Sequence record: ON210137.1
Strand: one strand, 5' to 3'
From: Escherichia phage EC150
DNA: 64,000 nucleotides
Part shown: positions 1-64,000 of the stretch, piece by piece
Layout of the letters: each line of letters begins with the position of its first letter
Position numbering within the stretch: position 1 is the stretch's first letter
Position numbers and translations under genes: made by a program
The notes under the pieces: model-generated
What the model was told of the DNA's origin: nothing
The model's input: the letters and a program-made list of their open reading frames with translations, nothing else
The model's database searches: none

Positions 1-38
1 GCACGATGCTGACCAGACTTTAATTCAATGGGTAAGGT

Positions 39-464
39 TTGATAACACTGGCGGCGGCAAGTATCGCTACTATGGCGATGAGCGATTCACCACTAAATTC
101 TATAAGGTACTCGACCATGGCTCATGTTAAAGACGAAGTGTTGTTTGGCGCAGAGATTAAGAAACGTGTCAGAGAAATGGCAGGAGAAGAAATAATGAAG
201 CCGCTGCGAAAAGGTTTTGATCACATCAATGGCGTATCCGGCACGAAGGAGATGGGCGTGTTGGTAAAAGACATCCGCATTGGCGATGTCATGGTCATCG
301 ACCGACAAGCACGAGTCGTTATCCAGGTGCAACCGAACGATGGTGAAGGTTGCGTCCTATTGAAGCTGAAGAAGCTTTCATCCAGCCCAGCAAAGGCCGT
401 CATCAAGAAGGTATGGCCCGAAGGATTACGCAAACTCATTCGTCGACCTGTGGAGAATGTGTGA
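39..464 (+). CDS. hypothetical early protein
   Basis: 141-codon ORF at the head of a tightly packed rightward gene train. Start is ambiguous (TTG 39, ATG 72 or ATG 117). Its TGA overlaps the next ATG at 464. No recognisable motif. Confidence 0.5.
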   Translation: MITLAAASIATMAMSDSPLNSIRYSTMAHVKDEVLFGAEIKKRVREMAGEEIMKPLRKGFDHINGVSGTKEMGVLVKDIRIGDVMVIDRQARVVIQVQPNDGEGCVLLKLKKLSSSPAKAVIKKVWPEGLRKLIRRPVENV

Positions 465-700
465 TGGAAGATTATATCAACGCCATGTATATGGCATTCT
501 ATGTCGTGCAACTTCCCAATGGCGCGGTATTCTATGGCGAGTATACCTTTGACGTTCAATATGACGTTTCAGAGCGTACAGTGTTAACAAGGGAGTTGAT
601 TGCGGACCTTAAGGACGACATCAAGCGCGTCGCGCGGCAGCAGTTCAATTTGGATGACACCGTCATCGTTCGAATTACCGGAATAACAGAGGTGCAGTGA
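464..700 (+). CDS. hypothetical early protein
   Basis: In-frame ATG at 464 (MEDYINAMY...) inside track ORF 350..700, overlapping the upstream stop (ATGA). 78 aa. Confidence 0.55.
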   Translation: MEDYINAMYMAFYVVQLPNGAVFYGEYTFDVQYDVSERTVLTRELIADLKDDIKRVARQQFNLDDTVIVRITGITEVQ

Positions 701-1029
701 TGACCCGTGATCAGATACTCGCCGCGCATGAGCGTGAAAAGGTTAAAGAGATTTGGAAAAGGCACAACTACTTTGCCGAATCCTATTATTTCTTAAAGAA
801 GTGCATAAAGGAAAATGCAAAGATGGACAGTACAACATTAACATTTCGTTTATCTCCACATATAGCAAAGCTTAATGCGATATGCGCTTGTCGACTAGCA
901 AGTATGAAGTTCGATAGAGGAAATGACGGAGAGTTGACCATCTATCGATTCTCCCACCGGACCGGAGACACGAAGATAACAAGGACGCGTGAAGAGCTGG
1001 AGATTGACCTACTCCACTATGTAAAATGA
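700..1029 (+). CDS. hypothetical early protein
   Basis: ATG 700 overlaps the upstream TGA (698-700), with GAGG 8 nt upstream. GTG 697 is an alternative start. Followed by a terminator hairpin. Confidence 0.55.
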   Translation: MTRDQILAAHEREKVKEIWKRHNYFAESYYFLKKCIKENAKMDSTTLTFRLSPHIAKLNAICACRLASMKFDRGNDGELTIYRFSHRTGDTKITRTREELEIDLLHYVK

Positions 1030-1035
1030 ATATCA

Positions 1036-1068
1036 AAAAGGTGAGCTAAATGCTTGCCTTTTCTTTTA
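1036..1068 (+). terminator. rho-independent terminator (copy 1 of a duplicated terminator-promoter cassette)
   Basis: AAAAGGTGAGC-TAAAT-GCTTGCCTTTT stem (G-U pairs allowed) followed by a T-rich tract. Nearly identical to 2549-2580. Confidence 0.6.
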
Positions 1069-1082
1069 TCAATACTTATACT
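1054..1082 (+). promoter_or_regulatory. sigma70-like promoter
   Basis: TTGCCT (1054-1059), 17-nt spacer, TATACT (1077-1082). The -35 element lies in the descending arm of the terminator stem. Gene start at 1115. Confidence 0.5.
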
Positions 1083-1114
1083 CTTTTCATCAAGACTAAC
1101 AAGCGAGGTGAATT

Positions 1115-1363
1115 ATGGAACGTTATATAGATGCAGAGTGCTTGATAAGTGCAGGTTTGAATGAGGCTGTAGAAGGAAGTAAATATGCCATCTGTCAATC
1201 TGATTATCCGTACAAAGATACTTTTTGGATTGAATTTGGATCAAAAGGGAGTAAGCACCACGCCACTTATGACGTTTGGAAAGCACCAAGCGGACTTTTT
1301 TACATTTTAAAACGTCATTGCCAGCCAGAGTCAGGCGTATTGGCTGTCTTCAAGGAGGTGTGA
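1115..1363 (+). CDS. hypothetical protein
   Basis: 82-aa ORF with GAGGTG about 6 nt upstream of the ATG. Confidence 0.6.
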   Translation: MERYIDAECLISAGLNEAVEGSKYAICQSDYPYKDTFWIEFGSKGSKHHATYDVWKAPSGLFYILKRHCQPESGVLAVFKEV

Positions 1364-1683
1364 TTGTGATTTACTTAGGCATCGACCAGGAACAAGACGA
1401 GCGGTTAGGAAGCGTGTTAAACGTAGACTTGAACACAGCTGTACACATCAAGCCTTGGCCAGAGGACCACGGCGACGTAGTTGTACCCGTTGCGCCTTGG
1501 ACGCGTTACGTTGCCATTGACAATAACGGCCTTGTTCATTGTTACTCAGAAAGGCCAACGTATTTCGAGATGTACCGCGAATGGCTGATGACTAGTTGGG
1601 CAAAGGTGCGCTGTTGCGGCGAAGTCGGCCTGGAGGGGTGGAGCTTCGAGGCTAGTGAATCGTGTGTCGAGGTGAAATTATGA
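1360..1683 (+). CDS. hypothetical protein (shares an RYVAxDxNG...Y..xP motif with 4516..5007)
   Basis: Track ORF 1276..1683. Likely start is GTG 1360 (overlaps the upstream TGA) or GTG 1366, after GGAGG. The upstream part overlaps the previous gene. Confidence 0.5.
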   Translation: MIVIYLGIDQEQDERLGSVLNVDLNTAVHIKPWPEDHGDVVVPVAPWTRYVAIDNNGLVHCYSERPTYFEMYREWLMTSWAKVRCCGEVGLEGWSFEASESCVEVKL

Positions 1684-1898
1684 ATGCCGTGCTGGGTAAG
1701 CTGTCTTTCAACAAGCGCAATGAGTTGCGCATGGTGTCTCGTTTTCAATTTTTATTAAATGCTATGTCAAGCGTTGCCATAGCAATGCTTCGCGCTGATT
1801 GCCCTGCTGAAAAGCGTGAGACTTTATTCAAGCGTCACCAACAATTACGAAATGCTGCTTATAAACTGCAGCAATATGCTATGGAGTATGCAAAATGA
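1680..1898 (+). CDS. hypothetical protein
   Basis: In-frame ATG 1680 (MNAVLGKL...) overlapping the upstream stop (ATGA). Confidence 0.5.
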   Translation: MNAVLGKLSFNKRNELRMVSRFQFLLNAMSSVAIAMLRADCPAEKRETLFKRHQQLRNAAYKLQQYAMEYAK

Positions 1899-2287
1899 GA
1901 ATGAAGCGTTGCCCTTACTGCCACGATGTAATGCATCTTCCACATGAAGAGTTTGTGCAGCACATGACTAATTGTGATAAGAATCCTAAGAGCGAAAGCC
2001 AGCTTGAAGAAAGAATGTTTCTGGTGTCGTTTAAAGCTTCTGCCTATGGCGTGAAACTGGCTTATGGCGCGAGCGGCGCACCAAGTGCTATCAACTGCCC
2101 AACGACATTGAGAAGTGAAATCGACTCGATGCAGCTTGCGGCTTGGATTAACGTCAAGGAAGGCCTCACGCCGCACTTCATCGCGCGCATCCAGTCCCAG
2201 ATTCTTCAAATCAAGCGCGAATACAACCGCGACGTTACTGAAGTGAAGGTCTTGTCCATCACGCCGATGAATAAGGAGCTGGCTTGA
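1895..2287 (+). CDS. hypothetical protein with N-terminal Cys/His cluster
   Basis: ATGA overlap with the upstream gene. N-terminal CPYCHDVMHLPHEEFVQHMTNC looks like a small zinc-binding motif. Confidence 0.55.
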   Translation: MRMKRCPYCHDVMHLPHEEFVQHMTNCDKNPKSESQLEERMFLVSFKASAYGVKLAYGASGAPSAINCPTTLRSEIDSMQLAAWINVKEGLTPHFIARIQSQILQIKREYNRDVTEVKVLSITPMNKELA

Positions 2288-2544
2288 ATAAGGGACCGAT
2301 GGCGCCACTGGCCCTTGCCGCGCGGAAGCTTCGACAGGCCGTTAATGGGTCGCGGCCCGTGGTGTTAACACTAGACGATGCAAAGGCACTGGTAGAGCTA
2401 CTCGACGAGAACAACCGACGCAAGAATAGAGAGAACACATTAAAGTACCGCGTCACGCCAGCCGGACGCGAGTGTGAAAAGAAAGCTTACTTGCGGCGTA
2501 AGTTAAGGTCAGTCGGTCTACACGAAGAAGCCGACCAGATTTAA
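2284..2544 (+). CDS. hypothetical protein
   Basis: 86-codon ORF. Start is TTG 2284 or ATG 2299. Followed by terminator copy 2. Confidence 0.5.
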   Translation: MNKGPMAPLALAARKLRQAVNGSRPVVLTLDDAKALVELLDENNRRKNRENTLKYRVTPAGRECEKKAYLRRKLRSVGLHEEADQI

Positions 2545-2548
2545 TTCG

Positions 2549-2580
2549 AAAAGGTGAGCTAAATGCTTGCCTTTTTATTT
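2549..2580 (+). terminator. rho-independent terminator (copy 2 of the cassette)
   Basis: Same AAAAGGTGAGCTAAATGCTTGCCTTTTT hairpin as at 1036, followed by a T-tract. Confidence 0.6.
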
Positions 2581-2594
2581 GTCTGTATTATACT
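2567..2594 (+). promoter_or_regulatory. sigma70-like promoter
   Basis: TTGCCT (2567-2572), 16-nt spacer, TATACT (2589-2594). Gene start at 2623. Confidence 0.5.
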
Positions 2595-2622
2595 TACTTC
2601 ATCAAGCAAAGGAGAGGTTATT

Positions 2623-2928
2623 ATGAGTACCGAAGCTATGAAGAGCAAGTTGTTTGAGGTGATGCAGCCCGCTGTCGAGTGCGGAGCTATTCAGGAGTTC
2701 AAAGAGACGCAAGAAGGCGGTGAGCCAGTATTCTTCTTCAAGAACAAGAAAGGTGCGGCGGCTGCGGTGATGCTCTTGAAGAACAGCGACACGACCTTTA
2801 TCCTTTGCGCAGGCGGTTATGACCTTGTTGCCGATGATGCCTACATCACCTGTGCGACGGGTCTTAATCCTATGTTAACGTTTGAGCGTCGCGGCATTCG
2901 TGTTGCGACGTTTGGAGGCGGTTTATGA
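2623..2928 (+). CDS. hypothetical protein
   Basis: In-frame ATG 2623 (MSTEAMKSK...) preceded by AAAGGAGAGG. The upstream part of track ORF 2563 covers the promoter. Confidence 0.6.
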   Translation: MSTEAMKSKLFEVMQPAVECGAIQEFKETQEGGEPVFFFKNKKGAAAAVMLLKNSDTTFILCAGGYDLVADDAYITCATGLNPMLTFERRGIRVATFGGGL

Positions 2929-3110
2929 GCACCGAAGTCCATAACGCATCAGCACTGGTAAGCTTTTACCGAAACAAAGGCGTGTCGCTAGTTAAAACGC
3001 CGCAAGGCATGCTGTTCTTTGGCACGCGATTCCTTAAGGCTTCGGAGCGTGAAACGCTGTCTAAATTCGACCAGAAGACATTACACGCAGTTTGGAGAAG
3101 ACAGCAATGA
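2925..3110 (+). CDS. hypothetical protein
   Basis: 61-aa ORF with ATGA overlap to the upstream gene. Confidence 0.5.
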   Translation: MSTEVHNASALVSFYRNKGVSLVKTPQGMLFFGTRFLKASERETLSKFDQKTLHAVWRRQQ

Positions 3111-3307
3111 CATCAAATCTTAAGGCCCGTTTATTATTCATCAAGCCGCATGTGCCGTATAAGATTAGTAAGCGCACCTGGATTAACATTTACAACCGCA
3201 GCGGCGACCGTTGTTTGTACAAGGCAAAGCGGCGCAAGAAGGTATATTTAAAGGCTGTGATGTCGCAACCCGTCGATGCATTCAACATCGGCGAAAATGA
3301 ACTGTAA
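3107..3307 (+). CDS. hypothetical basic protein
   Basis: In-frame ATG 3107 (MTSNLKARL...) overlapping the upstream TGA. K/R-rich. Confidence 0.45.
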   Translation: MTSNLKARLLFIKPHVPYKISKRTWINIYNRSGDRCLYKAKRRKKVYLKAVMSQPVDAFNIGENEL

Positions 3308-3339
3308 ATCGGCTATCAAATTGAACTCGGAGTAAAGAA

Positions 3340-3849
3340 ATGAAAATCGAACAACTCGAAGCAGTATTGGAAATGGCTGTAAAGGCAGGCGCAATCAGAA
3401 GCTATAGCCGCGAGAAGTCGGATGACGCTGCGCACTTTTGTCGCAACTTCTATATCGTCGGCAACCTTAATGACCACTACACCATCGAGTGGTATACTAA
3501 TATGATGGCTCTTAAGTCGCGCACCATGGAGCTTTGGTGTGATGATGTCTGCTTATCCAACACCCATCCATCCTACGACGTTGCGTTAGCATTCTATTAC
3601 GGAAGCCGTCAACCTGTCGCCCACATCGGTGAGAAGTATGAGCACCTTAAGGCGCGACCAGAGGAATCAATGGACGGTTGGATTTATTGGGCTGGCGTCA
3701 ACAATCCTGTTCCTGGTAAGAAGGTCATGTTTAAATTGCGCTTCGGCTATGAATCTAAATCACCTGCTCTTTCAGATGATTTGAGATGGGAGATTGTTGA
3801 CGATGCTTATGCAACTGACATCATTGCTTATCGAGTCATGGAGGAATAA
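3340..3849 (+). CDS. hypothetical protein with a C-terminal W..G.NPVPGK...AYRV domain
   Basis: 169-aa ORF with GGAG 7 nt upstream. The C-terminal ~58 aa are colinear with the C-terminus of 5004..5429. Confidence 0.6.
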   Translation: MKIEQLEAVLEMAVKAGAIRSYSREKSDDAAHFCRNFYIVGNLNDHYTIEWYTNMMALKSRTMELWCDDVCLSNTHPSYDVALAFYYGSRQPVAHIGEKYEHLKARPEESMDGWIYWAGVNNPVPGKKVMFKLRFGYESKSPALSDDLRWEIVDDAYATDIIAYRVMEE

Positions 3850-4190
3850 TGGAAGAGCAAGAAGGCCGTGAGCTAACGTTCGACGAGCAAATGCAAGAGC
3901 TTCAGCGCACATCGTCGCTGCGCGGTAAGGTTGTTGACATCGAGGCGAGCGAATCCAACCTCACCCAGTGGCGGCTCAAGTGCACCAGCACAAGCAAGGA
4001 TATGTTAAGCTTCAAAGTCGGTCAGACTTATTTGCTTTATGAGGCAAAAGGACTTATTATTGATGGAAGGCAAATTGTCTTCACGGTAGTCAGCGGAATG
4101 CATTGGTTCGTGAAGCGTGATGTCGAGGGCCGTGACATGTTTGTCGCAGGATTTCCAGAAACAAGATTCCAATTGGAGAAGGTTAAATGA
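3849..4190 (+). CDS. hypothetical protein
   Basis: 113-aa ORF with TAATG overlap to the upstream gene. Confidence 0.55.
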   Translation: MEEQEGRELTFDEQMQELQRTSSLRGKVVDIEASESNLTQWRLKCTSTSKDMLSFKVGQTYLLYEAKGLIIDGRQIVFTVVSGMHWFVKRDVEGRDMFVAGFPETRFQLEKVK

Positions 4191-4519
4191 AATTGAAATG
4201 GTACGTGGACCCTGAGACGACAGGCTCATACAGGTCATTCCAACGTCGCGGCTGGCCGATTTGTTACAGCGGCAATCCCGATAAAGAAGACTGCGAGATG
4301 CTCGCCGCGATAGTAAGTCTTAATCATGACGGCTATGAAGGCCACTACGCGAGAGCAACCAACCTTCGGCTCAAGGTGCGCATCCATTTCAAGGTCGCAG
4401 GCGAGGACCGCACCGGACTCTCCAAAGAAGAGTTCAGCAGCATTGCCGAAGCAAAGGCATGGCTAAAGGCGTTCTACAAGGCCAATCCTAAATTTTATCC
4501 AACTAAGGGTGCATCATGA
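4187..4519 (+). CDS. hypothetical protein
   Basis: 110-aa ORF with ATGA overlap. Confidence 0.55.
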   Translation: MKLKWYVDPETTGSYRSFQRRGWPICYSGNPDKEDCEMLAAIVSLNHDGYEGHYARATNLRLKVRIHFKVAGEDRTGLSKEEFSSIAEAKAWLKAFYKANPKFYPTKGAS

Positions 4520-5007
4520 CTAACAAAACGCAACGCATCAATTTTGAAGGTAAAGAATACGAAATAGACGCTCGTGCAAGATTCGTTGCGCGCGATTCTA
4601 ACGGAACCATCTGGGCGTATGAGGGAAAGCCTGCATGGAACGATTGGTGCGGCCAGTGGGGATATGCAATTGGCGATTCACTTTGGTGTAAGCAAATTGG
4701 TGATGGAAAGATGTTCAAAGAGAATAAACCATCATCACGTGATTCATTGAAGGAAGTCGAATCAATCAAAATCCAAGACCAAGCGCCATCGACAGATAAC
4801 CAATACGCAGTCGGGCAACGTGACATCGAGCAACTCGACGAGGGCGGCTATTATACGCGCCACATCTATGCCATGACGCATGAAGGACTTTGCAGCAAGT
4901 CGGACATCGCCGCTGAACTGGCCCATCGTGACTTACAAATCGACCTTCTCAAGATAGAAGTGCAGAACTTACGAAACACCCTGTTAAATACTTGGAGCTT
5001 AAAATGA
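4516..5007 (+). CDS. hypothetical protein
   Basis: 163-aa ORF with ATGA overlap. Motif RFVARDSNGTIWAYEGKP resembles RYVAIDNNGLVHCYSERP in 1360..1683. Confidence 0.55.
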   Translation: MTNKTQRINFEGKEYEIDARARFVARDSNGTIWAYEGKPAWNDWCGQWGYAIGDSLWCKQIGDGKMFKENKPSSRDSLKEVESIKIQDQAPSTDNQYAVGQRDIEQLDEGGYYTRHIYAMTHEGLCSKSDIAAELAHRDLQIDLLKIEVQNLRNTLLNTWSLK

Positions 5008-5429
5008 TACAACGTTACGACCTGACATATGATGTGGTATCAGAAGATTGCTCCATCACTCCCGTTCCAGAGAGTCATGAAGGACGTTTTGTTGCATATG
5101 AGGACTATGCCGCGCTGGAAGCGAAATACAGTGAAGCGCAACGCGAGTTGGTTGCATTACGCTCACAGGTCCGTGATGCATCGGTGCTTGTTAAGCAGTT
5201 GCACGACGTTGTTGCTACTATAGGCGTGGATGATGATGCGCCGAAGGAGGAAGCGTGGACCGTGTGGCTTGGTGGCGCGAATCCGGTGCCTGGGAAGATG
5301 GTTGAGTTTGAATTACTCAACGGTTATAAATCAAAAGAGGCCGTCCCTTCGGATAATTTGAACTGGGGTGCAGTGGCAAGCCCGACTGGCGCAAAGATTG
5401 TTGCTTATCGGGTCGTTAAGGAGGGGTGA
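5004..5429 (+). CDS. hypothetical protein, C-terminal paralog of 3340..3849
   Basis: In-frame ATG 5004 (MIQRYDL...) overlapping the upstream TGA. C-terminus is WTVWLGGANPVPGKMVEFELLNGYKSK...KIVAYRV. Confidence 0.6.
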   Translation: MIQRYDLTYDVVSEDCSITPVPESHEGRFVAYEDYAALEAKYSEAQRELVALRSQVRDASVLVKQLHDVVATIGVDDDAPKEEAWTVWLGGANPVPGKMVEFELLNGYKSKEAVPSDNLNWGAVASPTGAKIVAYRVVKEG

Positions 5430-5962
5430 TGGGCGGCTTTTGGCGTAAAGCTAAATACTCTAAAGACTTGCATTACTTCTTGGATAATGAAGGCATAAGT
5501 ATATGTGGTAGGTACAGAAGGGATAATGAATCAGCGTCGCAAAGTAATAAGGCTGAATGGTTACTCAAGGAAGAATGCAAAGTTTGCCGCAAACGTTTTT
5601 GTGACAAAACTAGCATAACTGATTACATAAAGGAGCTTAGAAAAAGATGTAAAAGCCCGCAAGAGTTTGCCATAGCTCTTTGGGATGATCACCCTGAGTT
5701 GAGAAGCGAATGGTTAAAGACTGATGCAATCAATTATATCTTCAAATCGAAATACAGGACGACAGCAAGATATAAAATGGATGAAGCAGTAATTCAGAAG
5801 GTATTTTCTTATTGGAGGGATACAGTCGATATTGTGAAAATAAAGAAATACCAAAACGAAGTGCTGCTGGAATTGGAGAGGATTGGCTATAAAGTCACCA
5901 ATAAAATGATAAAAGAAGAAATAAAAAGGAGAACGGAAAAGGGACTGATGCCTAAGATATAG
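5426..5962 (+). CDS. hypothetical protein (AT-rich gene, Cys cluster CKVCRKRFC)
   Basis: 178-codon ORF. Start is GTG 5426 or ATG 5429, after GGAGG. Visibly more AT-rich than its neighbours. Confidence 0.5.
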   Translation: MMGGFWRKAKYSKDLHYFLDNEGISICGRYRRDNESASQSNKAEWLLKEECKVCRKRFCDKTSITDYIKELRKRCKSPQEFAIALWDDHPELRSEWLKTDAINYIFKSKYRTTARYKMDEAVIQKVFSYWRDTVDIVKIKKYQNEVLLELERIGYKVTNKMIKEEIKRRTEKGLMPKI

Positions 5963-6204
5963 TGAATAAACGAACACTGTTTACGTGTTTTGAAGAATGG
6001 AATGTGTGCAATGGGTCGCTTTATGCGGCCTTTTGTCGTTTGGGTCGTGTTTTGCGATGGAATAATTATGATGAGGTGTTTTATTTATTGATTGTGCGGA
6101 AATATTTAGAAATATATTTCATAGGTCGTGTCTATTGGTCCGTGGTGTTTGTTAGATTATATCTATGGATTGAAATTTTAGTGTCGTGAAACGTGGTGTT
6201 TGAA

Positions 6205-6660
6205 CACATTTGATACGCCTAAAATACGGCTAAAAATTAAGCGTATCATGGCTGCAGGCCGCGTCGTTCCTGGATTCTTCTTTTTAAAATTGGTACACCC
6301 TTACGTCATGATACGTCATGGTTTTTTATCCGTATCAGTGTACAGCCCTTGCCGCGCCTGGCTTGTACATTAATCTTACGGATGATACGGATAAAACTGG
6401 GCATCGTTATATATAAAACTCCAAAAATAAATAAACTCCATTTTAAAAACATTTATATTAATTTTTTTCATATCCTCATACTTATGTTAATTTATATATT
6501 TAACGTATCATCCGTAAGATATAAGTAAAAACAAAGACTTGCGGCAATACGGATGATACGTCATGATACGCTTCAACCAGCCAGCAGCGGCTAAGTCATT
6601 GATTTGCATAACAAGCGGCGAAAGGGATGGATTTCTTTTATACGTATCAAACAGTACACC
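6205..6660. repeat. iteron-like GGATGATACG arrays in opposed orientation around a 114-bp AT-rich core (module A)
   Basis: GATACG at 6212, 6310, 6384, 6555, 6565. CGTATC at 6242, 6331, 6504, 6653. Perfect 15-bp inverted repeat at 6375-6389 / 6504-6518. Homologous module at 22190-22460. Confidence 0.7.
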
Positions 6661-6717
6661 ACGCACCACGGTCCGCTATTCATTCAGTACTATGATTTGT
6701 GTACGTTTACAGCCAAT

Positions 6718-6746
6718 TTGAACATCAATCTGCACTTGAATATAAT
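6718..6746 (+). promoter_or_regulatory. sigma70-like promoter upstream of 6799..7272
   Basis: TTGAAC (6718-6723), 17-nt spacer, TATAAT (6741-6746). The two ATTTGCACTAT motifs lie in the predicted leader. Confidence 0.5.
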
Positions 6747-6798
6747 GTTCATTCATTGTATAATTCACACTATTAATTTGCACTATGGGATTTGCACT

Positions 6799-7272
6799 AT
6801 GAGTCAAGATTATGTAGCAATGCCTGAAGACTTTGAAGACCCGCGATTTGCAGAGCATAATCAGGCATTATTCGATGAGTTCATTGACCTTGTTATTCAG
6901 GGCCATGACATGCGCGCAGCTTTTGCACTAGTATTTGGCATGGAGGTTGCGACCGATAACTACACTGGCCAGCGAGTCCTCTGCACGCAACGCAATCCGT
7001 ACTACAAGATGCGCTACAAAAAGCGTATGGAAGAGATGCCATTGAAGGAATTGTGGAGCGTAAAGAGTTCCATCCACAATTTAGTGAAGCTTGTGCGTGA
7101 TCCAGAAGTCGCGGCGTCAGCCAAGCTTAATGCCATTCGTGAACTGAATATCATCTACGGCATCACGATGATTGATGAGAATGGCAATAGTAAAATGGGC
7201 CGTTCCATGGACGATTTCTACAAGGATTTTGGAGAGGCAGCCAAAGAGGGTGAGCAATTCTCCCGCCACTAG
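6799..7272 (+). CDS. putative DNA-binding protein, possibly a terminase small subunit
   Basis: In-frame ATG 6799 (MSQDYVAMPED...). The N-terminal extension from 6604 in the track covers the promoter. The layout (helix-rich N-terminus, then ...AKLNAIRELNIIYG) resembles TerS proteins, but this is a weak by-eye call. Confidence 0.45.
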   Translation: MSQDYVAMPEDFEDPRFAEHNQALFDEFIDLVIQGHDMRAAFALVFGMEVATDNYTGQRVLCTQRNPYYKMRYKKRMEEMPLKELWSVKSSIHNLVKLVRDPEVAASAKLNAIRELNIIYGITMIDENGNSKMGRSMDDFYKDFGEAAKEGEQFSRH

Positions 7273-7284
7273 CCAATTTGCACT

Positions 7285-7325
7285 ATAAAACGGCCCTAGA
7301 ACACATTTTCTCCACTTCTAGGGCC
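7285..7325 (-). terminator. rho-independent terminator for the leftward 8692->7387 operon
   Basis: 10-bp stem GGCCCTAGAA / TTCTAGGGCC (7292-7301 / 7316-7325), followed on the minus strand by GTTTTAT. Confidence 0.55.
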
Positions 7326-7386
7326 ATCGGTAATACGACGGGGAAGGTTACAACCATAAACGCGTTAGAAAGTGTATTATTATAAG

Positions 7387-7650
7387 TCATCTTTTAGTCA
7401 CTTTACGTAACAATTTACGACCTTCCGCCGTCCAGTCGAACGACTCCACCAGCAGATTTGCACTATAACCTAAGACGATGCGCCCTTTCTCGTTATCGAC
7501 CCGCCAACAAGTCTCGAATAGCATTCGATTTGCACTATTAACTATCGCCGCAACGCGCGCTGGGTAAGCGCAATTTGCACTATGGTCGTAAAGGGATAAG
7601 GTGCGACCACTTCCGATGGACAACGTAGCGATGAGAATAAGCGTATTCAT
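7387..7650 (-). CDS. hypothetical protein with signal-peptide-like N-terminus
   Basis: 87-aa ORF with GGTGG 3 nt before the ATG and a minus-strand terminator downstream. It carries three in-frame ATTTGCACTAT copies (read as Ser-Ala-Asn), so coding status is uncertain. Confidence 0.4.
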   Translation of the reverse strand: MNTLILIATLSIGSGRTLSLYDHSANCAYPARVAAIVNSANRMLFETCWRVDNEKGRIVLGYSANLLVESFDWTAEGRKLLRKVTKR

Positions 7651-7700
7651 AAGCCACCAATTTGCACTATGAAAAGCGACCCCGAAGGGCCGCCATTCGA

Positions 7701-8327
7701 TTAGATGATCTGGAATGTGTATGACTTGTTGCCGAACTCGAAGTTCAAGCGCCCAGCTTCCTTAAGCTTCATGCGGAAGCGAATGTGCTTGCTATCCGGT
7801 AATCCCAGCGCGATGAAAGCTACGCGGACCGATTTGAACTCGCCTACACCCTCGACCATAACGCCGTTACGGGTGAGACGCTTTTGCGCCACTTCCTTAT
7901 TATCCCAACTTTTTGCAATGCCTTCGCTATTCGAACGGCGATGGGAAGAAGTTCCATTTTGCACTACGCAATTTGCACTATCGTTTAGGCCGCTCTTAAC
8001 GAAGGCTTCATACTCTTCGTCGGTCATCGCGTCGAGTTCTTCCTGAGTCGGCTCAGACTTTTTAACGACCGCACGCGCCTTATGCGTTTTTACATCGCTG
8101 GGCACTTCCTCGCGCGGCTTCGCGTCGGGAATGGGCGATTCGTTGGACGGCTCATCGAGCGCGTTCAAGGACTCGATTAACGCGATTACGCGAGTCTCGG
8201 CGGTCCGGCGGTCCGCGAACTTTTTAATCGGCTTCGAACCGGAATTTGCGTTGTAAAATGCAACGAGGTCGGCGGTCTTAGTTGCGATAACGTCGCCGCT
8301 AGTCGAGAAGCGATTTAAGCTAACCAT
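7701..8327 (-). CDS. hypothetical protein
   Basis: 208-aa ORF with AGGAG 7 nt upstream. Acidic central linker. Contains motif copies at 7956 and 7971 (..DSANCVVQNG..). Confidence 0.6.
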   Translation of the reverse strand: MVSLNRFSTSGDVIATKTADLVAFYNANSGSKPIKKFADRRTAETRVIALIESLNALDEPSNESPIPDAKPREEVPSDVKTHKARAVVKKSEPTQEELDAMTDEEYEAFVKSGLNDSANCVVQNGTSSHRRSNSEGIAKSWDNKEVAQKRLTRNGVMVEGVGEFKSVRVAFIALGLPDSKHIRFRMKLKEAGRLNFEFGNKSYTFQII

Positions 8328-8407
8328 AATAAACTCCTATTTGTTAGGGCGCTAAGCGCGAAAGAATTTTATTAAAGCGCCGCGCACGACGCTCTTAAAA
8401 TCCTCTC

Positions 8408-8692
8408 TTACGCTTCGACGAGGGAGAAGGTTTCAAATTCTTCTTCGCCCATAACGAGTAAAATATTCCCGATTTCGACCGCTTCGAAGAAGTATCCGTT
8501 AACGTTTACTTCGAAGGCTTCGCGGTCCGATTCCGGTAACGCCGCGTAAAGTTTAAAAGCCTCGGCGACCGTTACCCCACCCGCTTCGATAGTTTGGTCT
8601 ACGTTCGCGGCGTAGACTTCGGATAAATTTTGTTTTACGCCGTAGTTCTCGACGATAGCGTTACGGATAGAAGAAACGTTAAGAATAGCCAT
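8408..8692 (-). CDS. small acidic protein, paralog of 9326..9616
   Basis: 94 aa. Shares S.IR.A.VE ... L..VY..NVD.TIE ... V.(V/I)NG..(F/Y)....EIG with 9326..9616. Has its own promoter and a conserved leader. Confidence 0.65.
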   Translation of the reverse strand: MAILNVSSIRNAIVENYGVKQNLSEVYAANVDQTIEAGGVTVAEAFKLYAALPESDREAFEVNVNGYFFEAVEIGNILLVMGEEEFETFSLVEA

Positions 8693-8760
8693 TTTAAACT
8701 CCTAGTTGGGAGAGGCGTTAACGACCTATTCGTTAACTCATCCCGTCCCGATATGAGTAC

Positions 8761-8788
8761 ATTATAATATAGTGTAGAAAAAAGTAAA
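8761..8788 (-). promoter_or_regulatory. sigma70-like promoter (copy 1 of 3)
   Basis: Minus strand reads GTGCTTTACTTTTTTCTACACTATAT-TATAAT. TTTACT (8788-8783), 16-nt spacer, TATAAT (8766-8761). Confidence 0.5.
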
Positions 8789-8832
8789 GCACTTTTTCGA
8801 TAAAAATGCGATAAATTATTTTATCTTTTTCC

Positions 8833-8860
8833 TTTACTTCTTCGTACACTCGCGTATACT
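8833..8860 (+). promoter_or_regulatory. sigma70-like promoter (copy 2 of 3)
   Basis: TTTACT (8833-8838), spacer TCTTCGTACACTCGCG (16 nt), TATACT (8855-8860). Same TTTACTTCTTCGTACACT core as at 9230. Confidence 0.5.
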
Positions 8861-8915
8861 TGTTTATATCGAGACGGGCGATGGCCTTCCTTCTACTAGC
8901 ATCGGGAGTTTTATT

Positions 8916-9218
8916 ATGACTACTTTAATCTCTTCTATCCTTACTTACGACGAAGACCGTTTAACCGTTCGTTCTCTTATCGCCGCCGTTAACGCGGAAC
9001 TAGAATCCACCATCATTAAGGTCCGCGCGGTCGCTTTCGTCGGCCTTTCCTTCGACGATATTAAGTATGCCGAACGTAGCGCCATCCGCTTCGCGAAGAC
9101 CGACGACGAAGCCGTTACCCTTATCGAGACGGTTACGCCGCGCGGCGAAGCGTTAATTATCGTCGAGTATATCGACGTAGAGGGCGATAAGGCTTATAAA
9201 TATTTTATCGCAAAATAA
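8916..9218 (+). CDS. hypothetical small acidic protein
   Basis: 100-aa ORF with GGGAG 8 nt upstream. CpG-rich codon usage like its neighbours. Confidence 0.6.
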   Translation: MTTLISSILTYDEDRLTVRSLIAAVNAELESTIIKVRAVAFVGLSFDDIKYAERSAIRFAKTDDEAVTLIETVTPRGEALIIVEYIDVEGDKAYKYFIAK

Positions 9219-9229
9219 CGAAAAAGTGC

Positions 9230-9258
9230 TTTACTTCTTCGTACACTAAGACTATAAT
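9230..9258 (+). promoter_or_regulatory. sigma70-like promoter (copy 3 of 3)
   Basis: TTTACT (9230-9235), 17-nt spacer, TATAAT (9253-9258). Preceded by CGAAAAAGTGC, as in the minus-strand copy. Confidence 0.55.
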
Positions 9259-9325
9259 GTTTTATATCGAGAGGGGAGAGGAAGCGAATAGGTCGCCTTC
9301 CCGCCCTCCCAACTAGGAGAATATT

Positions 9326-9616
9326 ATGATTACTTTATCCGCTATCCGTTCCGCTCGCGTCGAGACTTCCGAAAACTCTAACGTATTTGGCGAAACCTTA
9401 GAGAGCGTTTATCTCTCTAACGTCGACGCGACTATCGAATCTATTTATGAGCCGATCAACTTCCTCGACCTTTACAAGTATCGCGACGAGGACATCGTAT
9501 CATCCCGCGTAACTATCAACGGCTTCGTCTATACGATTACCGAAATCGGCGGCGAATATATCGCGGTCCCGCAACTCGGCGGCGAAGTAACTTATTTTAA
9601 AATCGTCTCCTTATAA
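9326..9616 (+). CDS. small acidic protein, paralog of 8408..8692
   Basis: 96 aa. Leader carries the CCCAACTAGGAG RBS context and the AATAGGT-loop hairpin (9280-9301), both shared with the 8408..8692 leader. Confidence 0.65.
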   Translation: MITLSAIRSARVETSENSNVFGETLESVYLSNVDATIESIYEPINFLDLYKYRDEDIVSSRVTINGFVYTITEIGGEYIAVPQLGGEVTYFKIVSL

Positions 9617-9635
9617 TACCCTTCCGTTACTAATA

Positions 9636-9662
9636 GGCCGCGCTTAGTCGCGGCTTTTCTTC
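9636..9662 (+). terminator. rho-independent terminator
   Basis: GCCGCG-CTTAGT-CGCGGC (9637-9654) followed by TTTTCTT. Confidence 0.65.
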
Positions 9663-9780
9663 GTCCCTATCCCGATGCGCGTCTACGCGAAAACTCCTTT
9701 ATCCTTCCCTTCGTCGTCGCATAATCTTCTTCGAGATGCTCCTTAGTTCGCATAACAGGTATTACGTTAAATGGAGAACA

Positions 9781-9854
9781 TCGCGTAAGTCCTTGTTTTA
9801 TATAGACACCTATATCGGACCGTTAGGGCGGGTCGCGTAAGTCGTTGTTTTATA
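9781..9854. repeat. 22-bp direct repeat TCGCGTAAGTC(C/G)TTGTTTTATA
   Basis: Copies at 9781-9802 and 9833-9854 (21/22 identical, 52-bp period) in non-coding DNA. Confidence 0.6.
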
Positions 9855-9979
9855 AAGGCGCAAAACTTTCCCTTCGTTCCGAACTAAAACGAGAAATGTG
9901 CCGACCCTTCGCCCGAAAATAGTACGTATGCGAAATTACATGCATCTCGAATAATCCCTCCCGATATTATCCTACACGC

Positions 9980-10042
9980 AATCATTCGCTTTCGAATCAT
10001 TATGCTTCATATTGTTATGCGTCGAATCATTCGCTTTCGAAT
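9980..10042. repeat. 18-bp direct repeat AATCATTCGCTTTCGAAT
   Basis: Exact copies at 9980-9997 and 10025-10042. Each contains the small inverted repeat ATTCG-N4-CGAAT. Confidence 0.6.
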
Positions 10043-10131
10043 TGTAACGCTGGAAACTGTAACGGCGATTGATTATTGCGTTCGTGTGGTTTTTATGGCA
10101 TGGGTCTTTTGGTGCGTTTTGGTACTTGATG

Positions 10132-10245
10132 AAATTTGCAGTACACTAATCAAAATACGACACATTTGGTCCACTAACTTTTCAAAGAAAAAGTCCTAGA
10201 CAGTACCGTACTATTTTGTACCCACAGGAAATTTGCAGTACACTC
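10132..10245. repeat. direct repeat GAAATTTGCAGTACACT
   Basis: Copies near 10131-10147 and 10229-10245. ATTTGCA is shared with the ATTTGCACTAT motif. Confidence 0.5.
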
Positions 10246-10255
10246 CTGCGCGGCA

Positions 10256-10286
10256 GGCAAAACAAAGGGCCGCACTAAGCGACCCA
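10256..10286 (-). terminator. rho-independent terminator for the leftward module
   Basis: Minus strand reads GGGTCGC-TTAGT-GCGGCCC followed by TTTGTTTTG, just downstream of the 10315 stop. Confidence 0.5.
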
Positions 10287-10314
10287 CGATTCACGGTTAA
10301 ATCAGCAACACCCA

Positions 10315-10695
10315 CTATTCGCTCTTATGGGCATCACCAAAGCCATCCGCAATCTGGCTGATCAATGATTCAATGGACACAGTTTTACCAATTGATCGAG
10401 CGGTAATAGCAAGCATATTATCAATCAAACCATGATTGGATGCGTATGGTTCAGGTTTTGAATCATCTTCAGGACAACCAAAAAGCTGGTCGCGCAAACT
10501 TTCGAGAGAACGCTCAACATTTTCCAACTTCTCTTCTAAATCGGATTGGCGACGTAAAACCCATGTCAAGTCACGGTTGCCAACTTCCAATCCATCAGAA
10601 TAGCAAGGTGGAGCGTCAATTTTGTTGCTGGAACCAAAAGCAGTGCCGCTGCCTTTAGTATAAGTATGGCTCATAGAATCATTTTTATTTGACAT
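10315..10695 (-). CDS. hypothetical protein
   Basis: 126-aa ORF. Last gene of the leftward 15388->10315 module. Confidence 0.55.
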   Translation of the reverse strand: MSNKNDSMSHTYTKGSGTAFGSSNKIDAPPCYSDGLEVGNRDLTWVLRRQSDLEEKLENVERSLESLRDQLFGCPEDDSKPEPYASNHGLIDNMLAITARSIGKTVSIESLISQIADGFGDAHKSE

Positions 10696-10769
10696 ATCAT
10701 TACCTTTAATATTTGGTGATTAACAATAACTATAATAAAGCCGCATAGCGCGGCATTCAAATCGATTTA

Positions 10770-11018
10770 TTAATTGTGACGATTGGATTCATCAATCGAT
10801 ACCAATTGTGCAGGGTTGCCGGATACCGTTGCGCCGATGATTCCCATTTGAGAGAAAAATTCTGAATAAACCTCTTTCCAGTACTTGCGCGCTGCTTTCT
10901 GGGCTTGACCTTTGCGCTTATAACTTTTGCCTTGAAAGATGAAGCGGTCTTTTGGAGCGTAATACTCCACCACACCTTCCAGCCATTGTAAGAATGCTAC
11001 TGATTCATTTTTATTCAT
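10770..11018 (-). CDS. hypothetical protein
   Basis: 82-aa ORF. Preferred over the overlapping 72-aa frame at 10757..10975. Confidence 0.55.
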   Translation of the reverse strand: MNKNESVAFLQWLEGVVEYYAPKDRFIFQGKSYKRKGQAQKAARKYWKEVYSEFFSQMGIIGATVSGNPAQLVSIDESNRHN

Positions 11019-11025
11019 GTTAACC

Positions 11026-11421
11026 TCAATATTTTAATAAGAAAGCGCCCAACCAACTTTCCTCAATCTCGCGGCCAGTAGCCACACGGTCGGTCTTTGA
11101 TATGGGTCTGGATTCGCCACAGGGCAACCCGTCCTGTAGTTGTGTACTATTGCCAATCCTCACCAGAACCTTTCCATCAGGGTCGATATAAGCGCGACAA
11201 CCCATGATTTCGAGTCGTTGTAGACACTGGCGAATCGTTTTCAGCTTCTCACCGGACCTGATAGAGCGCGGTCGCGACCGCTGACCGTTCTTATTCACTT
11301 TGCGCTTTGCAACCGGAATATCATTGATGCGCTGCGACTTGGGTCGATAATAGGCTTCTTCGCCAGGAGTTGCACCTGGCGTCAGTTCGCGTTTGAGATC
11401 CTTTTCAATATCGATGATCAT
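11026..11421 (-). CDS. hypothetical basic protein
   Basis: In-frame ATG 11421 (MIIDIEKDL...). The upstream Cys-rich part of the track ORF overlaps a better small ORF in another frame. Confidence 0.5.
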   Translation of the reverse strand: MIIDIEKDLKRELTPGATPGEEAYYRPKSQRINDIPVAKRKVNKNGQRSRPRSIRSGEKLKTIRQCLQRLEIMGCRAYIDPDGKVLVRIGNSTQLQDGLPCGESRPISKTDRVATGREIEESWLGAFLLKY

Positions 11422-11423
11422 GA

Positions 11424-11522
11424 TTATGCCGCTGCAGCGTAAACAATTGCATAAGCAATTCCAAACAGCGCAGCAATACATACCGTGCCCCAAAATGCAA
11501 AGCGTCGTGACTCTTTATCCAT
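11424..11522 (-). CDS. possible 32-aa single-pass membrane peptide
   Basis: MDKESRRFAFWGTVCIAALFGIAYAIVYAAAA. Its ATG directly follows the stop of 11523..11756 (TAAATG). Too short for the ORF track. Confidence 0.35.
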   Translation of the reverse strand: MDKESRRFAFWGTVCIAALFGIAYAIVYAAAA

Positions 11523-11756
11523 TTATTTATCCCCCAACGTCCATGAATTAAACACTAATTTTGCCATTTCATCTTGTGAAACCACATTATAGTGCTTAGG
11601 CAAATCGCTTTCTGATAATACCTTCTGGGCTTCTTCTTTTGTCTCAAAGAGAGGGATGAAAAAGACCAAGCGGTTATCTTCAGGATCAATGCCGCAGATG
11701 ACGTATTTTGGCAATGCTTTTGCTTTTTGAGTCTTATCAATATCTTCAAATTTCAT
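11523..11756 (-). CDS. hypothetical protein
   Basis: In-frame ATG 11756 (MKFEDIDK...) with GAGGTG 4-5 nt upstream. Confidence 0.55.
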   Translation of the reverse strand: MKFEDIDKTQKAKALPKYVICGIDPEDNRLVFFIPLFETKEEAQKVLSESDLPKHYNVVSQDEMAKLVFNSWTLGDK

Positions 11757-11802
11757 AATACACCTCACTTGTTAACGTATAATGAGTATAACTTAATCGA
11801 GC

Positions 11803-11830
11803 ATAAAGTAAAGGCGCTTTTCAGCGCCTT
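11803..11830 (-). terminator. stem-loop / weak terminator after the tail-fibre gene
   Basis: 8-bp stem AAGGCGCT / AGCGCCTT (11811-11830), then TACTTTAT on the minus strand. Confidence 0.45.
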
Positions 11831-11837
11831 GAGTGAA

Positions 11838-14153
11838 TTATTTTGCTGATTTCAGCACGGCTATCTCTGCCTTGAGTTCATCAATCTGATCCATCAATGC
11901 GAGAATAGCCTCGTGGTGCAATGCCGCTGCAACGCCGTAAGTGTCAACTGACTTGATATCTTCGACAACAGTCCCATCCTTGAGTTCCGTGTTTGAATAT
12001 TTCAAAGTTTTTACTGCGTCAGGAAATACACCTTCTACATCTTGAGCTATAAATCCGATGCCATTCGGTTTCTCTGACTTATCAAGGCGCTCCCAAGTCA
12101 CACCCTTGATCAATCTCATCTTTCCTAACGGGTCGGAAATCCTTTGAATATTTGTTTTGACCCTCTCATCAGACGTGCTGACCCAGTTCCCTGCAGTAGC
12201 AGTACCATCAGGCATAAATTTGAAATCTGCTGCAGCGCCTTGCCCATTGTTTATGGATATTTGCGCGTGCATCAAATCAGTTCCAGTACCTCGAACGCCT
12301 CCGAATGTATAGCTGCCAGCATACCAATCCCCTGAAAAATATGATACATACCCAGGCGTTGACTGGTTGAAGTTTATCATCCTCATACCGTTGCTTTCAT
12401 ACGCTGAAACGCCTACTGAATTCAACGGTTGCACAACAAGGTCTTTTGGTCTGAGATATGCATTAACATTCAGCGCCCCGTCTGTCCTTTCCGTACTAAT
12501 TTGATTTATGGAGTTAGGGAAATAAAATGTGCCATCTTGCGCAAACTTCCATTCTTGCACCCCATTAGATATCACAGCACCTTGTTCAGACGTTAATCCA
12601 TCAATCTTACCGTATGCTTGCAAGAATGCTTGATACGCAATGTTGGTGCCAATTTTATATTCAGATTTTACACTGCCGCCACTGACAAGCGTTCCGGTTG
12701 CAGGTTTTACTGCGTCACCATTAATAACGCTCCAAGTCGTATTCGCAGCAGCAAATCCACCCGATGCACGAATCACCCAAACGCCTACAAAGTTACGACC
12801 CATTATTTCACTGTTTGAACGGCCATAAACCGGACTTACTCGCGAAGCATCAAAACTCACCCTAATAACACCATTACCAGTTACCGGTTCTGGTGACAAT
12901 GGTGTTTCTACCTGACCCGGTACAATAGCACCCGTCTGCCCGTAGGCGACGACGCCACCAATATCCCCGTAAATGTTTGGTGCAGCTGAATCAAACACAA
13001 CACCATCAGCGTTGGAGTTTGCGGTGCCATTTCCTGCGCCGTCACCTCGTCCATAAAGAGCGGCTAATGAACCGACTTGAACGCCGTTTTTGTCGGGCAC
13101 ACGGAAAGTCGTTGAGCCATTACCAAGAGAATACTTTCCGCGCTTTGTTGGGTCCGCAAGCCAATCCGCATCAGCAATAGGAGTCAGCATTTGAGCATAT
13201 GCCCAAAGCTCAGGCCAGTCTGCGCGGTTAAGCAATTGCCCGTCTGCAACAACTTCATATGGCTGGATGTAAGCACGGCTATCACGAAGATGAAAATCAC
13301 CAACACCATAGTTCATTACACCGTTCATGTTCGGTCCAACGGTGCCAGTGTTGATAAGGTTTTCAACCCAACGTTTAGTCGCAGCATCATAATCATTCAC
13401 AGGGTCACCAGCAAGCGGAGTTGGGCCTGTCGGTCGAATATTCAACCAAGCCTGCGCATTATCCCCTGATCCTGTGCCGCCCATGGAAGTGGGCACGATA
13501 TTTTGATCAGCGACTTGTCCGAATCCAAAAGCAGACTTCATGCCCTGAATAGTACTCTGCCCTGTGCCACCGTTTGCCACTGGTACTACATCAAGTTCGC
13601 TATAAACCTTTTTCCAAGGTGACCAAAAGTCGCCATTAAATACCCTGTTGTATTCAGGGCCAACCGTTGCTGTGTATTTTTGTGAACAAGCATTTGCTGA
13701 AATTTGGATTACTTCCAATACTCCAGACGATAAGGTTGGGTAGTTCAAAGCAGGTGATGCTGATAGACTGTTCGGCTGGTAATATTGGCCAAACCATGAA
13801 CCAGTCAAAGCATTGAGATTTATTCCGTTAGGAATCTCTCCAAAGTTTCGGACAGTACCCGTCAAAGTCGCAGCAGTAGTTCGAATGGAAAGCATGTCGC
13901 CAGCCGCCCATGCACGCGCTGCAGTTCCTTCCTGTGCACGCTGCACGGTCAGGACGTTTCCAACAACGGCTGTTACTGTGACGATTTCGAATTGGAGGCC
14001 TGTCGCAGCGTCTACGATTGTCGCCACTACACGCTCGTTTGCAGCCAAGGTCGGAAATCCCGACCCTGAGCGAATTGTGATTGTGGTGTCTGAAGTCGTC
14101 GTTGGCTGAGCGAGCGCGACCTCAAAGTTGTTTTTGAATATTAGCCTTGGCAT
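11838..14153 (-). CDS. tail fibre/spike protein with C-terminal intramolecular chaperone (peptidase S74-like) domain
   Basis: 771 aa, Gly/Ser/Thr/Asn-rich body. The C-terminus ...SDERVKTNI..L.KGVTWERLD...GIGFIAQDVEGVFPDAV...coiled coil is the signature of endosialidase-type auto-cleaving chaperone domains. Confidence 0.85.
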   Translation of the reverse strand: MPRLIFKNNFEVALAQPTTTSDTTITIRSGSGFPTLAANERVVATIVDAATGLQFEIVTVTAVVGNVLTVQRAQEGTAARAWAAGDMLSIRTTAATLTGTVRNFGEIPNGINLNALTGSWFGQYYQPNSLSASPALNYPTLSSGVLEVIQISANACSQKYTATVGPEYNRVFNGDFWSPWKKVYSELDVVPVANGGTGQSTIQGMKSAFGFGQVADQNIVPTSMGGTGSGDNAQAWLNIRPTGPTPLAGDPVNDYDAATKRWVENLINTGTVGPNMNGVMNYGVGDFHLRDSRAYIQPYEVVADGQLLNRADWPELWAYAQMLTPIADADWLADPTKRGKYSLGNGSTTFRVPDKNGVQVGSLAALYGRGDGAGNGTANSNADGVVFDSAAPNIYGDIGGVVAYGQTGAIVPGQVETPLSPEPVTGNGVIRVSFDASRVSPVYGRSNSEIMGRNFVGVWVIRASGGFAAANTTWSVINGDAVKPATGTLVSGGSVKSEYKIGTNIAYQAFLQAYGKIDGLTSEQGAVISNGVQEWKFAQDGTFYFPNSINQISTERTDGALNVNAYLRPKDLVVQPLNSVGVSAYESNGMRMINFNQSTPGYVSYFSGDWYAGSYTFGGVRGTGTDLMHAQISINNGQGAAADFKFMPDGTATAGNWVSTSDERVKTNIQRISDPLGKMRLIKGVTWERLDKSEKPNGIGFIAQDVEGVFPDAVKTLKYSNTELKDGTVVEDIKSVDTYGVAAALHHEAILALMDQIDELKAEIAVLKSAK

Positions 14154-14191
14154 TTTACGGTCCTCGTTTTGTCGACAACCGTATTATAACC

Positions 14192-14533
14192 TTAATTTCT
14201 TTTGAGAGGAATATGGCGGTTGCTGTCATTATTTGGTTTAATAATGAGCATAAAAACGATTAGAAAGATGATGGCTGATATACTTAATTCAATCAGCGCG
14301 GCTTGAGATATAGATTGATCTTCATGATACTGCTTTTGCATTTCTGCTTTCTTCTGAGCGCAAACTTCAGGTGATATGTAATCGCCTTTTGAGTTGCCAT
14401 AATAAATCTCGCCATTCTCAGAAATAAGCCTGCCGCAAATATCCGTGTCAGCCTTTGCGCTTGACATCATAATAACGGTGCCGATGATAGCGGCAATTGT
14501 CCAGATTAGCAGTTGTGATAAGGTATTATTCAT
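14192..14533 (-). CDS. membrane protein (N- and C-terminal TM segments)
   Basis: 113 aa. Hydrophobic LLIWTIAAIIGTVIMM at the N-terminus and AIIFLIVFMLII near the C-terminus. AAGAGG RBS. Confidence 0.55.
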   Translation of the reverse strand: MNNTLSQLLIWTIAAIIGTVIMMSSAKADTDICGRLISENGEIYYGNSKGDYISPEVCAQKKAEMQKQYHEDQSISQAALIELSISAIIFLIVFMLIIKPNNDSNRHIPLKRN

Positions 14534-14576
14534 GATAACCTCTTTAATTCCCTTCCCATATCGGGAAGGGTGAATA

Positions 14577-14732
14577 TTATTTTACGCGAAAGAATAGGCG
14601 CGTGCCACACAGCGAGTCCCAACGGCCCTCACCATCCCATATCGACCCAACACCAGCGGTGATTGGGCCAGCAGAATTGGCGGCATTGGCCCAGGCTAGA
14701 CGTTTCAACTTCCAACTGCACCAACGATTCAC
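14577..14732 (-). CDS. possible 51-aa Trp/Cys-rich peptide (GTG start)
   Basis: GTG 14732 overlaps the upstream stop (ATGTGA). Reads (M)NRWCSWKLKRLAWANAANSAGPITAGVGSIWDGEGRWDSLCGTRLFFRVK. It fills an otherwise empty 195-bp gap. Speculative. Confidence 0.2.
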   Translation of the reverse strand: MNRWCSWKLKRLAWANAANSAGPITAGVGSIWDGEGRWDSLCGTRLFFRVK

Positions 14733-14962
14733 ATTTCATCTCCAGATTGCAAAACAAGTCCCGCATAGATGATTGCTAAAGCTAAAGGCGCACCACTTCC
14801 CGCCTCTCTGTTCTCTTTAATCTGAAGAGCATCCTTAAGGAATTGCAACTGAACGTTGAATTCATTTTCAATTCCAAGCACTCCAGACAATCCTTTTACA
14901 GAATCTGCATATGCCTTGTCTAGCACTTCTTTTGGTACTGTTAAAGTCAATTCATTTGCCAT
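14729..14962 (-). CDS. hypothetical protein
   Basis: In-frame ATG 14962 (MANELTLTV...) overlapping the end of the upstream gene by 11 nt. Confidence 0.5.
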   Translation of the reverse strand: MANELTLTVPKEVLDKAYADSVKGLSGVLGIENEFNVQLQFLKDALQIKENREAGSGAPLALAIIYAGLVLQSGDEM

Positions 14963-15173
14963 TTTCTTTCCACTCCACGAATGTACTGCCACTTGTTTCT
15001 CTATTTAGCAGGTATCTGCCGCGCATTCCATGAAGGCTGAACTCAACCGTCGATGGATTAGATTTTGAAAGCCACATCACTTGACCGTCGAATGGTCCGC
15101 CGATGCATGTGTATTTGGCCTTTGGCTCACTCCTTTTGGGTCGCTTTGCCCGCTCTTTGATTGATAGTCTCAT
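14952..15173 (-). CDS. hypothetical basic protein
   Basis: 73-aa ORF whose start overlaps the upstream stop. Confidence 0.5.
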   Translation of the reverse strand: MRLSIKERAKRPKRSEPKAKYTCIGGPFDGQVMWLSKSNPSTVEFSLHGMRGRYLLNRETSGSTFVEWKENGK

Positions 15174-15388
15174 CAGTCTTCACCTTGAGATTCAAGACAA
15201 GTAAGGACAAGCCACGTCATCGGAAGAATCAAAACCAGAGAAATAAGTGACCAAATGGACCAACACAAGATGACAGACTTGAATGTGTGAACGTCGCCAA
15301 ACGTAGCAGTGAAACAAAATCCCATTACGAAAGCAATCGCTGTGGAGTGATTATCAATGGCTTTGATGGCGCGGTCGATGAGTTTCAT
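15173..15388 (-). CDS. small membrane protein (2 TM segments; holin-like topology)
   Basis: 71 aa. TM segments are AIAFVMGFCFTATF and ILCWSIWSLISLVLILPMTWLVL. GGAGG RBS. First gene after promoter 15415-15442. Confidence 0.55.
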   Translation of the reverse strand: MKLIDRAIKAIDNHSTAIAFVMGFCFTATFGDVHTFKSVILCWSIWSLISLVLILPMTWLVLTCLESQGED

Positions 15389-15414
15389 ATTACCTCCGGT
15401 TTTGAGTTAATATG

Positions 15415-15442
15415 ATTATAATGCAGAATTTCAGAAAGGCAA
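15415..15442 (-). promoter_or_regulatory. sigma70-like promoter for the leftward module
   Basis: Minus strand: TTGCCT (15442-15437), 16-nt spacer, TATAAT (15420-15415). Confidence 0.5.
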
Positions 15443-15462
15443 ACTTTTTGTGAATTTAAATT

Positions 15463-15525
15463 AAAAAAATGGCCAGAAATAATCTGGCCAAAAAGATCAC
15501 CCTTTATCCACTACTAAGCTGGAAT
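15463..15525 (-). ncRNA. candidate ~60-nt small RNA or terminated leader
   Basis: On the minus strand, promoter 15558-15530 is followed about 35 nt later by an 8-bp hairpin TGGCCAGA/TCTGGCCA (15490-15470) and a run of 7 T (15469-15463). There is no ATG-initiated ORF. A second promoter follows. Confidence 0.3.
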
Positions 15526-15529
15526 CATA

Positions 15530-15558
15530 ATTTTACTTGATATAGCTGTCTCAAGCAA
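15530..15558 (-). promoter_or_regulatory. sigma70-like promoter (leftward)
   Basis: Minus strand: TTGCTT (15558-15553), 17-nt spacer, TAAAAT (15535-15530). It overlaps the rightward promoter back-to-back. Confidence 0.45.
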
Positions 15559-15566
15559 ACTATAAT
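15537..15566 (+). promoter_or_regulatory. sigma70-like promoter for terL
   Basis: TTGATA (15537-15542), 18-nt spacer, TATAAT (15561-15566). The -10 abuts ATG 15567, which argues that the real terL start is ATG 15600. Confidence 0.45.
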
Positions 15567-17027
15567 ATGAATAAAATATTAACACATAATTGGAAAGTCA
15601 TGTACCAGTTGAATCCTGCTTTAAGAGAAGTCTGGAAGACGAAAGCGCGATACAAAGTCATATACGGCGGTCGTGCATCTTCCAAATCGCACGATGCCGC
15701 TGGTTTTGCTATTTATTTGGCGGCAAACTTCAAATTAAAATTCCTTTGCGTTCGACAATTCCAGAACAAGATTTCTGAATCAGTATATACGCTATTAAAA
15801 GACAAAATAGAAATTTCTGATTTCAAAGACGAGTTCAACTTATTAAAGAACTCTATTGAACACAAAAGAACAAAATCTGAATTCTTATTTTACGGTATCG
15901 CACGCAACGTTGATGAAATCAAATCAACAGAAGGCGTTGATGTTCTTTGGCTTGAAGAAGCGCATGCGCTGACTGAAGAGCAGTGGGACATCATTGAGCC
16001 GACAATTCGTAAGGAAGGGTCCGAAATATGGATCATATTTAACCCTGATGAAGAGGCTGATTTTGTCTACCAGAACTTTGTCATGCGACCGCCGAAGAAT
16101 GCCATCGTTAAGAAGATTAACTGGCAAGACAACCCATTCTTGTCGCAAACAATGCTGGATGTTATCGCTGGCATGTATGAGCGCGACCCGAAAAAGGCAG
16201 AACACGTTTATGGCGGAGTACCGAAGACTGGCGGCGACAAGTCGGTAATCAACCGTGCATTCGTCAAGGCCGCGCTAAACCTCCACAAACACCCTACGCT
16301 GGGATGGAGCTTGTCAGGGTCTAACCGTATAGGCTTTGACGTGGCGGACGACGGCGACGACTTAAACGCCACAGCATTTGTCACTGGCAACGTATTGCGC
16401 GGCATCAAGACATGGGAAGGTCTGGAGGATGAATTGCTTAAGTCCGCAAGCGGAGTCTGGAAAGACGCATTGACATTCGGCGCATCAATCACCTATGACG
16501 CCATCGGTGTTGGTGCATTTGCTGGTTCAAAATTTGATGAGCTTAATGAGTGTGCAATCCATGAAAATCCAACATTCCCAAGAATCGAATTTAATGCGTT
16601 CAACGCGCAAGGTGCTGTTGATGATCCTGATGACGTTTTCCTTGAGTTACCACACGTTGAAATACTCAATAAAGACCATTTCGCAAACATAAAAGCGCAA
16701 AAATGGACTGAGATTGCCGAACGATTCAGAAAGACATATGAGTATGCGACAGGGCAAGCCGTATATCCGACCGATGAGTTGATTTCCATCGACACAGACG
16801 GCATCCCAGAACTTGGTATTCCCGCTTGGTCTGCGGAAGAGATTGAGACGTTTCTTTTTGAGATGTCAGCGCCGCGCAAAGATACGTCTGTTCTTGGTAA
16901 GTTCAAAGTTGAATCGAAAAAAGATATGGCAAAGCGTGGAGTCAAATCGCCTAACAAAGCGGACGCAGCAATCATGGCATTGATGAAACCAATTGTTGCA
17001 GCATCCGGCTTCTTCTCTAACCTTTAA
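15567..17027 (+). CDS. terL: terminase large subunit
   Basis: 486-codon ORF. Walker A-like GGRASSKS, then LWLEEA (Walker B-like), then a C-terminal nuclease-type region with acidic motifs. Resembles PBSX/headful-type TerL. The true start is probably ATG 15600 (GGAAAG RBS). Confidence 0.9.
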   Translation: MNKILTHNWKVMYQLNPALREVWKTKARYKVIYGGRASSKSHDAAGFAIYLAANFKLKFLCVRQFQNKISESVYTLLKDKIEISDFKDEFNLLKNSIEHKRTKSEFLFYGIARNVDEIKSTEGVDVLWLEEAHALTEEQWDIIEPTIRKEGSEIWIIFNPDEEADFVYQNFVMRPPKNAIVKKINWQDNPFLSQTMLDVIAGMYERDPKKAEHVYGGVPKTGGDKSVINRAFVKAALNLHKHPTLGWSLSGSNRIGFDVADDGDDLNATAFVTGNVLRGIKTWEGLEDELLKSASGVWKDALTFGASITYDAIGVGAFAGSKFDELNECAIHENPTFPRIEFNAFNAQGAVDDPDDVFLELPHVEILNKDHFANIKAQKWTEIAERFRKTYEYATGQAVYPTDELISIDTDGIPELGIPAWSAEEIETFLFEMSAPRKDTSVLGKFKVESKKDMAKRGVKSPNKADAAIMALMKPIVAASGFFSNL

Positions 17028-17030
17028 CAA

Positions 17031-17270
17031 TTAAATCATTCCGTGCTGAAGGTCGAGCTTTCTTGCGGCAAACGACCTGGCACGGAATCGCTTACCCGCC
17101 CTTACTGCCTGTCGAATTTTCTTTTGCAAACACTTACGGTCAAAATCGTTGCGGTCGACGGCTTCGAGTAAATCGCGACGCAGTGCACCCAGTGTCGACT
17201 TTTCGGAGACTTCAACGCCCAGCGCGGCTGCAACATCTTTCAAAACATCGAGTTCGGTTAAAGTTCTCAT
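17031..17270 (-). CDS. hypothetical protein (N-terminal SAP/HeH-like helix pair, basic C-terminus)
   Basis: 79-aa ORF on the opposite strand between terL and portal. LTELDVLKDVAAALGV resembles SAP/Rho-N motifs. Confidence 0.5.
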   Translation of the reverse strand: MRTLTELDVLKDVAAALGVEVSEKSTLGALRRDLLEAVDRNDFDRKCLQKKIRQAVRAGKRFRARSFAARKLDLQHGMI

Positions 17271-17683
17271 TTGATAATCCCCTTGATGTCTGATTCTGCC
17301 ATAAAGATTGGAGTGCCGCCGCCAGGAACAATAGAGCGCGTGACCTTGTCAAACATATCGTTTTCTTCAACTTGAATACGATAAAATTTATTTTTGGATG
17401 AAGATGGGCACAATCCCATAAATTTTCCGATGCCGCGAACGCATTCATCTTCAAAGTATACTGTTTCACCTTGAATGGAGTCGATGTCGTCTACTGGATA
17501 GACCTTGCGACCCAATAGCCACTCATCCAAAGTCGCCTGCAAGACGTTGCGCGCATCTAAAATCCACGGGTCAATAGTAGCACCTTCATATCGCGCAGCA
17601 GTGGCCTTTGCCAGTTCTTCATATTCGCATACGTTAACGACTTCGCCGTTGTGCAAGACGACAAATACAATTGTTGTGCTCAT
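17267..17683 (-). CDS. hypothetical protein
   Basis: 138-aa ORF with AGGAG RBS. Overlaps the downstream gene by 4 nt. Confidence 0.55.
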   Translation of the reverse strand: MSTTIVFVVLHNGEVVNVCEYEELAKATAARYEGATIDPWILDARNVLQATLDEWLLGRKVYPVDDIDSIQGETVYFEDECVRGIGKFMGLCPSSSKNKFYRIQVEENDMFDKVTRSIVPGGGTPIFMAESDIKGIIK

Positions 17684-17778
17684 TTCAATCTCCTTTCGTT
17701 TGGTTAACTAAAATATAACTCAAAATGATACAAAAGCAAAATATTTTATGAACTATTTATGATCACCATACATATCAT

Positions 17779-17807
17779 TTGCTTACAAACACATGAATAT
17801 TTATAAT
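17779..17807 (+). promoter_or_regulatory. sigma70-like promoter for the portal operon
   Basis: TTGCTT (17779-17784), 17-nt spacer, TATAAT (17802-17807). Confidence 0.5.
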
Positions 17808-17845
17808 ATAGATTGATTCCCTTTCACTGTCAGGTGGCGTTAACA

Positions 17846-20221
17846 ATGAAAATTCTTGGCATAAAACTCTGGGAGAAGACGCAACCAGAAGCCGAACCAG
17901 CGGAGATGCCGCCAGGCGACCCATTGGCACCGTTTGAACGCCTTGAAAGGCGCGGCAGCGGTCAACGCTGGGAAAAGACTGAAAGCAATCGACCGACCTT
18001 TAAAACGGTTGATGACTTCCCTTTATATGAGCCTGATATTAATGGCGATGGTGTTGCAATCATAAAAGGTCGTTCAGTCGATTCCGCAACAGTATCCAAA
18101 AAGGTTATGGATAATGCCTTAAAGAACATCAGTTCAGAAGGGCAAGTCAACCCATACACAGTACCTATTCAACTTCAAAACTGGTATTTGTCACAGTCAT
18201 TCATCGGCTATCAAGCTTGTGCCATCATCGCACAGCATTGGCTGGTGAACAAGGCATGTTCCATGGTAGGCCGCGATGCGGTCCGTAAAGGTTGGGAAGT
18301 CAAATCCAGTTCTGAGTCAGAATTGTCAGTACAGGCAAGCGAACGCCTAAAGCAAATTGATAAAGAATTTAATATCAAAGAGCACTTAGTTGAAGCCGAA
18401 CGATTCAAAAATATTTTTGGTATCCGCGTCATCATATTTGATGTGCGTAGTGATGACCCAGAATATTACAGCAAGCCTTTTAACATTGATGGTGTGACAA
18501 AGGGGTCTTATAAGGGAATCATTCAGGTTGACCCTTATTGGATGATGCCGTTTCTGACGTCTGAAAACACAGCAGACCCTGCATCACAGCACTTCTATGA
18601 CCCAGAATATTGGGTAATCAGCGGACAACGTTATCATCGCAGCCACCTCATAATCTTGCGCAACGATGAGCCAGCTGATATTCTCAAGCCGACTTATATT
18701 TACGGCGGCATTCCTCTGACTCAGCAGATTTATGAACGCATCTATGCCGCTGAACGTACCGCCAACGAAGCGCCATTGCTGGCGATGTCCAAGCGTACAA
18801 CGACGCTGCGGACCGACGTTGACAAGGCTATTGCCAATGAGCGGTCTTTTGCAGAACGTCTGATGATGTGGATCAAGTACCGCGACAACTATGCAGTCAA
18901 AGTGCTTGGCCAAAAAGAAGAGATGGACCAGTTTGACATCAACTTGTCAGACTTCGACAGCATCATCATGAACCAGTACCAGCTTGTGGCCGCAATCGCA
19001 AAAGTTCCGTCGACCAAACTGCTTGGGACTTCGCCAAAAGGCTTTAACGCCACTGGTGAATTCGAGATGGTCAGCTATCACGAAGAGTTGGAAACGTGCC
19101 AGCAGCATGACCTGACAAAAATTCTCGACCGCCATTACAAAATCCTTCTCAAATCAGAAGGGGTGGATGTCGATGTTAAGGTTGCATGGGAACCAGTTGG
19201 CTCACTTACTGCTACTCAACTTGCAGAAATCAATGATAAGCGAGCCAACACTGGCAAAACTCTTATTGATGCTGGCGTCATTTCTCCTGATGAAGAGCGC
19301 GACCGCATCAAAGACGACAAAAACAGCGGCTACAACCGTCTGCCGGAAGACGCAGCAGAAGAAACCCCAGGGATGTCTCCAGAGAATATGGCATTGCTTG
19401 GCAAGTCTGCTGGTGAAGTCCTGCAAGGTAAGGCCGATATTGAACAGGCGAAAGCTGATGTCGTTAAGATGGGCGGCCAGTTCTATAGCGAAACAGGTAT
19501 TATGCCAGAGGGTGCCGCGCGCGGTGAGTTGGCGGAAAACCCTGACAAAGCGCCTGTCGAAATCAACATGGACGATACCGATGATGAATCGAGCCATCAC
19601 ATTGATGTCCTAACGCAGTTGAAAGAAGGGCTGGAGGGTATTGCGGATTACTACCTGAAAGAAGGTCAGGATGTGGATTTTGACCCTCAAAAAGATTCAC
19701 GGTCGGTGCAACCGTCTACCCTTCCAAGCGTTAAAGGACACGTAGTCAACTTACGCCACAACGTGGGTAAAATGGACGCAGCATCATTACCTAAGATGAA
19801 GTTGCACGGAATGATTCTTGGCATTGAGAATCCGCGAAACAGCATTCGTAGAGGAAACAGCATTGACGGTGAATGGGCCGTGAAGATGCCGCACCACTAC
19901 GGATTCATCAAGGGCACCAAGGGCGCAGACGGTGATGAAGTCGACTGCTTTGTGGGTCCAAATCTGAAGTCGCCGAAAGTCTTTATTGTGAACCAAAACG
20001 ATAACTACTCTGGCGAGTTTGATGAACACAAGTGTATGCTTGGATTCGATTCAGCAGAAGAAGCGAAAGAAGCTTATCAAGCATCATTTGGTAACGGTTG
20101 GAACGGCTTCGACTCAATCCACGAATTAGATGTGAACTCATTCAAGGAGTGGTTGAAGGGTGATTGCTCTCAAGCATACGGAGCACTCAATAATCCTACT
20201 AATTCACCGAAGCAAGGTTGA
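17846..20221 (+). CDS. portal protein with a C-terminal extra domain
   Basis: In-frame ATG 17846 after AGGTGG. Size and position (after terL) fit a portal, and the body resembles DUF1073-type portals by recall. The C-terminal ~150 aa (..YGFIKGTKGADGDEVDCFVG..FDEHKCMLGF..) is an add-on domain. Confidence 0.85.
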   Translation: MKILGIKLWEKTQPEAEPAEMPPGDPLAPFERLERRGSGQRWEKTESNRPTFKTVDDFPLYEPDINGDGVAIIKGRSVDSATVSKKVMDNALKNISSEGQVNPYTVPIQLQNWYLSQSFIGYQACAIIAQHWLVNKACSMVGRDAVRKGWEVKSSSESELSVQASERLKQIDKEFNIKEHLVEAERFKNIFGIRVIIFDVRSDDPEYYSKPFNIDGVTKGSYKGIIQVDPYWMMPFLTSENTADPASQHFYDPEYWVISGQRYHRSHLIILRNDEPADILKPTYIYGGIPLTQQIYERIYAAERTANEAPLLAMSKRTTTLRTDVDKAIANERSFAERLMMWIKYRDNYAVKVLGQKEEMDQFDINLSDFDSIIMNQYQLVAAIAKVPSTKLLGTSPKGFNATGEFEMVSYHEELETCQQHDLTKILDRHYKILLKSEGVDVDVKVAWEPVGSLTATQLAEINDKRANTGKTLIDAGVISPDEERDRIKDDKNSGYNRLPEDAAEETPGMSPENMALLGKSAGEVLQGKADIEQAKADVVKMGGQFYSETGIMPEGAARGELAENPDKAPVEINMDDTDDESSHHIDVLTQLKEGLEGIADYYLKEGQDVDFDPQKDSRSVQPSTLPSVKGHVVNLRHNVGKMDAASLPKMKLHGMILGIENPRNSIRRGNSIDGEWAVKMPHHYGFIKGTKGADGDEVDCFVGPNLKSPKVFIVNQNDNYSGEFDEHKCMLGFDSAEEAKEAYQASFGNGWNGFDSIHELDVNSFKEWLKGDCSQAYGALNNPTNSPKQG

Positions 20222-20222
20222 T

Positions 20223-21074
20223 ATGGCTTTTAAAGCTTCGAAAAAACGTGAACGCCGCTCACCCGATAGAGTCGGGCGCGGCAGTCCGATAATCCCATCC
20301 AACGCTATTGCGATGGCCTATCGTCGTGAGATGAAAGGTCTTTGCTATGCGATGATTGACGACTATCAAGCAGGAATTGCTGAGTGGCTTGAAAAGAAGC
20401 AGGTTAAAAAGTTCTTTGCGCAAGACTCTGCTGATTCAACTTTTCAGACCTTGATGAAGCGACTGCAACTGAAATGGGCAAAAGCTTTCGCCCGTGTCGG
20501 GTCAAAGATTGCCGCAGATTTCATCAAGTCAGTTGAAAAGGGCGCCACTTCTGCTACATTTGCAAGTCTTAAATCTGCAGGAATAGAAGCGCCAAAAGCC
20601 ACATATAATAAATTCGTTGAGAACACTCTTAAAACAAGCGAGACGTTCAACACGACTTTAGTGACTAAGGTTGGCGAAGATATTCACAACAGGGTGTACG
20701 AAGCGGTGATGCTTTCGCTGACTTCGCCAGACCCAGCACAACAAGGCACGTCAGGCATTCAGGCGGCATTGCGAAACGTAAAACACTTCTCTGCAAAGAG
20801 AGTCGACTTGATCGCTAAAGACCAGACAAGCAAGTTGTATTGCGTTCTAAGCGATGAAAGGATGCGCCAGAATGGAGTCGAAGAATTTGAGTGGGCGCAC
20901 TCAGGAGCAGGAAAGGAGCCGCGAATCTCTCATGAACACGTCGACGGAATGAGATTCAAACTTGATGACAAGCGCCTATGGGAAGTTGGCGGCGAATTGA
21001 AGTTCAAAAAGGGTGACATCGGTCCTCCTGGATGGGCAATACACTGCAAGTGCAGAAAAATACCAATCATTTGA
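20223..21074 (+). CDS. minor head / head-morphogenesis protein (Mu F / SPP1 gp7-like)
   Basis: In-frame ATG 20223, 1 nt after the portal stop. C-terminal ...HSGAGKEPRISHEHVDGMRF...GPPGWAIHCKCR is typical of the family. Confidence 0.75.
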   Translation: MAFKASKKRERRSPDRVGRGSPIIPSNAIAMAYRREMKGLCYAMIDDYQAGIAEWLEKKQVKKFFAQDSADSTFQTLMKRLQLKWAKAFARVGSKIAADFIKSVEKGATSATFASLKSAGIEAPKATYNKFVENTLKTSETFNTTLVTKVGEDIHNRVYEAVMLSLTSPDPAQQGTSGIQAALRNVKHFSAKRVDLIAKDQTSKLYCVLSDERMRQNGVEEFEWAHSGAGKEPRISHEHVDGMRFKLDDKRLWEVGGELKFKKGDIGPPGWAIHCKCRKIPII

Positions 21075-21081
21075 GGTCATT

Positions 21082-22002
21082 ATGACGATACCAATCAGCA
21101 CGTTTCCTCTATCTGGACAAACGCCAGTATTGCCTGCTGTATATGCTAACGGTTTGGCGATTGTTTCAGAATTTACATCCGATAAAAACCTGATTGTTCC
21201 ATTGAGTCCGCCATTGGCATCTGGATACAATTCAGTTGGTCAATTCTTTATGATCGGTAATGATGGCGATTCTACCAGCAAGCCGAATCTGACACTTTCA
21301 GTTCCCAAAATGAACATAACAGACGTGCAGACTGGTTTAACTGCATCTACAATCACCATCGCTTTTGGAGAAGCAGTGATTATAGGCATGGAGTCTGGAG
21401 GGTCCAAGAATGCTGTCGCCGTTAAGGTAGTCAAATCCAGCGGCAACCAATACACGTTACCAGCGGCAACGGCTTCTGTTCTCGGCGGCGTCAAGATAGG
21501 AAGTGGCATAAGTGTTGCAGGTGACGGTACAATTAGTGTTACTCAATACTCGTTACCGATTGCATCAGCATCAACCTTGGGTGGCGTAAAAGTAGGAACG
21601 ACACTATCAATTGATGGTTCTGGAGTTCTTAATGCTGCTGCAAGCAATGTGCAAAACACAAGCAATAGTGTAAGCAATCCTCCGACAACTCTGGTGAATC
21701 TGGCAACATTAAACCTGCCTGCAGGGAAATGGCTTGTGACAGCAAGTCAGTTGACTGTCGCAACAGAAGGAGTTCAAGCGAATACCGGAATTACAGTAAA
21801 ATTGTCAACAAGTAATTCAGATATTACGGATGATGCATTCACGATGTCTGCTGGCATTCGGGCTGCAGGTCGTTTCGGCGGCAATATTCCAACAAAGATA
21901 ATTACTCTTGCCGCGCCTGGCAACGTGTATCTAAACTATCAATGCACAGACGCATTGACATCTACCGTTTACGGACAGATCACCGCAATTAAGTTGAACT
22001 AA
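21082..22002 (+). CDS. fibre-like virion protein (possible head fibre)
   Basis: In-frame ATG 21082. Tandem ~32-aa repeats Y(T/S)LP.A.AS.LGGVK(I/V)G......G.G.. (nt ~21448-21633), then a Ser/Thr/Asn/Ala-rich C-terminus. Lies inside the head-gene block. Confidence 0.6.
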   Translation: MTIPISTFPLSGQTPVLPAVYANGLAIVSEFTSDKNLIVPLSPPLASGYNSVGQFFMIGNDGDSTSKPNLTLSVPKMNITDVQTGLTASTITIAFGEAVIIGMESGGSKNAVAVKVVKSSGNQYTLPAATASVLGGVKIGSGISVAGDGTISVTQYSLPIASASTLGGVKVGTTLSIDGSGVLNAAASNVQNTSNSVSNPPTTLVNLATLNLPAGKWLVTASQLTVATEGVQANTGITVKLSTSNSDITDDAFTMSAGIRAAGRFGGNIPTKIITLAAPGNVYLNYQCTDALTSTVYGQITAIKLN

Positions 22003-22012
22003 AGAGGAAGTT

Positions 22013-22150
22013 ATGCAAAAGATTATGCAGTCACGTTACGTTAAAGTGCGAAATATTAATTGCAACTCTTTGCTTTCTTGGAAATGGGCTGTTTACGACT
22101 CGATGCTGATTGGCGTTTTAGTTGCTGGAGTGCTTTTTAATATTCACTGA
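22013..22150 (+). CDS. possible 45-aa membrane peptide
   Basis: MQKIMQSRYVKVRNINCNSLLSWKWAVYDSMLIGVLVAGVLFNIH. AGAGGAAG RBS 5 nt upstream. Below the ORF-track size cut-off. Confidence 0.35.
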   Translation: MQKIMQSRYVKVRNINCNSLLSWKWAVYDSMLIGVLVAGVLFNIH

Positions 22151-22189
22151 ATCGCCTGGCAATGGATTGCCGCAGGATTTCACGCGTAT

Positions 22190-22460
22190 AATGACGTATC
22201 ATCCGTATCAAGTAAGTAGTTGTTTTCAAAAGAATCTTACGGATGATACGGATGATACGCGTTGCCGCGATACTTTATAGGAATTCAAATAAATTAATTT
22301 AAAATTATATATCTAATTTAATTTTATTTTTTTATAAACTCTTATATATGAAAAGTATCCGTATCATCCGTATCATCCGTAGCACACCAGTGATAGCGCG
22401 GCTTATACACCGATACGGATAAAAATACGCCTCATTTTATCCGTATCATCCGTATCACAC
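22190..22460. repeat. iteron-like GGATGATACG arrays in opposed orientation around an AT-rich core (module B)
   Basis: CGTATC at 22195, 22204, 22360, 22369, 22442, 22451. GATACG at 22245, 22254, 22412. Inverted repeat CTTACGGATGATACGGATGATACG (22236-22259) / CGTATCATCCGTATCATCCGTAG (22360-22382). AATCTTACGGATGATACGG is identical to 6373-6390. Confidence 0.7.
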
Positions 22461-22516
22461 TAATTAAGGCGCGCGGCTATATCGGTTGTTATACATATTC
22501 AAACCATAATTATTGT

Positions 22517-22545
22517 TTGCCTAAGTTTTTTTCATTAGATATAAT
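22517..22545 (+). promoter_or_regulatory. sigma70-like promoter for the head operon
   Basis: TTGCCT (22517-22522), 17-nt spacer, TATAAT (22540-22545). Confidence 0.55.
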
Positions 22546-22574
22546 ACACAATACTTATTTGAGGGTGGATGCGA

Positions 22575-23987
22575 ATGCAAACGGCACGCGAAATTGACAA
22601 AAATGGATTCTTGACGATTGTGGGTTGTCCCATTTCGTCATTTGGCATTTTTGATTATTCTGCAGGTCAGGTTGGACTTGATGGTGATCCGAATCGCATC
22701 GTAAAAGTTTATCGCCCAGAGTCAGCGGTGAAAGACCCCGAAGCGATAGATTCATTCAAAAATATCCCTTTCATCGACAATCACGAAATGCTTTCTGGAT
22801 TCGAAGGTGATGAGGATAACACAGCACCCGAAGAGTATGGCGTTGATGGCGTTCTAACTGGCAATGTTTATTATGACAAGCCATGGATGCGCGGCGACCT
22901 TAAAGTTTTTAGCCGTCGTCTGAAGAAAGCCATCGATTCTGGAAAGGTTGACTTGTCTTTGGGCTATGACTGTGAATTCATCATACAGTCTGGAGAGTTT
23001 GACGGGCAGCCGTATGAAGTGGTACAGACAACTCTTCGCGGCAACCACATTGCTCTCGTGGACGTTGGTCGAGTACCAGGTGCACGGGTGCTGGATGGTC
23101 GTTGCTTTGACCATCTTTGTTTGACGACTGTAACACCATCCAACGAGGATTTAGACATGCCAAAACCGTTAAAAGGTAAAGCGCGTGATAATGCTGTTGA
23201 ACAGCTGAAGTCGCTGATCCCTGCGCTCGAACAATTTCTGAATGAAGAGAGCACCGAAGCTGCTCATCAGGACGAAGTTGAAGTGAAAGCAGAAGAGAAG
23301 GATTCAACCGAAGAACGTGAAGAAGTGATGGTTGATCCAGAAGTCAAAGCAGAAGCTGAAGAGACTCCAGAAGGTGAAGAGAAGTTTGAAGTTGAAACTG
23401 AATCTCACGCTGGCGGCGAGCTTCCGCAACTGATCAGCCAAATCGAAGCACTTATTGCAAAACTGAAAGGTGGCGCGGTAGGTGATGAAGAAGAAGTTGA
23501 AGCCGAAGTCAAAGACGAAGAAGTTGAAGTCAAGGCTGAAGATGTATCACCTTGCGACAAAGCTGAAGATGTGGTTAGCGGCCTGCAAAACAGCAACGTA
23601 AAGGGGGCTTCGGTCGAAAAAGATGACAAACCGACAAAAGCGGCGAAAGCGTCGCCAGGTCCAGCAAAAGGGGAACACTCAATGGCATCTGATTCAGCAG
23701 TTGCTGCTTTCTACGCTGATTCTGCTCGTAAGAATAGCCTCTACCAGCGCCTGTCTAAAGTTGTTGGTGCCTTTGATCATGCAACTATGGACTCCAAGTC
23801 CGTAGCGAAATATGGCGCTAAAAAGTTAGGCTTGAAGTGCGTTGATGGTGCTGAGTTTGACGTGGTGGATAATTATCTGCGCGGCGTTGAACACGGTCAA
23901 AAACAGCGTGTAGTCGCAAAACAAAAGGCTGCTGCGGATTCTGCAGCAACTGACGAAGCGTTTGAAGCTTGGTTGAAAGGGGAATAA
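22575..23987 (+). CDS. putative prohead protease/scaffold protein (DUF2213-like N-terminus, acidic E/K/V-rich centre)
   Basis: ATG 22575 is preferred over 22569 on RBS spacing (GAGG at 22561). The N-terminal ~190 aa recall the DUF2213 phage family. Central EEVEVKAE repeats are scaffold-like. Lies upstream of the capsid gene. Confidence 0.6.
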   Translation: MQTAREIDKNGFLTIVGCPISSFGIFDYSAGQVGLDGDPNRIVKVYRPESAVKDPEAIDSFKNIPFIDNHEMLSGFEGDEDNTAPEEYGVDGVLTGNVYYDKPWMRGDLKVFSRRLKKAIDSGKVDLSLGYDCEFIIQSGEFDGQPYEVVQTTLRGNHIALVDVGRVPGARVLDGRCFDHLCLTTVTPSNEDLDMPKPLKGKARDNAVEQLKSLIPALEQFLNEESTEAAHQDEVEVKAEEKDSTEEREEVMVDPEVKAEAEETPEGEEKFEVETESHAGGELPQLISQIEALIAKLKGGAVGDEEEVEAEVKDEEVEVKAEDVSPCDKAEDVVSGLQNSNVKGASVEKDDKPTKAAKASPGPAKGEHSMASDSAVAAFYADSARKNSLYQRLSKVVGAFDHATMDSKSVAKYGAKKLGLKCVDGAEFDVVDNYLRGVEHGQKQRVVAKQKAAADSAATDEAFEAWLKGE

Positions 23988-23989
23988 AC

Positions 23990-24607
23990 ATGACTTTCCA
24001 AACTAGTGTAGGCCGTCAATATACAACTGGCTTTCCTGGCGACATCGTTCGCGACGGCCCACAGCGTGGGAAGCCAGGCCGAATTGCCAACGCTAACGAA
24101 GGCGCAAACGTAAACGCCATCAGCCGTGTGTTCGGTTTTAAGACTGACGTATCCTTAATGGGTACTGGTCAAACCAAAACTTTGGGCGCGCAGGACTTTG
24201 AAGTTGAGCTGGGCGGCACTAACTACTACGGCATCCTCGGCAATAGCAAGCGTTACGCGCTGTATGGCAACTCTACTGGCCCTTTGGGTGCCAGCATGGT
24301 TCTGCCTCAATATAGCGAAGGCGAGTTCTATGATATGTGCACGGGCCTCGTAGTTGAAGTATTCAACCCAAGCACCAGTCCGCAGACGCTTAACTATGGC
24401 GACCTGCTTGCTTATGTACCTAAAGGCATTTCCAGCGGTAACAACCCGAACAACTTGCCTATTGGTGCAATTATCGCCTATACTGGCTCATTGCCAACTG
24501 GCATGGTTGCCATCCCAGGCGGTATTGTGATTGACCCGACGACTATTGCCCTTTCCGGCCCAAGCGTCCAGTCTTCCACTTATACCATTGTACAATTGAC
24601 TCGTTAA
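23990..24607 (+). CDS. head structural protein (decoration/cement candidate)
   Basis: In-frame ATG 23990 after GAAAGGGG. 205 aa, Gly/Pro/Asn-rich. Sits between the scaffold and major capsid genes. Confidence 0.55.
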   Translation: MTFQTSVGRQYTTGFPGDIVRDGPQRGKPGRIANANEGANVNAISRVFGFKTDVSLMGTGQTKTLGAQDFEVELGGTNYYGILGNSKRYALYGNSTGPLGASMVLPQYSEGEFYDMCTGLVVEVFNPSTSPQTLNYGDLLAYVPKGISSGNNPNNLPIGAIIAYTGSLPTGMVAIPGGIVIDPTTIALSGPSVQSSTYTIVQLTR

Positions 24608-24621
24608 TAGGCAGGTGAATA

Positions 24622-25761
24622 ATGACTCGCATTAGCCAAACACACTCTCGCCTCCCAGCGAGCAAGGTGCGCCCTTTTGATATGCAATCCGTGACCGACG
24701 CGGCTGTTTCCCAGCTTGCGCGTATCGGTATTGTGTTTGATTCCGCGATTGTGCGTGATCAGATTGAGCACTTAAACCGTGCAGGCGCTTTCCGCGTAGG
24801 TGACGCCGCATTTACTGCGCCGCAGACCACGCCATCAATCCCGACCCCGCTGCAGTTCCTGCAACAGTGGCTGCCTGGCTTCGTCAAAATCATGACCGCT
24901 GCCCGTAAAATTGACGAGCTGGTTGGTATTGATACTGTTGGTCAGTGGGAAGATGCAGAAATCGTTCAGGGCATCGTTGAACCAGCTGGCACCGCAGTTG
25001 AATATGGTGATTTCACCTCTATTCCTCTGGCAAGCTGGAACGTGAACTTTGAACGCCGTTCCATCGTTCGCGGTGAAATGGGCATGGCAGTCGGCATGCT
25101 GGAAGAAGGCCGCGCGTCTGCGATGCGTCTGAACTCTGCAGAGACCAAGCGCCAGCAGGCTGCTGTATCTCTGGAAATCATGCGTAACGCAATCGGCTTC
25201 TATGGTTGGTATAACGGGAACAACCGCACGTTCGGCTTCCTGAATGATCCAAACCTGCCAGCGGCAATGACTTCAAACACCACTTCCGGCTGGGCTACTG
25301 CGACCTTCCAACAGGTGACTGCAGACATCCGTTTGATGGTTCGTCAAATCCGTGTCAACTCTCAGGACCAGATTGATCCAGAGAAGGTTGATATGACTCT
25401 GGCGCTGCCGACCAACTCTATTGATTGGCTGTCAAACACCACCGACTTCGGTATTTCTGTACGTGACTGGATCACCCAGACTTATCCGAAGATGAAGATC
25501 AAATCTGCACCGGAACTCAACGGCGCACTTGGCAGTGACCCGACTTTCCTGAACGTGGCATATCTGTACGCTGATCACATCGATTCCTCAATTGATGGCT
25601 CAAGCGATGATGGTTCCGTATTCAGTCAACTGGTCCAGACTAAGTTTATGACTCTGGGCGTTGAGAAACGCGCTAAGAGCTACGTTGAAGACTACGCAAA
25701 CGCAACAGCAGGCGTTCTGCTCAAGCGTCCTTTCGCAGTCGTCCGTATGACTGGTATCTAA
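24622..25761 (+). CDS. major capsid protein (DUF2184-like)
   Basis: 379 aa. Strongly biased, highly expressed-looking codon usage. Position after the scaffold gene, followed by stem-loop 25787-25816. Family assignment is by recall. Confidence 0.8.
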
Positions 25762-25876
25762 TTGCTGTGATTACACAGTAAAACACATGGGGCGTGGTCG
25801 AAAGGCTTCGCCCCATATCAATAGACCTCAAGGGCTGTAGGGGCTTATCTGAGGCTTATATAAATAGGACTACAAA

Positions 25877-26341
25877 ATGCCAAAATACATCGTTTCAACT
25901 ATGTCTATGTCAGTCAACTACACTTTCTATACGGAAGTGAAAGAAAACCCGAATGCAAAAGCTGGTTCAGGCGCTCTTCCAAATATTCGCAAACAGATTC
26001 TGATCAAGGGCGGTGCTGGTCTTACTTCGGCAACTTCCGGCTTTGGTGAAATGGCAAAAGGCGCTGATGGTGCACCTTTGTGGACTCCTGAAGGAATCGT
26101 CACCGTTGTAAGCGATGCTGATTTTGAACATTTAAAAGATCATCACGTATTCAAGCAGCACCTTGAAAAAGGTCTGGTTAAAGTGGTTAACCACGACATC
26201 GTTGGCAATCATAAAGCTGTCGCTAAAGAAGCGCGCGGCATGTCAGATGACCCGTTCGCACCTATGACGCGTGAGACGGCTGACAAGCGCATCAAGGTTA
26301 AATTGAGCGGCGAACAAGAAGATGATTTGTTCCGCGTTTAA
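25877..26341 (+). CDS. hypothetical head-associated protein
   Basis: 154-aa ORF directly after the capsid gene. Confidence 0.55.
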   Translation: MPKYIVSTMSMSVNYTFYTEVKENPNAKAGSGALPNIRKQILIKGGAGLTSATSGFGEMAKGADGAPLWTPEGIVTVVSDADFEHLKDHHVFKQHLEKGLVKVVNHDIVGNHKAVAKEARGMSDDPFAPMTRETADKRIKVKLSGEQEDDLFRV

Positions 26342-26355
26342 ATAAGGTGAATGCC

Positions 26356-26811
26356 ATGTCATTAGATTACGAAAAGTTCAGAATAAAATTTCCACAGTTT
26401 GCTGATCAGGTAAAATTCCCTGACACAACGCTTCAAGTATTCTATGACATGGCATGTGAATTTATTGAATCACAAGACAGTCCTTGTCGTGTTTTAAATG
26501 GCAGTAAATTGGAGCTGGCATTGGAATATATGACGGCTCATCTTTTATGCATAGCCACAGACCAACAGGTGTCTGTGTCTTCTGGTGACGGAGTTGAACA
26601 AGGCGGCTTCGTGACTGGTGCAACAATCGGTGACATCACCGTGAATAAGGTAGCGCCGCCTGCAAGTGATGGTTGGGAATACTGGCTTTCAAGCACTCCT
26701 TATGGCATGGCGCTTTGGGCGCTTCTGCAAGCACTGGCTGTCGGCGGCTTGTCGTTTGGCGGTCTTCCAGAGCGCGAAGGATTTCGTAAAATTGGTGGGG
26801 TATTCTGGTGA
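26356..26811 (+). CDS. head-tail adaptor candidate (DUF4054-like)
   Basis: ATG 26356 with AAGGTGA 5 nt upstream. The N-terminal ..F...FPQF.. pattern and the position suggest a head completion protein. Confidence 0.5.
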   Translation: MSLDYEKFRIKFPQFADQVKFPDTTLQVFYDMACEFIESQDSPCRVLNGSKLELALEYMTAHLLCIATDQQVSVSSGDGVEQGGFVTGATIGDITVNKVAPPASDGWEYWLSSTPYGMALWALLQALAVGGLSFGGLPEREGFRKIGGVFW

Positions 26812-27194
26812 GGATTCCTGGCGTAAACTTATATCGAGTTGCGACAAAGGTCATCGGTCGCCAACCGATTCAATATTACATGTACAAGGGGCGCACTCTT
26901 GATAAAATGCGCAACTACGTTACCACTTATGAAGAACCAATCACGCTACTTGCTTCGGTGCAGGCTGTTCTTCGAAATCAATACGTCGAGCTTGGATTGG
27001 AGCTTCAAAAGAACTATGTCAAAATCTGGGTAGACAAAGACATTGTTGACCTTGACCGCGACGCTTCCGGCGACTATTTTGTGTTTGGTGGGAAAACGTA
27101 TAAAATGGAAGATGAAACGACATGGTTTGACCAAGATGGTTGGACGACTTGCCTTGCCGTGGAAATAAAACAAAGCTTTCCAGTGTCTACTTGA
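26808..27194 (+). CDS. hypothetical neck/head-completion protein
   Basis: GTG 26808 overlaps the upstream TGA. 128 aa. Confidence 0.5.
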   Translation: MRIPGVNLYRVATKVIGRQPIQYYMYKGRTLDKMRNYVTTYEEPITLLASVQAVLRNQYVELGLELQKNYVKIWVDKDIVDLDRDASGDYFVFGGKTYKMEDETTWFDQDGWTTCLAVEIKQSFPVST

Positions 27195-27201
27195 GGTGTA
27201 T

Positions 27202-27777
27202 ATGACAGATGTCGACCTGATTGACATGCTGGCAACGCGAATTGAAGAAGGTCTGGCGGCGTATAGTCGTGCAGACCTTTCTGCTGTTCCGGTCCAGAAA
27301 AAGTATCAACCGACTCAACAGGGTATTCCGACTGGTGACCAAATTTGGTTTAACCTTTTATTCTCAGTTCCGTTTGGATGGTCCATGAGGAAAAGTGAAT
27401 TTGTCAATGATGAGTCTCAATTTGTAAACGGAAAATTCAAAGATATTGAAGATCAAATATACGCTACACGTTTTCAAATCAGCGGCTTATTTCCAGAAGT
27501 TCCTGGCAATCCAGAAAAGCCTACTGCTAATGACGTATTGACTTATTTGGCAAGATTCATAACTCATAAAGCGAATTTGAGGGATTGGTTCAAAAAGCAT
27601 CAGGCATCAGTATATCGAATCGACATGAATAATAATGAAAAGTTTTATGATGACATGTCGCAATTTGAATCATTCCCTTCTTTTGATTTGGTAATACTTC
27701 ACAGAAACGCAATTTCAATTGATACTCCTGCTGTTGCAAGAGCTGTTAATAATGATTTGGGTGATATTCCGGTGTAA
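27202..27777 (+). CDS. hypothetical neck protein
   Basis: ATG 27202 with TGAGG 5 nt upstream. 191 aa. Confidence 0.5.
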   Translation: MTDVDLIDMLATRIEEGLAAYSRADLSAVPVQKKYQPTQQGIPTGDQIWFNLLFSVPFGWSMRKSEFVNDESQFVNGKFKDIEDQIYATRFQISGLFPEVPGNPEKPTANDVLTYLARFITHKANLRDWFKKHQASVYRIDMNNNEKFYDDMSQFESFPSFDLVILHRNAISIDTPAVARAVNNDLGDIPV

Positions 27778-27778
27778 T

Positions 27779-28264
27779 ATGACAAAATCAAAAATGATAG
27801 AAAAACAGATTAAGGCGCTTCAGTCTATGAAGGGTCTTACTGTTGAGGCAGGATGGTTTGATTCTACCAGATACCCTTCAGAAACTGGTGGAGAAGGAAT
27901 ACTGGTGTCAGAAGTCGCGCGACTTAACGAGTTTGGTCACATAGCTGTTTTGAACTTTGGACAAGGCCCAGTCAGGGTAGAAGTGCCACCCAGACCATTC
28001 ATGAGATATGCCTATGAATTATTCGTTAGTGAGCGCAGTGAAATAGAGAATAAAATTGCTAAAAAGATTTTTTCCGGTAAAATAGACGCTAGACAGGCAT
28101 TGGGTCAAATTGGGCTTGCGATGGAAGCAAAGATTGTCGAATCAATTAAAAACGGACCGTGGCAACCAAATGCCAGATATACTGTACGTGTGAAGGGATT
28201 CGACAAGCCTTTGATTCACACTAGCCTCATGTGGCAATCTGTCAGCAGCCAAGTCATTAAATAA
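27779..28264 (+). CDS. HK97 gp10-like head-tail joining/tail completion protein
   Basis: In-frame ATG 27779. VARLNEFGH...VPPRPFMRYA...KGFDKPLIHTSLMWQSV matches the HK97 gp10 family pattern (..EfG....PpRPF.. / ..pL.dTG.l..s). Confidence 0.6.
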   Translation: MTKSKMIEKQIKALQSMKGLTVEAGWFDSTRYPSETGGEGILVSEVARLNEFGHIAVLNFGQGPVRVEVPPRPFMRYAYELFVSERSEIENKIAKKIFSGKIDARQALGQIGLAMEAKIVESIKNGPWQPNARYTVRVKGFDKPLIHTSLMWQSVSSQVIK

Positions 28265-28276
28265 GAGGACACCGAC

Positions 28277-29815
28277 GTGATCAGTCAATCTCGTTATATT
28301 AAAATTGTATCAGGGGTCGGAGCAGGCGCGGCTGTTGCAGTTCGCAAACTGTCGCTTCGCGTCATGACTTCTAATACAGTTCTGCCGCCGGGCATTGTAG
28401 CAGAATTTTCAACGGCTGATGCTGTTGGATCATATTTCGGTTATTCTTCCGAAGAATATAAGCGCGCAGCATTATATTTTGGATTCATCAGCAAGCAAAT
28501 TAACTCGCCTGATTCAATCAGCTTCTCGCGTATTGTTTCAACTGCGATTCCAGCAATGGTCATCGGTGATACTGAGCCTAAAGTGCTTGCTACGTTTCAA
28601 GCATTCACTGGCGCTATTTTAAGCATCACTTATGATGGCACAGACTACCTGACTGACGCAATTAACCTTTCAGCGGCAACAAGTCTGGCGAATGTGGCTG
28701 AACTTCTGGAAACGGCAATCAATACTAAATTTGCAGCAGAAGGTGGCACGTCGGTGCCTGCACTTGCTGATGCAGAAGTGTATTGGAACGCTAATACTCA
28801 GCAGTTCACGCTGGAAGCAGCGCCGTCGACCGCTGGCGCAGGCAACCTGTCTATCAACGTCACAGGCCAACCGACCGACCCGTCTCAAGCATTGGGTTGG
28901 ACCACCACTGGCACCGTAACCGTTGCAGGCCAGGGCGTTTCAAGTCCGGTAGAAGCAATCGCAGCATCTGTGGAAATCTCCAACAACTTCGGCTCATTCC
29001 TTTTTGCTGGGGCTGACCGAACTCTGGAAGAAATTACCGCTGTGGCAGCGTGGAATCATTCGCAGAATAATATGTACATGTATTTATTCTCGACTTCGTT
29101 TGCTAATATCGGGTCATACTACACCGCTCTGAAAGGGTACTCAGGCGTTGGCATGATGATTCGCGCAACTAACCTTGCCAACGATTACATCGACCAAGCA
29201 CCTGCTGAAATCCTCGCGGCAACAAACTATAATACTGTGAATGCGACTCAAAACTACATGTATTATCAGTTTGATACTCGCAACGTGACTGTTTCAACTG
29301 ACTCTCGCGCAGATACTGCTGATCAAAACCGTGCGAACTACATCGGCGCTACTCAGCAGGCCGGACAAACCTTGGCATTCTTCCAGCGCGGCGTATTGAT
29401 GGGCGGGTCAACAGCAGCAGTTGATATGAACACTTATGCCAACGAAATGTGGCTCAAGTCTGCTATTACATCTCAGCTGTTCAGCATGTTCTTGAATCTT
29501 GGTCGCGTCCCTGCTAACGAAGAAGGGAAAGCGACTGTGCAAGCCATGATTCAGGTTGCTGTGGATAACGCAAAAGTGAACGGCACCATCTCTGTTGGCA
29601 AGGCGCTGACTGAGATTCAGAAACAATACATCACGCAAACTTCCGGTGACAACACTGCTTGGCGGCAGGTTGAAACTATCGGTTACTGGCTGACTGTAGA
29701 TTTTGATACTGAAACCACTTCCGATGGGCGCACCGAATACTATGCAACATACACGCTAATCTACTCTAAAGATGATGCTGTGCGTCGCGTTGAAGGTCGT
29801 GACGTTCTTATCTAA
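28277..29815 (+). CDS. tail sheath protein (DUF3383-like)
   Basis: GTG start with AAGAGGA 7 nt upstream. 512 aa. Directly precedes the tube gene. Stem-loop at 29822-29839 after the stop. Confidence 0.8.
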   Translation: MISQSRYIKIVSGVGAGAAVAVRKLSLRVMTSNTVLPPGIVAEFSTADAVGSYFGYSSEEYKRAALYFGFISKQINSPDSISFSRIVSTAIPAMVIGDTEPKVLATFQAFTGAILSITYDGTDYLTDAINLSAATSLANVAELLETAINTKFAAEGGTSVPALADAEVYWNANTQQFTLEAAPSTAGAGNLSINVTGQPTDPSQALGWTTTGTVTVAGQGVSSPVEAIAASVEISNNFGSFLFAGADRTLEEITAVAAWNHSQNNMYMYLFSTSFANIGSYYTALKGYSGVGMMIRATNLANDYIDQAPAEILAATNYNTVNATQNYMYYQFDTRNVTVSTDSRADTADQNRANYIGATQQAGQTLAFFQRGVLMGGSTAAVDMNTYANEMWLKSAITSQLFSMFLNLGRVPANEEGKATVQAMIQVAVDNAKVNGTISVGKALTEIQKQYITQTSGDNTAWRQVETIGYWLTVDFDTETTSDGRTEYYATYTLIYSKDDAVRRVEGRDVLI

Positions 29816-29862
29816 ATAATTGCCGCCGTAACTGGCGGCCATCTCTCTGAGAGGAATCTGTA

Positions 29863-30330
29863 ATGATTAACGTTTCCGGTTTTGGCGCTTCGATTCGTTT
29901 AGTGGCATCAAACACTTTTCCAAATGGTGTAACCCTTTCTGATTTCGCAGATGATGCTGATCCGATTGACGCGCCTGATCTTCAAATCTCTGAAGCCGCA
30001 ATGGGGCTTAACGGTGACCTGGTAGTCTGGAACCGTGCCAACCCTCTTGAAGTAGGCGTCAACATCATCCCTACTTCTGAAAGCGATGTAAACTTAGATG
30101 TTCTGGCAGCGGCTAACCGTGTAGGCAAGCGCAAGAACTCTGCGAAAGACGTGATCACCCTTATTCTGACCTACCCTTCTGGCATGGTCATTACACTGAA
30201 CAAGGGCACTTTGACGACTGGTTCAGTAATTCCTGGCATCCAGTCTCAGGGTCGTGTAAAAACACGTCAATATCGCTTTAAGTTTGAGAACGTAGTCAAA
30301 ACTGGCGTGAGCAACCAAGAGATTTTATAA
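29863..30330 (+). CDS. tail tube protein
   Basis: 155 aa, immediately after the sheath gene. Has a paralog at 31281..31778. Confidence 0.7.
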   Translation: MINVSGFGASIRLVASNTFPNGVTLSDFADDADPIDAPDLQISEAAMGLNGDLVVWNRANPLEVGVNIIPTSESDVNLDVLAAANRVGKRKNSAKDVITLILTYPSGMVITLNKGTLTTGSVIPGIQSQGRVKTRQYRFKFENVVKTGVSNQEIL

Positions 30331-30659
30331 TGTATCAAATACCACTTGACAGCGTACCTAACCAGAATATCAGCTTTAACGTTGACGGGGCTTATTGGCA
30401 GCTGCACATATTCGCCGCAATTGAGCACATGTGCGCAGATGTTTACCGCAATGGCGAATTGTTGATTCAAGGGGTGCGCTGTTTTGGTGGTATACCAATG
30501 GTGCCTTATAAATATCTCATGATTGGGTACGGCAATTTTATTTTTGACAGCACGCCCGATTATGAGAACTTTAATTCTGGCGGCTGTAATTTATATTACA
30601 TGTCAGAATCTGAGTTGGCTGAATTCCAGAAAACTGCTGAAGCGGAGTTTGCAATTTGA
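30330..30659 (+). CDS. hypothetical tail protein
   Basis: 109-aa ORF with TAATG overlap. Confidence 0.5.
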   Translation: MYQIPLDSVPNQNISFNVDGAYWQLHIFAAIEHMCADVYRNGELLIQGVRCFGGIPMVPYKYLMIGYGNFIFDSTPDYENFNSGGCNLYYMSESELAEFQKTAEAEFAI

Positions 30660-31012
30660 CAACTCTAACGATTGAAGTTAATGATAACAACGACCTGTTT
30701 CTGCCTGATGGAAGAAATTTGAATATTCTGTCAGGAGAAAAGGCCATGGTACAAGTTATCAAGGCAGCGCATCAAATGCGACTTGGTGAAGACTTGTACG
30801 ATGTTGAAAACGGAGTCGATTATTTAGGCACTGTTTTCAAATCGCCCGTTGATGAAGACGGTGCGAGAAAGTCGATTGCAGATGCTATTCTGAAGAAAGC
30901 AGACGTTGCCGGAATCGACTCATTGACTGTCACCATCCAAAACGGTATTCTTGGATTCACCGCTGAAGTGGTGACTATTTATGGCGAACGTATAAAGGTG
31001 AGTAATCAATAA
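30656..31012 (+). CDS. hypothetical tail protein
   Basis: TTG start overlapping the upstream stop. 118 aa. Confidence 0.5.
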   Translation: MTTLTIEVNDNNDLFLPDGRNLNILSGEKAMVQVIKAAHQMRLGEDLYDVENGVDYLGTVFKSPVDEDGARKSIADAILKKADVAGIDSLTVTIQNGILGFTAEVVTIYGERIKVSNQ

Positions 31013-31278
31013 TGGCACAAGTAATTCATTTTGCTAATGGCGTCATGAAATTTGGCGAAAAATTTGAAGACGCATCTGAATTATTTAACAAGACTTCAAA
31101 GCCTGTTGTGGAGAAGAAAGAACAGGTTGAAGAGAAGGCAGTAGAATCGAAAGTTGATTTTGATTCGATGAGCGTCTCTGAATTGAAGGCTTATGCAAAG
31201 GAACATGAGATTGACATCAAAGGTCTTTCTTATAAGGATGAAATTCTTGCAGCAGTTAAATCTGCATCTGCGGAGTAA
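31012..31278 (+). CDS. hypothetical protein with C-terminal SAP/Rho-N-like motif
   Basis: 88 aa. MSVSELKAYAKEHEIDIKGLSYKDEILAAV resembles the SAP/HeH helix-extended-helix motif. Confidence 0.5.
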   Translation: MAQVIHFANGVMKFGEKFEDASELFNKTSKPVVEKKEQVEEKAVESKVDFDSMSVSELKAYAKEHEIDIKGLSYKDEILAAVKSASAE

Positions 31279-31280
31279 AC

Positions 31281-31778
31281 ATGGTCAATATTAGTGGATT
31301 TGGCACAAGCATTAGAATTGTCGCTCTCCAATCTTTTCCTGTTGGGCTGAATATCAGTTCTTTGTCTGATGACCAGGATTCGCTAATTATTGAGGAAGTT
31401 GAATCAGTAGGCTATCAACTTACTTATGACGGCGGCATTTGTATTTATGACAAGGCCGCCGTCGTTCGCGTATCCATTGCGGTGATCCCAAACACTGAAG
31501 ATGACATAAACCTAAAGCTTTTGCTTTCCGCTCGTAAAGGCGGATTCAAGTGGCTTCCTATACAGGATGTCACGTCAATGCTTATTACATATCCTGATGG
31601 CGGCAGAGTAGCATTTTCGAACGGGACCATAATCAGCGGTCCGCTTGGCGACTCCATTGAGCAATCCGGTCGTCGCAAGACAAACAGATATACATTCGTG
31701 TTTGCCAGCTACGGCGGCGCACAGAGCACATCGCAAATTGCAAAAGGCGTGGTGCAGAGCATATTGGGGTCAATTTAA
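31281..31778 (+). CDS. tail tube paralog (tube initiator/terminator candidate)
   Basis: Colinear with 29863..30330: M(I/V)N(V/I)SGFG(A/T)SIR(L/I)VA...(N/S)I(I/A)(P/V)(T/I)(S/P)(E/N)(S/T)(D/E)(V/D)(N/D)(L/I)..L...(I/L)(T/I)TYP(S/D)G...R(Q/N)RY(R/T)F. Confidence 0.6.
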   Translation: MVNISGFGTSIRIVALQSFPVGLNISSLSDDQDSLIIEEVESVGYQLTYDGGICIYDKAAVVRVSIAVIPNTEDDINLKLLLSARKGGFKWLPIQDVTSMLITYPDGGRVAFSNGTIISGPLGDSIEQSGRRKTNRYTFVFASYGGAQSTSQIAKGVVQSILGSI

Positions 31779-32311
31779 TGGCTATCGATTTATTGTCATA
31801 TAGTCTTTCAAACAGAAGCTTCAAAATAAGAAGCTTCAACCTTGGGGAAGTGTCAACGCTTGGTTGGGCTATTGTTAACGTAAAAATAAGACTCCAAGCA
31901 AAGATATTCAAAAACCAAAGGGAAGACGGAAGCTATATCGTCGATGGCAGAGTCAAAATGCCTAGAATATTGACTGTGACTGTAATAGCACAGACAAAAA
32001 GCGCGTCCGACGCAATCGCAAAGATGTTGCAGAACAGGTCCACGATATACACAATAAATTCTCGTGGGCTAATCTTTGAACGTATGGTACTGCAAAATAA
32101 CAATTTCAGCCAAGATGCTGACAATATAACCTCACAACCCATACAACTAGTCTTCCATGAGATATTAACACAGCAGGATGTGTCTATTCAAACAGCGCAA
32201 GCAGCCGACTCAACTGTCATTGAGCGCGGCATCGCTTACATAAAAGAGACTACTGCCAGCGTCACTGGCGTTGCAACAAAGGTGATGAATGGCATCAAGG
32301 GGATGTTCTGA
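31778..32311 (+). CDS. hypothetical tail protein
   Basis: 177-aa ORF with start overlapping the upstream stop. Confidence 0.5.
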   Translation: MAIDLLSYSLSNRSFKIRSFNLGEVSTLGWAIVNVKIRLQAKIFKNQREDGSYIVDGRVKMPRILTVTVIAQTKSASDAIAKMLQNRSTIYTINSRGLIFERMVLQNNNFSQDADNITSQPIQLVFHEILTQQDVSIQTAQAADSTVIERGIAYIKETTASVTGVATKVMNGIKGMF

Positions 32312-32871
32312 TGGACTTTGTTTCGATTCTGCTTTCTGGTCAATCTCTGACCATAACGAATGAGTCGACAGGGCTTCCTGTCTGGACAAGGCTTTCTCCA
32401 GTGTCTGCAGAAATAACATCACCAGCAGAAACTACTCAATTTCCACTTGCTGGAACGGCGATGCAGGTGGTGGAAGTATCAAGCACATCCTCAGTAAGCA
32501 ATTTACAGGCGGCAAAAGTAATAATGCCAGCGCACATGGCGCTAAACGTAATTTGCAACGACCAATCGACTATTGAAAACATAATTAATACATTCGACAA
32601 TGATGAAGTCACATTTTCAATAGCTTCTCGAAGCATAATTGCAAGTAAAATGTCGATGTCTGATGTCGAAATAACTCAGTCAGAAGAAAACCTGAATGGA
32701 GTCTCAATTGTAATAACATTTGAACAGACGTCATTTAGTATTCAAGGAAGCTTTGACCCTAAACAGTCCGCAGATGAATCGTCAAATGGCGTGGCTATTA
32801 AAGAGCCAGTCAGTTTGACTACAACTGTGAGTTCGTTATATAATAAAATAAAATCAACAGTAGGAATATAA
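32311..32871 (+). CDS. hypothetical tail protein
   Basis: 186-aa ORF with TGATG overlap. Weak pattern similarity to 31778..32311. Confidence 0.5.
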   Translation: MDFVSILLSGQSLTITNESTGLPVWTRLSPVSAEITSPAETTQFPLAGTAMQVVEVSSTSSVSNLQAAKVIMPAHMALNVICNDQSTIENIINTFDNDEVTFSIASRSIIASKMSMSDVEITQSEENLNGVSIVITFEQTSFSIQGSFDPKQSADESSNGVAIKEPVSLTTTVSSLYNKIKSTVGI

Positions 32872-32872
32872 A

Positions 32873-33289
32873 ATGAAGATCACCAATAAACAAACTGGTC
32901 GTAAAGTAGAAATTAAAATCAGCAAAATGACTGCGATGGAAGGTTGGAACATACAGCGCCGATTTATCGAATTTGCAATGTCAAAAGACCCTGCATTCCG
33001 TTCAGAATACACAATGGAAGTATTAAGCTTTGCAAAGGTTGAACTTGATGTCGGGCAAGAAATTCCGCTGAGCACTGGCGCACTTATTGACAACCATCTT
33101 GGCGACTGGGAAAACTTGAAATTGGTTTTCGAAGCGGTGTTGATGGAAAACGGAATCAACCCAGAGACTCACGCTGAACGTGAAGGATACTGGGAACAAG
33201 CTGGCGGCGAAATGGCTGCAGCATTTATTGGCGAATCGATGCGATTAATCGCGCCATTCCTCAGCGGCGAGACTCCAAACAAGGGGTAA
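32873..33289 (+). CDS. tail assembly chaperone candidate
   Basis: 138-aa acidic protein immediately upstream of the tape-measure gene. Call is based on position only. Confidence 0.45.
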   Translation: MKITNKQTGRKVEIKISKMTAMEGWNIQRRFIEFAMSKDPAFRSEYTMEVLSFAKVELDVGQEIPLSTGALIDNHLGDWENLKLVFEAVLMENGINPETHAEREGYWEQAGGEMAAAFIGESMRLIAPFLSGETPNKG

Positions 33290-33292
33290 ACT

Positions 33293-35473
33293 GTGTCTGA
33301 CTCATTAGAAAAATTTGTTCTTCAATATACGGTGGACTTGAAAGAGTCCATCAATCGTCTTGAGCAATTGCAAGATAAGGTTGATCGGTTGATCAGACAA
33401 ATAAAGGCCGCTGGTAAGGACTTCACCGGAGCATTCAAAGATGTGTTTGGTGAGCTGAAGCCTCTCACAGCTGAACTGGGGTCCATTGACGGAATCCTTG
33501 CGCGGCTTACTTATCGCTTTGCCGCGCTCGTTCCTGTTGTCGCAGGATTGGCTGTCGTAGTCAAATCCATTGTTGATGTTCGAAAAGAATACGAAGCGCA
33601 AAGGAAGCTGGGTTTTGAAGCAGGACTTTCACCAATTGGCGTGGAGCAACTACAGCGACAATTGAATGAGAGTTCAGGCGGAGTTCTTGGTGCGCAAGGG
33701 TCAAGGGATTTGATCAGCAAGGCTTCTAATCTCGCATTCAACGCATACACCAACCCAGATGTTATGAACAAGGACAACTTGTTACTTAACAAGATGGGAA
33801 CCAGTCCTTTCAACAGTAACGGCGGCATCAAAGACACAAACCGGCTGCTTGATGAAATTGGCACAAAGCTGAGAAGTGTGAATGAGCAAACCGCTCGTGC
33901 TATTGGTGCTCTGGCAGGTTTTACCGCTGATGAAGTCCGTGCGCTTCGTGAGCGAAATCAATCAGTCAAAGAAAGCACCCGTATAAGCGACGAAGAAACC
34001 GCGAAGCTGCAAAGACAGCAGGTCGCACTTGAAACGATACGAAACAGCATGGGCCAAATTCAAGAAGACTGGCGACGCATTGAACTGGTAATCGGCGAGA
34101 ACGTGATGCCGGCATTCTCGACGCTTGTCAGCAAGACTGCCGATACAGTCGAAGGATTCCAGATGATGTTTCAAAGAATGTCTGATGGATGGTCTGAATT
34201 TGTCGACAATTTCATCGCTGACTTGAAACACCCGTTTGATAAACAGGCGGCTGTCAACGAGCGCCACGAGCGTGCCGTTGATAGATGGATCACTCAGATG
34301 GCTGACGGCGATGTGAAACGCCAGAGGAGTCAGGAGCAAAACGCGGCTGAACAACGTTCTGCGCAAGCACTTTTCACTCGCGATATAAACCTGTTTTCAA
34401 GCGCCGTTTCAACCTTTGCTGGTGTTATTGATGAGCGACAAGCGTGGGCTGCATGGGCTGGTGAGATAGGACGAAGCGCAGGCCAATCCGCAATGCCTGG
34501 CACGCCAGCACTAAGCACTGGTGCGACCGTAGGCAACAACTTGGGGTCAGGAAATCCGACTGCATATGACTCAATCTATGAGGAAGCCTCCAAGCGTTAT
34601 GGAATCCCTGTTGCGATGATGAAGGCCGTCACAGAAGTCGAATCTGGATTCAACCCTAATGCCGTAAGCGGAGCAGGCGCGACCGGACTGATGCAAATAA
34701 TGCCTTCCAACTTCAAGGGACTTGGTATCACAGACGGTAATGACCCAAGACAAAACATTATGGGCGGCGCTCAACTTCTCAAGGAATATTTAACTGCTGC
34801 CAATGGCGATTGGAATCTTGCACTGACTATGTATCACGGCGGATATGACCGCAGCGGATGGGGAAAGAACACCCGTGCATACCCTGGCAAGGTGATGGCC
34901 GCTCTCGAACGACAGGCGAATGGAGAATACGCCACGGGAGCGCCGCAAGGTGCACCAGTTACTCCAGTGCTTAGCGGTAGCGGAGTAGAAGCGTCAAAAG
35001 GCAGCTACGCTCCAGTACAGGGCCAATCCCGCCAAACGGTGCAATACAGACAGTTGCAAGAAGCCATTGCAGGATACCTAAACGTGCCAGTTGAGCAGCT
35101 GATGCAAGGACAAGTCAACAAAGGTGATATTGACTTTGCTCAAACTTACCTTAAACTTGGAACGCAAAGGGATTATATTAAAAACATGCAGCTGGCTTCA
35201 ACTCCAGGTGTAAGGCCGAACATTCAGGCCGAAGCCATGAAGAATGCTCGTCTCGCGGCATTCCAGCTTGAAGCATTCCAGAAATACGGCGGCGACCTTT
35301 CCGCGAATAGTCGACCTGGTGGGCGTGATATTACTATGGGTCAGAAAAACGTTGTCATCAACGTCAACGGCGCTCAAGACCCAAGAAGCACGGCGATTGA
35401 GACTAAGCGTGTGCTTGAACAAGATGATATAAACGACATAAACAACCTTACTGCTACACCTTTGAAGTGGTGA
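33293..35473 (+). CDS. tape measure protein with lytic transglycosylase (SLT) domain
   Basis: 726 aa with GTG start after AAGGGG. Helical/coiled N-terminal half. SLT signature ..EVESGFNPNAVSGAGATGLMQIMPSNF.. (nt ~34630-34710). Confidence 0.85.
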   Translation: MSDSLEKFVLQYTVDLKESINRLEQLQDKVDRLIRQIKAAGKDFTGAFKDVFGELKPLTAELGSIDGILARLTYRFAALVPVVAGLAVVVKSIVDVRKEYEAQRKLGFEAGLSPIGVEQLQRQLNESSGGVLGAQGSRDLISKASNLAFNAYTNPDVMNKDNLLLNKMGTSPFNSNGGIKDTNRLLDEIGTKLRSVNEQTARAIGALAGFTADEVRALRERNQSVKESTRISDEETAKLQRQQVALETIRNSMGQIQEDWRRIELVIGENVMPAFSTLVSKTADTVEGFQMMFQRMSDGWSEFVDNFIADLKHPFDKQAAVNERHERAVDRWITQMADGDVKRQRSQEQNAAEQRSAQALFTRDINLFSSAVSTFAGVIDERQAWAAWAGEIGRSAGQSAMPGTPALSTGATVGNNLGSGNPTAYDSIYEEASKRYGIPVAMMKAVTEVESGFNPNAVSGAGATGLMQIMPSNFKGLGITDGNDPRQNIMGGAQLLKEYLTAANGDWNLALTMYHGGYDRSGWGKNTRAYPGKVMAALERQANGEYATGAPQGAPVTPVLSGSGVEASKGSYAPVQGQSRQTVQYRQLQEAIAGYLNVPVEQLMQGQVNKGDIDFAQTYLKLGTQRDYIKNMQLASTPGVRPNIQAEAMKNARLAAFQLEAFQKYGGDLSANSRPGGRDITMGQKNVVINVNGAQDPRSTAIETKRVLEQDDINDINNLTATPLKW

Positions 35474-35477
35474 TAAT

Positions 35478-36350
35478 TTGAAAAAGAGAATCCTTAAGGT
35501 CACCTTATCTATGCCGGATGGCACAAGCCAAGTTCTTGATGAAGGATTGATGCTCAGATGCCGAATCAAAAAGGCAGCACTTTCCGTTCAGAATAAGGCC
35601 ACGATTGAAGTCGCAGGATTAACAGGGTACTTGAGAGAGTACCTGCTTTCCAACTTCACGGCATTCAACAAACGTCTGCGTGATCAAGGTCAGTTGGCGG
35701 CGAACTACGTTAATGTGACTATTGAAGCTGGATACAGAGAAGGGAGCGTAATCAGCAGCAACTTGGTATACAAGGGACAGGTGACTACGGTGGAGATAAC
35801 AGCGCCGCCGCCGAATATCGTCATCAGAATCACGTGTTATACAAACCAAATAAACAGAACGAAGTTCATAACTCAAGCCGCGCCATCCAACCCGACTTTC
35901 AAAGAGTTTGTGGAATGGTCTGCAAAGCAAATGGACATTGATACTGTTATTTGCGACACGTCGATTAACAATCAGCGCCTTGTAAACCCAGGAAGAACGA
36001 CATATGTTGCTGCTGCGCTGCTGCTTGAGATCCAGAACTATCAACGCAACTCCATCGCGGCATACATTGATGACGATACGTTAATTGTTAAGGATAAAGA
36101 CAAAATTCTAAATCCAGACCAGATTACGGTCATTGAGGAATTTGTCGGAATACCGATGTGGAACGAGTGGGGTGCAGACTTCACTTGTATGTATAACGCA
36201 GATTTGAAGCTTGCACAAGGTGTTAAATTCAAATCAGTCTTAAACCCAAGCTTGAACGACACCACATTTGTCATCATGCAACTTGAATATGATTTAGCGA
36301 GTCGTGATGACATATTTACGGTGACGGGCGGCGTTGCACCATCGGCATAA
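35478..36350 (+). CDS. baseplate hub/distal tail protein candidate
   Basis: 290 aa with TTG start, directly after the tape-measure gene. Call is based on position only. Confidence 0.5.
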   Translation: MKKRILKVTLSMPDGTSQVLDEGLMLRCRIKKAALSVQNKATIEVAGLTGYLREYLLSNFTAFNKRLRDQGQLAANYVNVTIEAGYREGSVISSNLVYKGQVTTVEITAPPPNIVIRITCYTNQINRTKFITQAAPSNPTFKEFVEWSAKQMDIDTVICDTSINNQRLVNPGRTTYVAAALLLEIQNYQRNSIAAYIDDDTLIVKDKDKILNPDQITVIEEFVGIPMWNEWGADFTCMYNADLKLAQGVKFKSVLNPSLNDTTFVIMQLEYDLASRDDIFTVTGGVAPSA

Positions 36351-36352
36351 AT

Positions 36353-36874
36353 ATGAGAAAGAATAAAATAATCGACTTGTTTGGCGTAACTTATGAAATT
36401 CATCAATTCAGCGCAATAGATGCATTTGAAATGGTCGATGACATAAGTATATTAACCCCACTTGAATTATTGAGTGAATGTTATGTAATAAAATACGACG
36501 GGTCCAAAGTAAGGCTTAATTCTGAAAAAGTAATTAGTGAAGAAGTGAAAAGTATTCCTAATCACTTGCCGCCTAATCTTGTGTTGAAAGTGTTAATGGA
36601 AGCCGTTAAAAAGCACAACTTTGGATTCCTTAGCGATTGGAAAAGCACCAAAATTCCAAATAGATTCTTGGCGGATGCACCGACAGTAGAGCCTAATTAT
36701 CTTGAGCCAATGGTTGCAAGTCTAATAAATAACGGCCTTGCATCTTTAAAGGAGTTGGAAGAATACTATTCACTGCGTGATGCATTTGCTATGTTTGATG
36801 GTTTAATAGCAAAATCACTTAATGAAGCCTACTCAAACGAAGCTGCCATTAAAGAATCAAAGTCAAATCGCTAA
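36353..36874 (+). CDS. hypothetical baseplate-module protein
   Basis: 173-aa ORF, more AT-rich than its neighbours. Confidence 0.5.
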   Translation: MRKNKIIDLFGVTYEIHQFSAIDAFEMVDDISILTPLELLSECYVIKYDGSKVRLNSEKVISEEVKSIPNHLPPNLVLKVLMEAVKKHNFGFLSDWKSTKIPNRFLADAPTVEPNYLEPMVASLINNGLASLKELEEYYSLRDAFAMFDGLIAKSLNEAYSNEAAIKESKSNR

Positions 36875-36931
36875 AATATTGCTTATAGACTCCTTATAGA
36901 TTATAATTTGTTGATCAGATATAAGGAGTCT

Positions 36932-37660
36932 ATGATGGCAGAAAAGTTAACCCAACTTACAAGCCCCAACCAAACTGACAAATCAAGTATGTTTGCCGCG
37001 CTTCAGGGAATGCTGGACCGTGGCAAGTATACCACTGATGGCATGATTCCTGCGCAAGTAATATCTTATGACCGCAAGAAAAATTTAGCAGTCATAAAAC
37101 CTGTTATTCATTTCGTAAGTCTTGATGATAAGCCAGTGGAGCGTCAACCTTTGGTGTCAATTCCGGTACTGGCAATCGGCGGCGGCGGATTCGTGATCAA
37201 CTTCCCTTTGAAGGAAGGCGACTTGGGCTGGATATTCGCTGGCGACCGCGAGTTGTCGACATTCCTTGAAGAATTGAAGCCGGCCGCGCCTACCAATGGC
37301 CGTGTAAAAACTTTCGCTGATGGACTGTTCATACCGGATGTATTCCGAAAATACACCATAAGCGGAGAGGATGCAGGGTCAATGGTAATTCAATCCCTCA
37401 GCGGCGCTGTGAGAATTGCACTAAGCGATGACTCAATAAACATAATTGCGTCTGCTGGAGTAAACGTCAAGACCCCGATAACCACTATCGATCAACAATT
37501 GATAGTAAATGGAAAGGCAACATTCAATGGTGGGATAGAAGGCAAAGAAGGAACGACGGCAACGCTTCCGACTGGCACAACGGTCGGTGGCATTGATGTA
37601 TCCACTCACGGGCATATCGGTAACGGGCCTGGAAACAGAACTGGGAATATGATAGAATGA
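36932..37660 (+). CDS. baseplate central spike protein (gp138 N-terminal-domain-like)
   Basis: ATG 36932 after AAGGAG. ..IPAQVISYD...AVIKPVI....D.....PLVSIPVL.IGGGGFVINFPLKEGDLGWIFAGDRELS.. matches the OB-fold spike pattern. Confidence 0.6.
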   Translation: MMAEKLTQLTSPNQTDKSSMFAALQGMLDRGKYTTDGMIPAQVISYDRKKNLAVIKPVIHFVSLDDKPVERQPLVSIPVLAIGGGGFVINFPLKEGDLGWIFAGDRELSTFLEELKPAAPTNGRVKTFADGLFIPDVFRKYTISGEDAGSMVIQSLSGAVRIALSDDSINIIASAGVNVKTPITTIDQQLIVNGKATFNGGIEGKEGTTATLPTGTTVGGIDVSTHGHIGNGPGNRTGNMIE

Positions 37661-38928
37661 GTGCACAATATTCTTACATAGTAAGCACTGGTGTGATCAC
37701 CATTGACACGGCAGATTTATTGGCTGATATTCAAGGTGAATGGATTGAGTCTTTAGGGGTCGGGCTTGATGTTGATGCTTCGACGCCGCAAGGCACGCTA
37801 ATCGCAACAGAGACGTTGGCAAGAACTTCAGTGATGAAGAATAATGCCGAATTGGGAAGTCTCATCAACCCTAACTACTCATATGGAGTATACCTTGATG
37901 CAATAGCGGCGCTTCTTGGCATCGAGCGCACAAAGAATGTAAGCACAATGTTGAAAGGTGTGACTGCAGAGGGAACGCCGCTGCTGGAAATTCCTGCTGG
38001 AAGTCTTCTTACTGATTCAAATGGTACATACTGGTATGTGCTGGAAGACGTTCAAATCACTTCGACTGGCAAGACAAGCAATATGACTCTTGCTTCAAAA
38101 GAGTATGGCTCATTCACTGTTGCGCCTGATGAAGAGTTTACAGTTGTGCAAGGTTATGACGTCATCGGATGGTCAAGAACTTATTCAACATCATCAACGA
38201 CGACCGTGCCAGGCACGCAATACATGGGCGACGGAGCATTAAAGGCCGCTCGCGTTAAGCGTCTTTACCAGCAGGGAATCGCATCGCTTGGTGCCATTCG
38301 CGCTCGCGCCATGTCGGTCGACGGTGTAGAATCTGTGATGGTCGTGGAGAATGACACGGGAGTCCCTGGAACGGTGCGCGGCATTACGTTCTCAACGCCT
38401 AACGGTGTTTGGGTATGTGCAAGCGGAACATTTGACAAGCAGGTGTTTGCGGAGACGATATTCAAGGCGAAGATGGGCGGTCAACCTTGGGACTTTGGTG
38501 CTACTAATCAAGGGAATCCGGTAAACTCGCCTGATGGAATCGAAGTGGTCGATGCAGAATCACAGTTGTCTTATTTCGTCAAATTTAACACTGCAGTGAT
38601 ATATGATTTGTATGTTGACATAACCGTTTCAAGAGGAACGGCGACCGCTGATGCAGAGTCCATTATTGCCGCTGTACTAAATTACGGAAATGGCAATTTT
38701 AACGGTGAGCAGGGATATACAGTAGGCCAATCTCAATCTTCTTTTGAAATTGCTTCGGCAGTATCCTGCGAATATCCAGGACTTTATATCAAAGATTGCA
38801 AAATTGCAGCAGTTAAAAGCGGACAGGCAGCGCCAACTTATCCTTCCGATTATGGCAGCGAGTGGATTGCCAATCCTTGGGACAAGGCCAATACTATGCG
38901 CGGCTTCATCAACGTTAAATTTGTGTGA
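37657..38928 (+). CDS. baseplate wedge protein (Baseplate J-like)
   Basis: 423 aa with ATGA overlap to the spike gene. Size and position are typical of J/gp6-like wedge proteins. Confidence 0.55.
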   Translation: MSAQYSYIVSTGVITIDTADLLADIQGEWIESLGVGLDVDASTPQGTLIATETLARTSVMKNNAELGSLINPNYSYGVYLDAIAALLGIERTKNVSTMLKGVTAEGTPLLEIPAGSLLTDSNGTYWYVLEDVQITSTGKTSNMTLASKEYGSFTVAPDEEFTVVQGYDVIGWSRTYSTSSTTTVPGTQYMGDGALKAARVKRLYQQGIASLGAIRARAMSVDGVESVMVVENDTGVPGTVRGITFSTPNGVWVCASGTFDKQVFAETIFKAKMGGQPWDFGATNQGNPVNSPDGIEVVDAESQLSYFVKFNTAVIYDLYVDITVSRGTATADAESIIAAVLNYGNGNFNGEQGYTVGQSQSSFEIASAVSCEYPGLYIKDCKIAAVKSGQAAPTYPSDYGSEWIANPWDKANTMRGFINVKFV

Positions 38929-38934
38929 GGAACT

Positions 38935-41673
38935 ATGCAAAAGTTTGACACAAACCTGTTGCAAAACCTTAAGTGGATGCAGAACAACGCGCCAAACATC
39001 ACATCTTTGGTTCAGAAGAAGAGTGATTGGTATGAGCGATATCAAGATCAGTTTTGGATTGACTGGTACAAAAACATATTCAACATTGATACTTGTGATG
39101 CAATGGGCATCTATATTTGGTGCGACATCCTATGCATACCAAGAGACTTTGTTGACTTAAGTAACTATGAGCACAACTGGGCATTCGGGCCAACACGCGA
39201 CAACTTTGAAGGGCCGGACAATATCGGCGGCAACTTCTTTGGTGCTGGCGGAAAGGTTGTGAAAAACATTGAAGAAGCGCGCATCCTTCTGAAGCTTCGT
39301 TATCTGACGCTTACAAGTGATGGCCGCATCGAAAGCATCAACCGTATGCTTAAGTGGATTTTTAACCGTGGGGAAGCTTGGGATTACTCTTCATCCCGAT
39401 ACGCATATGTGACAGACAATACTCAAGGCGCGGTGTCTTCTTCTGAATCAACAAACGGTTCATTCCTTCTGTATGACTGGCAGGGGTCGACTGAGATTCA
39501 GCACGATTATAAACAAATTCTTTTGAGTCACGGCAACAACGCAGGACTTACCATAAGTGGGGTGGCAGGGACTGTTTCGCGAATGGCACACCCAGACTGG
39601 TATTCATGGGGTAATGGGTCCGGCGCTGGTATTGTCGGCGGTGATACACGCCAATATGGCGGCCCTGACTATTACGGCCAACTGTGCGGTGATTACCCAG
39701 GAGAGGCCATAGAGAATTTCGCCAACGCAGTACGGGTCATCAAGACTGCTTCCAGCGGCGAGCCTGTGTATTCTTTGGCCAGTAATCCAAGTGCCCAATC
39801 TATTGCGCTTCCTTCTCAGGCTGGTGTCAACGTTTGCTATAGCTTCTACATAAAAGTGCTTTCTGAAAACGTGGCTTCTGTTTCCGTAACAGAGAACAGT
39901 GATGCATCGAGTAATGGAAAACTTTTCGACCCAGTGACTGGGCAGTTCAACCTTGACTCTTCTTTGAGTTATTTCATCACAGGCAAGTTCGACGGTGTGA
40001 GAAGGGAATCAAACCGTGGTGGCATCAAGGCAATCGGCGGCGATTGGTACAGAATCTGGATTGTAGAACAAACTGCGAACGCGACAGCTGGGGTAAACAC
40101 AAGCTTTTCAATTGAGTTGAAAGCAACTGCCGCTGGATCAACCCAGACTCGCGAATTGCCTGAAGGGTCTGATGCACTTCTTTTTGGATACTCCATTTGC
40201 GTTTGCGACCCTGTTCAGAATCCTAATGGGCCTGAGCCTTATTTCTATGGGACTCAAAATCCGCCTGCAGATGGAACAGCAATTTTGTCTGTCACGGCAG
40301 GAACGCTCAACAGCATTTCTTGCGCAAACGGTCCGTTGACGACAAGAAATGGCGTGGTGGGCGAGTCATTTATGCAGCCTGGGTCATCACTTGCGTACTC
40401 TGGTTCAATCGGCGGCTACCCGTACCCAGGAAACGCCACTCTAATCGCAGAAACAGACGGAATCAGACGCTCATGGAACGTTAGCCGATTGGACGGAGTA
40501 CCGCCGCCGCCGACCGCTGACTATTACATGGAATACGTCATCGGGCCTTATTTCGCCAACAACTTGTCTGATAACTTTAAGACGCTAGTTGGTGACAGGA
40601 ATGAAGGATTCTTGCCAGCAAATGCCGGAATACGTTGGCAGCTTTACCAAGAAGTCGCAGACTTATCTGATATTGATTTGACTGTCAGCAACATAACAGA
40701 CACGCGAGTAGGATTCGAAACGGAAGGTGTCGCATGGATTAACACTGACGGCATCATCAGAGTTGGCGGCATTAACGAGTGGCCGTTGAACAACTTCAAA
40801 GGTGTTATACGACAGCTTGAGTCTTTGAAAGGTGTGAACCAAGTTATCGACGGCGCACTTGTCAACGACTATTCAATCTCAAAAGCATCAAGAGATGACT
40901 TTGGTCGTGAAATCCCACGTGCCGCGATCACAAACTACTGGCGATACACACAGCCCAATGACGGCACATCTTTTGGCAACATCGTCAAGGACGGAGACAA
41001 CACGGTAACGGCAACGCCAATAAGCGGTGTGCCCAACCAGTTTCCATCATTCAAGCTTTCCGCTACAATAGGGACTGTGCCAGCGTCCGGCTATGCACGC
41101 GCTGTACTTGCTACTAAATACACTGGCAGCCTGACTGGTCCTTTGTCATTTATCGCAATAGTTAAAAACAACACGGTAAACGGTCAAAAACTTTTCGTAA
41201 CCGTACCGGATGGTATGGGCGGCTATATCCCTAAATTCTACAGCATAGGCGCAGGTGATTTGCAACGTATCGAAATTGACCTTGCCGCTGAGATTGTTGC
41301 AGGAACGACTTGGGATGGTTCGACGGGTGGAGTCAGTATTGGTTTGATATCAGGGAAAGACTTGCCGACCGAAGTTGGTACGACTCTTGAACTTGATATT
41401 TTAAGCTTGATGCTTGTTTCTGGTAATACGATGAATGCGCTTGCGATTTCAACAAGCGAAGATTTTGCAAAGAAAACTGCAACTTCTATATACATCAAAA
41501 ACCCAGGGTCACTGGCGACTGGAGTGCAATTGATAGCTTCGAATGGGGATGTTGTAGCGACAGTAAACTTTCCAAGAAGTGCTGCTGGCGGTTATGTTTC
41601 AAGCATGAATATAACTGACTTAACTGGTGATTGGGCATCAACCCTTTTATCAAAAATTAAATACATCGTGTAG
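38935..41673 (+). CDS. large baseplate/tail-fibre-associated protein (DUF2612-like N-terminus)
   Basis: 912 aa with TGAGGAA RBS. The N-terminus (..LKWMQNNAPNITSLV..W.D..F.ID) recalls the DUF2612 baseplate family. The remainder is Gly/Ser/Thr/Asn-rich. Confidence 0.6.
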   Translation: MQKFDTNLLQNLKWMQNNAPNITSLVQKKSDWYERYQDQFWIDWYKNIFNIDTCDAMGIYIWCDILCIPRDFVDLSNYEHNWAFGPTRDNFEGPDNIGGNFFGAGGKVVKNIEEARILLKLRYLTLTSDGRIESINRMLKWIFNRGEAWDYSSSRYAYVTDNTQGAVSSSESTNGSFLLYDWQGSTEIQHDYKQILLSHGNNAGLTISGVAGTVSRMAHPDWYSWGNGSGAGIVGGDTRQYGGPDYYGQLCGDYPGEAIENFANAVRVIKTASSGEPVYSLASNPSAQSIALPSQAGVNVCYSFYIKVLSENVASVSVTENSDASSNGKLFDPVTGQFNLDSSLSYFITGKFDGVRRESNRGGIKAIGGDWYRIWIVEQTANATAGVNTSFSIELKATAAGSTQTRELPEGSDALLFGYSICVCDPVQNPNGPEPYFYGTQNPPADGTAILSVTAGTLNSISCANGPLTTRNGVVGESFMQPGSSLAYSGSIGGYPYPGNATLIAETDGIRRSWNVSRLDGVPPPPTADYYMEYVIGPYFANNLSDNFKTLVGDRNEGFLPANAGIRWQLYQEVADLSDIDLTVSNITDTRVGFETEGVAWINTDGIIRVGGINEWPLNNFKGVIRQLESLKGVNQVIDGALVNDYSISKASRDDFGREIPRAAITNYWRYTQPNDGTSFGNIVKDGDNTVTATPISGVPNQFPSFKLSATIGTVPASGYARAVLATKYTGSLTGPLSFIAIVKNNTVNGQKLFVTVPDGMGGYIPKFYSIGAGDLQRIEIDLAAEIVAGTTWDGSTGGVSIGLISGKDLPTEVGTTLELDILSLMLVSGNTMNALAISTSEDFAKKTATSIYIKNPGSLATGVQLIASNGDVVATVNFPRSAAGGYVSSMNITDLTGDWASTLLSKIKYIV

Positions 41674-41683
41674 AGGAACGGCA

Positions 41684-43471
41684 ATGCCAACACTTATTAA
41701 CAGACCTTTCGCGCAAAGCGGTGATGTATCCGTGGTGCCGGATGCAAGCCCAAGCGGTTATGTGAACTTCCAGCGCGGCTACACCCCTGACTATGCACTT
41801 GCCCTGGAGGCTGGAAACGTCGCCGCGAAAGCTGTTGAGCGCGAATCAATGAACTGGTTGCTGAATTTGATTACAGACAACCTTATGTTTATTCAAGATC
41901 ATGGCGCTCAACAATATTTCTCTTCTGACTTGAAGCCGGATGGATACCCGAAAAACGCCATCGTAGTAAGCAACTCTGGAACGCCTTCAGCGCCTGAGTG
42001 GCGCATCTTTCAAAGCGTGGTCGACGGCAACACAAGCGCCGTACCAGCTAACGGAGAAACGGAATCTTGGCAGGAATTAACGTTGCCCAGCGAAGCGCGA
42101 AAATACATTCCGATGCCTGCTGGCGGCGATGCGCAAAACCCGTACTTTGTTCGCGGATTGATTTCAAGTTTTGTGGACTTCGATAATATTACGACTTCCA
42201 CCACTATTGTAATTCAATCCGATTCCGTCGCTGCTCTGTGCTCTAACATCCCGAATGCGGTTGGCGCAACGAAGGTTGCAGGTCGGCTGCAGGTCTGCGC
42301 TTGGCAGGTCGATGCACAAACATTTGCCTTGCAGCAATATACATCAATGAATGGCTATTTGTTTACTCGCTCTTACACTTCTGGTGCTTGGAGTGCTTGG
42401 ATTCAAAATGCCACTGTTCAAGACGTGCAAATCGGAACTCCAAACCTTGCATCTGGTAAAGGCGCGCAAGATATAATCCTCACCGTTCCAGCAGGGTATT
42501 CATGGCCACCTTCTGCGGGTAGTCGTTTGACCATCGTCAATGACGTGACTACTACCGGACCTGTCACCGTGACCATTGGTGTAAACAAAGTTGCCGTTCT
42601 TGGATTCGACGGCGGCGAGTTACCAGCTGGCGCTATCGTAGGCTTGTTGCCATTCACCATCATTTATGACGGCGCTGTTTGGCGTCTCCTTCAGGCATTT
42701 GGCGCGGCGCAAATCGGCGTTGATGCTACTGAGCCGCAACAGTTTGTTACAAAGCGCCAACTCGATGCTTTGGCTGCGAAGTTGATCACTATGGGTGATG
42801 TATTCGAAGTAGGTGAGACTCGATTCCTCACCAACGGGACCAACCCAAACACTAAACTGGGCGCTTACGGTCAGGTATGGACACGACTTCCTGATAACAT
42901 GGTCATCAGAACATCTGGCACGGCGCGAAACGGTCTTGCCACTGGCGGCGCGGACTCTGTTACTCTTACCGCCGCCATGCTTCCTCTCCACAATCACAGC
43001 GTCAACATAACAACGCGCCAGAGCGGACCATGGTCCAATACAACTGGAGACGCAGGTAACCATAACCACACAGGCGATACAAGCCAAAACGGCGCTCACG
43101 TCCACGGTATGGATGCAGCAGGGAATCACCATCACGACAGCGGTTGGGGAGAGTCAAACGTTCAAGATGCAAGGTACGGCGTTTATGATGGAACGCAAAA
43201 CAACTTCGGAAGTCGAAAGGGCGGCGACTGGGATAACTACAAATACAATACTTCAACTAATGGCAACCATGTCCATAATATTCAATCTTCTGGATCACAC
43301 ACCCATGGTTTGAATATAAATTACGCTGGTAATCATAGCCATGGCTATACACTTCCCGCTCACACTCACGATGTGGTCGGGAATACTGGCGATGCAGGAC
43401 AGTTGGTGCCAACGGCTGTTGCGACTTTGCCGCGATACGTTGTTTTGAATGGCTGGTACAGAAGCGCATAA
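41684..43471 (+). CDS. tail fibre protein with C-terminal His-x-His repeat region
   Basis: In-frame ATG 41684 after GAGGAA. The N-terminus (..FAQSGD...P......GY.NFQRGYTPDY) is like short tail fibre/collar proteins. Eight HxH motifs lie between nt ~42980 and 43380. Confidence 0.7.
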   Translation: MPTLINRPFAQSGDVSVVPDASPSGYVNFQRGYTPDYALALEAGNVAAKAVERESMNWLLNLITDNLMFIQDHGAQQYFSSDLKPDGYPKNAIVVSNSGTPSAPEWRIFQSVVDGNTSAVPANGETESWQELTLPSEARKYIPMPAGGDAQNPYFVRGLISSFVDFDNITTSTTIVIQSDSVAALCSNIPNAVGATKVAGRLQVCAWQVDAQTFALQQYTSMNGYLFTRSYTSGAWSAWIQNATVQDVQIGTPNLASGKGAQDIILTVPAGYSWPPSAGSRLTIVNDVTTTGPVTVTIGVNKVAVLGFDGGELPAGAIVGLLPFTIIYDGAVWRLLQAFGAAQIGVDATEPQQFVTKRQLDALAAKLITMGDVFEVGETRFLTNGTNPNTKLGAYGQVWTRLPDNMVIRTSGTARNGLATGGADSVTLTAAMLPLHNHSVNITTRQSGPWSNTTGDAGNHNHTGDTSQNGAHVHGMDAAGNHHHDSGWGESNVQDARYGVYDGTQNNFGSRKGGDWDNYKYNTSTNGNHVHNIQSSGSHTHGLNINYAGNHSHGYTLPAHTHDVVGNTGDAGQLVPTAVATLPRYVVLNGWYRSA

Positions 43472-43479
43472 GGTGATTT

Positions 43480-44124
43480 ATGATTAATGCAAACGTAATA
43501 TCTAAAGGGACCGGATGCAGCATGGATGTTGCAGAGAAATGGGTGGACCCTTTCAAGCAGGCTTGTGAGCACTACGGAATCAAAAGCAAGAATGCCATCG
43601 CGGCATTCCTTGCAAACGTAGGAGTAGAGACGGGCAGCTTGAAGACCTTTGTGGAAAATCTCAACTACTCTGCTCAAGGTCTTGCCAATACATGGCCTAG
43701 TCGTTACAGCGTCAGCGGTCGCTCTGGAAGTGCCCCGAACTCATTGGCCCTGTCGATTGCCCGTAAACCTGTGGAAATCGCCAATAATACATATGCAAAC
43801 CGCATGGGCAACGGTTCAGTAGCATCTGGCGACGGTTGGAAGTACCGTGGCCGTGGTGCCATTCAGCTGACTGGAAAGGCCAACTATGCGGAATATACGC
43901 GTCAATCAGGCTATGATGCATTGAACAATCCTGATATTCTGACTGAACCAAAATACATTGCTGACAGCGCGGCATGGTTCTTTAAGAATAGCGGCTGTAT
44001 TCCTCTTGCGGATGCAGGAAATTTTGATTCAACCGTTAAGCGGATTAACGGGGCCGCGCCGAACGCAGCAAACCACGGTGAGTTGCGAAGAAAGCGTTAC
44101 AAAGATGCACTAGCAGTTATGTAA
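43480..44124 (+). CDS. endolysin, glycoside hydrolase family 19 (class I chitinase-like)
   Basis: 214 aa. ..AAFLANVGVETG..NLNYSA..L..TWPSRY...YANRMGNG...GDGWKYRGRGAIQLTGKANY.. is the GH19 phage lysozyme signature. Confidence 0.85.
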   Translation: MINANVISKGTGCSMDVAEKWVDPFKQACEHYGIKSKNAIAAFLANVGVETGSLKTFVENLNYSAQGLANTWPSRYSVSGRSGSAPNSLALSIARKPVEIANNTYANRMGNGSVASGDGWKYRGRGAIQLTGKANYAEYTRQSGYDALNNPDILTEPKYIADSAAWFFKNSGCIPLADAGNFDSTVKRINGAAPNAANHGELRRKRYKDALAVM

Positions 44125-44125
44125 G

Positions 44126-44152
44126 AAAAAGGCCCATATGGGCCTTTGTTTA
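44126..44152. terminator. bidirectional rho-independent terminator
   Basis: Palindrome AAAGGCCCATATGGGCCTTT, flanked by an A-run on the left and a T-rich tract on the right. Lies between convergent genes. Confidence 0.65.
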
Positions 44153-44362
44153 TTTTACGGCTTCAACTTGGACGGGCGGAGCGGAACTTGTATCAATGTC
44201 TGGTAAGTCGAAATAATACCCCGCCATACCAATTGCACCCACAATCGCGGCCCGTGCCACCTTGCTGCTAATTGACTCCCCAATAAGCTTTACCAACAGG
44301 GATAAGATTTGAGACATCAAAGCCTTTTTCAGCCTTTTGTTTTCTTCCAAATCTTTCTGCAT
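44150..44362 (-). CDS. small membrane protein (1 TM)
   Basis: ATG 44362 (MQKDLEEN...) with GGTGG 5 nt upstream. TM segment is AAIVGAIGMAGYYF. Confidence 0.45.
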   Translation of the reverse strand: MQKDLEENKRLKKALMSQILSLLVKLIGESISSKVARAAIVGAIGMAGYYFDLPDIDTSSAPPVQVEAVK

Positions 44363-44376
44363 AACTACCACCCATG

Positions 44377-44919
44377 TCAACGCACTTCCTGTGTCTTAAC
44401 ATTACCTGAAGCATCTCTCAAGGGCAGTGGATAGTAGGCCATTTGGTAGTCTGATACGCCTTCAATGTGATAAAACACGATTACGTCTTTGCTGTTGATG
44501 AGCATGTTAACGATATCTGATTTATCTTCTGGAGTGAGTATTAGTGCGCCGCCTGTCCTGCTGTCTACTGCAACAGGGTATGTCTTGTCGACAAGGCCGC
44601 TGTCCAATGTATTATACCTGACAACGATTTCAGGGGCATCAACTTTTTCCATTGACATTCCGAACACAAACGACACGACCTGCCGACCGCGATCATTCAT
44701 TACGCACATCTTTTCTTTGTCAAATCTTTCTTTTATTGCGTCGTATTTATTCCAGCAAAACTCAAATGACTGCCCATTGTTGAAATATCTTGTCAAAACT
44801 TTTGCACTTCCATTCGGCGGCGTAAACATATTTTCAGCCGATGCAGTCTTGGTGAAGAATATAACTGTCAGCACAGCCATGATGATGATCAAAACAATCT
44901 TTAACTTGTTCGCTTTCAT
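44377..44919 (-). CDS. secreted/periplasmic protein
   Basis: 180 aa. N-terminal signal/anchor KLKIVLIIIMAVLTVIFFTKTASA. Confidence 0.55.
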   Translation of the reverse strand: MKANKLKIVLIIIMAVLTVIFFTKTASAENMFTPPNGSAKVLTRYFNNGQSFEFCWNKYDAIKERFDKEKMCVMNDRGRQVVSFVFGMSMEKVDAPEIVVRYNTLDSGLVDKTYPVAVDSRTGGALILTPEDKSDIVNMLINSKDVIVFYHIEGVSDYQMAYYPLPLRDASGNVKTQEVR

Positions 44920-44994
44920 TATAATTCACCTTTTGATTATGAATATTAATAGTATAGGCTCAAGGTTTTGAAAGTAAATACGCCGAAAGTAAAT

Positions 44995-45025
44995 AAAAGA
45001 AAAGCCGGAAATTTCCGGCTTTATG
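44995..45025 (-). terminator. rho-independent terminator after the ligase operon
   Basis: Perfect palindrome AAGCCGGAAATTTCCGGCTT (45002-45021), followed on the minus strand by TTCTTTTATTT. Confidence 0.6.
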
Positions 45026-45094
45026 TATACACTGTATATTAAATTCTAGAAAACGGCGCGATAGATTATACGCACCAATTATTTATCCAGTGTG

Positions 45095-46072
45095 TTAAAA
45101 ATACTCCATATCGGTAATATCACGGAAGCATTTATACAAGGCAGAGCGCGGCACGTCAACGATGCCAAAGTTGAAGAATTTATATGTCAGATACTTGTTG
45201 CGATAATTCTCGCGATTCTCCCAAAGCATTTTTCTCTCTGCCATAGGCATTGAACCAGCGGATACGCGGAAAGGAATCATTTCACCTTTCTCATCAACAT
45301 ATTTTGGATTGACAACCACAAATGATCCAAGGTATCCTTTTGCAACTAAGCCTTCAGCCTCTTTCGAACGCTTAGTGCGACCCAACTCATCAATGAATGC
45401 TTCGTTGTTATTCTCCATCATCTCAACGAAGTCTATGATCAGACCTTCTTCATCGGTCCACGGCTTGTCCTTCCACACATCACGTGACTTTGGCGTCGCG
45501 CGGCCATGCTTGTATTTGCCCGTCCAAGACTTGCCATACAAGCCTTCATAGCCAAGCTGGTCTGCTTCGATTTGCATCGCCGCGTACTGTTCCATATTTT
45601 CGATGTTTCGATATTCGAGAGCGCGAAGGAATGGGCGTCGACCATGGTTGAGGAGGTGCTGATTGACTTCAGCAACTCTAGCGCGATAGTTTGCATAACG
45701 CTTTTCAAAAGGCAAATCAGGGTCGCTGAAGTCATCAAACACCCACCATGTAAAGTTAGTGATTGCATCAGTGTTCATGCATGCAGTATAGGCCTGTTGC
45801 ATGACGTTCTTGTCGTTCGGATTACCGTCAATTAGCTCTCCATCAAGTCCGTGAATCAATTCACCCAAGAATAGGAACTCTTTTTTGATTTGAATATTGC
45901 GCAGCGCCATGCCGGACGTGCCCATTGGCAAGTTGTCATACGCCATCGCGCGTATGCCATCGACCTTGAAGGATAATCCGCAAGGCAGCGGCACATCTTC
46001 GCCGCGCTCGATGATTTGTTTACGCTGACAGCCTTTCATTGGTTTTAATGCTTTGATTTCTCCTGCCATCAC
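45095..46072 (-). CDS. ATP-dependent DNA ligase
   Basis: 325 aa. Adenylation motif I at ..LSFKVDGIRA.. (KxDG). Size matches minimal phage ligases. Confidence 0.8.
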   Translation of the reverse strand: MMAGEIKALKPMKGCQRKQIIERGEDVPLPCGLSFKVDGIRAMAYDNLPMGTSGMALRNIQIKKEFLFLGELIHGLDGELIDGNPNDKNVMQQAYTACMNTDAITNFTWWVFDDFSDPDLPFEKRYANYRARVAEVNQHLLNHGRRPFLRALEYRNIENMEQYAAMQIEADQLGYEGLYGKSWTGKYKHGRATPKSRDVWKDKPWTDEEGLIIDFVEMMENNNEAFIDELGRTKRSKEAEGLVAKGYLGSFVVVNPKYVDEKGEMIPFRVSAGSMPMAERKMLWENRENYRNKYLTYKFFNFGIVDVPRSALYKCFRDITDMEYF

Positions 46073-46662
46073 TCAAACTCCTTATTCATCACTTGTTCCA
46101 GCGCATAGGCATAAGCCTGATCAGTCGATTTGATAAACGTTCCGTTGTACATCACACCTTTACGGTCCTTGATGTCTTCATAGGCGGCTTGAGCGCAATC
46201 AGACAGTCGAAGTCCATAATCATGTGCTACGCCGGAAAGATAATCGACTGCGCCCATGATGGTGACATCAATATCCATACTTTGATTTTTAGCAATGGCG
46301 TCACCAAGCCGTCCAAGAGTCTTTGCCAAGCGAAGGATAAACGAGTGAGGGTGAGCGCCTTTGTCAGCGCAACCGCCGCCGTTGATGTCTTCGATTTTTG
46401 CACCGTTTTGCGCGGCAAGAATAGTTAACACAACAAGGCAATCGCCGATGTCATCCTTGATTGCGGATTGTAAATCACAGATGGCCTGCTCTGTATATCC
46501 GATTTCAGGGTCAAAGAACACAAGGTCATGTAATTGATCAACGTGGTCGGTCAACTCCCCAAACTCGCTAATAAGCTTCGGGTATTGGTCCTTAAGGTCG
46601 CAGCCTTGGATGATGTTACGTTCAGAAGCCCACTGGCGAATGTTTGCATAAATCTGGTTCAT
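46069..46662 (-). CDS. MazG-like nucleotide pyrophosphohydrolase
   Basis: 197 aa. ..LISEFGELTD.. and ..IKDDIGDCLVVLTILA.. match the MazG ExxE / DxxD helices. The C-terminal ..YEDIKDRKG.. also fits. Confidence 0.65.
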   Translation of the reverse strand: MNQIYANIRQWASERNIIQGCDLKDQYPKLISEFGELTDHVDQLHDLVFFDPEIGYTEQAICDLQSAIKDDIGDCLVVLTILAAQNGAKIEDINGGGCADKGAHPHSFILRLAKTLGRLGDAIAKNQSMDIDVTIMGAVDYLSGVAHDYGLRLSDCAQAAYEDIKDRKGVMYNGTFIKSTDQAYAYALEQVMNKEFE

Positions 46663-47177
46663 TTATTTTCCTTTGATGCGTTGAATTGATCGATTTTAAT
46701 TTTAGCCTGATTATAAGTATCAATCAAGCTATTAACCTTCTCTTTTAATCGGTTTGTTTCTGCGGCGAACTGAACAAGAAATCTGACATCGTCTTCTGAT
46801 AGTCCACAGTTTCCTTCTGGGATAGAGAGGCGTCCAGTGGTCGCAGAGTCGGGCACACTCCTGAGTAACTCACGGGAGCAGCTGAGTTGCTCGCGCAGCT
46901 TGATATTCCCAGACTTGTAACGAGCAATAGTGTCATCAGCAACCAGTTGCGCTTCCTGGCGACCCTTCTCATATGCCGATGCCGATTCAACCTGTAAAGA
47001 TGCAATTTGCTCTTCGAGTGCATTTATCTTGTCCTTACGCTCATTAAGCGATGTCAGATATTGATTATCCTTTGCCAGTGATGCGTTGGTTTGCTGCAGG
47101 TCTTCAACGTATGATCCAGCGGCAAACGCGCCAACAAGGGCAAGAATCTTCAGGAGCGGTACAATTCTTTCTATCAT
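46659..47177 (-). CDS. i-spanin (Rz-like)
   Basis: 172 aa. N-terminal TM segment (LLKILALVGAFAAG), then a long coiled-coil periplasmic region. Contains an embedded +1-frame lipoprotein ORF. Confidence 0.6.
   Translation of the reverse strand: MIERIVPLLKILALVGAFAAGSYVEDLQQTNASLAKDNQYLTSLNERKDKINALEEQIASLQVESASAYEKGRQEAQLVADDTIARYKSGNIKLREQLSCSRELLRSVPDSATTGRLSIPEGNCGLSEDDVRFLVQFAAETNRLKEKVNSLIDTYNQAKIKIDQFNASKENK
46745..46936 (-). CDS. o-spanin (Rz1-like lipoprotein) embedded in the Rz-like gene
   Basis: MTLLLVTSLGISSC... has the lipobox ISS|C. 63 aa, entirely inside 46659..47177 in the +1 frame. Confidence 0.5.
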   Translation of the reverse strand: MTLLLVTSLGISSCASNSAAPVSYSGVCPTLRPLDASLSQKETVDYQKTMSDFLFSSPQKQTD

Positions 47178-47234
47178 GATGCACCAGATAAATAAAAGGC
47201 CGCCAATCGGCAGCCTTGTTGATTTGATTGTCGA

Positions 47235-48095
47235 TTAAAACTCTTCTGCGTCGGTCGGAGTTTCATTGACAGGACCAGCGGCACCGCTTGCTTCTTCCTG
47301 CTTGCTGCGGTCAATGTTAACGTTGCCGCCAACTACGTCGTTGTGGAATGCTTTGGCGACTTCGTACAAACCTTTGTCCTGCACCAGACCTTCCAGCTCA
47401 AACTTCAGAACTGACCATGTGTTGCCGTCTTTGGACTGGGATGCAGTACCCATGCGAACGATGTTCATAAAGGTCGGCGGCGTTTTCAGACCCTGCGGAG
47501 TCTGAACTTTCTTCTGCTGCAGAGCGGTCATCAGCATGCGAGACGGCTTGATCATGGAAGAAGTCAGAGACAGCATTGCGCTACCAAATTCACCAGTTTC
47601 TTCGTTCAACAGAATCACAAAGTGGTTGCGTGTATCTGCGTAGTAAGGCGATTTCTTCTCGTGCACCTTGCCGTTTTCGTCCGGCACGAATACCTTACCG
47701 TTGATCTCAACAGCGCGGCCTGCCGCGACTTCTGCATCAACGTGCTCTTTGGTGAATTCACCTTTAAAGCCTTTATCGTCGGACTCGCGACCGCCCCAAA
47801 GGATGAAGGTGCGTTTGAATGCGCAAGGGATGATCTGCACGCCTTTCTTACCGTCATACAACTCACCAGTAACGGTGTTGTAAAGCATTCCGGCTTTTGC
47901 GCCAGGAACGTGTTTTGGATCATCTTCGTCGACCATAGGAGACATCTTCTGCAGGACGACGATAAAAGGAATGGCATACGCATCGGCATCGGCACCTTCA
48001 AAACCAGCGCCAAAATCGGTCATGTCGACAAAATCAGCCATAGCGGACATCTGGGTGTTTTTCACTGCAACTTCGGTAGTTTCTTTCTTAGACAT
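47235..48095 (-). CDS. putative ssDNA-binding protein
   Basis: 286 aa. Strong codon bias. The acidic C-terminal tail ends ...TPTDAEEF, as in T7 gp2.5-type SSBs. Lies in the replication module. Assignment is tentative. Confidence 0.45.
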   Translation of the reverse strand: MSKKETTEVAVKNTQMSAMADFVDMTDFGAGFEGADADAYAIPFIVVLQKMSPMVDEDDPKHVPGAKAGMLYNTVTGELYDGKKGVQIIPCAFKRTFILWGGRESDDKGFKGEFTKEHVDAEVAAGRAVEINGKVFVPDENGKVHEKKSPYYADTRNHFVILLNEETGEFGSAMLSLTSSMIKPSRMLMTALQQKKVQTPQGLKTPPTFMNIVRMGTASQSKDGNTWSVLKFELEGLVQDKGLYEVAKAFHNDVVGGNVNIDRSKQEEASGAAGPVNETPTDAEEF

Positions 48096-48154
48096 TTGAT
48101 ATTTTCCTATAGTATCAAGTTTCGTGGCAACCTGATTTCAAGATAAAGGTTAAA

Positions 48155-48712
48155 TTACTTTTTGCTTTTAGGCAAGGTTATTTTAGCTTCTTTGTATTCA
48201 AAAACGCTAATATCTTCACTAACTGGATTGCCTGCTTCCAGCTGTTCTTTTACAAATGACTTCAGTGTAGCAGAATGAACGCCTTGTTTCAAGGTGGCTT
48301 CAACACCATCTTCACGCAGCGCGGCAACAATCTCTTGCGCCTGTTCGATTTCTTCGCGACCAAACTCAGCCGTGACGCTGGACTTGATCAGGCCGCCGTA
48401 ACCGTTGTTTACAAGCCAATCGAAAACTTTTAATTCGTTTTCTTTCTTGATTGAAGCGTTCACCTTGGACTCGACCTTGATTTTGGTCTTGTCCTCAAGC
48501 TTGATTTCGGACACGCCAAGCTCATCCATAACGCCAGGAAGCAAAACAGTTTTGATTTCACTGATACGCTGCTTTTGCATATCAGCTTCATCTTCAAGCT
48601 CTGTCAAAGCTTCTTGGCGTTCTGCCAGTTCAGATACTAAGCGCGCAAGGCGCTCTTGAATGCTCTCAGGAGCAACCTGCGGCAAATCATCTTCCCAATT
48701 AATATTGCTCAT
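48155..48712 (-). CDS. hypothetical coiled-coil protein (replication module)
   Basis: 185-aa acidic ORF whose start overlaps the upstream stop. Confidence 0.5.
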   Translation of the reverse strand: MSNINWEDDLPQVAPESIQERLARLVSELAERQEALTELEDEADMQKQRISEIKTVLLPGVMDELGVSEIKLEDKTKIKVESKVNASIKKENELKVFDWLVNNGYGGLIKSSVTAEFGREEIEQAQEIVAALREDGVEATLKQGVHSATLKSFVKEQLEAGNPVSEDISVFEYKEAKITLPKSKK

Positions 48713-48972
48713 ATTTTACCTTCTTGCATTAGCCCTTCAACACGGGTCATTTGATAACGTTCAGGTTTCCAAGCCGCCAAAGCCTTCTCAGCGCCTTTTA
48801 AGGTTTTATACGCCTTGATGCCAGGCGTGATAACAGTATTCACCCCAGCACCGTTGCCATAATCAAACTCTTTAACAACGCGAAACATTCCGTCAATTTC
48901 TTTGACCAAAAGACGTTTGAAAGCGATTGCGCCAGTAGCTTCATTTTTGTAACGTTCAAGGATGCGTACCAT
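48709..48972 (-). CDS. hypothetical protein
   Basis: 87-aa ORF. Preferred over the overlapping 62-aa frame. Confidence 0.5.
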   Translation of the reverse strand: MVRILERYKNEATGAIAFKRLLVKEIDGMFRVVKEFDYGNGAGVNTVITPGIKAYKTLKGAEKALAAWKPERYQMTRVEGLMQEGKI

Positions 48973-49046
48973 TTTGTATTCCTCTGTTTCGTTTCGATGA
49001 AGTAATTATGACTCATCTTCCATGACAAGTCAAATTATTTTTGATA

Positions 49047-50570
49047 TTAATTCATCTTTTTGCCGTCGAGGATGTGATCAGCAAGCATAGATTTCATGCT
49101 CAGTGAACGCTGAATTTCTTCGTCGATGGTATCAACGCCAATAAAATCAACATACAACACGCTTGATTTGGTGCCGATGCGGTGATTTCGGTCTTCGGAT
49201 TGTTTGCGCAGCTCGTTGTCGTAGTTGCAAGAATAATAAATTGCCAAGTCAGCGGCGGTAAGCGTGATTCCGATGCCTGCCGCTGCAGCGTGACAAACCA
49301 AGACTTGCGTTCCACCGTTCTCGACTGTGTTTTTCTGGAAGTCATCAATCAAGAACTCGCGCTGCTCTTTTGACGTCTCACCGTTATATACACCAGTGAC
49401 CACGCCTTCAGACTCAAGCCAATCCTTAATCTGGTTCATCTCTTCCTTAAAGATGGCCCAAACGATGAATTTGCGCTCTGGGTCGTCTTCCAGCACCCCT
49501 TCCACATAATCCTTAAAGGCCGTGAATCGTGGGTTGTCTTCCATGTAAACCATCTCATCATACACCTTAACAAAGCCTGATGTCACCTGCTTCATCTTAG
49601 TGCGCGACGCGATCATCTCAAACTTGACGTTTTCTTCTTCGCCCTTGTATTCCATCAAATAGTTGTACTCATTCTTGAGTTCATCGTAAACATCACGTTG
49701 TTTAGGCGACAACTCGAAGTCAATAAACTTGTACACCTTCTCTGGAAGGTCAGGCAAGTATTCTGCTTTTGTTGCACGAAAATAGTGCGGTTCCATCAGC
49801 CGGATAAGCTTGTCAAGGTTTTTGTACATCGGTCGGCCAAACTGGTCTTTGCGCGGCACTTGCGGAATCCCATAGCCATTGCCGCCGATTTTCTTGAGGA
49901 TGGCTTGCATCTCTGGGTCGTGCGCTTCAAGCAGCACTGTAAATTCAGAGTTAAAGGCACGGAATGATTTAGTGCCGAGCAATCCTGCTTCAAGGAAGTG
50001 GTATTGCATGTAAATATCCGCAGGCGAGCGCGGCAACGGCGTGCCAGAAAGGATTCGACGGGCCTTTGCCAGCCGTCCCAATTCCACAACCTTGATGGAG
50101 CGTTTGGCTGTGTTATTCTTGATGCGCGTTGATTCGTCGATGATCATCAGGCAGCGGTACTTCTTCAAGACCGACTCGATGTGTTGATAACCGACTGGTG
50201 TGTTGACAGTGTCGATGTTGAATGAGAAGATGCGCGCAGGCACTTCGCCTTCGGGGTAGTGATCAGCAAACATCTTCTCCCAAAGCGCCTTGCCCTTTTT
50301 AGTTTTCATCTTATCGTTGCCGCGCCAGTAGTGTCCAATCCACTTGATGGAAAGGTGCTCTGGTGCTTCACGACGAATCCAGTTTGAGTGGACACCGTTT
50401 GGAGCGATGACGACCATGGCATCGAACGCGCCAGCGGCGAAGTGCTTTTCAAACTCTGCCAAAGCGGTCCAAGTTTTACCAAGACCCTGTTCCATGAAAT
50501 AGGCAAAGTATTTTCTGCGGCCTGCTTTATCAAGCGCCAGAAGCTGGTGGCGCATCCCTTGTGTTTTCAT
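49047..50570 (-). CDS. SNF2-family DNA helicase/translocase
   Basis: 507 aa. Motif I QGLGKT, motif II IIDESTRIKN, C-terminal ..QSEDRNHRIGT.. (motif VI). Confidence 0.85.
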   Translation of the reverse strand: MKTQGMRHQLLALDKAGRRKYFAYFMEQGLGKTWTALAEFEKHFAAGAFDAMVVIAPNGVHSNWIRREAPEHLSIKWIGHYWRGNDKMKTKKGKALWEKMFADHYPEGEVPARIFSFNIDTVNTPVGYQHIESVLKKYRCLMIIDESTRIKNNTAKRSIKVVELGRLAKARRILSGTPLPRSPADIYMQYHFLEAGLLGTKSFRAFNSEFTVLLEAHDPEMQAILKKIGGNGYGIPQVPRKDQFGRPMYKNLDKLIRLMEPHYFRATKAEYLPDLPEKVYKFIDFELSPKQRDVYDELKNEYNYLMEYKGEEENVKFEMIASRTKMKQVTSGFVKVYDEMVYMEDNPRFTAFKDYVEGVLEDDPERKFIVWAIFKEEMNQIKDWLESEGVVTGVYNGETSKEQREFLIDDFQKNTVENGGTQVLVCHAAAAGIGITLTAADLAIYYSCNYDNELRKQSEDRNHRIGTKSSVLYVDFIGVDTIDEEIQRSLSMKSMLADHILDGKKMN

Positions 50571-50989
50571 GACAATTCCTCTAAATACTTGATGATGTGG
50601 TGAATAGTTCCCTTCACGATTATCTCACGTTGAACGTCTGCAATATTATAACGCTTTAATTCAATCGAAGGGTGGACTAAATAAAACATCTTCTCAGAAT
50701 CGACTTTAAGCAAAACAAATGATGGGTATTTCCAATCATTCCACGAAGAAAGAAAGCTGCACTGACCTTTCTCAAATGCATTTCTGAAAGGTGCAGTGGT
50801 GGCCCTTGCAGGCCACGATTCAAAGAACTTCATTTCAAGCCAAAAGCCGCGCCCTTTCCGGTTGGTGCCGATTACATCCGGCACACCATCACCCGTCATG
50901 GATTCGATTCTTTGAAGCTTCAATGCTGATTCTGAATGCTTCTTCAGGGGCACAAAAATGTATTTTTGTTCACGGTTGTTTGTTGCCAT
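50567..50989 (-). CDS. VRR-NUC-like nuclease
   Basis: In-frame ATG 50989 (MATNNREQ...) overlapping the polymerase stop by 20 nt. ..GVPDVIG....GRGFWLEMKF.. fits the D..(E)xK core of the VRR-NUC/PD-(D/E)xK fold. Confidence 0.55.
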   Translation of the reverse strand: MATNNREQKYIFVPLKKHSESALKLQRIESMTGDGVPDVIGTNRKGRGFWLEMKFFESWPARATTAPFRNAFEKGQCSFLSSWNDWKYPSFVLLKVDSEKMFYLVHPSIELKRYNIADVQREIIVKGTIHHIIKYLEELS

Positions 50990-53873
50990 CTGGATACACC
51001 TGTTTGATAACGTCGACGATGAACATATCAATGCCTTCAAGCTTGCGGCCTTTCATCAGGAAGAATGCACCGTTCCCGACGTACTCTGCAATGTACTTCC
51101 CGTATTTCTGGAACTTCTCTGGGCGAATCCTGAAGCGCATTGGCGAGTCGGTCGAATCGTCCTTGCACATAAGGTCGATGAATTGAGTTTCAAGCTTGTT
51201 TCCATACTGGTCAAATTCTGCGTAGCGGCCATCGGCCTGAAGACCCTTTTTAAGCTTGCCGTGCTTTGTATAAATGCCGCGCTCAAGACGTTTACGGATG
51301 CGTGTTGCTTCGTTCTCGTCTGCCAGCACTTTCTTGGTCAGCTTGCCGATTACTATTGCACGCTCATCATCGCCTACTTCCTTCATCTGGCGTATTGAAG
51401 CGCCGGAAGTGACGCCAATCAGATATGGGTCATTATATGCCCAGCCGAACTTGGTGTGCATCTCTGTAAGGTCGCCGTATTTAACTTCAGCATTGGCCAA
51501 TGCATCCTTCTGCTTTTGCGTTAAGGTTCCGGCTTCACGTGCTTCGATGTACTTCATCGCCTTCACCATTCCGTACCCTTTAGCGTTCATGATGCCGCCG
51601 ATTAGCTTTCCGTTAGCGATGGTCCAGTTCATTGAAGAGTGATCAGGGTCGATTGGCACATAATCCACGCCTTCCTTCGCAAGTTCACGTAATATCGCAA
51701 TCGTCTGGTCTTCGTCCTTAGCAGCGCGTAAGCAAGCAGCGGCAAATTCCAACGGGTAGTGTCGTTTAAGCCACAAGGTCCAGTAGGTTACGACCGCGTA
51801 TGACACGGAGTGTGACTTGTTAAAGCCCCATGACCCGAACGTCGCCATCGCCTGCCAAAGCTTTCTTGCATCCGCTTCCGGTACGCCGTTATTTATTGCG
51901 CCTGCAACGAAGTCTTCGCCAAGCTTGTTAAAGTATTCCTCGCCCTTACGACCTGACATCGCCTTACGCACGGCTGATGTTTTCGCCCAGTCGAATGAAC
52001 CAATCTCTTTAACCACGGCCATGATTTGCTCTTGGTAAAGAAACACGCCGTAAGTCTCTTTTAAGTACGGCTCAAGCTGCGGCACGTCGTACTCAATCGG
52101 CGCACGCCCTGCCGCGCGTTCAATGTATTTCTGGGCCATACCGGATGACAACGGGCCAGGTCGACCAAGTGCTGTCAGGTTATCGATTTTGTTGAAGTTG
52201 TCAACGTGCACAAAGTTGGTTACTGAGCGCACAGCGTCACCTTCAAACTGAAAGATTCCTGACATCTTGTTTTCGTTAAGGATATCAAGGACGCTTTGGT
52301 CATCAAGCTTGATTCCGTATAGCGTTTCAGCATCTATCACGCCAGTATCAGAAATGATTCCGAGGGTGCGAAGACCCAACGCATCAAGCTTCAAAAGGTT
52401 AAGGTATTCGCTGTCAGGCTTATCAATTTGCGCAATCCCTTCCGCCGTTACCGTACAGTAATCAGAGATTGGGTCATTACACACGATGATTCCCGCTGCG
52501 TGAACGCCAGTGTGGGAAGGGTGAATCTCAAGGTCACCCATGCATCGCGCGGCGTCAGGATATTTCGCCACGAACTCTTGGCCCGTGGTCGTTGTTGCAA
52601 AAGTATCCTCCAGGCCGTGACCATAACGGGCGTCACCGGATGAGTATTCAAGCAATGCGTTTTTAATGTTGGCCGTTTCGTGATATCCAATGTTGAACTT
52701 CTTACCAACCTGAGCCATTACTGAGTTGGCCTTAAGCGTGTTGATGTTGCCAAGCTTTGCAACGTTCATTTCGCCATATTTTTCTTTAAGGTAATCAAAC
52801 ACCATATAACGTTTGGTGTCCTCAAAGTCAATATCAATATCAGGGAGGTCGGCGCGGCTTACGTCGATGAATCGGGCAAATAGCAGCTTATACGGGATTG
52901 GGTCAACTTCCGTGATGCCGAGGCAATAACAAACCAGTGAACCAGCCGATGAGCCGCGTGCAGGACCGACAAGCATTTTTGTTTTTGCGAATCGTACAAG
53001 GTCCGCTACTACCAGAAAGTATGAGTCGAAATCTTTCAACTGAATCTGGTGAATTTCTTCGTTGAAGCGGTCCTCATATTCCTGAGTCCATTCTTTGATG
53101 TGACCTGCTTTGAGACGGTACTCCATCCCCTCACGCGCAAGCTTTACCATATCACCAGCAAGGTGAATAATCGGTGCCTTGCGTAATTTCAGGTCAAGTC
53201 CGACTATGCCGTTTGCTATGTCAACAGCATTGGCCGTTGCCTGATTCAGCTCATCTTCCGTCAAGATGCCTTTAAGCTGTTTGCGCAAGTCTTCCGCGTC
53301 AACGATGCAGTGCGGCTTGACCGTGTCGCGCACTTCCCAAGCATAAGCAAAGTCAACGTGCTCAGGTGAAGGCATGTGGTTGTATCCGGTTAAAACCAGC
53401 GGCCTTCCGTTGCTGCGGTGAGCCAACACCTGGCGCTTAGCCAAAAGGAACGATGATGGGTTGACGTCTATATAATCGTAGTCCTCTGGCCGCAGCAGCT
53501 CAACGGCACCGCCACAGAATTTAACGACGCCATCAAGCGCACCGAACTCTTCACGGGTAAGCCCACCGCGCTGCGTTGAAAGTGTTGTAGCGTTGTAAAA
53601 AGATTTTAAGTCAAGGGACAGTATCCAAGCCTTCGGTTTGAATCCCTTTTTCGGGTCCGCATCAGGGTCGATGATTGGAATCTCCATCCCAAACATAGGC
53701 TTAATATCATTTTTCTGGCATTCCTTTTCCCAGCGGACGTGACCCCATGTGTTGTTATCAACTAATGCCGCGACTTCGCAGCCCAACTCTTTGAGCCGTG
53801 CTATAATTTCAGGATGCCGTCCATAAACTTCTTTGAACGTGTAACCGCTGCGAACTCTCAATTGTGGAAACAT
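50970..53873 (-). CDS. dnaE: DNA polymerase III alpha-type (DnaE-like) replicative polymerase
   Basis: 967 aa. ..GPARGSSAGSLVCYCLGITEVDP.., ..DIDIDF.., and finger/thumb regions colinear with bacterial DnaE. The N-terminal PHP motif is degenerate (QLRVRSGYT instead of HLRVHSDYS). Confidence 0.9.
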   Translation of the reverse strand: MFPQLRVRSGYTFKEVYGRHPEIIARLKELGCEVAALVDNNTWGHVRWEKECQKNDIKPMFGMEIPIIDPDADPKKGFKPKAWILSLDLKSFYNATTLSTQRGGLTREEFGALDGVVKFCGGAVELLRPEDYDYIDVNPSSFLLAKRQVLAHRSNGRPLVLTGYNHMPSPEHVDFAYAWEVRDTVKPHCIVDAEDLRKQLKGILTEDELNQATANAVDIANGIVGLDLKLRKAPIIHLAGDMVKLAREGMEYRLKAGHIKEWTQEYEDRFNEEIHQIQLKDFDSYFLVVADLVRFAKTKMLVGPARGSSAGSLVCYCLGITEVDPIPYKLLFARFIDVSRADLPDIDIDFEDTKRYMVFDYLKEKYGEMNVAKLGNINTLKANSVMAQVGKKFNIGYHETANIKNALLEYSSGDARYGHGLEDTFATTTTGQEFVAKYPDAARCMGDLEIHPSHTGVHAAGIIVCNDPISDYCTVTAEGIAQIDKPDSEYLNLLKLDALGLRTLGIISDTGVIDAETLYGIKLDDQSVLDILNENKMSGIFQFEGDAVRSVTNFVHVDNFNKIDNLTALGRPGPLSSGMAQKYIERAAGRAPIEYDVPQLEPYLKETYGVFLYQEQIMAVVKEIGSFDWAKTSAVRKAMSGRKGEEYFNKLGEDFVAGAINNGVPEADARKLWQAMATFGSWGFNKSHSVSYAVVTYWTLWLKRHYPLEFAAACLRAAKDEDQTIAILRELAKEGVDYVPIDPDHSSMNWTIANGKLIGGIMNAKGYGMVKAMKYIEAREAGTLTQKQKDALANAEVKYGDLTEMHTKFGWAYNDPYLIGVTSGASIRQMKEVGDDERAIVIGKLTKKVLADENEATRIRKRLERGIYTKHGKLKKGLQADGRYAEFDQYGNKLETQFIDLMCKDDSTDSPMRFRIRPEKFQKYGKYIAEYVGNGAFFLMKGRKLEGIDMFIVDVIKQVYPDGNKQP

Positions 53874-54415
53874 TATTTACTCCAGATGTCATATACGCCA
53901 ATTTGTTGGCAGACTTTGTGCAGTAATATTACGTCGTCTAATGCACGGTGCTTCTGTTCATATTTTCCGAAATATAATTCATACAGCTCTTGAAGCTTAA
54001 CTCTTCGGCCAAAAATAGGCAAGGTTTGCTCAACTGTACATATGTTTATTTCTGGAAAATTAACATCATCAAGCGTAAGTCCTTCGCGCTGTAGTGCATA
54101 ATCAAGAATGTTTTTATCGAACGCATGGTTGTGCGCGATAGTTGCATCAGTCTTCTTGAAGATTTCTTTTAGCTGCGGGACGAAATTGATGAACGGTGGA
54201 TTGCACTCAAGGTCTTCATTAGTTAATCCGGTAATCTTTGTGATGATTTCTTCAATCACAATTTCAGGATTAATTATGAATTCAAACGTTTCAAGAATCT
54301 CTTTGCCGTCTGTCAACAGACCTGCAAATTCAATAGGACGCGGCTGCATCCCAAGCGGCGCTTTCGGGTGCACGGTCAATCCGGTTGTTTCGAAGTCATA
54401 AGGGAGAAATAACAC
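53873..54415 (-). CDS. DnaQ/epsilon-like 3'-5' exonuclease
   Basis: 180 aa. ExoI YDFETTGL, ExoII IAHNHAFDKNIL, ExoIII HRALDDV. Its stop overlaps the polymerase ATG (TAATG). Confidence 0.8.
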   Translation of the reverse strand: MLFLPYDFETTGLTVHPKAPLGMQPRPIEFAGLLTDGKEILETFEFIINPEIVIEEIITKITGLTNEDLECNPPFINFVPQLKEIFKKTDATIAHNHAFDKNILDYALQREGLTLDDVNFPEINICTVEQTLPIFGRRVKLQELYELYFGKYEQKHRALDDVILLHKVCQQIGVYDIWSK

Positions 54416-54469
54416 ATTAGCCTCCTACAAAAAGGCCGCCCATTAGGACGGCCACAGATTCACGATTCG

Positions 54470-55021
54470 TTATACGGTGTACGGAGTACCGTCTTGATTC
54501 AAGCGCACGATAAACTTAAGGTCGACGCCAATAATATCACGCGTGTCAAAGATCACATAGTTGTAGCGACGTTGACCAGCAATGTTAGGATTGGTGTGGG
54601 AGTCGGTGATGACTTCCTGCGCAACCTGAATATGTTCGTTCTTAAAGAACTCACGCCATTCGGCAAGTTCTGCGGCAGTCACGTGCATGCCAAGGTGGCT
54701 AACCTGATTATCGTGCGCATCGATGTATTCAATGTTTTCGTTAATCCAGTTGCAGCCCTTTGTGTAGTCAAGGATTTCAAGCTCAAGAGGCTTACCAGCG
54801 CTGCCATCAGTTCCGTTTCCAGCTTGATAGTTGAAGCGTAAATCAGCTTCGTTGGTGCAATCGCCGCGCTGGCCTTTAAAGTCATCAGATTCAAATACGC
54901 GACCAGTAGCAACAACGTGATCATGGAACCATTCTGTCAGGCCGATTTTAGCCAGGAAATTCTGTGCGCGCTGAGCACCTGGGATTGACAGGGCGATTTG
55001 TTCAATTTTAAAATGTGGCAT
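54470..55021 (-). CDS. VOC/glyoxalase-fold protein candidate
   Basis: 183 aa. ..KIEQIALSIP.. and ..VSHLGMHV.. resemble paired beta-alpha-beta-beta-beta VOC modules. Weak by-eye call. Confidence 0.4.
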   Translation of the reverse strand: MPHFKIEQIALSIPGAQRAQNFLAKIGLTEWFHDHVVATGRVFESDDFKGQRGDCTNEADLRFNYQAGNGTDGSAGKPLELEILDYTKGCNWINENIEYIDAHDNQVSHLGMHVTAAELAEWREFFKNEHIQVAQEVITDSHTNPNIAGQRRYNYVIFDTRDIIGVDLKFIVRLNQDGTPYTV

Positions 55022-55117
55022 TTTGTTTCCTTAATTAAATATTATTGATTAATTACTGTGTTATCTTCGTCCTGTTTCTTTTCAGGAGCGGGTGTGACAA
55101 CTTCAAATGTTCGTGAT

Positions 55118-55801
55118 TTATTTCCCAAATGGAATATCAGTACCAGACATAAAGCGCCATGCGCCCGTAATTAAGATATGGCGAATGAAGTCAGCAATTA
55201 CTTGCGGCTCAGTCTCCAATCCATTCATCAGTGCCTTTTTCTGGTATTCAGCAGCATACTCAGGAGTCCAGCCGCGAGTCGCGCAAACAGCATCTTCAAT
55301 CTGTTTGGACATGCCAGTACCACGTAGCTTGTTAGGACTAATAGAGAATACCGTGATGCCGTATTTAGGCGTAAGCTCGTGAGCCATCTGCTTGCTAATC
55401 ATAAGCGCAGCAGCCTTGGATGCATTATAACACAAGCTGGACGTCATAGGAATGTGCGCAGCGTTAGAAACGATATTGATCACAAAACCTTTGTTGTCGA
55501 TAAGACTTTTCAGCGCGGCTTGAGTCGTGTTAACGAAAGAGAATGCGTTGGTGTGCATAACGCGATTGAACTCTTCGTAGTTAACATCTTCGAACCAGTT
55601 GTTGGAGTTGACGCCAGCGCAGTTGATCAAGCCTTCTACATCATATGGGCTTAAAATTTCTTTCATCTGTTTAGCGTCGCGGACGTCATATCCGTATGCT
55701 GAATCGATGCCAAGCACGTTATGACCGTAAGCGCCAAGGGTGTCAAAAATAGATTTACCAAGACCGGAATTGGAACCTGTTACAACAATTACTTTTTTCA
55801 T
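55118..55801 (-). CDS. classical short-chain dehydrogenase/reductase (SDR)
   Basis: 227 aa. Cofactor motif VVTGSNSGLGKS (TGxxxGxG), NCAG, catalytic YNASK (YxxxK). Confidence 0.85.
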   Translation of the reverse strand: MKKVIVVTGSNSGLGKSIFDTLGAYGHNVLGIDSAYGYDVRDAKQMKEILSPYDVEGLINCAGVNSNNWFEDVNYEEFNRVMHTNAFSFVNTTQAALKSLIDNKGFVINIVSNAAHIPMTSSLCYNASKAAALMISKQMAHELTPKYGITVFSISPNKLRGTGMSKQIEDAVCATRGWTPEYAAEYQKKALMNGLETEPQVIADFIRHILITGAWRFMSGTDIPFGK

Positions 55802-55866
55802 TTATTTATCCTTTTTGGACTTCGTTTCGATGAGATAAATATAACTCATCGAAACGCACAAGTAAA

Positions 55867-56739
55867 CTATTTATTGAAATTAATATTATGGGTGTTGACA
55901 AGACGTTCACACATGGCGCTGTAAACACCATCGTCGTGTATTGAGTCTTCGTGCTTCAGGCCGCTGATTGCGAAGCGTGTAAGCTTGACAATCTTAAGCT
56001 CGAACAGATGCCACATGTGGTAGTCTTCCGGCGTTTTCAACGTTACGCCATTAGGGAAAAGCACCTGCATAACCTGGCCTACCATCACAGCGTTATCGCC
56101 ATAGACAGCGTTGCGCTCACGAAAGGTTGCTGCCATTGCATCAAGAATATCGGCGGCAGTTGCCGGAGATTGTTCAACTTCCACAGCCTTAGTCTCTTCT
56201 TGCCCTGTTGCGCTTGGATCAATTGCTAATTGTTGCACCACTTCACCTGCCTTGCAAAGATTAAATGTAAAAGCGATTTTATTTTGAGCAACGGAATTAT
56301 AATACAATGCTTCATCTTGCATCCGCGCGAGTACGTCTTGTCGGTCGTCGAATACGTTGATGATTCGATAATCGCCGTGGCGCAATGCGTGCGATAGCCA
56401 TGCAGATTTCATAATAGTTGATGGACGTTTGTCGCCATAGTCTCTCATCTTGATTGTAAATTCATCAAAAGGAAAAACATTGTCCAGACGTTCAAAAGTC
56501 ACTTGTCTGTATTTTTCTGGCCTTGCAGTCCAATATTCAACCGCCTCACCGCGAAGAGATGCCGACTCTACTGCTGATGCAATGTGAGGATAGAACTGAT
56601 CATAACCAATACCGCTATGATAGTCATCATAGTCTGACAACGGACCTGCCACCTTGATGCGGTCTAAGCGCCAACGGTCATCAAACAGCGTTCCGTCAAG
56701 GTCGAATACGTTTAAGATTTCGCTGTTTTTAATGCTCAT
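55867..56739 (-). CDS. HAD-type phosphatase fused to a C-terminal helical domain (DUF6378-like)
   Basis: 290 aa. N-terminal FDLDGTLFD (HAD motif I) and ..NVFDDRQD.. (motif IV-like). The C-terminal ..RERNAVYGDN....LFELKIVKLTRF.....HEDSIHDDGVYSAM.. recalls a common phage domain. Confidence 0.55.
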   Translation of the reverse strand: MSIKNSEILNVFDLDGTLFDDRWRLDRIKVAGPLSDYDDYHSGIGYDQFYPHIASAVESASLRGEAVEYWTARPEKYRQVTFERLDNVFPFDEFTIKMRDYGDKRPSTIMKSAWLSHALRHGDYRIINVFDDRQDVLARMQDEALYYNSVAQNKIAFTFNLCKAGEVVQQLAIDPSATGQEETKAVEVEQSPATAADILDAMAATFRERNAVYGDNAVMVGQVMQVLFPNGVTLKTPEDYHMWHLFELKIVKLTRFAISGLKHEDSIHDDGVYSAMCERLVNTHNINFNK

Positions 56740-57539
56740 CCTTTTGATACTCCATCTTTAGCAACTGGATTGTTGGTGATTGGCATCGCACTCCAAAACT
56801 GGATGCGCAACTCTTCTTGCTGTGACGTGGTATCCATCCAATCACGATACCAAGGGCAATGGGCTTTGCCATGACGAGGAAACGCGCATTTACCCATACC
56901 GATGCATTGCGGCTGTAATAATGGATTTGCCCACGGGTGCACCTTGAGGACTTCCGCAACCATTGCGCGGAATACTTCTTGATACTCGCCTTGAGTGCGC
57001 GTGCACAAGCGGTTTGACGCCATCTGCTGCAGCGTGCGCAAGTTGAACTTTGCCATGATATGCGTTTGCATATTAGAAGGCAACACGGCACGTGCATCTT
57101 GAATCTCTGCGCCAGCCGCGCGAAGCTCTTGATACAAAGCATCGATAGTCGCCATCGCATCATCCCACTTCTCTGCCAGTTCAGCGGCCTTCTCGTCATG
57201 ACGAGTCCATCCCTTTGGATCATCCTCTGGGTAAGTGAATTTAGCAGGACGAATCGCATCAAATGCAGACGACTCCTGAGCGCGGCTGGTGCGTTCTTGA
57301 TATGCGCCTGTGCGTGTGCGTACCATCTGATGGGTCATGTTCTTTGATACATCTGTGATATCAAAGATATAGTCCACAAAGTCAAAAGGCGACTTGATTG
57401 TATCAAGCATGTAGCGCCAATGCTCTTGCTTCTCTGATTCCGTCATCTCAGAGACAGGCTTACCAGTCATGCGCGTGTTCTTTGTTTCCAGCAAAAGGTC
57501 AAGTGCATCTTGGGTGTATCGAATTAATTCAACTTTCAT
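56736..57539 (-). CDS. thyX: flavin-dependent thymidylate synthase (ThyX family)
   Basis: 267 aa. ..HQMVRTRTGAYQERTSRAQ.. aligns with the ThyX RHR(x7-8)S motif (RHR replaced by RTR). ..ARAVLPSNMQT....NLRTL......R.C.RTQGEYQEVF.. matches the second conserved block. Confidence 0.8.
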   Translation of the reverse strand: MKVELIRYTQDALDLLLETKNTRMTGKPVSEMTESEKQEHWRYMLDTIKSPFDFVDYIFDITDVSKNMTHQMVRTRTGAYQERTSRAQESSAFDAIRPAKFTYPEDDPKGWTRHDEKAAELAEKWDDAMATIDALYQELRAAGAEIQDARAVLPSNMQTHIMAKFNLRTLQQMASNRLCTRTQGEYQEVFRAMVAEVLKVHPWANPLLQPQCIGMGKCAFPRHGKAHCPWYRDWMDTTSQQEELRIQFWSAMPITNNPVAKDGVSKG

Positions 57540-57552
57540 TTTAATTATCCTA

Positions 57553-57999
57553 TTAACGGTAATTCACTAGTTGCTGATCACCAGAGAAGGTGCAATGATA
57601 AACGAATTGTGCGTTATAAAGCAACTGAAAACTTTTCTTTGGTTCATTATTAGAACTCATCGATGTAAAGATTTCTGCACCAGAACGGTTTTCACCAATC
57701 AGATTAATAAAGCCGCCAGTTGAACGAGGCTGGACGAAAGTGAAACGTTGCATCCACGGAGTACGGTTGGCACCTTTCCCTGTGAATCCCTGAATCTGAA
57801 TATTCAGACCTTCTTGCTCGTTCACACCGATGTAAGTGGTAATCTTCGCACCAGTCGTTGCTGCGGTCTTACCGTCCATCGCTTCGCAATCGTAAACAGC
57901 GATTGAATCGGAAGTACGGATGGCAGCTTCAGTCGCTTCCATATACATGGTGCCGAGAATAGCAGTTGCGGCAAGCGCGATTCCAGTGATTCGTTTCAT
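57553..57999 (-). CDS. secreted protein of unknown function
   Basis: 148 aa. Signal peptide MKRITGIALAATAILGTMYMEATEA. Confidence 0.55.
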   Translation of the reverse strand: MKRITGIALAATAILGTMYMEATEAAIRTSDSIAVYDCEAMDGKTAATTGAKITTYIGVNEQEGLNIQIQGFTGKGANRTPWMQRFTFVQPRSTGGFINLIGENRSGAEIFTSMSSNNEPKKSFQLLYNAQFVYHCTFSGDQQLVNYR

Positions 58000-58064
58000 T
58001 TCCGTTTCCTCTATGAGTTCTGCTTCAATGATTAAAGTATACGCCCATTGAAGCAGAAAGCAAA

Positions 58065-59060
58065 TTATTTATTAGCAATATAAGCAAATTTTTGATAGTT
58101 ATTTGCTTTGATGAGTTTTTCAACTTCAACAAGGTCATGAGCGACGTCATCAAGCAAAATGTTGCGCCAGGTAGCAAATCGACCGACACTAAACACGTTC
58201 AAATCCATGGTCAGCTGCAGGAGTAGGGCGTGTCGCAAGTCTTTCGGAATGTCGACAATCTTGCCATATTTCTGGTCGACCTTTTCAACTTCTTCAAGAG
58301 CAATGTCACTCCATGAGAGGCCAAAAGCTGTCAACACTTCGTCGACTTCTGCGCGCAGCTTGATGTCACGGTAACGAGTGATGCCGCCAGCGGCTTCAAC
58401 TGCAGCTTCACTCACGCTGACCAAAGGAATTGTTTCAATGATCAGTGTGTCGCCAGTGATTGATGCGCGGTAAGTTCTGACGGAGTAGTCAGGGAAGTAA
58501 ATTGTTTGATACAAATCACACTTACGTTTAATCTTAAAGCGGTAAACGCGAATGTTTGCTTTATCAAATGAGAAATCAAGCTTTTGATCAATCCCAGCCA
58601 GCTTCATCATGACTGGCAGCGGCGACGTGTTGATGATTGGCGTCTCGCTATAGCCGCAAAGAGTATCAACCGGAGTATTAAAGAATATGCGGTCACCCAG
58701 TTTGTCGACAAGCTGATCATAAAAGTCATCAGGCGCAATATAACGTGTTGCAGTCTTAAGCTTCATGATTGAACGGCTGCCAAACTGATTGGTGACCTTC
58801 ATGGAATACATATTGGCAAGGTTGATTGGGCAATGGTCGTGGTAGTAGTTGCCGCGAAAATACACAGCCTTGTCAACTGTCACGGCCTTGAAAGGGATTC
58901 CGGTAATACGGCTTACTTCTTCGCCGCGAAAGCGTAGAAGCGCCTTGTGCTGTTGCGCTCGTTCCCCTGCTTCGTACACAATAGAGTTCGGGAAGTGACA
59001 CGCTGTGATAAGTCCTGCCAGTCCGCCGCCGATAATCATTACAGGTTGTTTCATGTTCAT
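58065..59060 (-). CDS. FAD/NAD(P)-binding oxidoreductase-fold protein (UDP-galactopyranose-mutase/amine-oxidase-like)
   Basis: 331 aa. N-terminal dinucleotide-binding VMIIGGGLAGL (GxGxxG). C-terminal ..SVGRFATWRN..LDD.. resembles the Glf/PPOX-type closing motif. Confidence 0.65.
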   Translation of the reverse strand: MNMKQPVMIIGGGLAGLITACHFPNSIVYEAGERAQQHKALLRFRGEEVSRITGIPFKAVTVDKAVYFRGNYYHDHCPINLANMYSMKVTNQFGSRSIMKLKTATRYIAPDDFYDQLVDKLGDRIFFNTPVDTLCGYSETPIINTSPLPVMMKLAGIDQKLDFSFDKANIRVYRFKIKRKCDLYQTIYFPDYSVRTYRASITGDTLIIETIPLVSVSEAAVEAAGGITRYRDIKLRAEVDEVLTAFGLSWSDIALEEVEKVDQKYGKIVDIPKDLRHALLLQLTMDLNVFSVGRFATWRNILLDDVAHDLVEVEKLIKANNYQKFAYIANK

Positions 59061-59084
59061 TTGTCCTTTGTGGGTGATATGAGA

Positions 59085-59113
59085 AGTATAATAGCTAAAT
59101 TATTTTACAGCAA
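59085..59113 (-). promoter_or_regulatory. sigma70-like promoter
   Basis: Minus strand: TTGCTG (59113-59108), 17-nt spacer, TATACT (59090-59085). Lies upstream of 58065..59060. Confidence 0.45.
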
Positions 59114-59137
59114 CAAGTCATTTTATTTAGTACAGAT

Positions 59138-59166
59138 GAAAAAAGACCCACAACAAGTGTGGGTCA
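59138..59166 (-). terminator. rho-independent terminator
   Basis: Stem GACCCACA/TGTGGGTC (59145-59165), followed on the minus strand by TTTTTTCAT. Confidence 0.6.
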
Positions 59167-59192
59167 ATTACCGCTGCATAACCGTCCTAAGG

Positions 59193-60038
59193 TTATTCCG
59201 CTTGATCACCGTCTTCGGCATCTTCGTTGGATTCAACATCGACAAACTCGATGTGACCCATCTCTTCCAGCTTGCTCAGGTAGGAGCGAACTGAAGCGCC
59301 AAACAGTTGATCTTTAACTTTTTCGCCCAGCTCATCGATAGACTGTGCCACGCCAACTTCGCCTTCTTTGATCGCCGCCAGAACGCGTCCACGGGTGGAA
59401 TGCTCTTGCGGCTGACTCAGGCCATTGCCAGTGTAGATGAAGTGAGTAGCTTTTGCACGACGCTGACCATTGGCCTTTTTGGCAGCCTTACGTTCTGCGA
59501 TGGCTTTGCGACGTTCTTCAGCTTCTTGCTTACGCTGTTCTTTCTGCTGTTCTGCAGCTTCTTTCGCCGCAATCTTAGCAGCTTCACGCTCTGCCTTGCG
59601 TTTCGCTTTGGCTTCTTCTTTGGCCTTCTCTTTTTCGGCCTTCGCTGCAGCACGGGCTTGATCACGCTCTGCTTTCTTAGCAGCAGCTTGTTCAGCTTTC
59701 AGGCGCTTGGCTTCTTCTTTAGCCTTTGCCTTTTCGATTTCTTTCGCTGCTTTAGCGGCTTCACGCTCTGCTTTCTTAGCAGCAGCCTTTTCTGCACGCT
59801 CTTTGGCCTTCTTGGCTGCTTCTTCAGCACGCTTCTGAGCCTTCTCATCAGCAGCCTGCTTGCGTTTCAGGGCAGCTTCTTCACGCTTGGCTTGTTTTTC
59901 CTGCTCACGCTTCTGGCGTTTTTCTTCGGCTTCTTTCTTTTTAGCCAGACGTTTTTCTTCAGCCACGCGACGACGTTCTGCTGCAGCTGCTTGTTTTTCT
60001 TCTTTAGATAATACTTTGATTGCTTCGGCCATGTTCAC
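59193..60038 (-). CDS. K/A/E-rich low-complexity protein with C-terminal winged-helix-like domain
   Basis: 281 aa. About 190 aa are almost pure Lys/Ala/Glu/Arg/Gln (AEEKRLAKKKEAEEKRQKRE...). The C-terminal ~85 aa are globular (..RGRVLAAIKEGEVGVAQSIDELGEKV...VRSYLSKLEEMGHIEF) with an acidic tail. Confidence 0.7.
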   Translation of the reverse strand: MNMAEAIKVLSKEEKQAAAAERRRVAEEKRLAKKKEAEEKRQKREQEKQAKREEAALKRKQAADEKAQKRAEEAAKKAKERAEKAAAKKAEREAAKAAKEIEKAKAKEEAKRLKAEQAAAKKAERDQARAAAKAEKEKAKEEAKAKRKAEREAAKIAAKEAAEQQKEQRKQEAEERRKAIAERKAAKKANGQRRAKATHFIYTGNGLSQPQEHSTRGRVLAAIKEGEVGVAQSIDELGEKVKDQLFGASVRSYLSKLEEMGHIEFVDVESNEDAEDGDQAE

Positions 60039-60191
60039 AGTCCTTAAATAAATTAGTTTATTTTATATTCCCCGTTTGGGATAACTTAATTATGCCTTCA
60101 GTCGCCGCCAGTAGCAACTAAAAACTCTGGCAGCAATGCCACTTTAATTAAACTGATTTTCAGTTTTATTTTTCGTAAATTTACGTCAACA

Positions 60192-61376
60192 TTAACGCGC
60201 TTTCAAATCACGGTACACGGTCAGATTCTTTTTAGCGCGGGTAATAGCGGTGTACATCATCTTTGCATACGGAACGCCGCGCAGGATTTCTTCCAACACG
60301 CACACATTGTCCCACTCGCTGCCTTGCGATTTGTGCACCGTTATGACATAGCCATAGTCCATGCCTCCAACGGCTCGTTGGGCCTCTTTGCGCACTTCCT
60401 GATCAGTAGAGAAGGAAAGAGGATTTATCTTCACCTTTATATCTTTGCCATCGGTAAGCGAGCGCAAGTTGACATACATGATTTCATTAGACTCGTCTTC
60501 ATCCCTTTCAAAGTCCGGCACTGGCTCATAACTAATAACAATCCCTTGCTCGCCATTACAGAATCCTGGACCGTGTTGGTTGAATGTGCAAATAACTTTC
60601 TCTCCGATTCCTGGCATCGGCGTTATACGTCCGCTCACTTGCCGCAATAATGAATTCCATTTATCTTTGGTGCTATTATATGAGCAAATAATTTGATCAT
60701 CTTCGCCCATGAATTTCTTCAACGCAGTAACGCGCGGCGATTCAGCCAACACCTTGACATCATCGTATTCACGCGGAGGAAGTCGGTTGCCCTGTCGCAC
60801 GAAGAAGGAAGCGCGGATGATGTTGGACTCTTTCCCTTGCCGCATGATTTCGGTTAACAGTACGTCAACGGCATCTTCAGTAAAGTAGGCGGCGGCTTTT
60901 ACCGGAGGGACTTGTCCAATGTCGCCTAATGCCAGAACAGGGATGCGGTGATCAAGAAGGCGCTCTGCGTCCCACTCGCCAACCATTGAAGCTTCATCAA
61001 GGACGACAAGATGCGGCCTTTCATCAAGCGTTGACTTCCTTGCAAAGATTGGTTCATTGTCATCGTTAACGCCGCGCACGTTATAGATGAACTGGTGAAG
61101 GGTCTTAGCGCCACGACACCCTTTCTGCTTCAATCGGCTGGCGGCCTTTCCGGTCGGCGCAATATAAATGGCACCGTACTCACCGACACAACGGCGCACA
61201 ATCTCACGCGCAATAGAGGTTTTACCTGTTCCTGCATAGCCAGCGATGAAAAACACGCGCTTCGTTGTTTTGCCGTCCTGCAATCGCTTGTACCATGCAA
61301 CGGCCTTTTCGATGGCGTCAATCTGTTGCGCGTTAAACTGAATCACTGGCTCATCATTAAATTCTGGAATGTTCAT
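60192..61376 (-). CDS. RecD/Dda-like SF1 DNA helicase
   Basis: 394 aa. Walker A GYAGTGKTS, Walker B VVLDEASMV, C-terminal ..ITVHKSQGSEWDNVCVL.. and ..YTAITRAK... Confidence 0.85.
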   Translation of the reverse strand: MNIPEFNDEPVIQFNAQQIDAIEKAVAWYKRLQDGKTTKRVFFIAGYAGTGKTSIAREIVRRCVGEYGAIYIAPTGKAASRLKQKGCRGAKTLHQFIYNVRGVNDDNEPIFARKSTLDERPHLVVLDEASMVGEWDAERLLDHRIPVLALGDIGQVPPVKAAAYFTEDAVDVLLTEIMRQGKESNIIRASFFVRQGNRLPPREYDDVKVLAESPRVTALKKFMGEDDQIICSYNSTKDKWNSLLRQVSGRITPMPGIGEKVICTFNQHGPGFCNGEQGIVISYEPVPDFERDEDESNEIMYVNLRSLTDGKDIKVKINPLSFSTDQEVRKEAQRAVGGMDYGYVITVHKSQGSEWDNVCVLEEILRGVPYAKMMYTAITRAKKNLTVYRDLKAR

Positions 61377-61702
61377 TATAACTCCACTACGCTTTCAAGG
61401 TCCAGATATACTGGAATAAAATGGCAATCTTCTTTTCGTTCAAACATCTCACCGTCAACATGACTGAAGAAAACAGTTGTGTTTGGTATCTTCCACCCTT
61501 GCTCGCCGCGCACTAGGTATGCCATGGATTCAACAGGGATGTAAAGCGATACCGGATTTGCGGCAAAGATGAATTTGATTCTGTCTGGTTGACCAAGGAA
61601 TCGCATAATTGTAAGACTTGAATTCAGTCTTGTATTAAGGAAGGACTCAACGATGCCGACGTGTGTTGCACGTTCGCGTTGCTTCGTATCTTTTTCGTTC
61701 AT
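61376..61702 (-). CDS. hypothetical protein
   Basis: 108-aa ORF whose stop overlaps the helicase start. Confidence 0.5.
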   Translation of the reverse strand: MNEKDTKQRERATHVGIVESFLNTRLNSSLTIMRFLGQPDRIKFIFAANPVSLYIPVESMAYLVRGEQGWKIPNTTVFFSHVDGEMFERKEDCHFIPVYLDLESVVEL

Positions 61703-61740
61703 TTCAGGCGACCTTTGTTAGTGCGGAAATATTTTCTGAT

Positions 61741-61769
61741 AGTATAATTGCAGATATAGTATAAAGCAA
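61741..61769 (-). promoter_or_regulatory. sigma70-like promoter (leftward replication operon)
   Basis: Minus strand: TTGCTT (61769-61764), 17-nt spacer, TATACT (61746-61741). Confidence 0.45.
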
Positions 61770-61805
61770 AGTAAATCGAAATTGTGAACTAAATGGTAAA
61801 TATTG

Positions 61806-61833
61806 TTGACTTTGTATCACTCAATATTATACT
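61806..61833 (+). promoter_or_regulatory. sigma70-like promoter (rightward)
   Basis: TTGACT (61806-61811), 16-nt spacer, TATACT (61828-61833). Confidence 0.5.
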
Positions 61834-61862
61834 GCAGGTATTGATCACCGAAGGAAAGAAAG

Positions 61863-62945
61863 ATGGCTAGTTTAAGAGAAGAAGCAAAAATAATCGAAGA
61901 GTTTTTGACAGAACTCCAAAGAGGCATTCCAGAAGATGAACGCGTCATGACCGTGTTTGCGCCTGAAGCAACGGTGCAGACCGACGAGCGCGGCAAAAAG
62001 ATTAACAGCAGCTTCTGGCCTAAGCCTTGGAAGCTTGGCAAGCCGCTGATGCAACATCAGAACGGTTACGCCTGCATAAGTTCAATGCGTAAGTCTCCCA
62101 ACCCAAAGACAGGCGAGATGCGATACTGGCGCACGGAATCGGCTTTCGGTCATGGCATGGCGATGATGGTCGACGACATCGGTCACGGTAAAGGGTCCAA
62201 AGGCGATTTAGATTTAGAGTTCTTTTTCGAGCGTCTGAAGCCAACCGTCATTGTTGAGACTTCACCGAACAACCACCAGCTGTGGTATTTCTTTAAAGAC
62301 CCGATTGACCATCTTATCCAGTTCAAAGCATTCCTTGGGTCTTTCGTAAACATGGTACTCAAGAAGGGCGGCGACAACACGATTAAAGACGTGACGCGCG
62401 TGGGCCGTGTTCCTGGTTGCATCAACAACAAGCGTGTGACTCACGACGGCCCTTACAAATATGTCGATGAGAACGGCGACCCGTTCCGCTGCCGACTTGT
62501 CCATGCAGACTATTCTTTGCGATACACAATCGAAGAGATTTGCCAAGCCTTCGGTTTCCACGTCGTTATGCCGCAAAAGCGTGAAATTCAAATTGACGTT
62601 GACGAATACAAATATGATGCTGTTTGGTATAAAATAGCCCAGCAAATCCTTTCGCGCAATAAGATGGGTGAAGGGTCCGATGGCGATGTTGTTGAAAACA
62701 TGTCAGGTAAATGCCGCATCATCTGCCCTTGGGGTGAAGAGCACACCAACGGCGACCCATATGGCGCTTACTTTCGCGGCCCAATCCCTGGCGCTGAACA
62801 TGAATTCGTTTTCGGTTGCGCTCACGACTGTCACCGGAAAGGTGAAGGTAAGAAAGGCTGGACAGCTTTTGTTGAAGCAGTAGTCATGCCTTATATTGAG
62901 AATCAACTTGATATGATAAATCGTCGCGCAGGTGGCATAAAATAG
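61863..62945 (+). CDS. primase-polymerase (AEP/RepB'-like) with C-terminal Cys/His cluster
   Basis: 360 aa. ..MAMMVDDIG.. (DxD), ..ETSPNNHQLWYFF.. (SxH), ..RVGRVPGCINNK... C-terminal CRIICPWGEEHTNGD....GCAHDCH looks like a zinc motif. Confidence 0.75.
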   Translation: MASLREEAKIIEEFLTELQRGIPEDERVMTVFAPEATVQTDERGKKINSSFWPKPWKLGKPLMQHQNGYACISSMRKSPNPKTGEMRYWRTESAFGHGMAMMVDDIGHGKGSKGDLDLEFFFERLKPTVIVETSPNNHQLWYFFKDPIDHLIQFKAFLGSFVNMVLKKGGDNTIKDVTRVGRVPGCINNKRVTHDGPYKYVDENGDPFRCRLVHADYSLRYTIEEICQAFGFHVVMPQKREIQIDVDEYKYDAVWYKIAQQILSRNKMGEGSDGDVVENMSGKCRIICPWGEEHTNGDPYGAYFRGPIPGAEHEFVFGCAHDCHRKGEGKKGWTAFVEAVVMPYIENQLDMINRRAGGIK

Positions 62946-62946
62946 T

Positions 62947-62974
62947 TTGCTTTTATTTTTCTAGCAACTATAAT
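62947..62974 (+). promoter_or_regulatory. sigma70-like promoter
   Basis: TTGCTT (62947-62952), 16-nt spacer, TATAAT (62969-62974). Confidence 0.45.
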
Positions 62975-63003
62975 CATTTTATGAACTGAAGCAGAGGTGA
63001 TTT

Positions 63004-63150
63004 ATGAAAAGCGAAGAATTGAATATCGAGCTTGAAGGTCTGTTAAAGTCGTTAGAACCTAAGCCCGTAGAGCTTCCCACCCTTGAAGGTGTCATGGCTC
63101 ACCACCAATCGGCTGCGGCCAAACACTACTATGAATTTATTAAGGAATAA
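63004..63150 (+). CDS. possible 48-aa protein
   Basis: MKSEELNIELEGLLKSLEPKPVELPTLEGVMAHHQSAAAKHYYEFIKE. AGAGGTGA RBS. Below the ORF-track cut-off. Confidence 0.4.
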   Translation: MKSEELNIELEGLLKSLEPKPVELPTLEGVMAHHQSAAAKHYYEFIKE

Positions 63151-63152
63151 AA

Positions 63153-63443
63153 ATGAACGAACCAAAAATGATGACTGTTGAAGAAGCGCAAAAGCTTCGT
63201 GTTGAAAACGAGCTTAAGCTTGTCAACCAGATTCTTCCCTTGTTTGCAGGCTACGCAGTTGAGGAAGTTGTTGGTGCAATCCTTAACGTATCCACGCACG
63301 TAGCGATGAATCTTCAGGCCGAGCGATTCAACACGCTGCTGACTATTAAAAATCTTACGGTCAGTGCAACGTTCACCGTTGAGCCAGTCAATTTTGACGA
63401 AGCTTCAGCCGCGATTCAACAGCAAAGAGATCAAGAGGTGTAG
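63153..63443 (+). CDS. hypothetical protein
   Basis: 96-aa ORF starting 2 nt after the upstream stop. Confidence 0.55.
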   Translation: MNEPKMMTVEEAQKLRVENELKLVNQILPLFAGYAVEEVVGAILNVSTHVAMNLQAERFNTLLTIKNLTVSATFTVEPVNFDEASAAIQQQRDQEV

Positions 63444-63444
63444 C

Positions 63445-63708
63445 ATGGGCGCTTTCCGTAACGAGTTCATCTGGAACGTTACTAGCAATCTCTCGACTTG
63501 TCCTAACTGTGCGAGCGATGTGATCAAGGTGCGGCAGCATCGCAACGCAGAGGAAGGTGCCTGGGAGGACGGCGACCTTGTAGAGTGCCAGTGCTGCTCT
63601 CACGAAGGCGTGGTGGAGCTTTACGCAGGAGAAGGTTGTCCACCAGCAGAACGTTCAGCACGCGTTGAATGGGATGCGACAGACTCCATCGGTGATCCTC
63701 AACAGTAA
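63445..63708 (+). CDS. hypothetical zinc-ribbon-like protein
   Basis: In-frame ATG 63445 (MGAFRNEF...). Paired CPNC ... CQCC motifs. Confidence 0.5.
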   Translation: MGAFRNEFIWNVTSNLSTCPNCASDVIKVRQHRNAEEGAWEDGDLVECQCCSHEGVVELYAGEGCPPAERSARVEWDATDSIGDPQQ

Positions 63709-63726
63709 ATTTAGGTATAGATACAT

Positions 63727-63831
63727 ATGAAAGCCGTAAAGAAATACACATTAATCATTTCCCTTGTTATCATCCTGGGGCTATTATATGTATTGGATAT
63801 GGCATATTATTTGGCAGGGGTGAGTAAGTGA
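63727..63831 (+). CDS. possible 34-aa membrane peptide
   Basis: MKAVKKYTLIISLVIILGLLYVLDMAYYLAGVSK. Below the ORF-track cut-off. Confidence 0.35.
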   Translation: MKAVKKYTLIISLVIILGLLYVLDMAYYLAGVSK

Positions 63832-64000
63832 ATATTGTAATTCTTTATGGTGAGAATATCAGCGATGACGACATCGAAGTTGCCGTTGATGTTTACGGTA
63901 TCGATGAGGTGAAACGTGTTGAAGAAATTAATGGCGCAAATCTTAACGAGATTGTCAAAGAAGCTGGTTGCCCTTCGGAAGAGATTCTGGTGGTTACTAA
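63828..64000 (+). CDS. hypothetical protein (partial; runs off the window)
   Basis: GTG 63828 overlaps the upstream TGA. Reads (M)NIVILYGENISDDDIEVAVDVYGIDEV... with no stop before the window end. Confidence 0.4.
   Translation, partial: MNIVILYGENISDDDIEVAVDVYGIDEVKRVEEINGANLNEIVKEAGCPSEEILVVT

Follow-up and report, generated by a model that had tools for sequence, protein, structure and literature searches.

What are the three small acidic proteins that an Escherichia coli phage encodes side by side, two of them alike, and what might they be for? The window, a 64,000-nucleotide stretch of Escherichia phage EC150 (ON210137.1), comes from a Wifcevirus, an E. coli myophage; the BASEL paper describes Wifcevirus as a myovirus with kinship to Pbunavirus. 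The three ORFs reported in the initial annotation, here termed A, M and B, were confirmed at the following positions, and all of their products are acidic.

8408..8692, minus strand: gene A, an ORF of 94 residues (pI 4.05), a distant homologue of B in a variable cassette slot
8916..9218, plus strand: gene M, an ORF of 100 residues (pI 4.67), the conserved partner of B
9326..9616, plus strand: gene B, an ORF of 96 residues (pI 4.23), the core member of its family

A has 16 D+E and 4 K+R residues among its 94 amino acids (net charge about -12), and B has 14 and 6, respectively, among its 96 (net charge about -8). The two had been read as paralogues from a set of shared motifs, which are indeed visible in the BLASTP and hhalign alignments. 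BLASTP aligned A with B at 33% identity over 82 residues (E 2e-6), and the Smith-Waterman score of 74, compared to 28.3 +/- 5.1 for shuffled sequences (z = 8.9), was reached by none of 2000 shuffles. Profile-profile alignment by hhalign gave a probability of 93% (E 2.9e-7) over 75 columns. As judged from these alignments, A and B are true but distant homologues, beyond chance, and represent two diverged copies of one phage-specific, uncharacterised protein family; the paralogy is thereby confirmed. An HMM scan of all six-frame ORFs found no further copy in the window besides A and B, and no relationship of M to A or B was detectable by BLASTP, hhalign or Smith-Waterman alignment. The residues M1, I7, A10, E13, G22, V28, Y29, I37 and G75 are invariant in the A/B family; E13 is the only acidic one among them, the others being mainly hydrophobic or glycine, and none is His, Cys, Ser or Lys. 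The lack of catalytic-type residues argues that the family is a binder rather than an enzyme.

The initial annotation had recognised no known family, which is borne out by Pfam, PHROGs, PADLOC and PDB sequence searches. A, M, B, their distant members and A', an unrelated protein encoded in place of A in some records, gave nothing above noise against Pfam, PHROGs and PADLOC. At E <= 1, PADLOC had no match for A, B, M, A', P0020 or P0025, and the Pfam scan of A, B and M at the same threshold had none to Ocr or ArdA. A PDB sequence search with the A/B family profile returned only noise (E >= 0.03), and the M profile returned nothing. Two weak candidates were rejected: an ABC-3C MC2 match in Pfam (E 0.13; its 12.6 bits fall below the 26.9 cut-off), and Big_13 (PF19077), suggested by large adhesins among the profile-search hits; Pfam found this domain in the adhesin and in neither A nor B. 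There, the adhesin repeats score 6-8.6 bits each over a ~23-residue 'VTVNGxxYxAT' hairpin, a sum of weak matches and not homology. M and A' as hidden members of the A/B family were likewise rejected, with no relationship found by hhalign or BLASTP.

The AlphaFold model of B from a 9-sequence alignment had a pLDDT of 51 and became confident once three distant members were added (pLDDT 88.7, pTM 0.79). The predicted structure is a mixed alpha/beta fold with a seven-stranded sheet, and is matched by the BFVD model of the WFH orthologue, an independent prediction (TM 0.82). Fold searches against the PDB revealed no relative of the predicted B fold among solved structures and no similarity to solved DNA-mimic folds; known anti-defence proteins were compared through solved structures only, by these same searches. 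Because neither a family nor a fold was matched, the function of A and B is one that we infer.

The whole cassette lies at the centre of a direct terminal repeat (DTR) of ~3.7 kb.

6440..10109, no strand: DTR holding the whole A-M-B cassette, with boundaries placed by homology

Positions 1..3673 of the Mansfield record are annotated as a PhageTerm-predicted DTR, the ends of which map to window positions 6440 and 10109, and the region is present twice in the WFC, WFH, SP13 and Ro157lw records. The limits for this genome come from the homology to Mansfield and from the duplicated copies in these relatives. By this homology the genes sit inside the DTR, as those of a terminal-repeat early module do. 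The repeat contains six EcoP1_I sites and no EcoRI or EcoRV site; the two absences are not significant because only 0.7 and 0.5 sites are expected, respectively, and a depletion of restriction-modification (RM) sites in the DTR was dropped as a candidate feature, these expected counts being too small. The DTR also encodes a TerS-like gene (Mansfield annotation) and carries a repeat-specific array of eight exact ATTTGCACTAT sites. The TerS-like gene and the array, which share the repeat with the cassette, would suit a phage-internal role of its proteins, as a regulator or chaperone of the early-to-middle switch, in protection or processing of the genome ends, or as a factor of DTR-started replication or packaging. 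We regard such a role as unlikely; acidic proteins that have no recognisable nucleic-acid-binding features would be poor binders of DNA or RNA.

The cassette is organised around repeated control elements, and its leftward arm continues into a larger gene.

7701..8327, minus strand: 208-aa gene of unknown function (phrog_4730), downstream of A
8328..8407, minus strand: 80-nt spacer between A and the 208-aa gene, kept behind the A and A' cassettes and missing with an empty slot
8717..8737, minus strand: 5'UTR hairpin of the leftward transcript, with an 8-bp stem, an AUAGG loop and the invariant apex CGA-AUAGG-UCG
8761..8789, minus strand: predicted leftward early promoter P_L (TTTACT, 16 nt, TATAAT; conserved spacer)
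8833..8860, plus strand: predicted promoter P_M (TTTACT, 16 nt, TATACT), sharing its 19-nt core with P_B (repeat D11)
9230..9258, plus strand: predicted promoter P_B (TTTACT, 17 nt, TATAAT)
9280..9301, plus strand: 5'UTR hairpin of the B transcript, with the apex of the P_L hairpin and a compensated lower stem
9635..9666, plus strand: intrinsic-terminator-like hairpin and T tract, ending the rightward M-B unit

The 64 kb contain exactly three matches to CTTTACTT[C/T]TT[C/T][G/C]TACACT with a subsequent TATAAT or TATACT, one each upstream of A, M and B. No shuffle matched this pattern, and its 19-mer core has three occurrences against 0 expected. The three copies are predicted promoters that match the sigma70 consensus at 9-10 of 12 positions. 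The distant relatives L005 and L007 conserve the promoter, about 25 nt of P_M being identical in L005. Among the matches of the 19-mer outside Wifcevirus in IMG/VR, L028 and L030 were examined and L032 was left out; the matches in L028 and L030 fall within a 410-aa ORF on unrelated contigs and appear to be fortuitous. The hairpin stems covary among variants, with 97.9% of cells paired, three pairs changed on both sides and 0 of 500 shuffles as good; the hairpin had no match in Rfam. An invariant-loop hairpin on two transcripts suggests dedicated post-transcriptional control, a further point in favour of a phage-internal role. The terminator is annotated likewise in the Mansfield and WFC records.

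On the leftward arm, no promoter or terminator was found between A and the 208-aa gene, and the SD/start junction at their spacer is duplicated (repeat family D10). In ECML-117, which lacks A, the P_L promoter and 5'UTR directly drive the 208-aa gene. Since P_L drives this gene in A-less relatives, A probably opens an operon that continues into the 208-aa gene, with co-transcription from P_L, and is probably not separately promoted. The initial annotation had given each gene its own copy of the same promoter; three copies do stand upstream of A, M and B, and the claim has to be amended for A, whose copy is P_L and probably operon-wide. A homologue with 48% identity to the 208-aa gene occurs in the distant relative L005, and the product of the 208-aa gene was weakly detected by mass spectrometry of vB_Eco4M-7 (PMC7048862). 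From the mid-DTR position and the consensus promoters only, we infer that the cassette is a divergent hub of early promoters.

B and M are present in all 28 Wifcevirus records and in one uncultured distant relative. In this relative (L005), B-M synteny is kept at 78% identity of the large terminase and 35-50% of other proteins, and an M homologue of 125 residues (27% identity, E 7e-6) adjoins a B-like gene in L005, L006 and L007. B and M are a core pair, conserved across the genus and beyond, and the A/B family ranges over Wifcevirus and a few uncultured relatives; a tblastn search with the distant member and an IMG/VR search gave Wifceviruses only, and a metagenome scan for more relatives returned no contig beyond those already known. 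The locus had initially been described as an accessory island. This description stands for A, which is found in 11 of 28 records; the locus itself is the centre of the DTR, with B and M as core genes. Conservation of B beyond the genus speaks against anti-defence, since an essential function in takeover or within the phage would account for it no less well.

A occupies a slot between the leftward promoter/5'UTR and the 208-aa gene, which holds A, the unrelated acidic 104-aa gene A' or nothing, and a second indel slot (69-aa gene) directly follows B. The 5'UTR that the leftward and B transcripts have in common probably guided insertion of a B-like cassette by recombination. That over half of the records lack A, with no evident effect, and that it is replaced by an unrelated gene in others, could mean that it is a decaying or functionless hitch-hiking duplicate with no joint function of the pair, so that only B matters. 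We consider this most improbable: the A ORF shows no disruption and 97-100% identity across all 11 records and metagenomic copies, keeps its strong SD and promoter, and retains the conserved positions of the family over its full length despite only 33% identity to B.

B is mosaic through recombination, with some clearly recombinant alleles and a hypervariable segment at its centre, and it evolves much faster than its almost invariant neighbours. Omega is 0.35-0.49 between divergent B alleles compared to 0.05-0.13 for the 208-aa gene; synonymous sites are saturated at B codons 39-60, and omega > 1 was never seen in these comparisons, a point against an anti-defence role. Overall purifying selection indicates that the genes are real, and the allele structure of B is typical of genes in conflict with the host. 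A phage-internal role would fit B as a core gene; however, it would lead one to expect slow co-evolution and not mosaic hypervariability beside almost invariant neighbours, and the optional A/A'/empty states speak against an essential structural role for A.

Our tentative reading, to which we give somewhat less than an even chance, is that A, B and M are immediate-early, non-virion, non-enzymatic binders of host proteins, with anti-defence as the favoured role and general host takeover nearly as likely. Host takeover or anti-defence had been suggested, as speculation, in the initial annotation, and the location in the DTR, the promoters, the small acidic proteins, the variable slots and the B alleles are consistent with it, whereas no match to a known protein of that kind was found. 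Also consistent with it, orthologues of M and B went undetected in virion/lysate mass spectrometry of two Wifceviruses (PMC7048862). Our literature search found no functional or transcriptomic data on Wifcevirus early genes. Anti-defence is favoured partly because Wifceviruses reportedly resist restriction by no known mechanism: Bas98-101 were unaffected by every defence tested, type I, II and III RM among them, except EcoP1_I, and no mechanism is known for their protection (PMC11990801). Such resistance could also stem from DNA modification or other genes.

Under this anti-defence reading, host sigma70 RNA polymerase probably transcribes A, M and B once the genome end enters the cell, and the 5'UTR hairpin probably serves to stabilise or co-regulate the mRNAs. 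Their protein products are probably soluble and would act stoichiometrically by binding a host protein, the favoured target being a defence or nucleic-acid-processing factor, such as restriction complexes or nucleases. Specificity would reside in a surface formed by B's hypervariable helix/loop segment (residues ~39-60), and A would add a second specificity. No link of A, B or M by homology or fold to a known anti-defence or takeover protein was found.

General host takeover, in which B, M and optionally A bind and disable central host machinery, for example RNA polymerase, nucleoid proteins, replication or division, is possible if somewhat doubtful. Such very early redirection would add to the reportedly very short Wifcevirus latent period; an infection cycle of 3-5 min was given in an earlier report cited in the BASEL paper. 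Takeover agrees with B and M being core genes, found in all 28 records and a distant relative, as well as with the DTR location with one strong promoter per gene, which resembles the SPO1 module. Yet it is not obvious why conserved host machinery should select for B alleles that are ancient, recombining and hypervariable, or for presence/absence variation of A and A', and no similarity to known takeover proteins was found.

A stronger version of the anti-defence reading, which we think improbable, would make the B family a new broad type of anti-restriction/anti-defence protein, expressed from the DTR before the rest of the genome is vulnerable. B would be its core copy and A an optional second copy, segment ~39-60 would set the target specificity, and the A/A'/empty slot and the slot of the 69-aa gene would form a compact anti-defence cassette site around the shared promoter and hairpin. 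If true, the B family would explain the resistance of Wifceviruses to other defences as well as to type I, II and III RM. These phages are in use, or have been suggested, as biocontrol agents against E. coli O157, and the early genes of the DTR are the obvious place to seek their resistance mechanism. The search is now narrowed to a compact module of the B+M pair, two swappable slots, and a common promoter and RNA hairpin. Confirmation of the function would yield a new family of inhibitors as well as a portable cassette for early expression in engineered phages; otherwise A, B and M remain ordinary early ORFans.

Among known systems is that of T7, a restriction-resistant phage whose gp0.3 (Ocr) is a small acidic protein encoded at the first-entering genome end under strong host-type promoters. 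The cassette proteins are likewise small, acidic and encoded at a genome end, whereas Ocr has a helical fold, with no fold match to the predicted mixed alpha/beta, seven-stranded structure of B. Classical DNA mimics such as Ocr have a far more negative net charge than A and B, whose charge is only moderately negative, an observation that counts against anti-defence.

Foldseek against BFVD revealed a single structural neighbour outside the family, gp129 of Shigella phage MK-13 (Agtrevirus), with a probability of 0.97 and a TM of 0.60 over the full length. At 93 residues gp129 is close to B in size and resembles it in the strand-turn-strand pattern of its C-terminal half, whereas the two share 15% identity (E 0.22) and gp129 has no Pfam match or annotation. 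Its gene belongs to a series of small genes that follows the major capsid gene and is not in a terminal repeat; being unannotated and so placed, gp129 gives no functional information for B.

The pre-early genes of T5-like phages sit in terminal repeats according to PMC10644984, and T5 resists most RM systems in the absence of DNA modification, as stated in PMC10644984 and PMC7472727. Like the cassette, the pre-early region of T5/BF23 comprises small, mostly uncharacterised genes inside a direct terminal repeat, with strong host-RNAP promoters of the kind predicted here, and its resistance to most RM recalls Wifcevirus, which is reportedly sensitive only to EcoP1_I. However, the T5 repeat is ~10 kb compared to 3.7 kb here, no sequence or fold homology of A, B and M to T5 proteins was found, Wifcevirus is a Pbunavirus-related myovirus, and two-step injection is not known for Wifcevirus. 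PHROG, Pfam and PDB searches revealed no homology to named early proteins of either T5 or SPO1.

The small SPO1 takeover proteins Gp44, Gp46 and Gp53 target RNAP, HU and ClpCP, according to the abstracts (PMC8208478, PMC8892312, PMC6873191). As described there, the SPO1 host-takeover module resembles the cassette in that small early genes are clustered in the terminal redundancy, several have strong early promoters of their own, as predicted here, and some products are acidic inhibitors of host proteins, the cassette proteins also being acidic. By contrast, host and phage lineage differ, there is no homology, the cassette module has only about 3-6 genes, and the abstracts on SPO1 describe neither paralogy nor a swappable slot as seen in the Wifcevirus cassette. 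The family of A and B is a new one, housed in a module of a well-known type.

The three genes A, M and B of the cassette, all encoding small acidic proteins, were confirmed as open reading frames at the positions proposed by the initial annotation:

8408..8692, minus strand: gene A, 94 aa, pI 4.05
8916..9218, plus strand: gene M, 100 aa, pI 4.67
9326..9616, plus strand: gene B, 96 aa, pI 4.23

A and B had been proposed to be paralogues, which was borne out by BLASTP (33% identity over 82 aa, E 2e-6), Smith-Waterman alignment (z-score 8.9, with 0 of 2000 shuffles as high) and hhalign of two small family alignments (93% probability, E 2.9e-7). BLASTP, shuffling and profile comparison revealed no relationship of M to A or B, and when all six-frame ORFs of the 64-kb window were scanned with an HMM, no copy beyond A and B emerged. 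A and B are a diverged pair of genes from a single narrow phage family; the arrangement is real and richer than initially described.

The segment 7300-10800 is 93-96% identical to about 28 records of Wifceviruses, myophages of E. coli and Shigella that include Mansfield, RCIP0363, Bas98-101, WFC, WFH and ECML-117. The Mansfield record annotates its bases 1-3673 as a direct terminal repeat predicted by PhageTerm, the ends of which were mapped by homology:

6440-10109, no strand assigned: direct terminal repeat

Since the ends map to these positions and the region is present twice in several records spanning both genome ends, the A/M/B cassette lies in the middle of the terminal repeat, with boundaries set by homology.

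Several other elements lie in or beside this repeat. A TerS-like gene (6799-7272, plus strand) sits inside it, ~8 kb from the large terminase gene (~15600-17015); it is a small terminase by HHpred according to the Mansfield record annotation, and matches phrog_4783 strongly and a TerS PHROG only weakly (E 0.025). The 11-mer ATTTGCACTAT has eight exact copies at 6776-7981, all on the plus strand in the left half of the repeat, and none elsewhere in the 64 kb (0 of 100 shuffles reach eight). Two tandem copies abut the TerS-like start codon at 6799, and the remainder lie within minus-strand genes. The 11-mer also occurs in L001, L002, L003 (phage WFC), L011 and L012, and four exact copies are kept at L005:4210-5174, on a contig of an uncultured distant relative. 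The array may serve in cis for packaging, terminase binding or control of injection, or as a site for a regulator. At the left boundary of the repeat, short perfect inverted and direct repeats cluster at 6300-6570, among them two copies of TACGTCATGATACG and perfect palindromes with 14-nt arms at 6324/6383 and 6503/6548; these repeats may be related to end formation.

The claim that each gene has the same promoter held as well, with one copy each before A, M and B. With up to 3 mismatches allowed, the 64 kb contain three copies of the 19-mer CTTTACTTCTTCGTACACT, where none is expected. Each of them is followed by a TATAAT or TATACT hexamer, and the genes A and B lie at a divergent promoter hub inside the terminal repeat. 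The core copies before M (8832-8875) and B (9229-9272) have counterparts at L005:5951-5995 and on another distant-relative contig (L007:78-120). In L005, the core including the spacer is identical over ~25 nt, though the proteins have diverged to 35-50%. The promoter core with its spacer (CTTTACTTCTTCGTACACT) and the initial transcribed sequence TATATCGAGA are kept almost base for base in the distant relative, a constraint that exceeds the need of a plain sigma70 promoter and is unusual for a sigma70 spacer. The leaders of A and B also have a common initial transcribed sequence and Shine-Dalgarno block CCCAACTAGGAG. Besides the promoter, the two genes share a covarying leader hairpin, its stem 8 bp long and its loop AUAGG:

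8717-8737, minus strand: 5'UTR hairpin of the leftward transcript (fold and covariation)
9280-9301, plus strand: 5'UTR hairpin of the B transcript (fold and covariation)

The apex CGA-AUAGG-UCG is invariant across Wifceviruses, and the lower stem varies with compensation (GUUAAC/GUUAAC, GGUAGC/GCUACC, GCUAAC/GUUAGC and G-U forms). Pairing holds in 97.9% of the alignment cells, and at three pairs both sides have changed; 0 of 500 shuffles match either the pairing or the covariation score, shifted registers collapse, and the signal is clean in a small sample of six distinct variants. The hairpin has no Rfam match, and the M leader lacks it. It could act as an mRNA stabiliser or as the operator of an RNA-binding regulator.

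B is present in all 28 Wifcevirus records, and A in 11 of them. In 11 others, exactly the place of A is taken by A', an unrelated, strongly acidic protein of 104 aa:

L003:1970-2284, minus strand: A' in phage WFC, same slot as window 8408-8692

A' has no similarity to A, B or M and no family match; its C-terminus reads DDEE, and it is paired with different B alleles among its 11 records. The slot is empty in ECML-117, vB_Eco4M-7 and RCIP0319, in which the homologue of the 208-aa gene that lies downstream of A (7701..8327, minus strand) directly follows the same leftward promoter and its hairpin leader. The A and A' cassettes are bordered by the conserved leader on one side and a likewise conserved 80-nt spacer on the other, with a duplication of the SD/start junction (repeat D10). 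Because A, A' or no gene is found at one position, A is the occupant of a three-state slot. No promoter or terminator was detected between A and the 208-aa gene, so a leftward operon probably begins with A. A second indel slot immediately 3' of the B stop (~9606-9611) is empty in the window and holds a 69-aa gene (L002:3966-4175) in ECML-117, FEC19 and vB_Eco4M-7; the ECML-117 RefSeq annotation names it a 'transcriptional regulator', for which Pfam gave no support. Overall, a conserved core of B and M is flanked by swappable slots.

All the genes are under purifying selection overall and are therefore real genes. B is the outlier among them, with values that come from divergent allele types and are lower between closely related alleles:

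B: dN between allele types 0.17-0.32, omega 0.35-0.49
208-aa neighbour: dN between allele types 0.01-0.05, omega 0.05-0.13

Omega never exceeds 1. B is a hypervariable mosaic: codons 1-23 are near-identical in all alleles (dS 0.06), codons 39-60 fall into two ancient types with saturated synonymous sites (pS 0.7-0.9), and the alleles of vB_Eco4M-7 and L011 are visibly recombinant segment combinations.

Searches of Pfam, PHROGs and PADLOC returned nothing above noise and a PDB sequence search no match. From a 12-sequence alignment, AlphaFold2 predicted B with confidence, at a pLDDT of 88.7 and a pTM of 0.79 (with 9 sequences, the pLDDT was only 51), as a fold of seven strands and three short helices. 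It is corroborated independently by the BFVD model of the WFH orthologue, which superposes with a TM of 0.82, and the predicted fold has no solved relative. Most of the family-invariant residues are hydrophobic or glycine; a single one is acidic (E13), and His, Cys, Ser and Lys are missing from the conserved set, a pattern that speaks for binding rather than catalysis.

Among 5.8 billion proteins, A and B matched Wifcevirus-type sequences only. When 1.84 billion representatives were searched exhaustively with a profile, one further small protein came up, P0020 (103 aa, E 2.4e-11); with P0020 as the seed, a third, word-indexed search yielded P0024 and P0025 as well. IMG/VR and metagenome scans gave no additional relatives. 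Giant adhesins from the profile search were rejected as summed 6-8.6-bit matches to a 'VTVNGxxYxAT' hairpin of Big_13 repeats, a motif-level resemblance. P0020 is encoded on L005 (23 kb), whose large terminase is 78% identical to that of the window and whose other proteins are 35-50% identical. The L005 module is syntenic, with a TerS-like gene, minus-strand 86-aa and 187-aa genes, and then a B-like and an M-like gene, the latter encoding 125 aa (27% identity to M, E 7e-6). The B-M order is reversed relative to the window; as both genes adjoin in this syntenic module, they are an old, conserved pair. A distance tree groups B with the distant B-like proteins and leaves A outside their clade, so that A is either a paralogue of ancient origin or a homologue that came in by recombination from a relative not yet sampled; a recent tandem duplication was rejected on the same ground. 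The leader common to both genes is an obvious anchor for recombination.

Mass spectrometry of vB_Eco4M-7 and ECML-117 preparations detected neither the M nor the B orthologues, and the 208-aa protein weakly in one phage only (PMC7048862). We infer that A, M and B are expressed immediate-early by the host RNAP, act non-enzymatically by binding and target a host protein. The functional reading of the initial annotation, host takeover or anti-defence, is kept as a hypothesis. Of the defences tested, type I, II and III restriction-modification among them, Wifceviruses are reported to be sensitive only to EcoP1_I (PMC11990801); this unexplained resistance of the genus, together with the slot variability and the allele structure of B, leads us to favour anti-defence, tentatively. 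The moderate charge and the absence of any fold match weaken the case for anti-restriction by DNA mimicry. General host takeover, for which it speaks that B and M are core genes, is somewhat doubtful though nearly as likely as anti-defence, and a phage-internal role is possible but rather improbable; that one gene is a functionless duplicate is unlikely. PMC11990801 also cites a 3-5 min infection cycle for Wifceviruses.

The terminal repeat (6440-10109) contains six EcoP1_I (AGACC) sites in both orientations, one EcoKI site and no EcoRI or EcoRV site. Across the 64-kb window, GAATTC occurs 12 times, compared with 36-38 EcoRI sites per genome in the table of the BASEL study, an unexplained discrepancy. 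As PMC10644984 describes, T5-like phages resist restriction-modification unless sites lie in the first-entering terminal repeat encoding pre-early genes. Since 0.7 EcoRI and 0.5 EcoRV sites are expected in the repeat by chance, counts too small for significance, their absence is compatible with such T5-like logic and not evidence for it. The EcoP1_I-only sensitivity and the site distribution, with non-significant counts, recall T5/BF23, in which repeat sites alone are vulnerable. The terminal redundancy of SPO1 carries a host-takeover module of small inhibitors, according to PMC8208478, PMC8892312 and PMC6873191. Altogether, the protein family of A and B is new and narrow, and the module that holds it, early genes in a terminal repeat, is of a familiar type.

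Follow-up and report, generated by a model that had tools for sequence, protein, structure and literature searches.

Lambda oop RNA is a 77-nt transcript that is produced from a constitutive promoter, ends at a strong intrinsic terminator and is antisense to cII mRNA. In the PR′-tR′ region of Stx phages, a comparable arrangement of promoter and terminator yields StxS, an RNA of 74 nt after processing that binds Hfq and regulates in trans (PMC7547250). In virulent Pseudomonas phages, 42 terminators were mapped inside 5′UTRs (Putzeys et al. 2024, PMC10914365). At these sites one transcription start yields a read-through mRNA or, alternatively, a short RNA (<250 nt) that predominates, and the short RNAs are backed by Northern blots (PMC10914365). 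The 29 ncRNA candidates in that work include species of 61–92 nt, and one candidate resides in Pbunavirus 14-1, a member of the family that also includes Wifcevirus (PMC10914365). ONT-cappable-seq located two sigma70-type promoters of 14-1, P001 and P002, of which the former is active in E. coli. Terminators can also be promoter-coupled, with a termination site no more than ~35 bp (mode 10 bp) from the start that follows and with DNA elements that are shared by the two signals (Fletcher et al. 2026 preprint, 10.64898/2026.08.19.745784).

The window studied here, the entire 64,000-nt stretch of DNA that was analyzed, derives from a Wifcevirus, an E. coli myovirus of the Lindbergviridae. Wifcevirus comprises virulent coliphages and is known for very rapid replication. 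In the spacer (29% GC) that separates terL from a leftward gene module, the minus strand carries in succession a promoter-like sequence (P1), a leader of ~60 nt, a hairpin followed by seven T residues, a second promoter (P2) and the leftward genes (Table 1). All of the motifs in the original prediction, namely P1, the hairpin, the T7 tract, P2 and the terL promoter, were found at exactly the positions claimed for them. The leftward module includes a tail-fibre gene, and two more leftward genes are located beyond terL at 17683-17031. The small proteins encoded next to the locus have no Pfam or informative PHROG match. The interpretation that we favor, tentatively, is that the locus is a promoter-proximal (leader) intrinsic terminator that acts in cis and is fed by P1. 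The elements themselves, their conservation and the architecture of the locus in relatives are seen directly in the sequences, and the activity of P1, the start of its transcript, the efficiency of termination and the read-through are predictions from them.

Table 1. Positions of the features at the terL-divergent locus in window coordinates
Feature	Position	Strand	Remark
P1 -35-like hexamer TTGCTT	15553..15558	-	inside the spacer of the plus-strand terL promoter
P1 -10-like hexamer TAAAAT	15530..15535	-	adjoins the -35 of the opposite-strand terL promoter
Predicted ~60-nt non-coding leader-type RNA	15463..15525	-	start placed 5-7 nt past the -10; end in the T-run
Terminator stem-loop TGGCCAGA-TTATT-TCTGGCCA	15470..15490	-	
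Terminator T7 tract	15463..15469	-	
Junction at which eight Wifcevirus phages have a cassette of ~260 bp (76-aa gene)	15458..15462	-	
P2 TTGCCT-N16-TATAAT, promoter of the leftward module	15415..15442	-	predicted
terL promoter TTGATA-N18-TATAAT	15537..15566	+	interdigitated back-to-back with P1; predicted
terL (large terminase), true start ATG 15600	15600..17027	+	
First gene of the leftward module, 71 aa, hydrophobic	15173..15388	-	

The arrangement resembles PR′-tR′ of lambdoid phages, which gives rise to lambda 6S RNA and StxS, in that a sigma70 promoter is followed almost at once by an intrinsic terminator ahead of downstream genes and that the short RNA would end in a GC hairpin and U-tract. 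In the Mansfield-type Wifcevirus and Kylevirus-like phages described below, the terminator also is <200 nt past the promoter and before the first ORF of the operon. However, a Q-type antiterminator, a Q-binding element and a conserved promoter-proximal pause signal were not found at the Wifcevirus locus, the phage is virulent instead of temperate, and the leader is ~60 nt. Furthermore, the window possesses a second promoter after the terminator and the downstream genes are therefore independent of read-through. The 5′UTR RNAs of Putzeys et al. were mapped in Pseudomonas phages, whereas the Wifcevirus element is predicted from sequence. Orthology with the ncRNA candidate of 14-1 was rejected as the latter is upstream of gp79 and not at the terL locus. 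The terL-divergent region of 14-1 is the positional match: P002 is directed rightward into terL (gp03) and P001 leftward into small genes, making the terL promoter of the window the counterpart of P002 and P2 that of P001. However, in 14-1 a distance of 115 nt separates the start sites of P001 and P002, and the interval contains no nested unit of promoter and terminator. Like oop, the locus is a self-contained promoter-terminator unit, but the predicted RNA is antisense to no gene: it overlaps no gene on the opposite strand, and the terL transcript begins ~50 nt away and is transcribed in the opposite direction. With promoter-coupled terminators the locus shares the order of terminator and same-strand promoter at a transcription-unit boundary, but the ~57 nt between the T-run at 15463 and the expected P2 start exceeds the spacing of that class. 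True promoter-coupled terminators are present elsewhere in the window at 1033-1094 and 2546-2606.

The terminator is far better than expected by chance. The stem comprises 8 bp with five GC pairs closed by a 5-nt loop (-13.8 kcal/mol), was picked up by the terminator scan, and contains a perfect 7-bp inverted repeat, GGCCAGA-N5-TCTGGCC, that is a unique palindrome in the window. At the level of sequence, the description as a textbook intrinsic terminator holds: of the 21 terminator-like sites that the 64-kb window contains, only one is more stable than this hairpin and none has a longer T-run (15469-15463, directly after the closing pair), and its stem pairing is kept in relatives. It also is the only strong terminator in the window (15490-15463) that is not at the 3′ end of a same-strand gene. 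The hairpin works on one strand only because it is followed by AAAAAG on the plus strand. Among 10 Wifcevirus genomes, one of 16 columns varies in the stem arms (the outermost 5′ base, which is T or C) as do all five loop columns and six of the 20 columns after the T-run, and the T-run (T7–T8) is invariant across all Wifcevirus and Kylevirus-like loci that were compared. The GenBank records of WFH and WFC already include a 'terminator' annotation at the hairpin.

The status of P1 is more equivocal. The -35-like and -10-like hexamers match the consensus at 3/6 and 5/6 positions, respectively, with a 17-nt spacer, and the total of 8/12 was below the scan threshold so that P1 was absent from the scan list. 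A match of this quality is expected in ~24% of 50-nt windows, and more often in a spacer of 29% GC. Thus, the score of P1 alone is at chance level. Two overlapping alternatives with 9/12 matches, TTGAGA-16-AATTAT and GAGACA-17-TATGAT, are not conserved in relatives. The -35-like hexamer of P1 is invariant in the 10–14 Wifcevirus genomes compared, and the -10-like hexamer is invariant in the genus; the spacer shared with the terL promoter is variable at 4 of 10 columns in 10 genomes. In Kylevirus-like phages the counterpart of the -35 is TTGATT or TTGATA in the same register within a surrounding spacer that is unalignable, and the counterpart of the -10 is TAATAT, TATCCT or TAAAAT. The pattern TTGATx-N17-TAxxxT is retained in three Kylevirus-like lineages (PA1, L021/L109 and Kyle). 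The P1 -35 occupies positions -20 to -15 in the spacer of the terL promoter and, judged from these alignments, the latter provides no reason of its own for conservation of those positions. The pattern of variation in the 10 Wifcevirus genomes fits functional promoters and a terminator. P1 is best viewed as a weak but conserved candidate promoter, the weak partner of the strong terL promoter. The original prediction of a promoter here is supported by the conserved hexamers and not by the score. As the cores of P1 and the terL promoter interdigitate, competition between the two, which also had been proposed, is plausible.

Comparison with relatives bears on the role of the unit. Eight Wifcevirus phages possess a cassette of ~260 bp with a 76-aa accessory gene (gene 020 in Mansfield) directly after the T-run. 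The order in these phages is hairpin-T7-AGGAG-ATG of gene 020, with the ribosome binding site (AGGAG) 4 nt past the T-run, and Mansfield gene 020 has no recognisable promoter of its own. An ORF of the gene 020 type is absent from the window where P2 follows the terminator, and the unit therefore would be free-standing with the ~60-nt RNA as its expected product. In Kylevirus-like phages the leader has a constant length of 74–76 nt at background identity (40–45%), and a hairpin and T7 are found at a fixed distance. The stem is different from that in the window, being imperfect and bulged, and these hairpins are 69–97% identical among themselves versus 74–81% for terL. A ribosome binding site and the first leftward gene are directly behind the T7, leaving no room for another promoter. 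When the stems of the two genera are ranked from the T-run, which assumes positional homology, 4–5 of 7 pairs differ on both sides; the two hairpin types were not structurally alignable by MAFFT. A metagenome scan for Kylevirus-like loci added two Wifcevirus contigs and a single new sequence, L109, that closely resembles L021; covariation statistics would need more sequences than these. A pattern scan of IMG/VR returned mostly known Wifcevirus and probable chance matches. Overall, the promoter hexamers, stem and T-run are conserved; the spacer and the loop have diverged, as has the leader body when genera are compared.

Pbunavirus-like loci have no terminator in the terL-divergent spacer and, on the loci compared, the P1-terminator unit is an addition found only in the enterobacterial genera. 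Because the hairpin and T7 precede a gene both in Kylevirus-like phages and in the eight Wifcevirus phages, the element is, by this comparison, ancestrally a 5′-leader terminator. Two other possibilities were rejected. A remnant cassette, in which a gene once was situated between P1 and the terminator and was lost, is not compatible with the position of the optional gene 020 after the T-run nor with the leader of the sister genus which also is only 74–76 nt. A hidden promoter motif of the 14-1 type (CTGGG 2–5 nt before the start) is absent behind the hairpin, with TCTGGCCA in the window and CTGCTCCACC in Kylevirus-like loci.

In the favored reading of a cis-acting leader terminator, host sigma70 RNA polymerase would bind the symmetric divergent promoter region in the leftward direction at P1, transcription would run for ~60 nt, and the polymerase mostly would stop at the GGCCAGA/TCTGGCC hairpin and U7 with release of a short non-coding RNA. 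The element thereby would limit, in cis, the leftward transcription that enters the next unit. Where a gene directly follows the T-run, as in the sister genus and Mansfield-type Wifcevirus, read-through would be its only route of expression and the element would therefore be an attenuator. In the window, the terminator instead would insulate the P2 operon, and the ~60-nt RNA would be a free-standing by-product with or without an acquired function. The experimentally mapped divergent sigma70 promoters in the homologous intergenic region of Pbunavirus 14-1 speak for this reading, as do the short RNAs that arise by 5′UTR termination in virulent phages and at PR′-tR′ in Stx phages. Against it stand the chance-level score of P1 and the strong terminator before a promoterless gene, which would imply either leaky termination or a putative antitermination factor. 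Some of the substrate for the terminator may originate from the leftward genes at 17683-17031 rather than from P1, as the hairpin is the first terminator-like site downstream of those genes.

A short non-coding RNA probably is made at the locus, based on these signals. The predicted 61-nt RNA folds with -19 kcal/mol, which is more stable than shuffled sequences (z = -2.57), and both the minimum-energy and centroid structures comprise a small independent 5′ hairpin and the intact terminator hairpin. The RNA has no ORF. The claim that the transcript lacks an ATG is correct for a start at about 15525-15523, but an ATG at 15528-15526 (ATG ATT CCA GCT TAG) lies between the P1 -10 and the expected start; it opens a frame of four codons with no Shine-Dalgarno sequence. 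A leader peptide was dismissed as the only frames, ATG/GTG ATT CCA GCT TAG and GTG GAT AAA GGG TGA, have four codons and no Shine-Dalgarno sequence, and the former precedes the expected transcript start.

The RNA might instead be the product of a dedicated gene for a trans-acting sRNA of ~60 nt that probably binds Hfq and pairs with host or phage mRNAs, a possibility that we regard as unlikely. The unit is compact, with a promoter, a terminator and no ORF, and no ORF intervenes before P2 in the window. The Hfq-binding module of sRNAs consists of a U-rich stretch, a GC hairpin and a U-tract, and the 3′ end of the predicted RNA, with a U-rich stretch, GC hairpin and U7, resembles it. The RNA body (15491-15523) is nearly invariant in Wifcevirus, with 2 of 33 columns variable compared to a fraction of 0.20–0.29 at third codon positions (P about 0.005 when the neutral rate is set at 0.25). 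Such conservation of the body is not required of a pure by-product, although this segment is just upstream of the terL -35 and the constraint could be on the DNA. StxS shows that a leader-terminated RNA can gain functions in trans (PMC7547250). In opposition to this explanation, the body is not conserved among Kylevirus-like phages whereas the hairpin is, and the counterpart unit in relatives is the plain 5′ leader of a protein gene. Moreover, no Rfam family matched at the gathering score in the window (best local matches ≤21 bits versus thresholds of 41–100), and the predicted RNA has no similarity to E. coli genomes. The target prediction on phage mRNAs that had been suggested gave no enrichment over shuffled seeds: in 97 phage initiation regions the best duplex was -22.2 kcal/mol versus a shuffled mean of -23.2, a value equaled by 61% of shuffles, and all of the k-mer complementarity matches inspected were the locus itself. 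A more specific version, in which the RNA is a genuine trans-acting regulator of the Hfq type that was exapted from a leader terminator like StxS and whose 33-nt body targets host transcripts early, is improbable. Of the two outcomes in the original prediction, a short RNA or an attenuated leader, the relatives favor the attenuated leader, and a regulatory sRNA role is not supported by the Rfam, phage-target or host-similarity results or by the comparison of the seed across genera. The locus is a conserved leader-terminator element of known kind and not a demonstrated regulatory sRNA.

The argument that a terminator at this site is hard to explain except as one of those two outcomes overlooked a stop for incoming transcripts. 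If P1 were non-functional, the hairpin could be purely an insulator that prevents upstream leftward transcripts, from the genes at 17683-17031 or antisense to terL, from entering the P2 operon. The hairpin is the sole terminator-like site on the minus strand between 17700 and 15400, relaxed criteria included, and the chance-level score of P1 and the recurrence in the phage of boundaries where a terminator is followed by a TTGCCTTT promoter are in keeping with this idea. Nevertheless, such transcripts would first need to traverse 1.46 kb of terL antisense that is not translated. Rho normally acts on long untranslated antisense transcripts of this sort. In 14-1, leftward reads from beyond terL end ~130 nt inside terL and do not cross it. 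Conservation of the P1 hexamers across genera, while the intervening spacer was randomised, also counts against an insulator without P1, as does the fact that neither Mansfield gene 020 nor the gene that follows the terminator in Kylevirus-like phages has another recognisable promoter. We consider such an insulator an unlikely explanation of the locus as a whole.

A regulated antitermination switch analogous to lambda PR′-tR′ with Q, in which P1 is constitutive, its transcripts end at the hairpin early in infection and a phage factor later permits read-through into the tail-fibre module, is very doubtful. The succession of promoter, short leader, strong terminator and then genes, among them that for the tail fibre, is as anticipated for such a switch. 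The length of the leader is constant within each genus despite sequence drift, and a -10-like TATGAT (15529-15524) is positioned at the start of the transcribed region in the window. However, WFH, Mansfield and AV128 have TGTGAT in place of this element, which Kylevirus-like leaders lack, and no antiterminator is annotated among the 114 features of Bas99, the best-curated relative, in which most small genes are hypothetical. Neither the minimum-energy nor the centroid structure includes an aptamer or antiterminator fold that competes with the terminator; complementarity between leader and stem identified by eye is 4 nt only (CCAG/CUGG), and the leader has no Rfam cis-regulatory match. In Wifcevirus the terminator is, in addition, bypassed by P2.

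That GGCCAGA-N5-TCTGGCC is a DNA-level element, either an operator bound by a dimeric protein or a signal for packaging or replication, is hardly credible: the palindrome is perfect, unique in the window and beside two promoters, and terminator palindromes can double as transcription-factor sites, but the invariant T7 on one strand is a need of terminators and not of operators, the imperfect, bulged Kylevirus-like counterpart fits an RNA and would be a poor operator, and a genome terminus or pac site is rejected as the 3.7-kb terminal repeats that mark the genome ends of WFC and WFH begin ~9.4 kb upstream of terL.

The other two promoters at the locus score better. P2 scores 10/12 with hexamers that are invariant in 10 Wifcevirus genomes, and the pattern TTGCCTTT...TATAMT is common to P2 and two other sites in the window (three found versus none expected). 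P2 is a recurrent promoter type of the phage, in agreement with its proposed role as the promoter of the leftward module, and junctions of a terminator and a TTGCCTTT promoter recur as boundaries between transcription units. The terL promoter matches at 11/12 positions and is the best promoter match in 8–24 kb; its hexamers are invariant in the 10 Wifcevirus genomes and both are conserved across genera. The start of terL at ATG 15600, also foreseen, is confirmed by the N-terminus MY(Q/K/T)LNPAL, which is conserved and starts at this codon in every genus, and by the annotation of several relatives, where terL starts at the equivalent codon.

Few studies have dealt with Wifcevirus phages. They are related to therapeutic Pbunavirus phages, and engineered E. 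coli K-12 now supports their growth (BASEL Bas98-101). The analysis corrects the terL start codon for several GenBank records and clarifies the transcription-unit boundaries at the junction of terL and the leftward module. If only the cis reading is true, the locus would be ordinary plumbing of phage gene expression. As a model for termination close to a promoter in a virulent coliphage, and possibly for an sRNA there, the locus can be tested precisely and at low cost.

The region matched 28-29 phage records, every one a Wifcevirus, with identities of 89-100%. These are E. coli and Shigella myoviruses of 66-72 kb, for example WFC, WFH, ECML-117, Mansfield and Bas98-101, and the genus is placed by recent taxonomy in the Lindbergviridae together with Pbunavirus and Kylevirus. 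The element occupies a 211-bp spacer with terL on the plus strand at one side and, at the other, a leftward module in which five small genes precede the gene for the T-shaped tail fibre. The motif coordinates in the original prediction were all confirmed when the sequence was re-read, and the proposed minus-strand intrinsic terminator is of textbook form and also was listed by the terminator scan. Its stem energy of -13.8 kcal/mol placed it second among 21 terminator-like sites in our own ranking of the 64-kb window, its T-run was the longest of the 21, and it was the only strong site in the window without a same-strand gene in front. As AAAAAG follows the hairpin on the plus strand, the terminator works in one direction only. 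The WFH and WFC GenBank records already label the hairpin as a putative terminator. Judged from the window alone, the terminator is real. A genome end was rejected as an explanation because the WFC/WFH terminal repeats are ~9.4 kb distant.

Features of the terL-divergent spacer and of related sites (window coordinates unless stated)
Feature	Position	Strand	Remarks
P1	15558-15530	minus	TTGCTT-N17-TAAAAT
terL promoter	15537-15566	plus	TTGATA-N18-TATAAT
P2	15442-15415	minus	TTGCCT-N16-TATAAT
Leader body	15491-15523	minus
Terminator hairpin TGGCCAGA-TTATT-TCTGGCCA + T7	15490-15463	minus	terminator scan
Insertion site of 76-aa gene	15458-15462; gene at 2177-2407 of terL locus L002	minus	no Pfam/PHROG match
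Duplicated module, copies 1.5 kb apart	1033-1094, 2546-2606	plus	A-tract, hairpin GGTGAGC-TAAAT-GCTTGCC, T-tract
Terminator hairpin AAGGCGCT-GAAA-AGCGCCTT behind tail-fibre gene	11785-11830	minus	overlaps promoter -35

In the promoter scan, the terL promoter (11/12) was the best match within 8-24 kb and P2 scored 10/12. P1, the proposed promoter of a small RNA, has the predicted sequence and position, but its score of 8/12 is weak, it was absent from the scan output, and equally good matches occur in approximately one-quarter of random 50-nt windows of the same genome. From the window alone, P1 is only plausible as a promoter. The spacer and its flanks were aligned from 10-14 Wifcevirus genomes. 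The hexamers of P1, P2 and the terL promoter were all invariant, as was the T-run, and a single column of 16 varied in the stem arms; all five loop columns were variable, as were 4/10 columns in the spacer common to P1 and the terL promoter and 6/20 in the stretch after the T-run. This is the pattern that would be expected if the hexamers and the RNA stem are functional. Relative to the terL promoter, the P1 -35 element lies at -20 to -15, positions that the terL promoter has no reason to conserve, so that its retention is the best available evidence that P1 may be a real, if weak, promoter. As the cores of P1 and the terL promoter interdigitate, a single polymerase could occupy the region in only one orientation at a time, and the predicted competition between the two is mechanistically plausible. 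P2 represents a promoter type that recurs in this phage (TTGCCTTT...TATAMT); three such sites were found against none expected. The loop (15478-15482) reads TTATT in the window versus the exact reverse complement, AATAA, in WFH and AV128 (terL loci L001 and L013 in our collection), as expected if template switching at the hairpin flipped the whole palindrome.

An accessory gene of 76 aa and unknown function, Mansfield gene 020, occurs in eight Wifcevirus phages (Mansfield, ECML-117, TH32, TH35, Eco4M-7, Eco4M-7n, Bas100 and Bas101) and is lacking in the others. The gene is found at the same exact site in all carriers and nowhere else in the phage collection. The order in carriers is hairpin, T7, A, RBS AGGAG and the ATG of the gene, with P2 only beyond it. 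As the gene sits directly behind the T-run, the carriers' terminator lies within the 5' leader of a gene without its own promoter; the same placement ruled out a lost gene of which P1 and the terminator would be the remaining shell. The gene is present and absent in both Wifcevirus subgroups with differing junctions and therefore was lost or gained repeatedly.

Comparison between genera used 80 viral contigs and three metagenome loci collected via terL. Upstream sequence of 300 nt or more was available for 73 of the viral-contig loci. Apart from one unrelated pair, only those of Wifcevirus and the Kylevirus-like phages had a terminator on the opposite strand within 300 nt of terL; the divergent layout is kept in Pbunavirus-like loci, where no such terminator near terL was found. 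Wifcevirus and the Kylevirus-like lineages (Pantoea phage PA1, Kyle and L021/L109) have in common a symmetric core, [ATTATA]-nn-TTGATx-N11-ATCAAG-TAxxxT, that forms a -35/-10 pair read either way. From the -10 to the T-run on the minus strand, the Kylevirus-like leaders measure 74 nt (PA1, L010 ~2857-2931), 76 nt (L021) and 75 nt (Kyle, L058), and are unalignable with identity at background (40-45%); length rather than sequence appears to be constrained. The Kylevirus-like hairpin, GGTGGACAG...CTG(C)TCCACC and then T7, differs from that of Wifcevirus and is 69-97% identical among lineages versus 74-81% for terL. Directly behind this T7 come the RBS of the first leftward gene, GAGAGG, and its start codon, which leaves no space for a further promoter. 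To judge from these loci, it is the architecture of promoter, fixed-length leader, terminator and gene that is conserved over both genera, and not the leader sequence. A cis-acting leader terminator is the reading that we favor, albeit tentatively. In other Lindbergviridae-like contigs (L026/L028/L069 and L031) the spacer has, in place of the GC hairpin, perfect palindromes of AT-rich sequence such as AATTATTTTCAGATTTTTTGAAAATAATT; these lie on the minus strand, ~140-170 nt upstream of terL, and may be regulator binding sites.

Within Wifcevirus, 2/33 columns of the 33-nt leader body were variable (P ~0.005 if the neutral rate is 0.25), with 0.20-0.29 of third codon positions variable in the flanking genes. 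The leader body is therefore constrained, although this could act on DNA instead of RNA as its bases sit just upstream of the terL -35. No credible ORF was found in the predicted RNA. This conservation, and a 3' end that is sRNA-like (U-rich stretch, GC hairpin and U7), favor a dedicated trans-acting sRNA of ~60 nt, but we regard that role as unlikely: no Rfam family matched whether thresholds were curated or permissive, comparison with 5,426 E. coli genomes yielded no similarity, and a target search with the unstructured 5' part against 97 phage translation-initiation regions gave no duplex better than shuffled seeds. Every k-mer complementarity match inspected was the locus itself, and beyond within-genus conservation no positive support for a trans-acting role emerged.

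Alternatively, the hairpin might stop leftward transcripts that read in from beyond terL, with P1 inactive. It is the only minus-strand terminator-like site in 17700-15400, even under relaxed criteria, so that transcripts from 17683-17031 could in principle cross terL antisense and end here. Such insulation is improbable as the main role, as Rho would be expected to act on 1.46 kb of untranslated antisense RNA, comparable reads in Pbunavirus phage 14-1 end ~130 nt inside terL, and the relatives' genes behind the terminator are promoterless. The original view that the terminator is hard to explain except as a short RNA or attenuated leader holds insofar as the leader reading leads, but was too exclusive, insulation being a further possibility. 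Regulated antitermination or attenuation with controlled read-through is possible but unsupported, and we consider it very doubtful: no alternative fold rivals the terminator, so that the element is not riboswitch-like, a -10-like TATGAT at the transcript start is not conserved, and the annotation of the best-curated relative contains no antiterminator, though most of its small genes are hypothetical. A purely DNA-level element such as an operator is barely credible, as the T7 is strand-specific and the Kylevirus stem is bulged.

The proposed start of terL at ATG 15600 was borne out, as in every genus this codon opens the conserved N-terminus MY(Q/K/T)LNPAL. The 11 codons that a start at 15567 would add lack a counterpart and would fall upstream of the expected start site. 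Cross-genus conservation and promoter position indicate ATG 15600 as the true start. The ECML-117, vB_Eco4M-7 and kaset records begin terL at the upstream ATG (1461 nt versus 1428 nt). The terL stop ends at 17027, 3 nt from the stop of a convergent 79-aa gene at 17031, and as neither strand carries an intrinsic terminator at this junction, transcripts from the two sides must overlap; PA1 instead has a strong plus-strand terminator within the convergent gene (L010 4402-4431). The duplicated module, in which a -35 TTGCCT lies inside the 3' stem arm with TATACT 16-17 nt downstream, is a terminator overlapping a promoter, like 'promoter-coupled terminators', and has the TTGCCTTT...TATAMT motif in common with P2. 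The -35 overlapped by the hairpin behind the tail-fibre gene is that of a TTTACT-N16-TATACT promoter; TTTACT is family-typical and also is found in 14-1 sigma70 promoters.

Divergent sigma70 promoters were mapped by ONT-cappable-seq in the homologous spacer of 14-1: P002 (start 822, plus strand) drives gp03 (terL), and P001 (start 707, minus strand), which is strongly active in E. coli, drives the leftward genes (Putzeys et al., 2024; PMC10914365). P2 is the positional counterpart of P001. The same study of Pseudomonas phages reported 42 terminators within phage 5'UTRs that give rise to predominant short RNAs with the same start as read-through mRNAs, and 29 candidate ncRNAs, of which Northern blot confirmed two (PMC10914365). 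The sole 14-1 candidate is upstream of gp79 and so offers a precedent for the class, not an orthologue. StxS, a 74-nt Hfq-binding sRNA of lambdoid Stx phages, is processed from the constitutive PR' transcript that terminates at tR' (PMC7547250). The element described here belongs in one class with the PR'-tR' RNA of lambda and Stx phages and with the phage ncRNAs derived from 5'UTRs. Overall, the element is real: an intrinsic terminator in promoter-proximal position that is conserved in the enterobacterial branch of the Lindbergviridae. Its ancestral form, as reconstructed from the relatives, is probably a 5'-leader terminator; in EC150 it is uncoupled from any downstream ORF, and the predicted P1 transcript would be expected to stop at the hairpin and be released as a non-coding RNA of ~60 nt.

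Follow-up and report, generated by a model that had tools for sequence, protein, structure and literature searches.

The closest described counterparts of the element considered here are the replication origins of the SaPI satellites, in which 6-12 short iterons lie immediately downstream of rep around an AT-rich centre, with at least two opposed iterons per side (PMC9371898). The SaPI Rep protein reads these iterons with its winged helix, and two hexamers are probably loaded so that they flank the AT region (PMC9371898). An element of comparable layout occurs twice in a 64,000-nucleotide stretch of the genome of Escherichia phage EC150 (ON210137.1; hereafter the window): module B, at 22185-22465, and its paralogue module A, at 6205-6660, neither of which is assigned to a strand. 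Between 21000 and 24000, the window is 99.6% identical to Escherichia phage FEC19 and matches 28 Wifcevirus records; the phage belongs to this genus of PB1-like E. coli myophages. Wifcevirus comprises myophages of E. coli and Shigella with genomes of 66-72 kb that are distant kin of the PB1-like Pseudomonas phages (Pbunavirus; bioRxiv 10.1101/2024.09.12.612763). The genome, that of a virulent myophage, measures about 68 kb, of which about 4 kb lie outside the window. Architecture and homology are the basis of all functions proposed below, and genome ends are taken from published records and PhageTerm annotations.

A literature search found no paper assigning an origin in Wifcevirus or Pbunavirus phages. 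For Pbunavirus, the origin question has been approached through GC skew alone (PMC12390725), and intergenic motifs have been termed "function unclear" (PMC3008698). In the window, GC skew tracks gene strand alone and gives no origin signal at 22.3 kb. It is proposed here that modules A and B may be paired paralogous Rep-type iteron replication origins, a proposal that we consider about equally likely to be right or wrong. Dual origins were one of three readings offered in the original prediction and are favoured among them because the layout is SaPI-like, a Rep homologue is encoded, and module A lies directly downstream of rep in most related lineages; the missing GC-skew signal and the distance of about 26 kb between module B and rep weigh on the other side.

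Module B is built from a 9-mer, ATCCGTATC, arranged head to tail with a period of 9 bp. From left to right, it comprises an outer left pair of iterons on the plus strand (ACGTATC and ATCCGTATC; 22192-22210), an inner left array of about 2.5 units of GATACGGAT on the minus strand (22238-22259), an AT-rich core (22270-22356, with 90% A+T over 22275-22356) that is the proposed site of DNA melting, an inner right array on the plus strand (ATCCGTATC twice, then ATCCGTAGC; 22357-22383), and a group of outer right iterons (22412-22457) made up of GATACGGAT on the minus strand (22412-22420) and two copies of ATCCGTATC on the plus strand (22439-22456). The inner arrays carry the arms of a perfect 22-nt inverted repeat (22238-22259 and 22360-22381), which stand 100 nt apart and whose outer ends are separated by 144 bp. 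This agrees with the inverted repeat around an AT-rich core described in the original prediction, which had also correctly placed CGTATC at 22195, 22204, 22360, 22369, 22442, and 22451 and GATACG at 22245, 22254, and 22412. Folding of module B as single-stranded DNA gives a strong hairpin (z = -7.3) that restates the inverted repeat. At least two iterons flank the AT-rich centre on each side in opposite orientation, and the same layout is present in five other lineages. In addition, the pentamer GCCGC lies left of the core on the plus strand at 22264-22268, with a second copy at 22169-22173, and GCGGC lies right of it on the same strand at 22398-22402 (+88 from the core centre), with a second copy at 22473-22477.

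Module A repeats this plan around an AT core at 6397-6502, with iteron cores at 6212, 6242, 6310, 6328, and 6384 on the left and at 6504, 6546, 6555, 6565, and 6643 on the right, GCCGC at 6258 and 6351, and GCGGC at 6541, 6587, and 6615. The two modules align over about 200 nt (E = 1.5e-11), which bears out the claim that they are homologous and share one architecture. The 19-mer earlier said to be common to both is likewise identical; it stands at 22233 in module B and at 6372, rather than 6373, in module A, and the identity in fact extends over 21 nt. All nine exact copies of ATCCGTATC in the window fall inside the modules (seven in B and two in A; binomial P = 4e-18), and the iteron words of the modules come first in an unbiased scan for clusters of 7-mers. 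No other 100-nt windows in the stretch are as AT-rich as the cores of A and B (0.85 against a mean of 0.54). A search for further copies found no third module in the window or in the roughly 4 kb of genome outside it, and an Rfam scan of 5900-23000 matched no family.

All 28 Wifcevirus records have module B in the same place, 93-99% identical, and no empty site occurs among these genomes. In an alignment of seven Wifcevirus genomes, positions 22276-22580 hardly vary and the core does not differ at any base. The left flank (22150-22190) of WFC, Eco4M-7, and TH32, the three divergent genomes compared, shows 16-17 differences per 100 nt, and the genes neighbouring the module show 0-24. In Bas101, exactly one 9-nt unit is missing from the inner left iteron array. 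The invariance of module B next to a variable flank is consistent with purifying selection, which is not proven since Wifcevirus genomes are mosaic. Terminal inverted repeats around an AT-rich spacer, present in two copies per genome, could also be read as a MITE-like mobile element or a recent functionless duplication, as in the earlier suggestion of a small duplicated or mobile inverted-repeat element. The comparative data refute this reading and leave it next to no probability, given that module B is carried by 28 of 28 Wifcevirus records with no empty site, that both positions of the pair are syntenic across at least six genus-level lineages in which the sequence has diverged and the repeats are lineage-specific, that each genome holds only two copies, that no target-site duplication was seen, and that the sequence is strongly conserved.

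The A/B pair is not confined to Wifcevirus. Kylevirus, Myosmarvirus, Pbunavirus, and two metagenomic lineages carry it too, with one module in the intergenic space upstream of terS and the other in that upstream of the head protease gene, as in Wifcevirus. The repeat is peculiar to each lineage and common to its own A and B: GGAATAACC with a period of 9 bp in Pantoea phage Kyle, TACTTTTCG with a period of about 8 bp in Serratia phages MyoSmar and MTx, GGGAATTT / GGTAATTT with a period of 8 bp in the Pbunavirus "steven", and TATCCGAT and TTGCGG in the first and second IMG/VR lineages, respectively. When the 10-mers shared by module A of one genome and module B of another are counted in a 6 x 6 matrix, the diagonal holds 8-31 and the off-diagonal cells average 1.2 with a maximum of 6; one of the 720 permutations of the matrix reaches the diagonal sum. 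Many more lineages, BcepF1 among them, have a B-like element ahead of the protease gene, built from still different repeats; Xanthomonas phage XcP1 and distant 40-48-kb phages lack one.

Since the repeats differ among phages of E. coli, Pantoea, and Serratia, whose hosts are all Enterobacterales, sequence comparison indicates that the protein binding the iterons must be phage-encoded, to the exclusion of a host protein. An array of host DnaA boxes was considered and rejected, as the motif changes completely between the E. coli, Pantoea, and Serratia phages. TTATCCGTA also differs at two key positions from the DnaA box consensus, TTATCCACA. Unlike the iterons, which are particular to each lineage, the polar pentamers are group-wide, with GCCGC left of the core and GCGGC right of it. 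Across eight modules from four genera, 43 copies are so oriented and 4 are opposite, with an expectation of about 0.5-0.8 per side, and the first right-side GCGGC falls at +57 to +108 in all eight modules and at +84 to +108 in seven of them. These pentamers may be priming or loading signals for the RepB'-type primase described below.

A candidate for the iteron-binding protein is encoded in the same genomes. A VapE-like Rep helicase gene (gp076 in WFH) lies just past the end of the window, where it would start at approximately 64254, about 1.3 kb downstream of the gene for a RepB'-type primase (61863-62945, plus strand; Pfam PF16793, E = 4e-36) that adjoins rep. WFH gp076 belongs to PF05272 and matches the sequence of PDB 7PDS, the SaPI1 Rep1-DNA complex (E = 4e-11). 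In the AlphaFold2 model of the Wifcevirus VapE-like protein (mean pLDDT 86.9), residues 436-504 form a C-terminal winged helix, and the model's best match in Foldseek is again 7PDS (E = 1.4e-16), aligned over 480 columns and so over nearly the whole chain; the next-best match is at about 1e-6, which puts 7PDS ten orders of magnitude ahead of the other SF3 helicases. The genome is thus predicted to encode a Rep-type SF3 helicase with a C-terminal winged-helix domain. The protein is full-length in the Wifcevirus, Kylevirus, Myosmarvirus, and Pbunavirus genomes examined, and the 3' end of its gene is also present in six metagenomic lineages. Comparison of the genera shows a conserved helicase core and high divergence in the C-terminal 110 residues. 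A comparison of the recognition helix with the iteron across eight lineages gave no clean rule, the helices of Wifcevirus and Pbunavirus being similar and their iterons different.

The position of rep relative to the modules was also compared. In Pbunavirus, Myosmarvirus, and the six metagenomic lineages, rep ends a few hundred bp upstream of module A, giving the gene order rep, module A, terS. In Wifcevirus and Kylevirus, genes are inserted between rep and module A, and the Wifcevirus gap is about 7.7 kb. Module B is never directly downstream of rep and in Wifcevirus lies about 26 kb away, rightward round the unit genome.

Several further features of the replication module were observed. The VapE-like Reps (WFH gp076 and its homologues) all end in an acidic tail with a terminal Phe (DEF, EAF, DGF, EDF, ERF, GGF, ESF, or EGF). 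These tails recall those at the C-termini of T7 gp4, T7 gp2.5, and SSB, which recruit replisome partners. A single CCGTATC stands 18 nt upstream of the rep start codon in WFH (position 58086 of its record) and could be either an autoregulatory site or a chance occurrence. A replication-module gene on the minus strand at 59193-60038 contains clustered short in-frame repeats (AAGAAGC, AGCGTGA, and similar); the same repeat-bearing gene is conserved in Kyle (55478-55967) and MyoSmar (15059-15461).

From these components, a mechanism can be proposed. The VapE-like protein, as a self-loading SF3 helicase, would recognise the lineage-specific 8-9-bp iterons through its C-terminal winged helix, and one hexamer would assemble on each of the oppositely oriented iteron arrays. 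The AT-rich core of about 90 bp between the arrays would then melt, and two outward forks would start bidirectional replication, primed by the phage RepB'-type primase, with the strand-polar GCCGC on the left and GCGGC on the right perhaps marking priming or loading sites. At both modules, Rep would bind the iterons and the core would melt, and either module would fire as an origin. Several observations count against the origin reading. SaPI origins abut rep, which module B does not and, in Wifcevirus, even module A does not; likeness of recognition helices between lineages does not cleanly follow likeness of iterons; the base-for-base identity of the module B core in seven genomes is more constraint than a mere unwinding element needs; and, with a genome end in module A and terS next to it, a terminase-related binder fits module A equally well.

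The last of these observations concerns the physical ends of the DNA. Terminal repeats of about 3.7 kb have been published for WFH and WFC (PMC6563267). Base 1 of the WFH record and base 1 of Mansfield, the latter assigned by PhageTerm, align to the same nucleotide, window position 6440 (PMC6563267, PMC6753283), and the last base of the terminal repeat of both phages aligns to 10109. By homology to WFH and Mansfield, the direct terminal repeat of the window thus occupies 6440-10109 on the plus strand, and the physical left end falls between 6439 and 6440, in the middle of the module A core. The left-end context, AACTCC followed by ATTTT with the end between them, is invariant in five genomes; the right boundary lies between GGGTCTTT and TGGTG. 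In Kyle, MTx, and MyoSmar, the genome end is likewise inside or beside the module A core, and in these three phages as in WFH and Mansfield, it lies about 55-70 bp left of the right iteron array, as read off the sequences. The right boundary at 10109 has no 9-mer iterons, so that the iterons do not simply mark both ends. Records with terminal repeats and PhageTerm annotations place ends only at the equivalents of 6440 and 10109 and none at module B; a virion DNA end inside the element, as at a terminase site, is therefore found for module A and not for module B. The synthetic vB_Eco4M-7 paper makes no statement on genome ends.

Two observations on the sequences around this terminal repeat may be added. 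The left arm of WFH module A is nearly identical, over about 47 nt, to the left arm of module B (window 22233-22280), and the WFH sequence further upstream is unrelated to the flank of module A in the window. Judged by sequence, this identity suggests either continuing sequence exchange between A and B, by recombination or gene conversion, or a common constraint. Around the right boundary at 10109, the non-coding DNA is crowded with three pairs of direct repeats (25, 29, and 17 nt) at 9781-9857, 9992-10050, and 10131-10244.

In some pac sites, the cut is flanked on both sides by short repeats, and synapsis has reportedly been proposed for the pac sites in genes 16 and 19 of T4. The iterons could accordingly be bound by the small terminase TerS, module A being the site of packaging initiation and cleavage and module B a paralogous, uncut second site that would serve synapsis with A or titrate or regulate the terminase. 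The terS gene (6799-7272, plus strand) is directly downstream of module A and is identified by its match to E217 TerS (PDB 7UXE, E = 1.3e-32) and by the Mansfield annotation. The left end inside the core of A at the same nucleotide in WFH and Mansfield, its place inside or beside the core in Kyle, MTx, and MyoSmar, and its steady distance of about 55-70 bp from the right array in all five would be expected of such a site. TerS diverges between genera to 30-42% identity and could therefore co-vary with the repeats; in an alignment of TerS across genera, no region is conserved or variable enough to decide on repeat reading. However, module B is not an end according to PhageTerm or to records with terminal repeats, despite its likeness to A, and a second cleavable site would give defective genomes in a phage with fixed ends. 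One-directional packaging needs neither mirror symmetry nor a meltable core, and the Pbunaviruses, which are reported headful packagers (PMC12390725), keep both modules. In vitro, no appreciable binding of DNA was seen with the homologous small terminase of phage E217, in an assay whose DNA is not specified here (PMC9611059). Finally, both boundaries of the terminal repeat are marked by a different, strictly oriented repeat that module B does not have. Taken together, terminase binding is an unlikely explanation of the pair, though far from a negligible one.

The oriented repeat in question, ATTTGCASTA, has 10 copies in the window, all on the plus strand, against an expected 0.36. Eight of them fall within 1.5 kb of the left end, inside the repeat (6776-7980), and two just past the right boundary (10134 and 10231), and module B contains none. 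ATTTGCASTA may signal packaging or the terminus, or it may act as a promoter element in the terminal-repeat region. A G-rich tract of GTGG-type repeats (GC skew +0.36 to +0.65) is also present 250-450 bp left of module A in five of six lineages and not at module B, and C-rich, CCAC-type sequence is found right of module A in most lineages. In the window, these tracts occupy 6130-6200 and 6650-6680, and GGTCCGTGGTG (6137-6147) pairs with CACCACGGTCC (6664-6674). The outer signals of module A, that is, the G- and C-rich tracts and the ATTTGCASTA array, may be the true packaging signals, and their absence from module B may be the reason that B is not an end.

Under the origin reading, module A would have an additional role or consequence: its core is where the left end of the terminal repeat forms, and the opening or firing of the origin would be coupled to terminus formation and repeat duplication. 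In its most specific form, this idea holds that Rep opens module A in the concatemer and that the opened or fired origin drives the left-end cut and duplication of the 3.7-kb repeat, with module B spared for want of the G-/C-rich tracts and the oriented ATTTGCAC array. Such a double function is put forward tentatively and is on balance improbable. If true, it would supply a concrete mechanism for generating long direct terminal repeats; the coincidence of the repeat start with the centre of an origin-like module gives a testable way into the question of how such long repeats come to be duplicated in the course of packaging.

The modules also stand in front of promoters, and a shared regulator-binding enhancer for late or structural promoters was the remaining possibility raised in the original prediction. 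A sigma70-like promoter (TTGCCT, 17 nt, TATAAT; plus strand) was found, as predicted, downstream of module B at 22517-22545, leading into the operon for head protease, scaffold, and major capsid protein with its ATG at 22569 or 22575. Downstream of module B, and of module A where this was examined, there are sigma70-like promoters. Four of the five genomes examined (Wifcevirus, Kyle, MyoSmar, and MTx) have near-consensus sites, and the one after Pbunavirus module B has a weaker -35 hexamer. A phage-encoded regulator acting on the repeats could activate, repress, or insulate P-terS after A and P-head after B and so co-ordinate the packaging and head genes. The last iteron of module B lies 52-60 bp upstream of the -35 hexamer in three genera, as read off the sequences, an earlier annotation of phage JG024 lists part of the Pbunavirus B core as a putative promoter (PMC3008698), and the base-for-base conservation of the core fits sequence-specific reading. 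In module A, however, the distance from repeats to promoter varies from about 70 to 240 bp, and other late operons (terL and portal) have promoters without such modules. Known operators are far smaller than a mirror-symmetric array of 280-450 bp around a 90-bp AT core, and transcriptional control leaves unexplained both the genome end inside A and the position of A next to rep. A control region of this kind is quite unlikely to account for the pair.

For the preferred reading, paired Rep-type origins, the consequences would be practical as well as mechanistic. Paired origins would explain replication specificity and a possible incompatibility between co-infecting relatives, and a defined Rep-type origin pair with lineage-specific iterons would aid the engineering and rebooting of phages, in a group that includes the Pbunavirus phages widely used in therapy. 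For vB_Eco4M-7, assembly in vitro followed by rebooting has been published (PMC11074155).

Among known packaging sites, P1 pac and the pacL-pacC-pacR site of SPP1 resemble module A in that the cut is made centrally between two arrays of short repeats with the small terminase gene adjoining. They differ in being single and terminase-bound, without a homologous internal second element, whereas the present genome has module B, which is not an end. In T7, phiOL and phiOR are secondary origins near the genome ends that are implicated in concatemer processing, alongside an internal primary origin. They are similar to module A as origin-like elements beside a terminal repeat, but each consists of a promoter and an AT-rich stretch for the phage RNA polymerase, without iterons, and the T7 repeat is 160 bp compared with 3.7 kb here.

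Pairs of related cis sites are also known from replication systems. In satellite P4, ori and crr are distant cis sites with the same short repeats, both bound by the alpha primase-helicase (SF3-type) through its C-terminal DNA-binding domain. As in the present genome, there are two distant sites with common short repeats; in P4, however, the second site is auxiliary, lies about 4.5 kb off, and is not a full mirror-symmetric copy, and neither site is a genome end. Bacillus phage SPP1 has two homologous origin-like sites, oriL and oriR, bound by G38P, with repeats beside an AT-rich region, one site next to the initiator gene and its partner at a distance, among late genes, which parallels the placement of A and B. 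The initiator of SPP1 is of another family, its repeats are laid out differently, and its packaging site is elsewhere.

The SaPI origins share the most with the modules described here: opposed iterons, at least two per side, around an AT-rich centre; an origin directly downstream of rep, as module A is in most lineages; an SF3 helicase ending in a C-terminal winged helix, the domain that sets iteron specificity in SaPI; and a separate primase gene beside rep. They differ in their iterons, which are 5-6 bp in SaPI and 8-9 bp and in tandem here, and in number, since here there are two origin-like modules per genome, with B far from rep amid structural genes. They also differ in setting, a satellite as opposed to a 68-kb virulent myophage in which one module contains the physical genome end and Rep binding is predicted. 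Iteron origins that serve a self-loading SF3 helicase are already known as a kind of element, and what is new is the paired arrangement at two conserved positions in a virulent myophage family, with one copy coinciding with the start of the terminal repeat.
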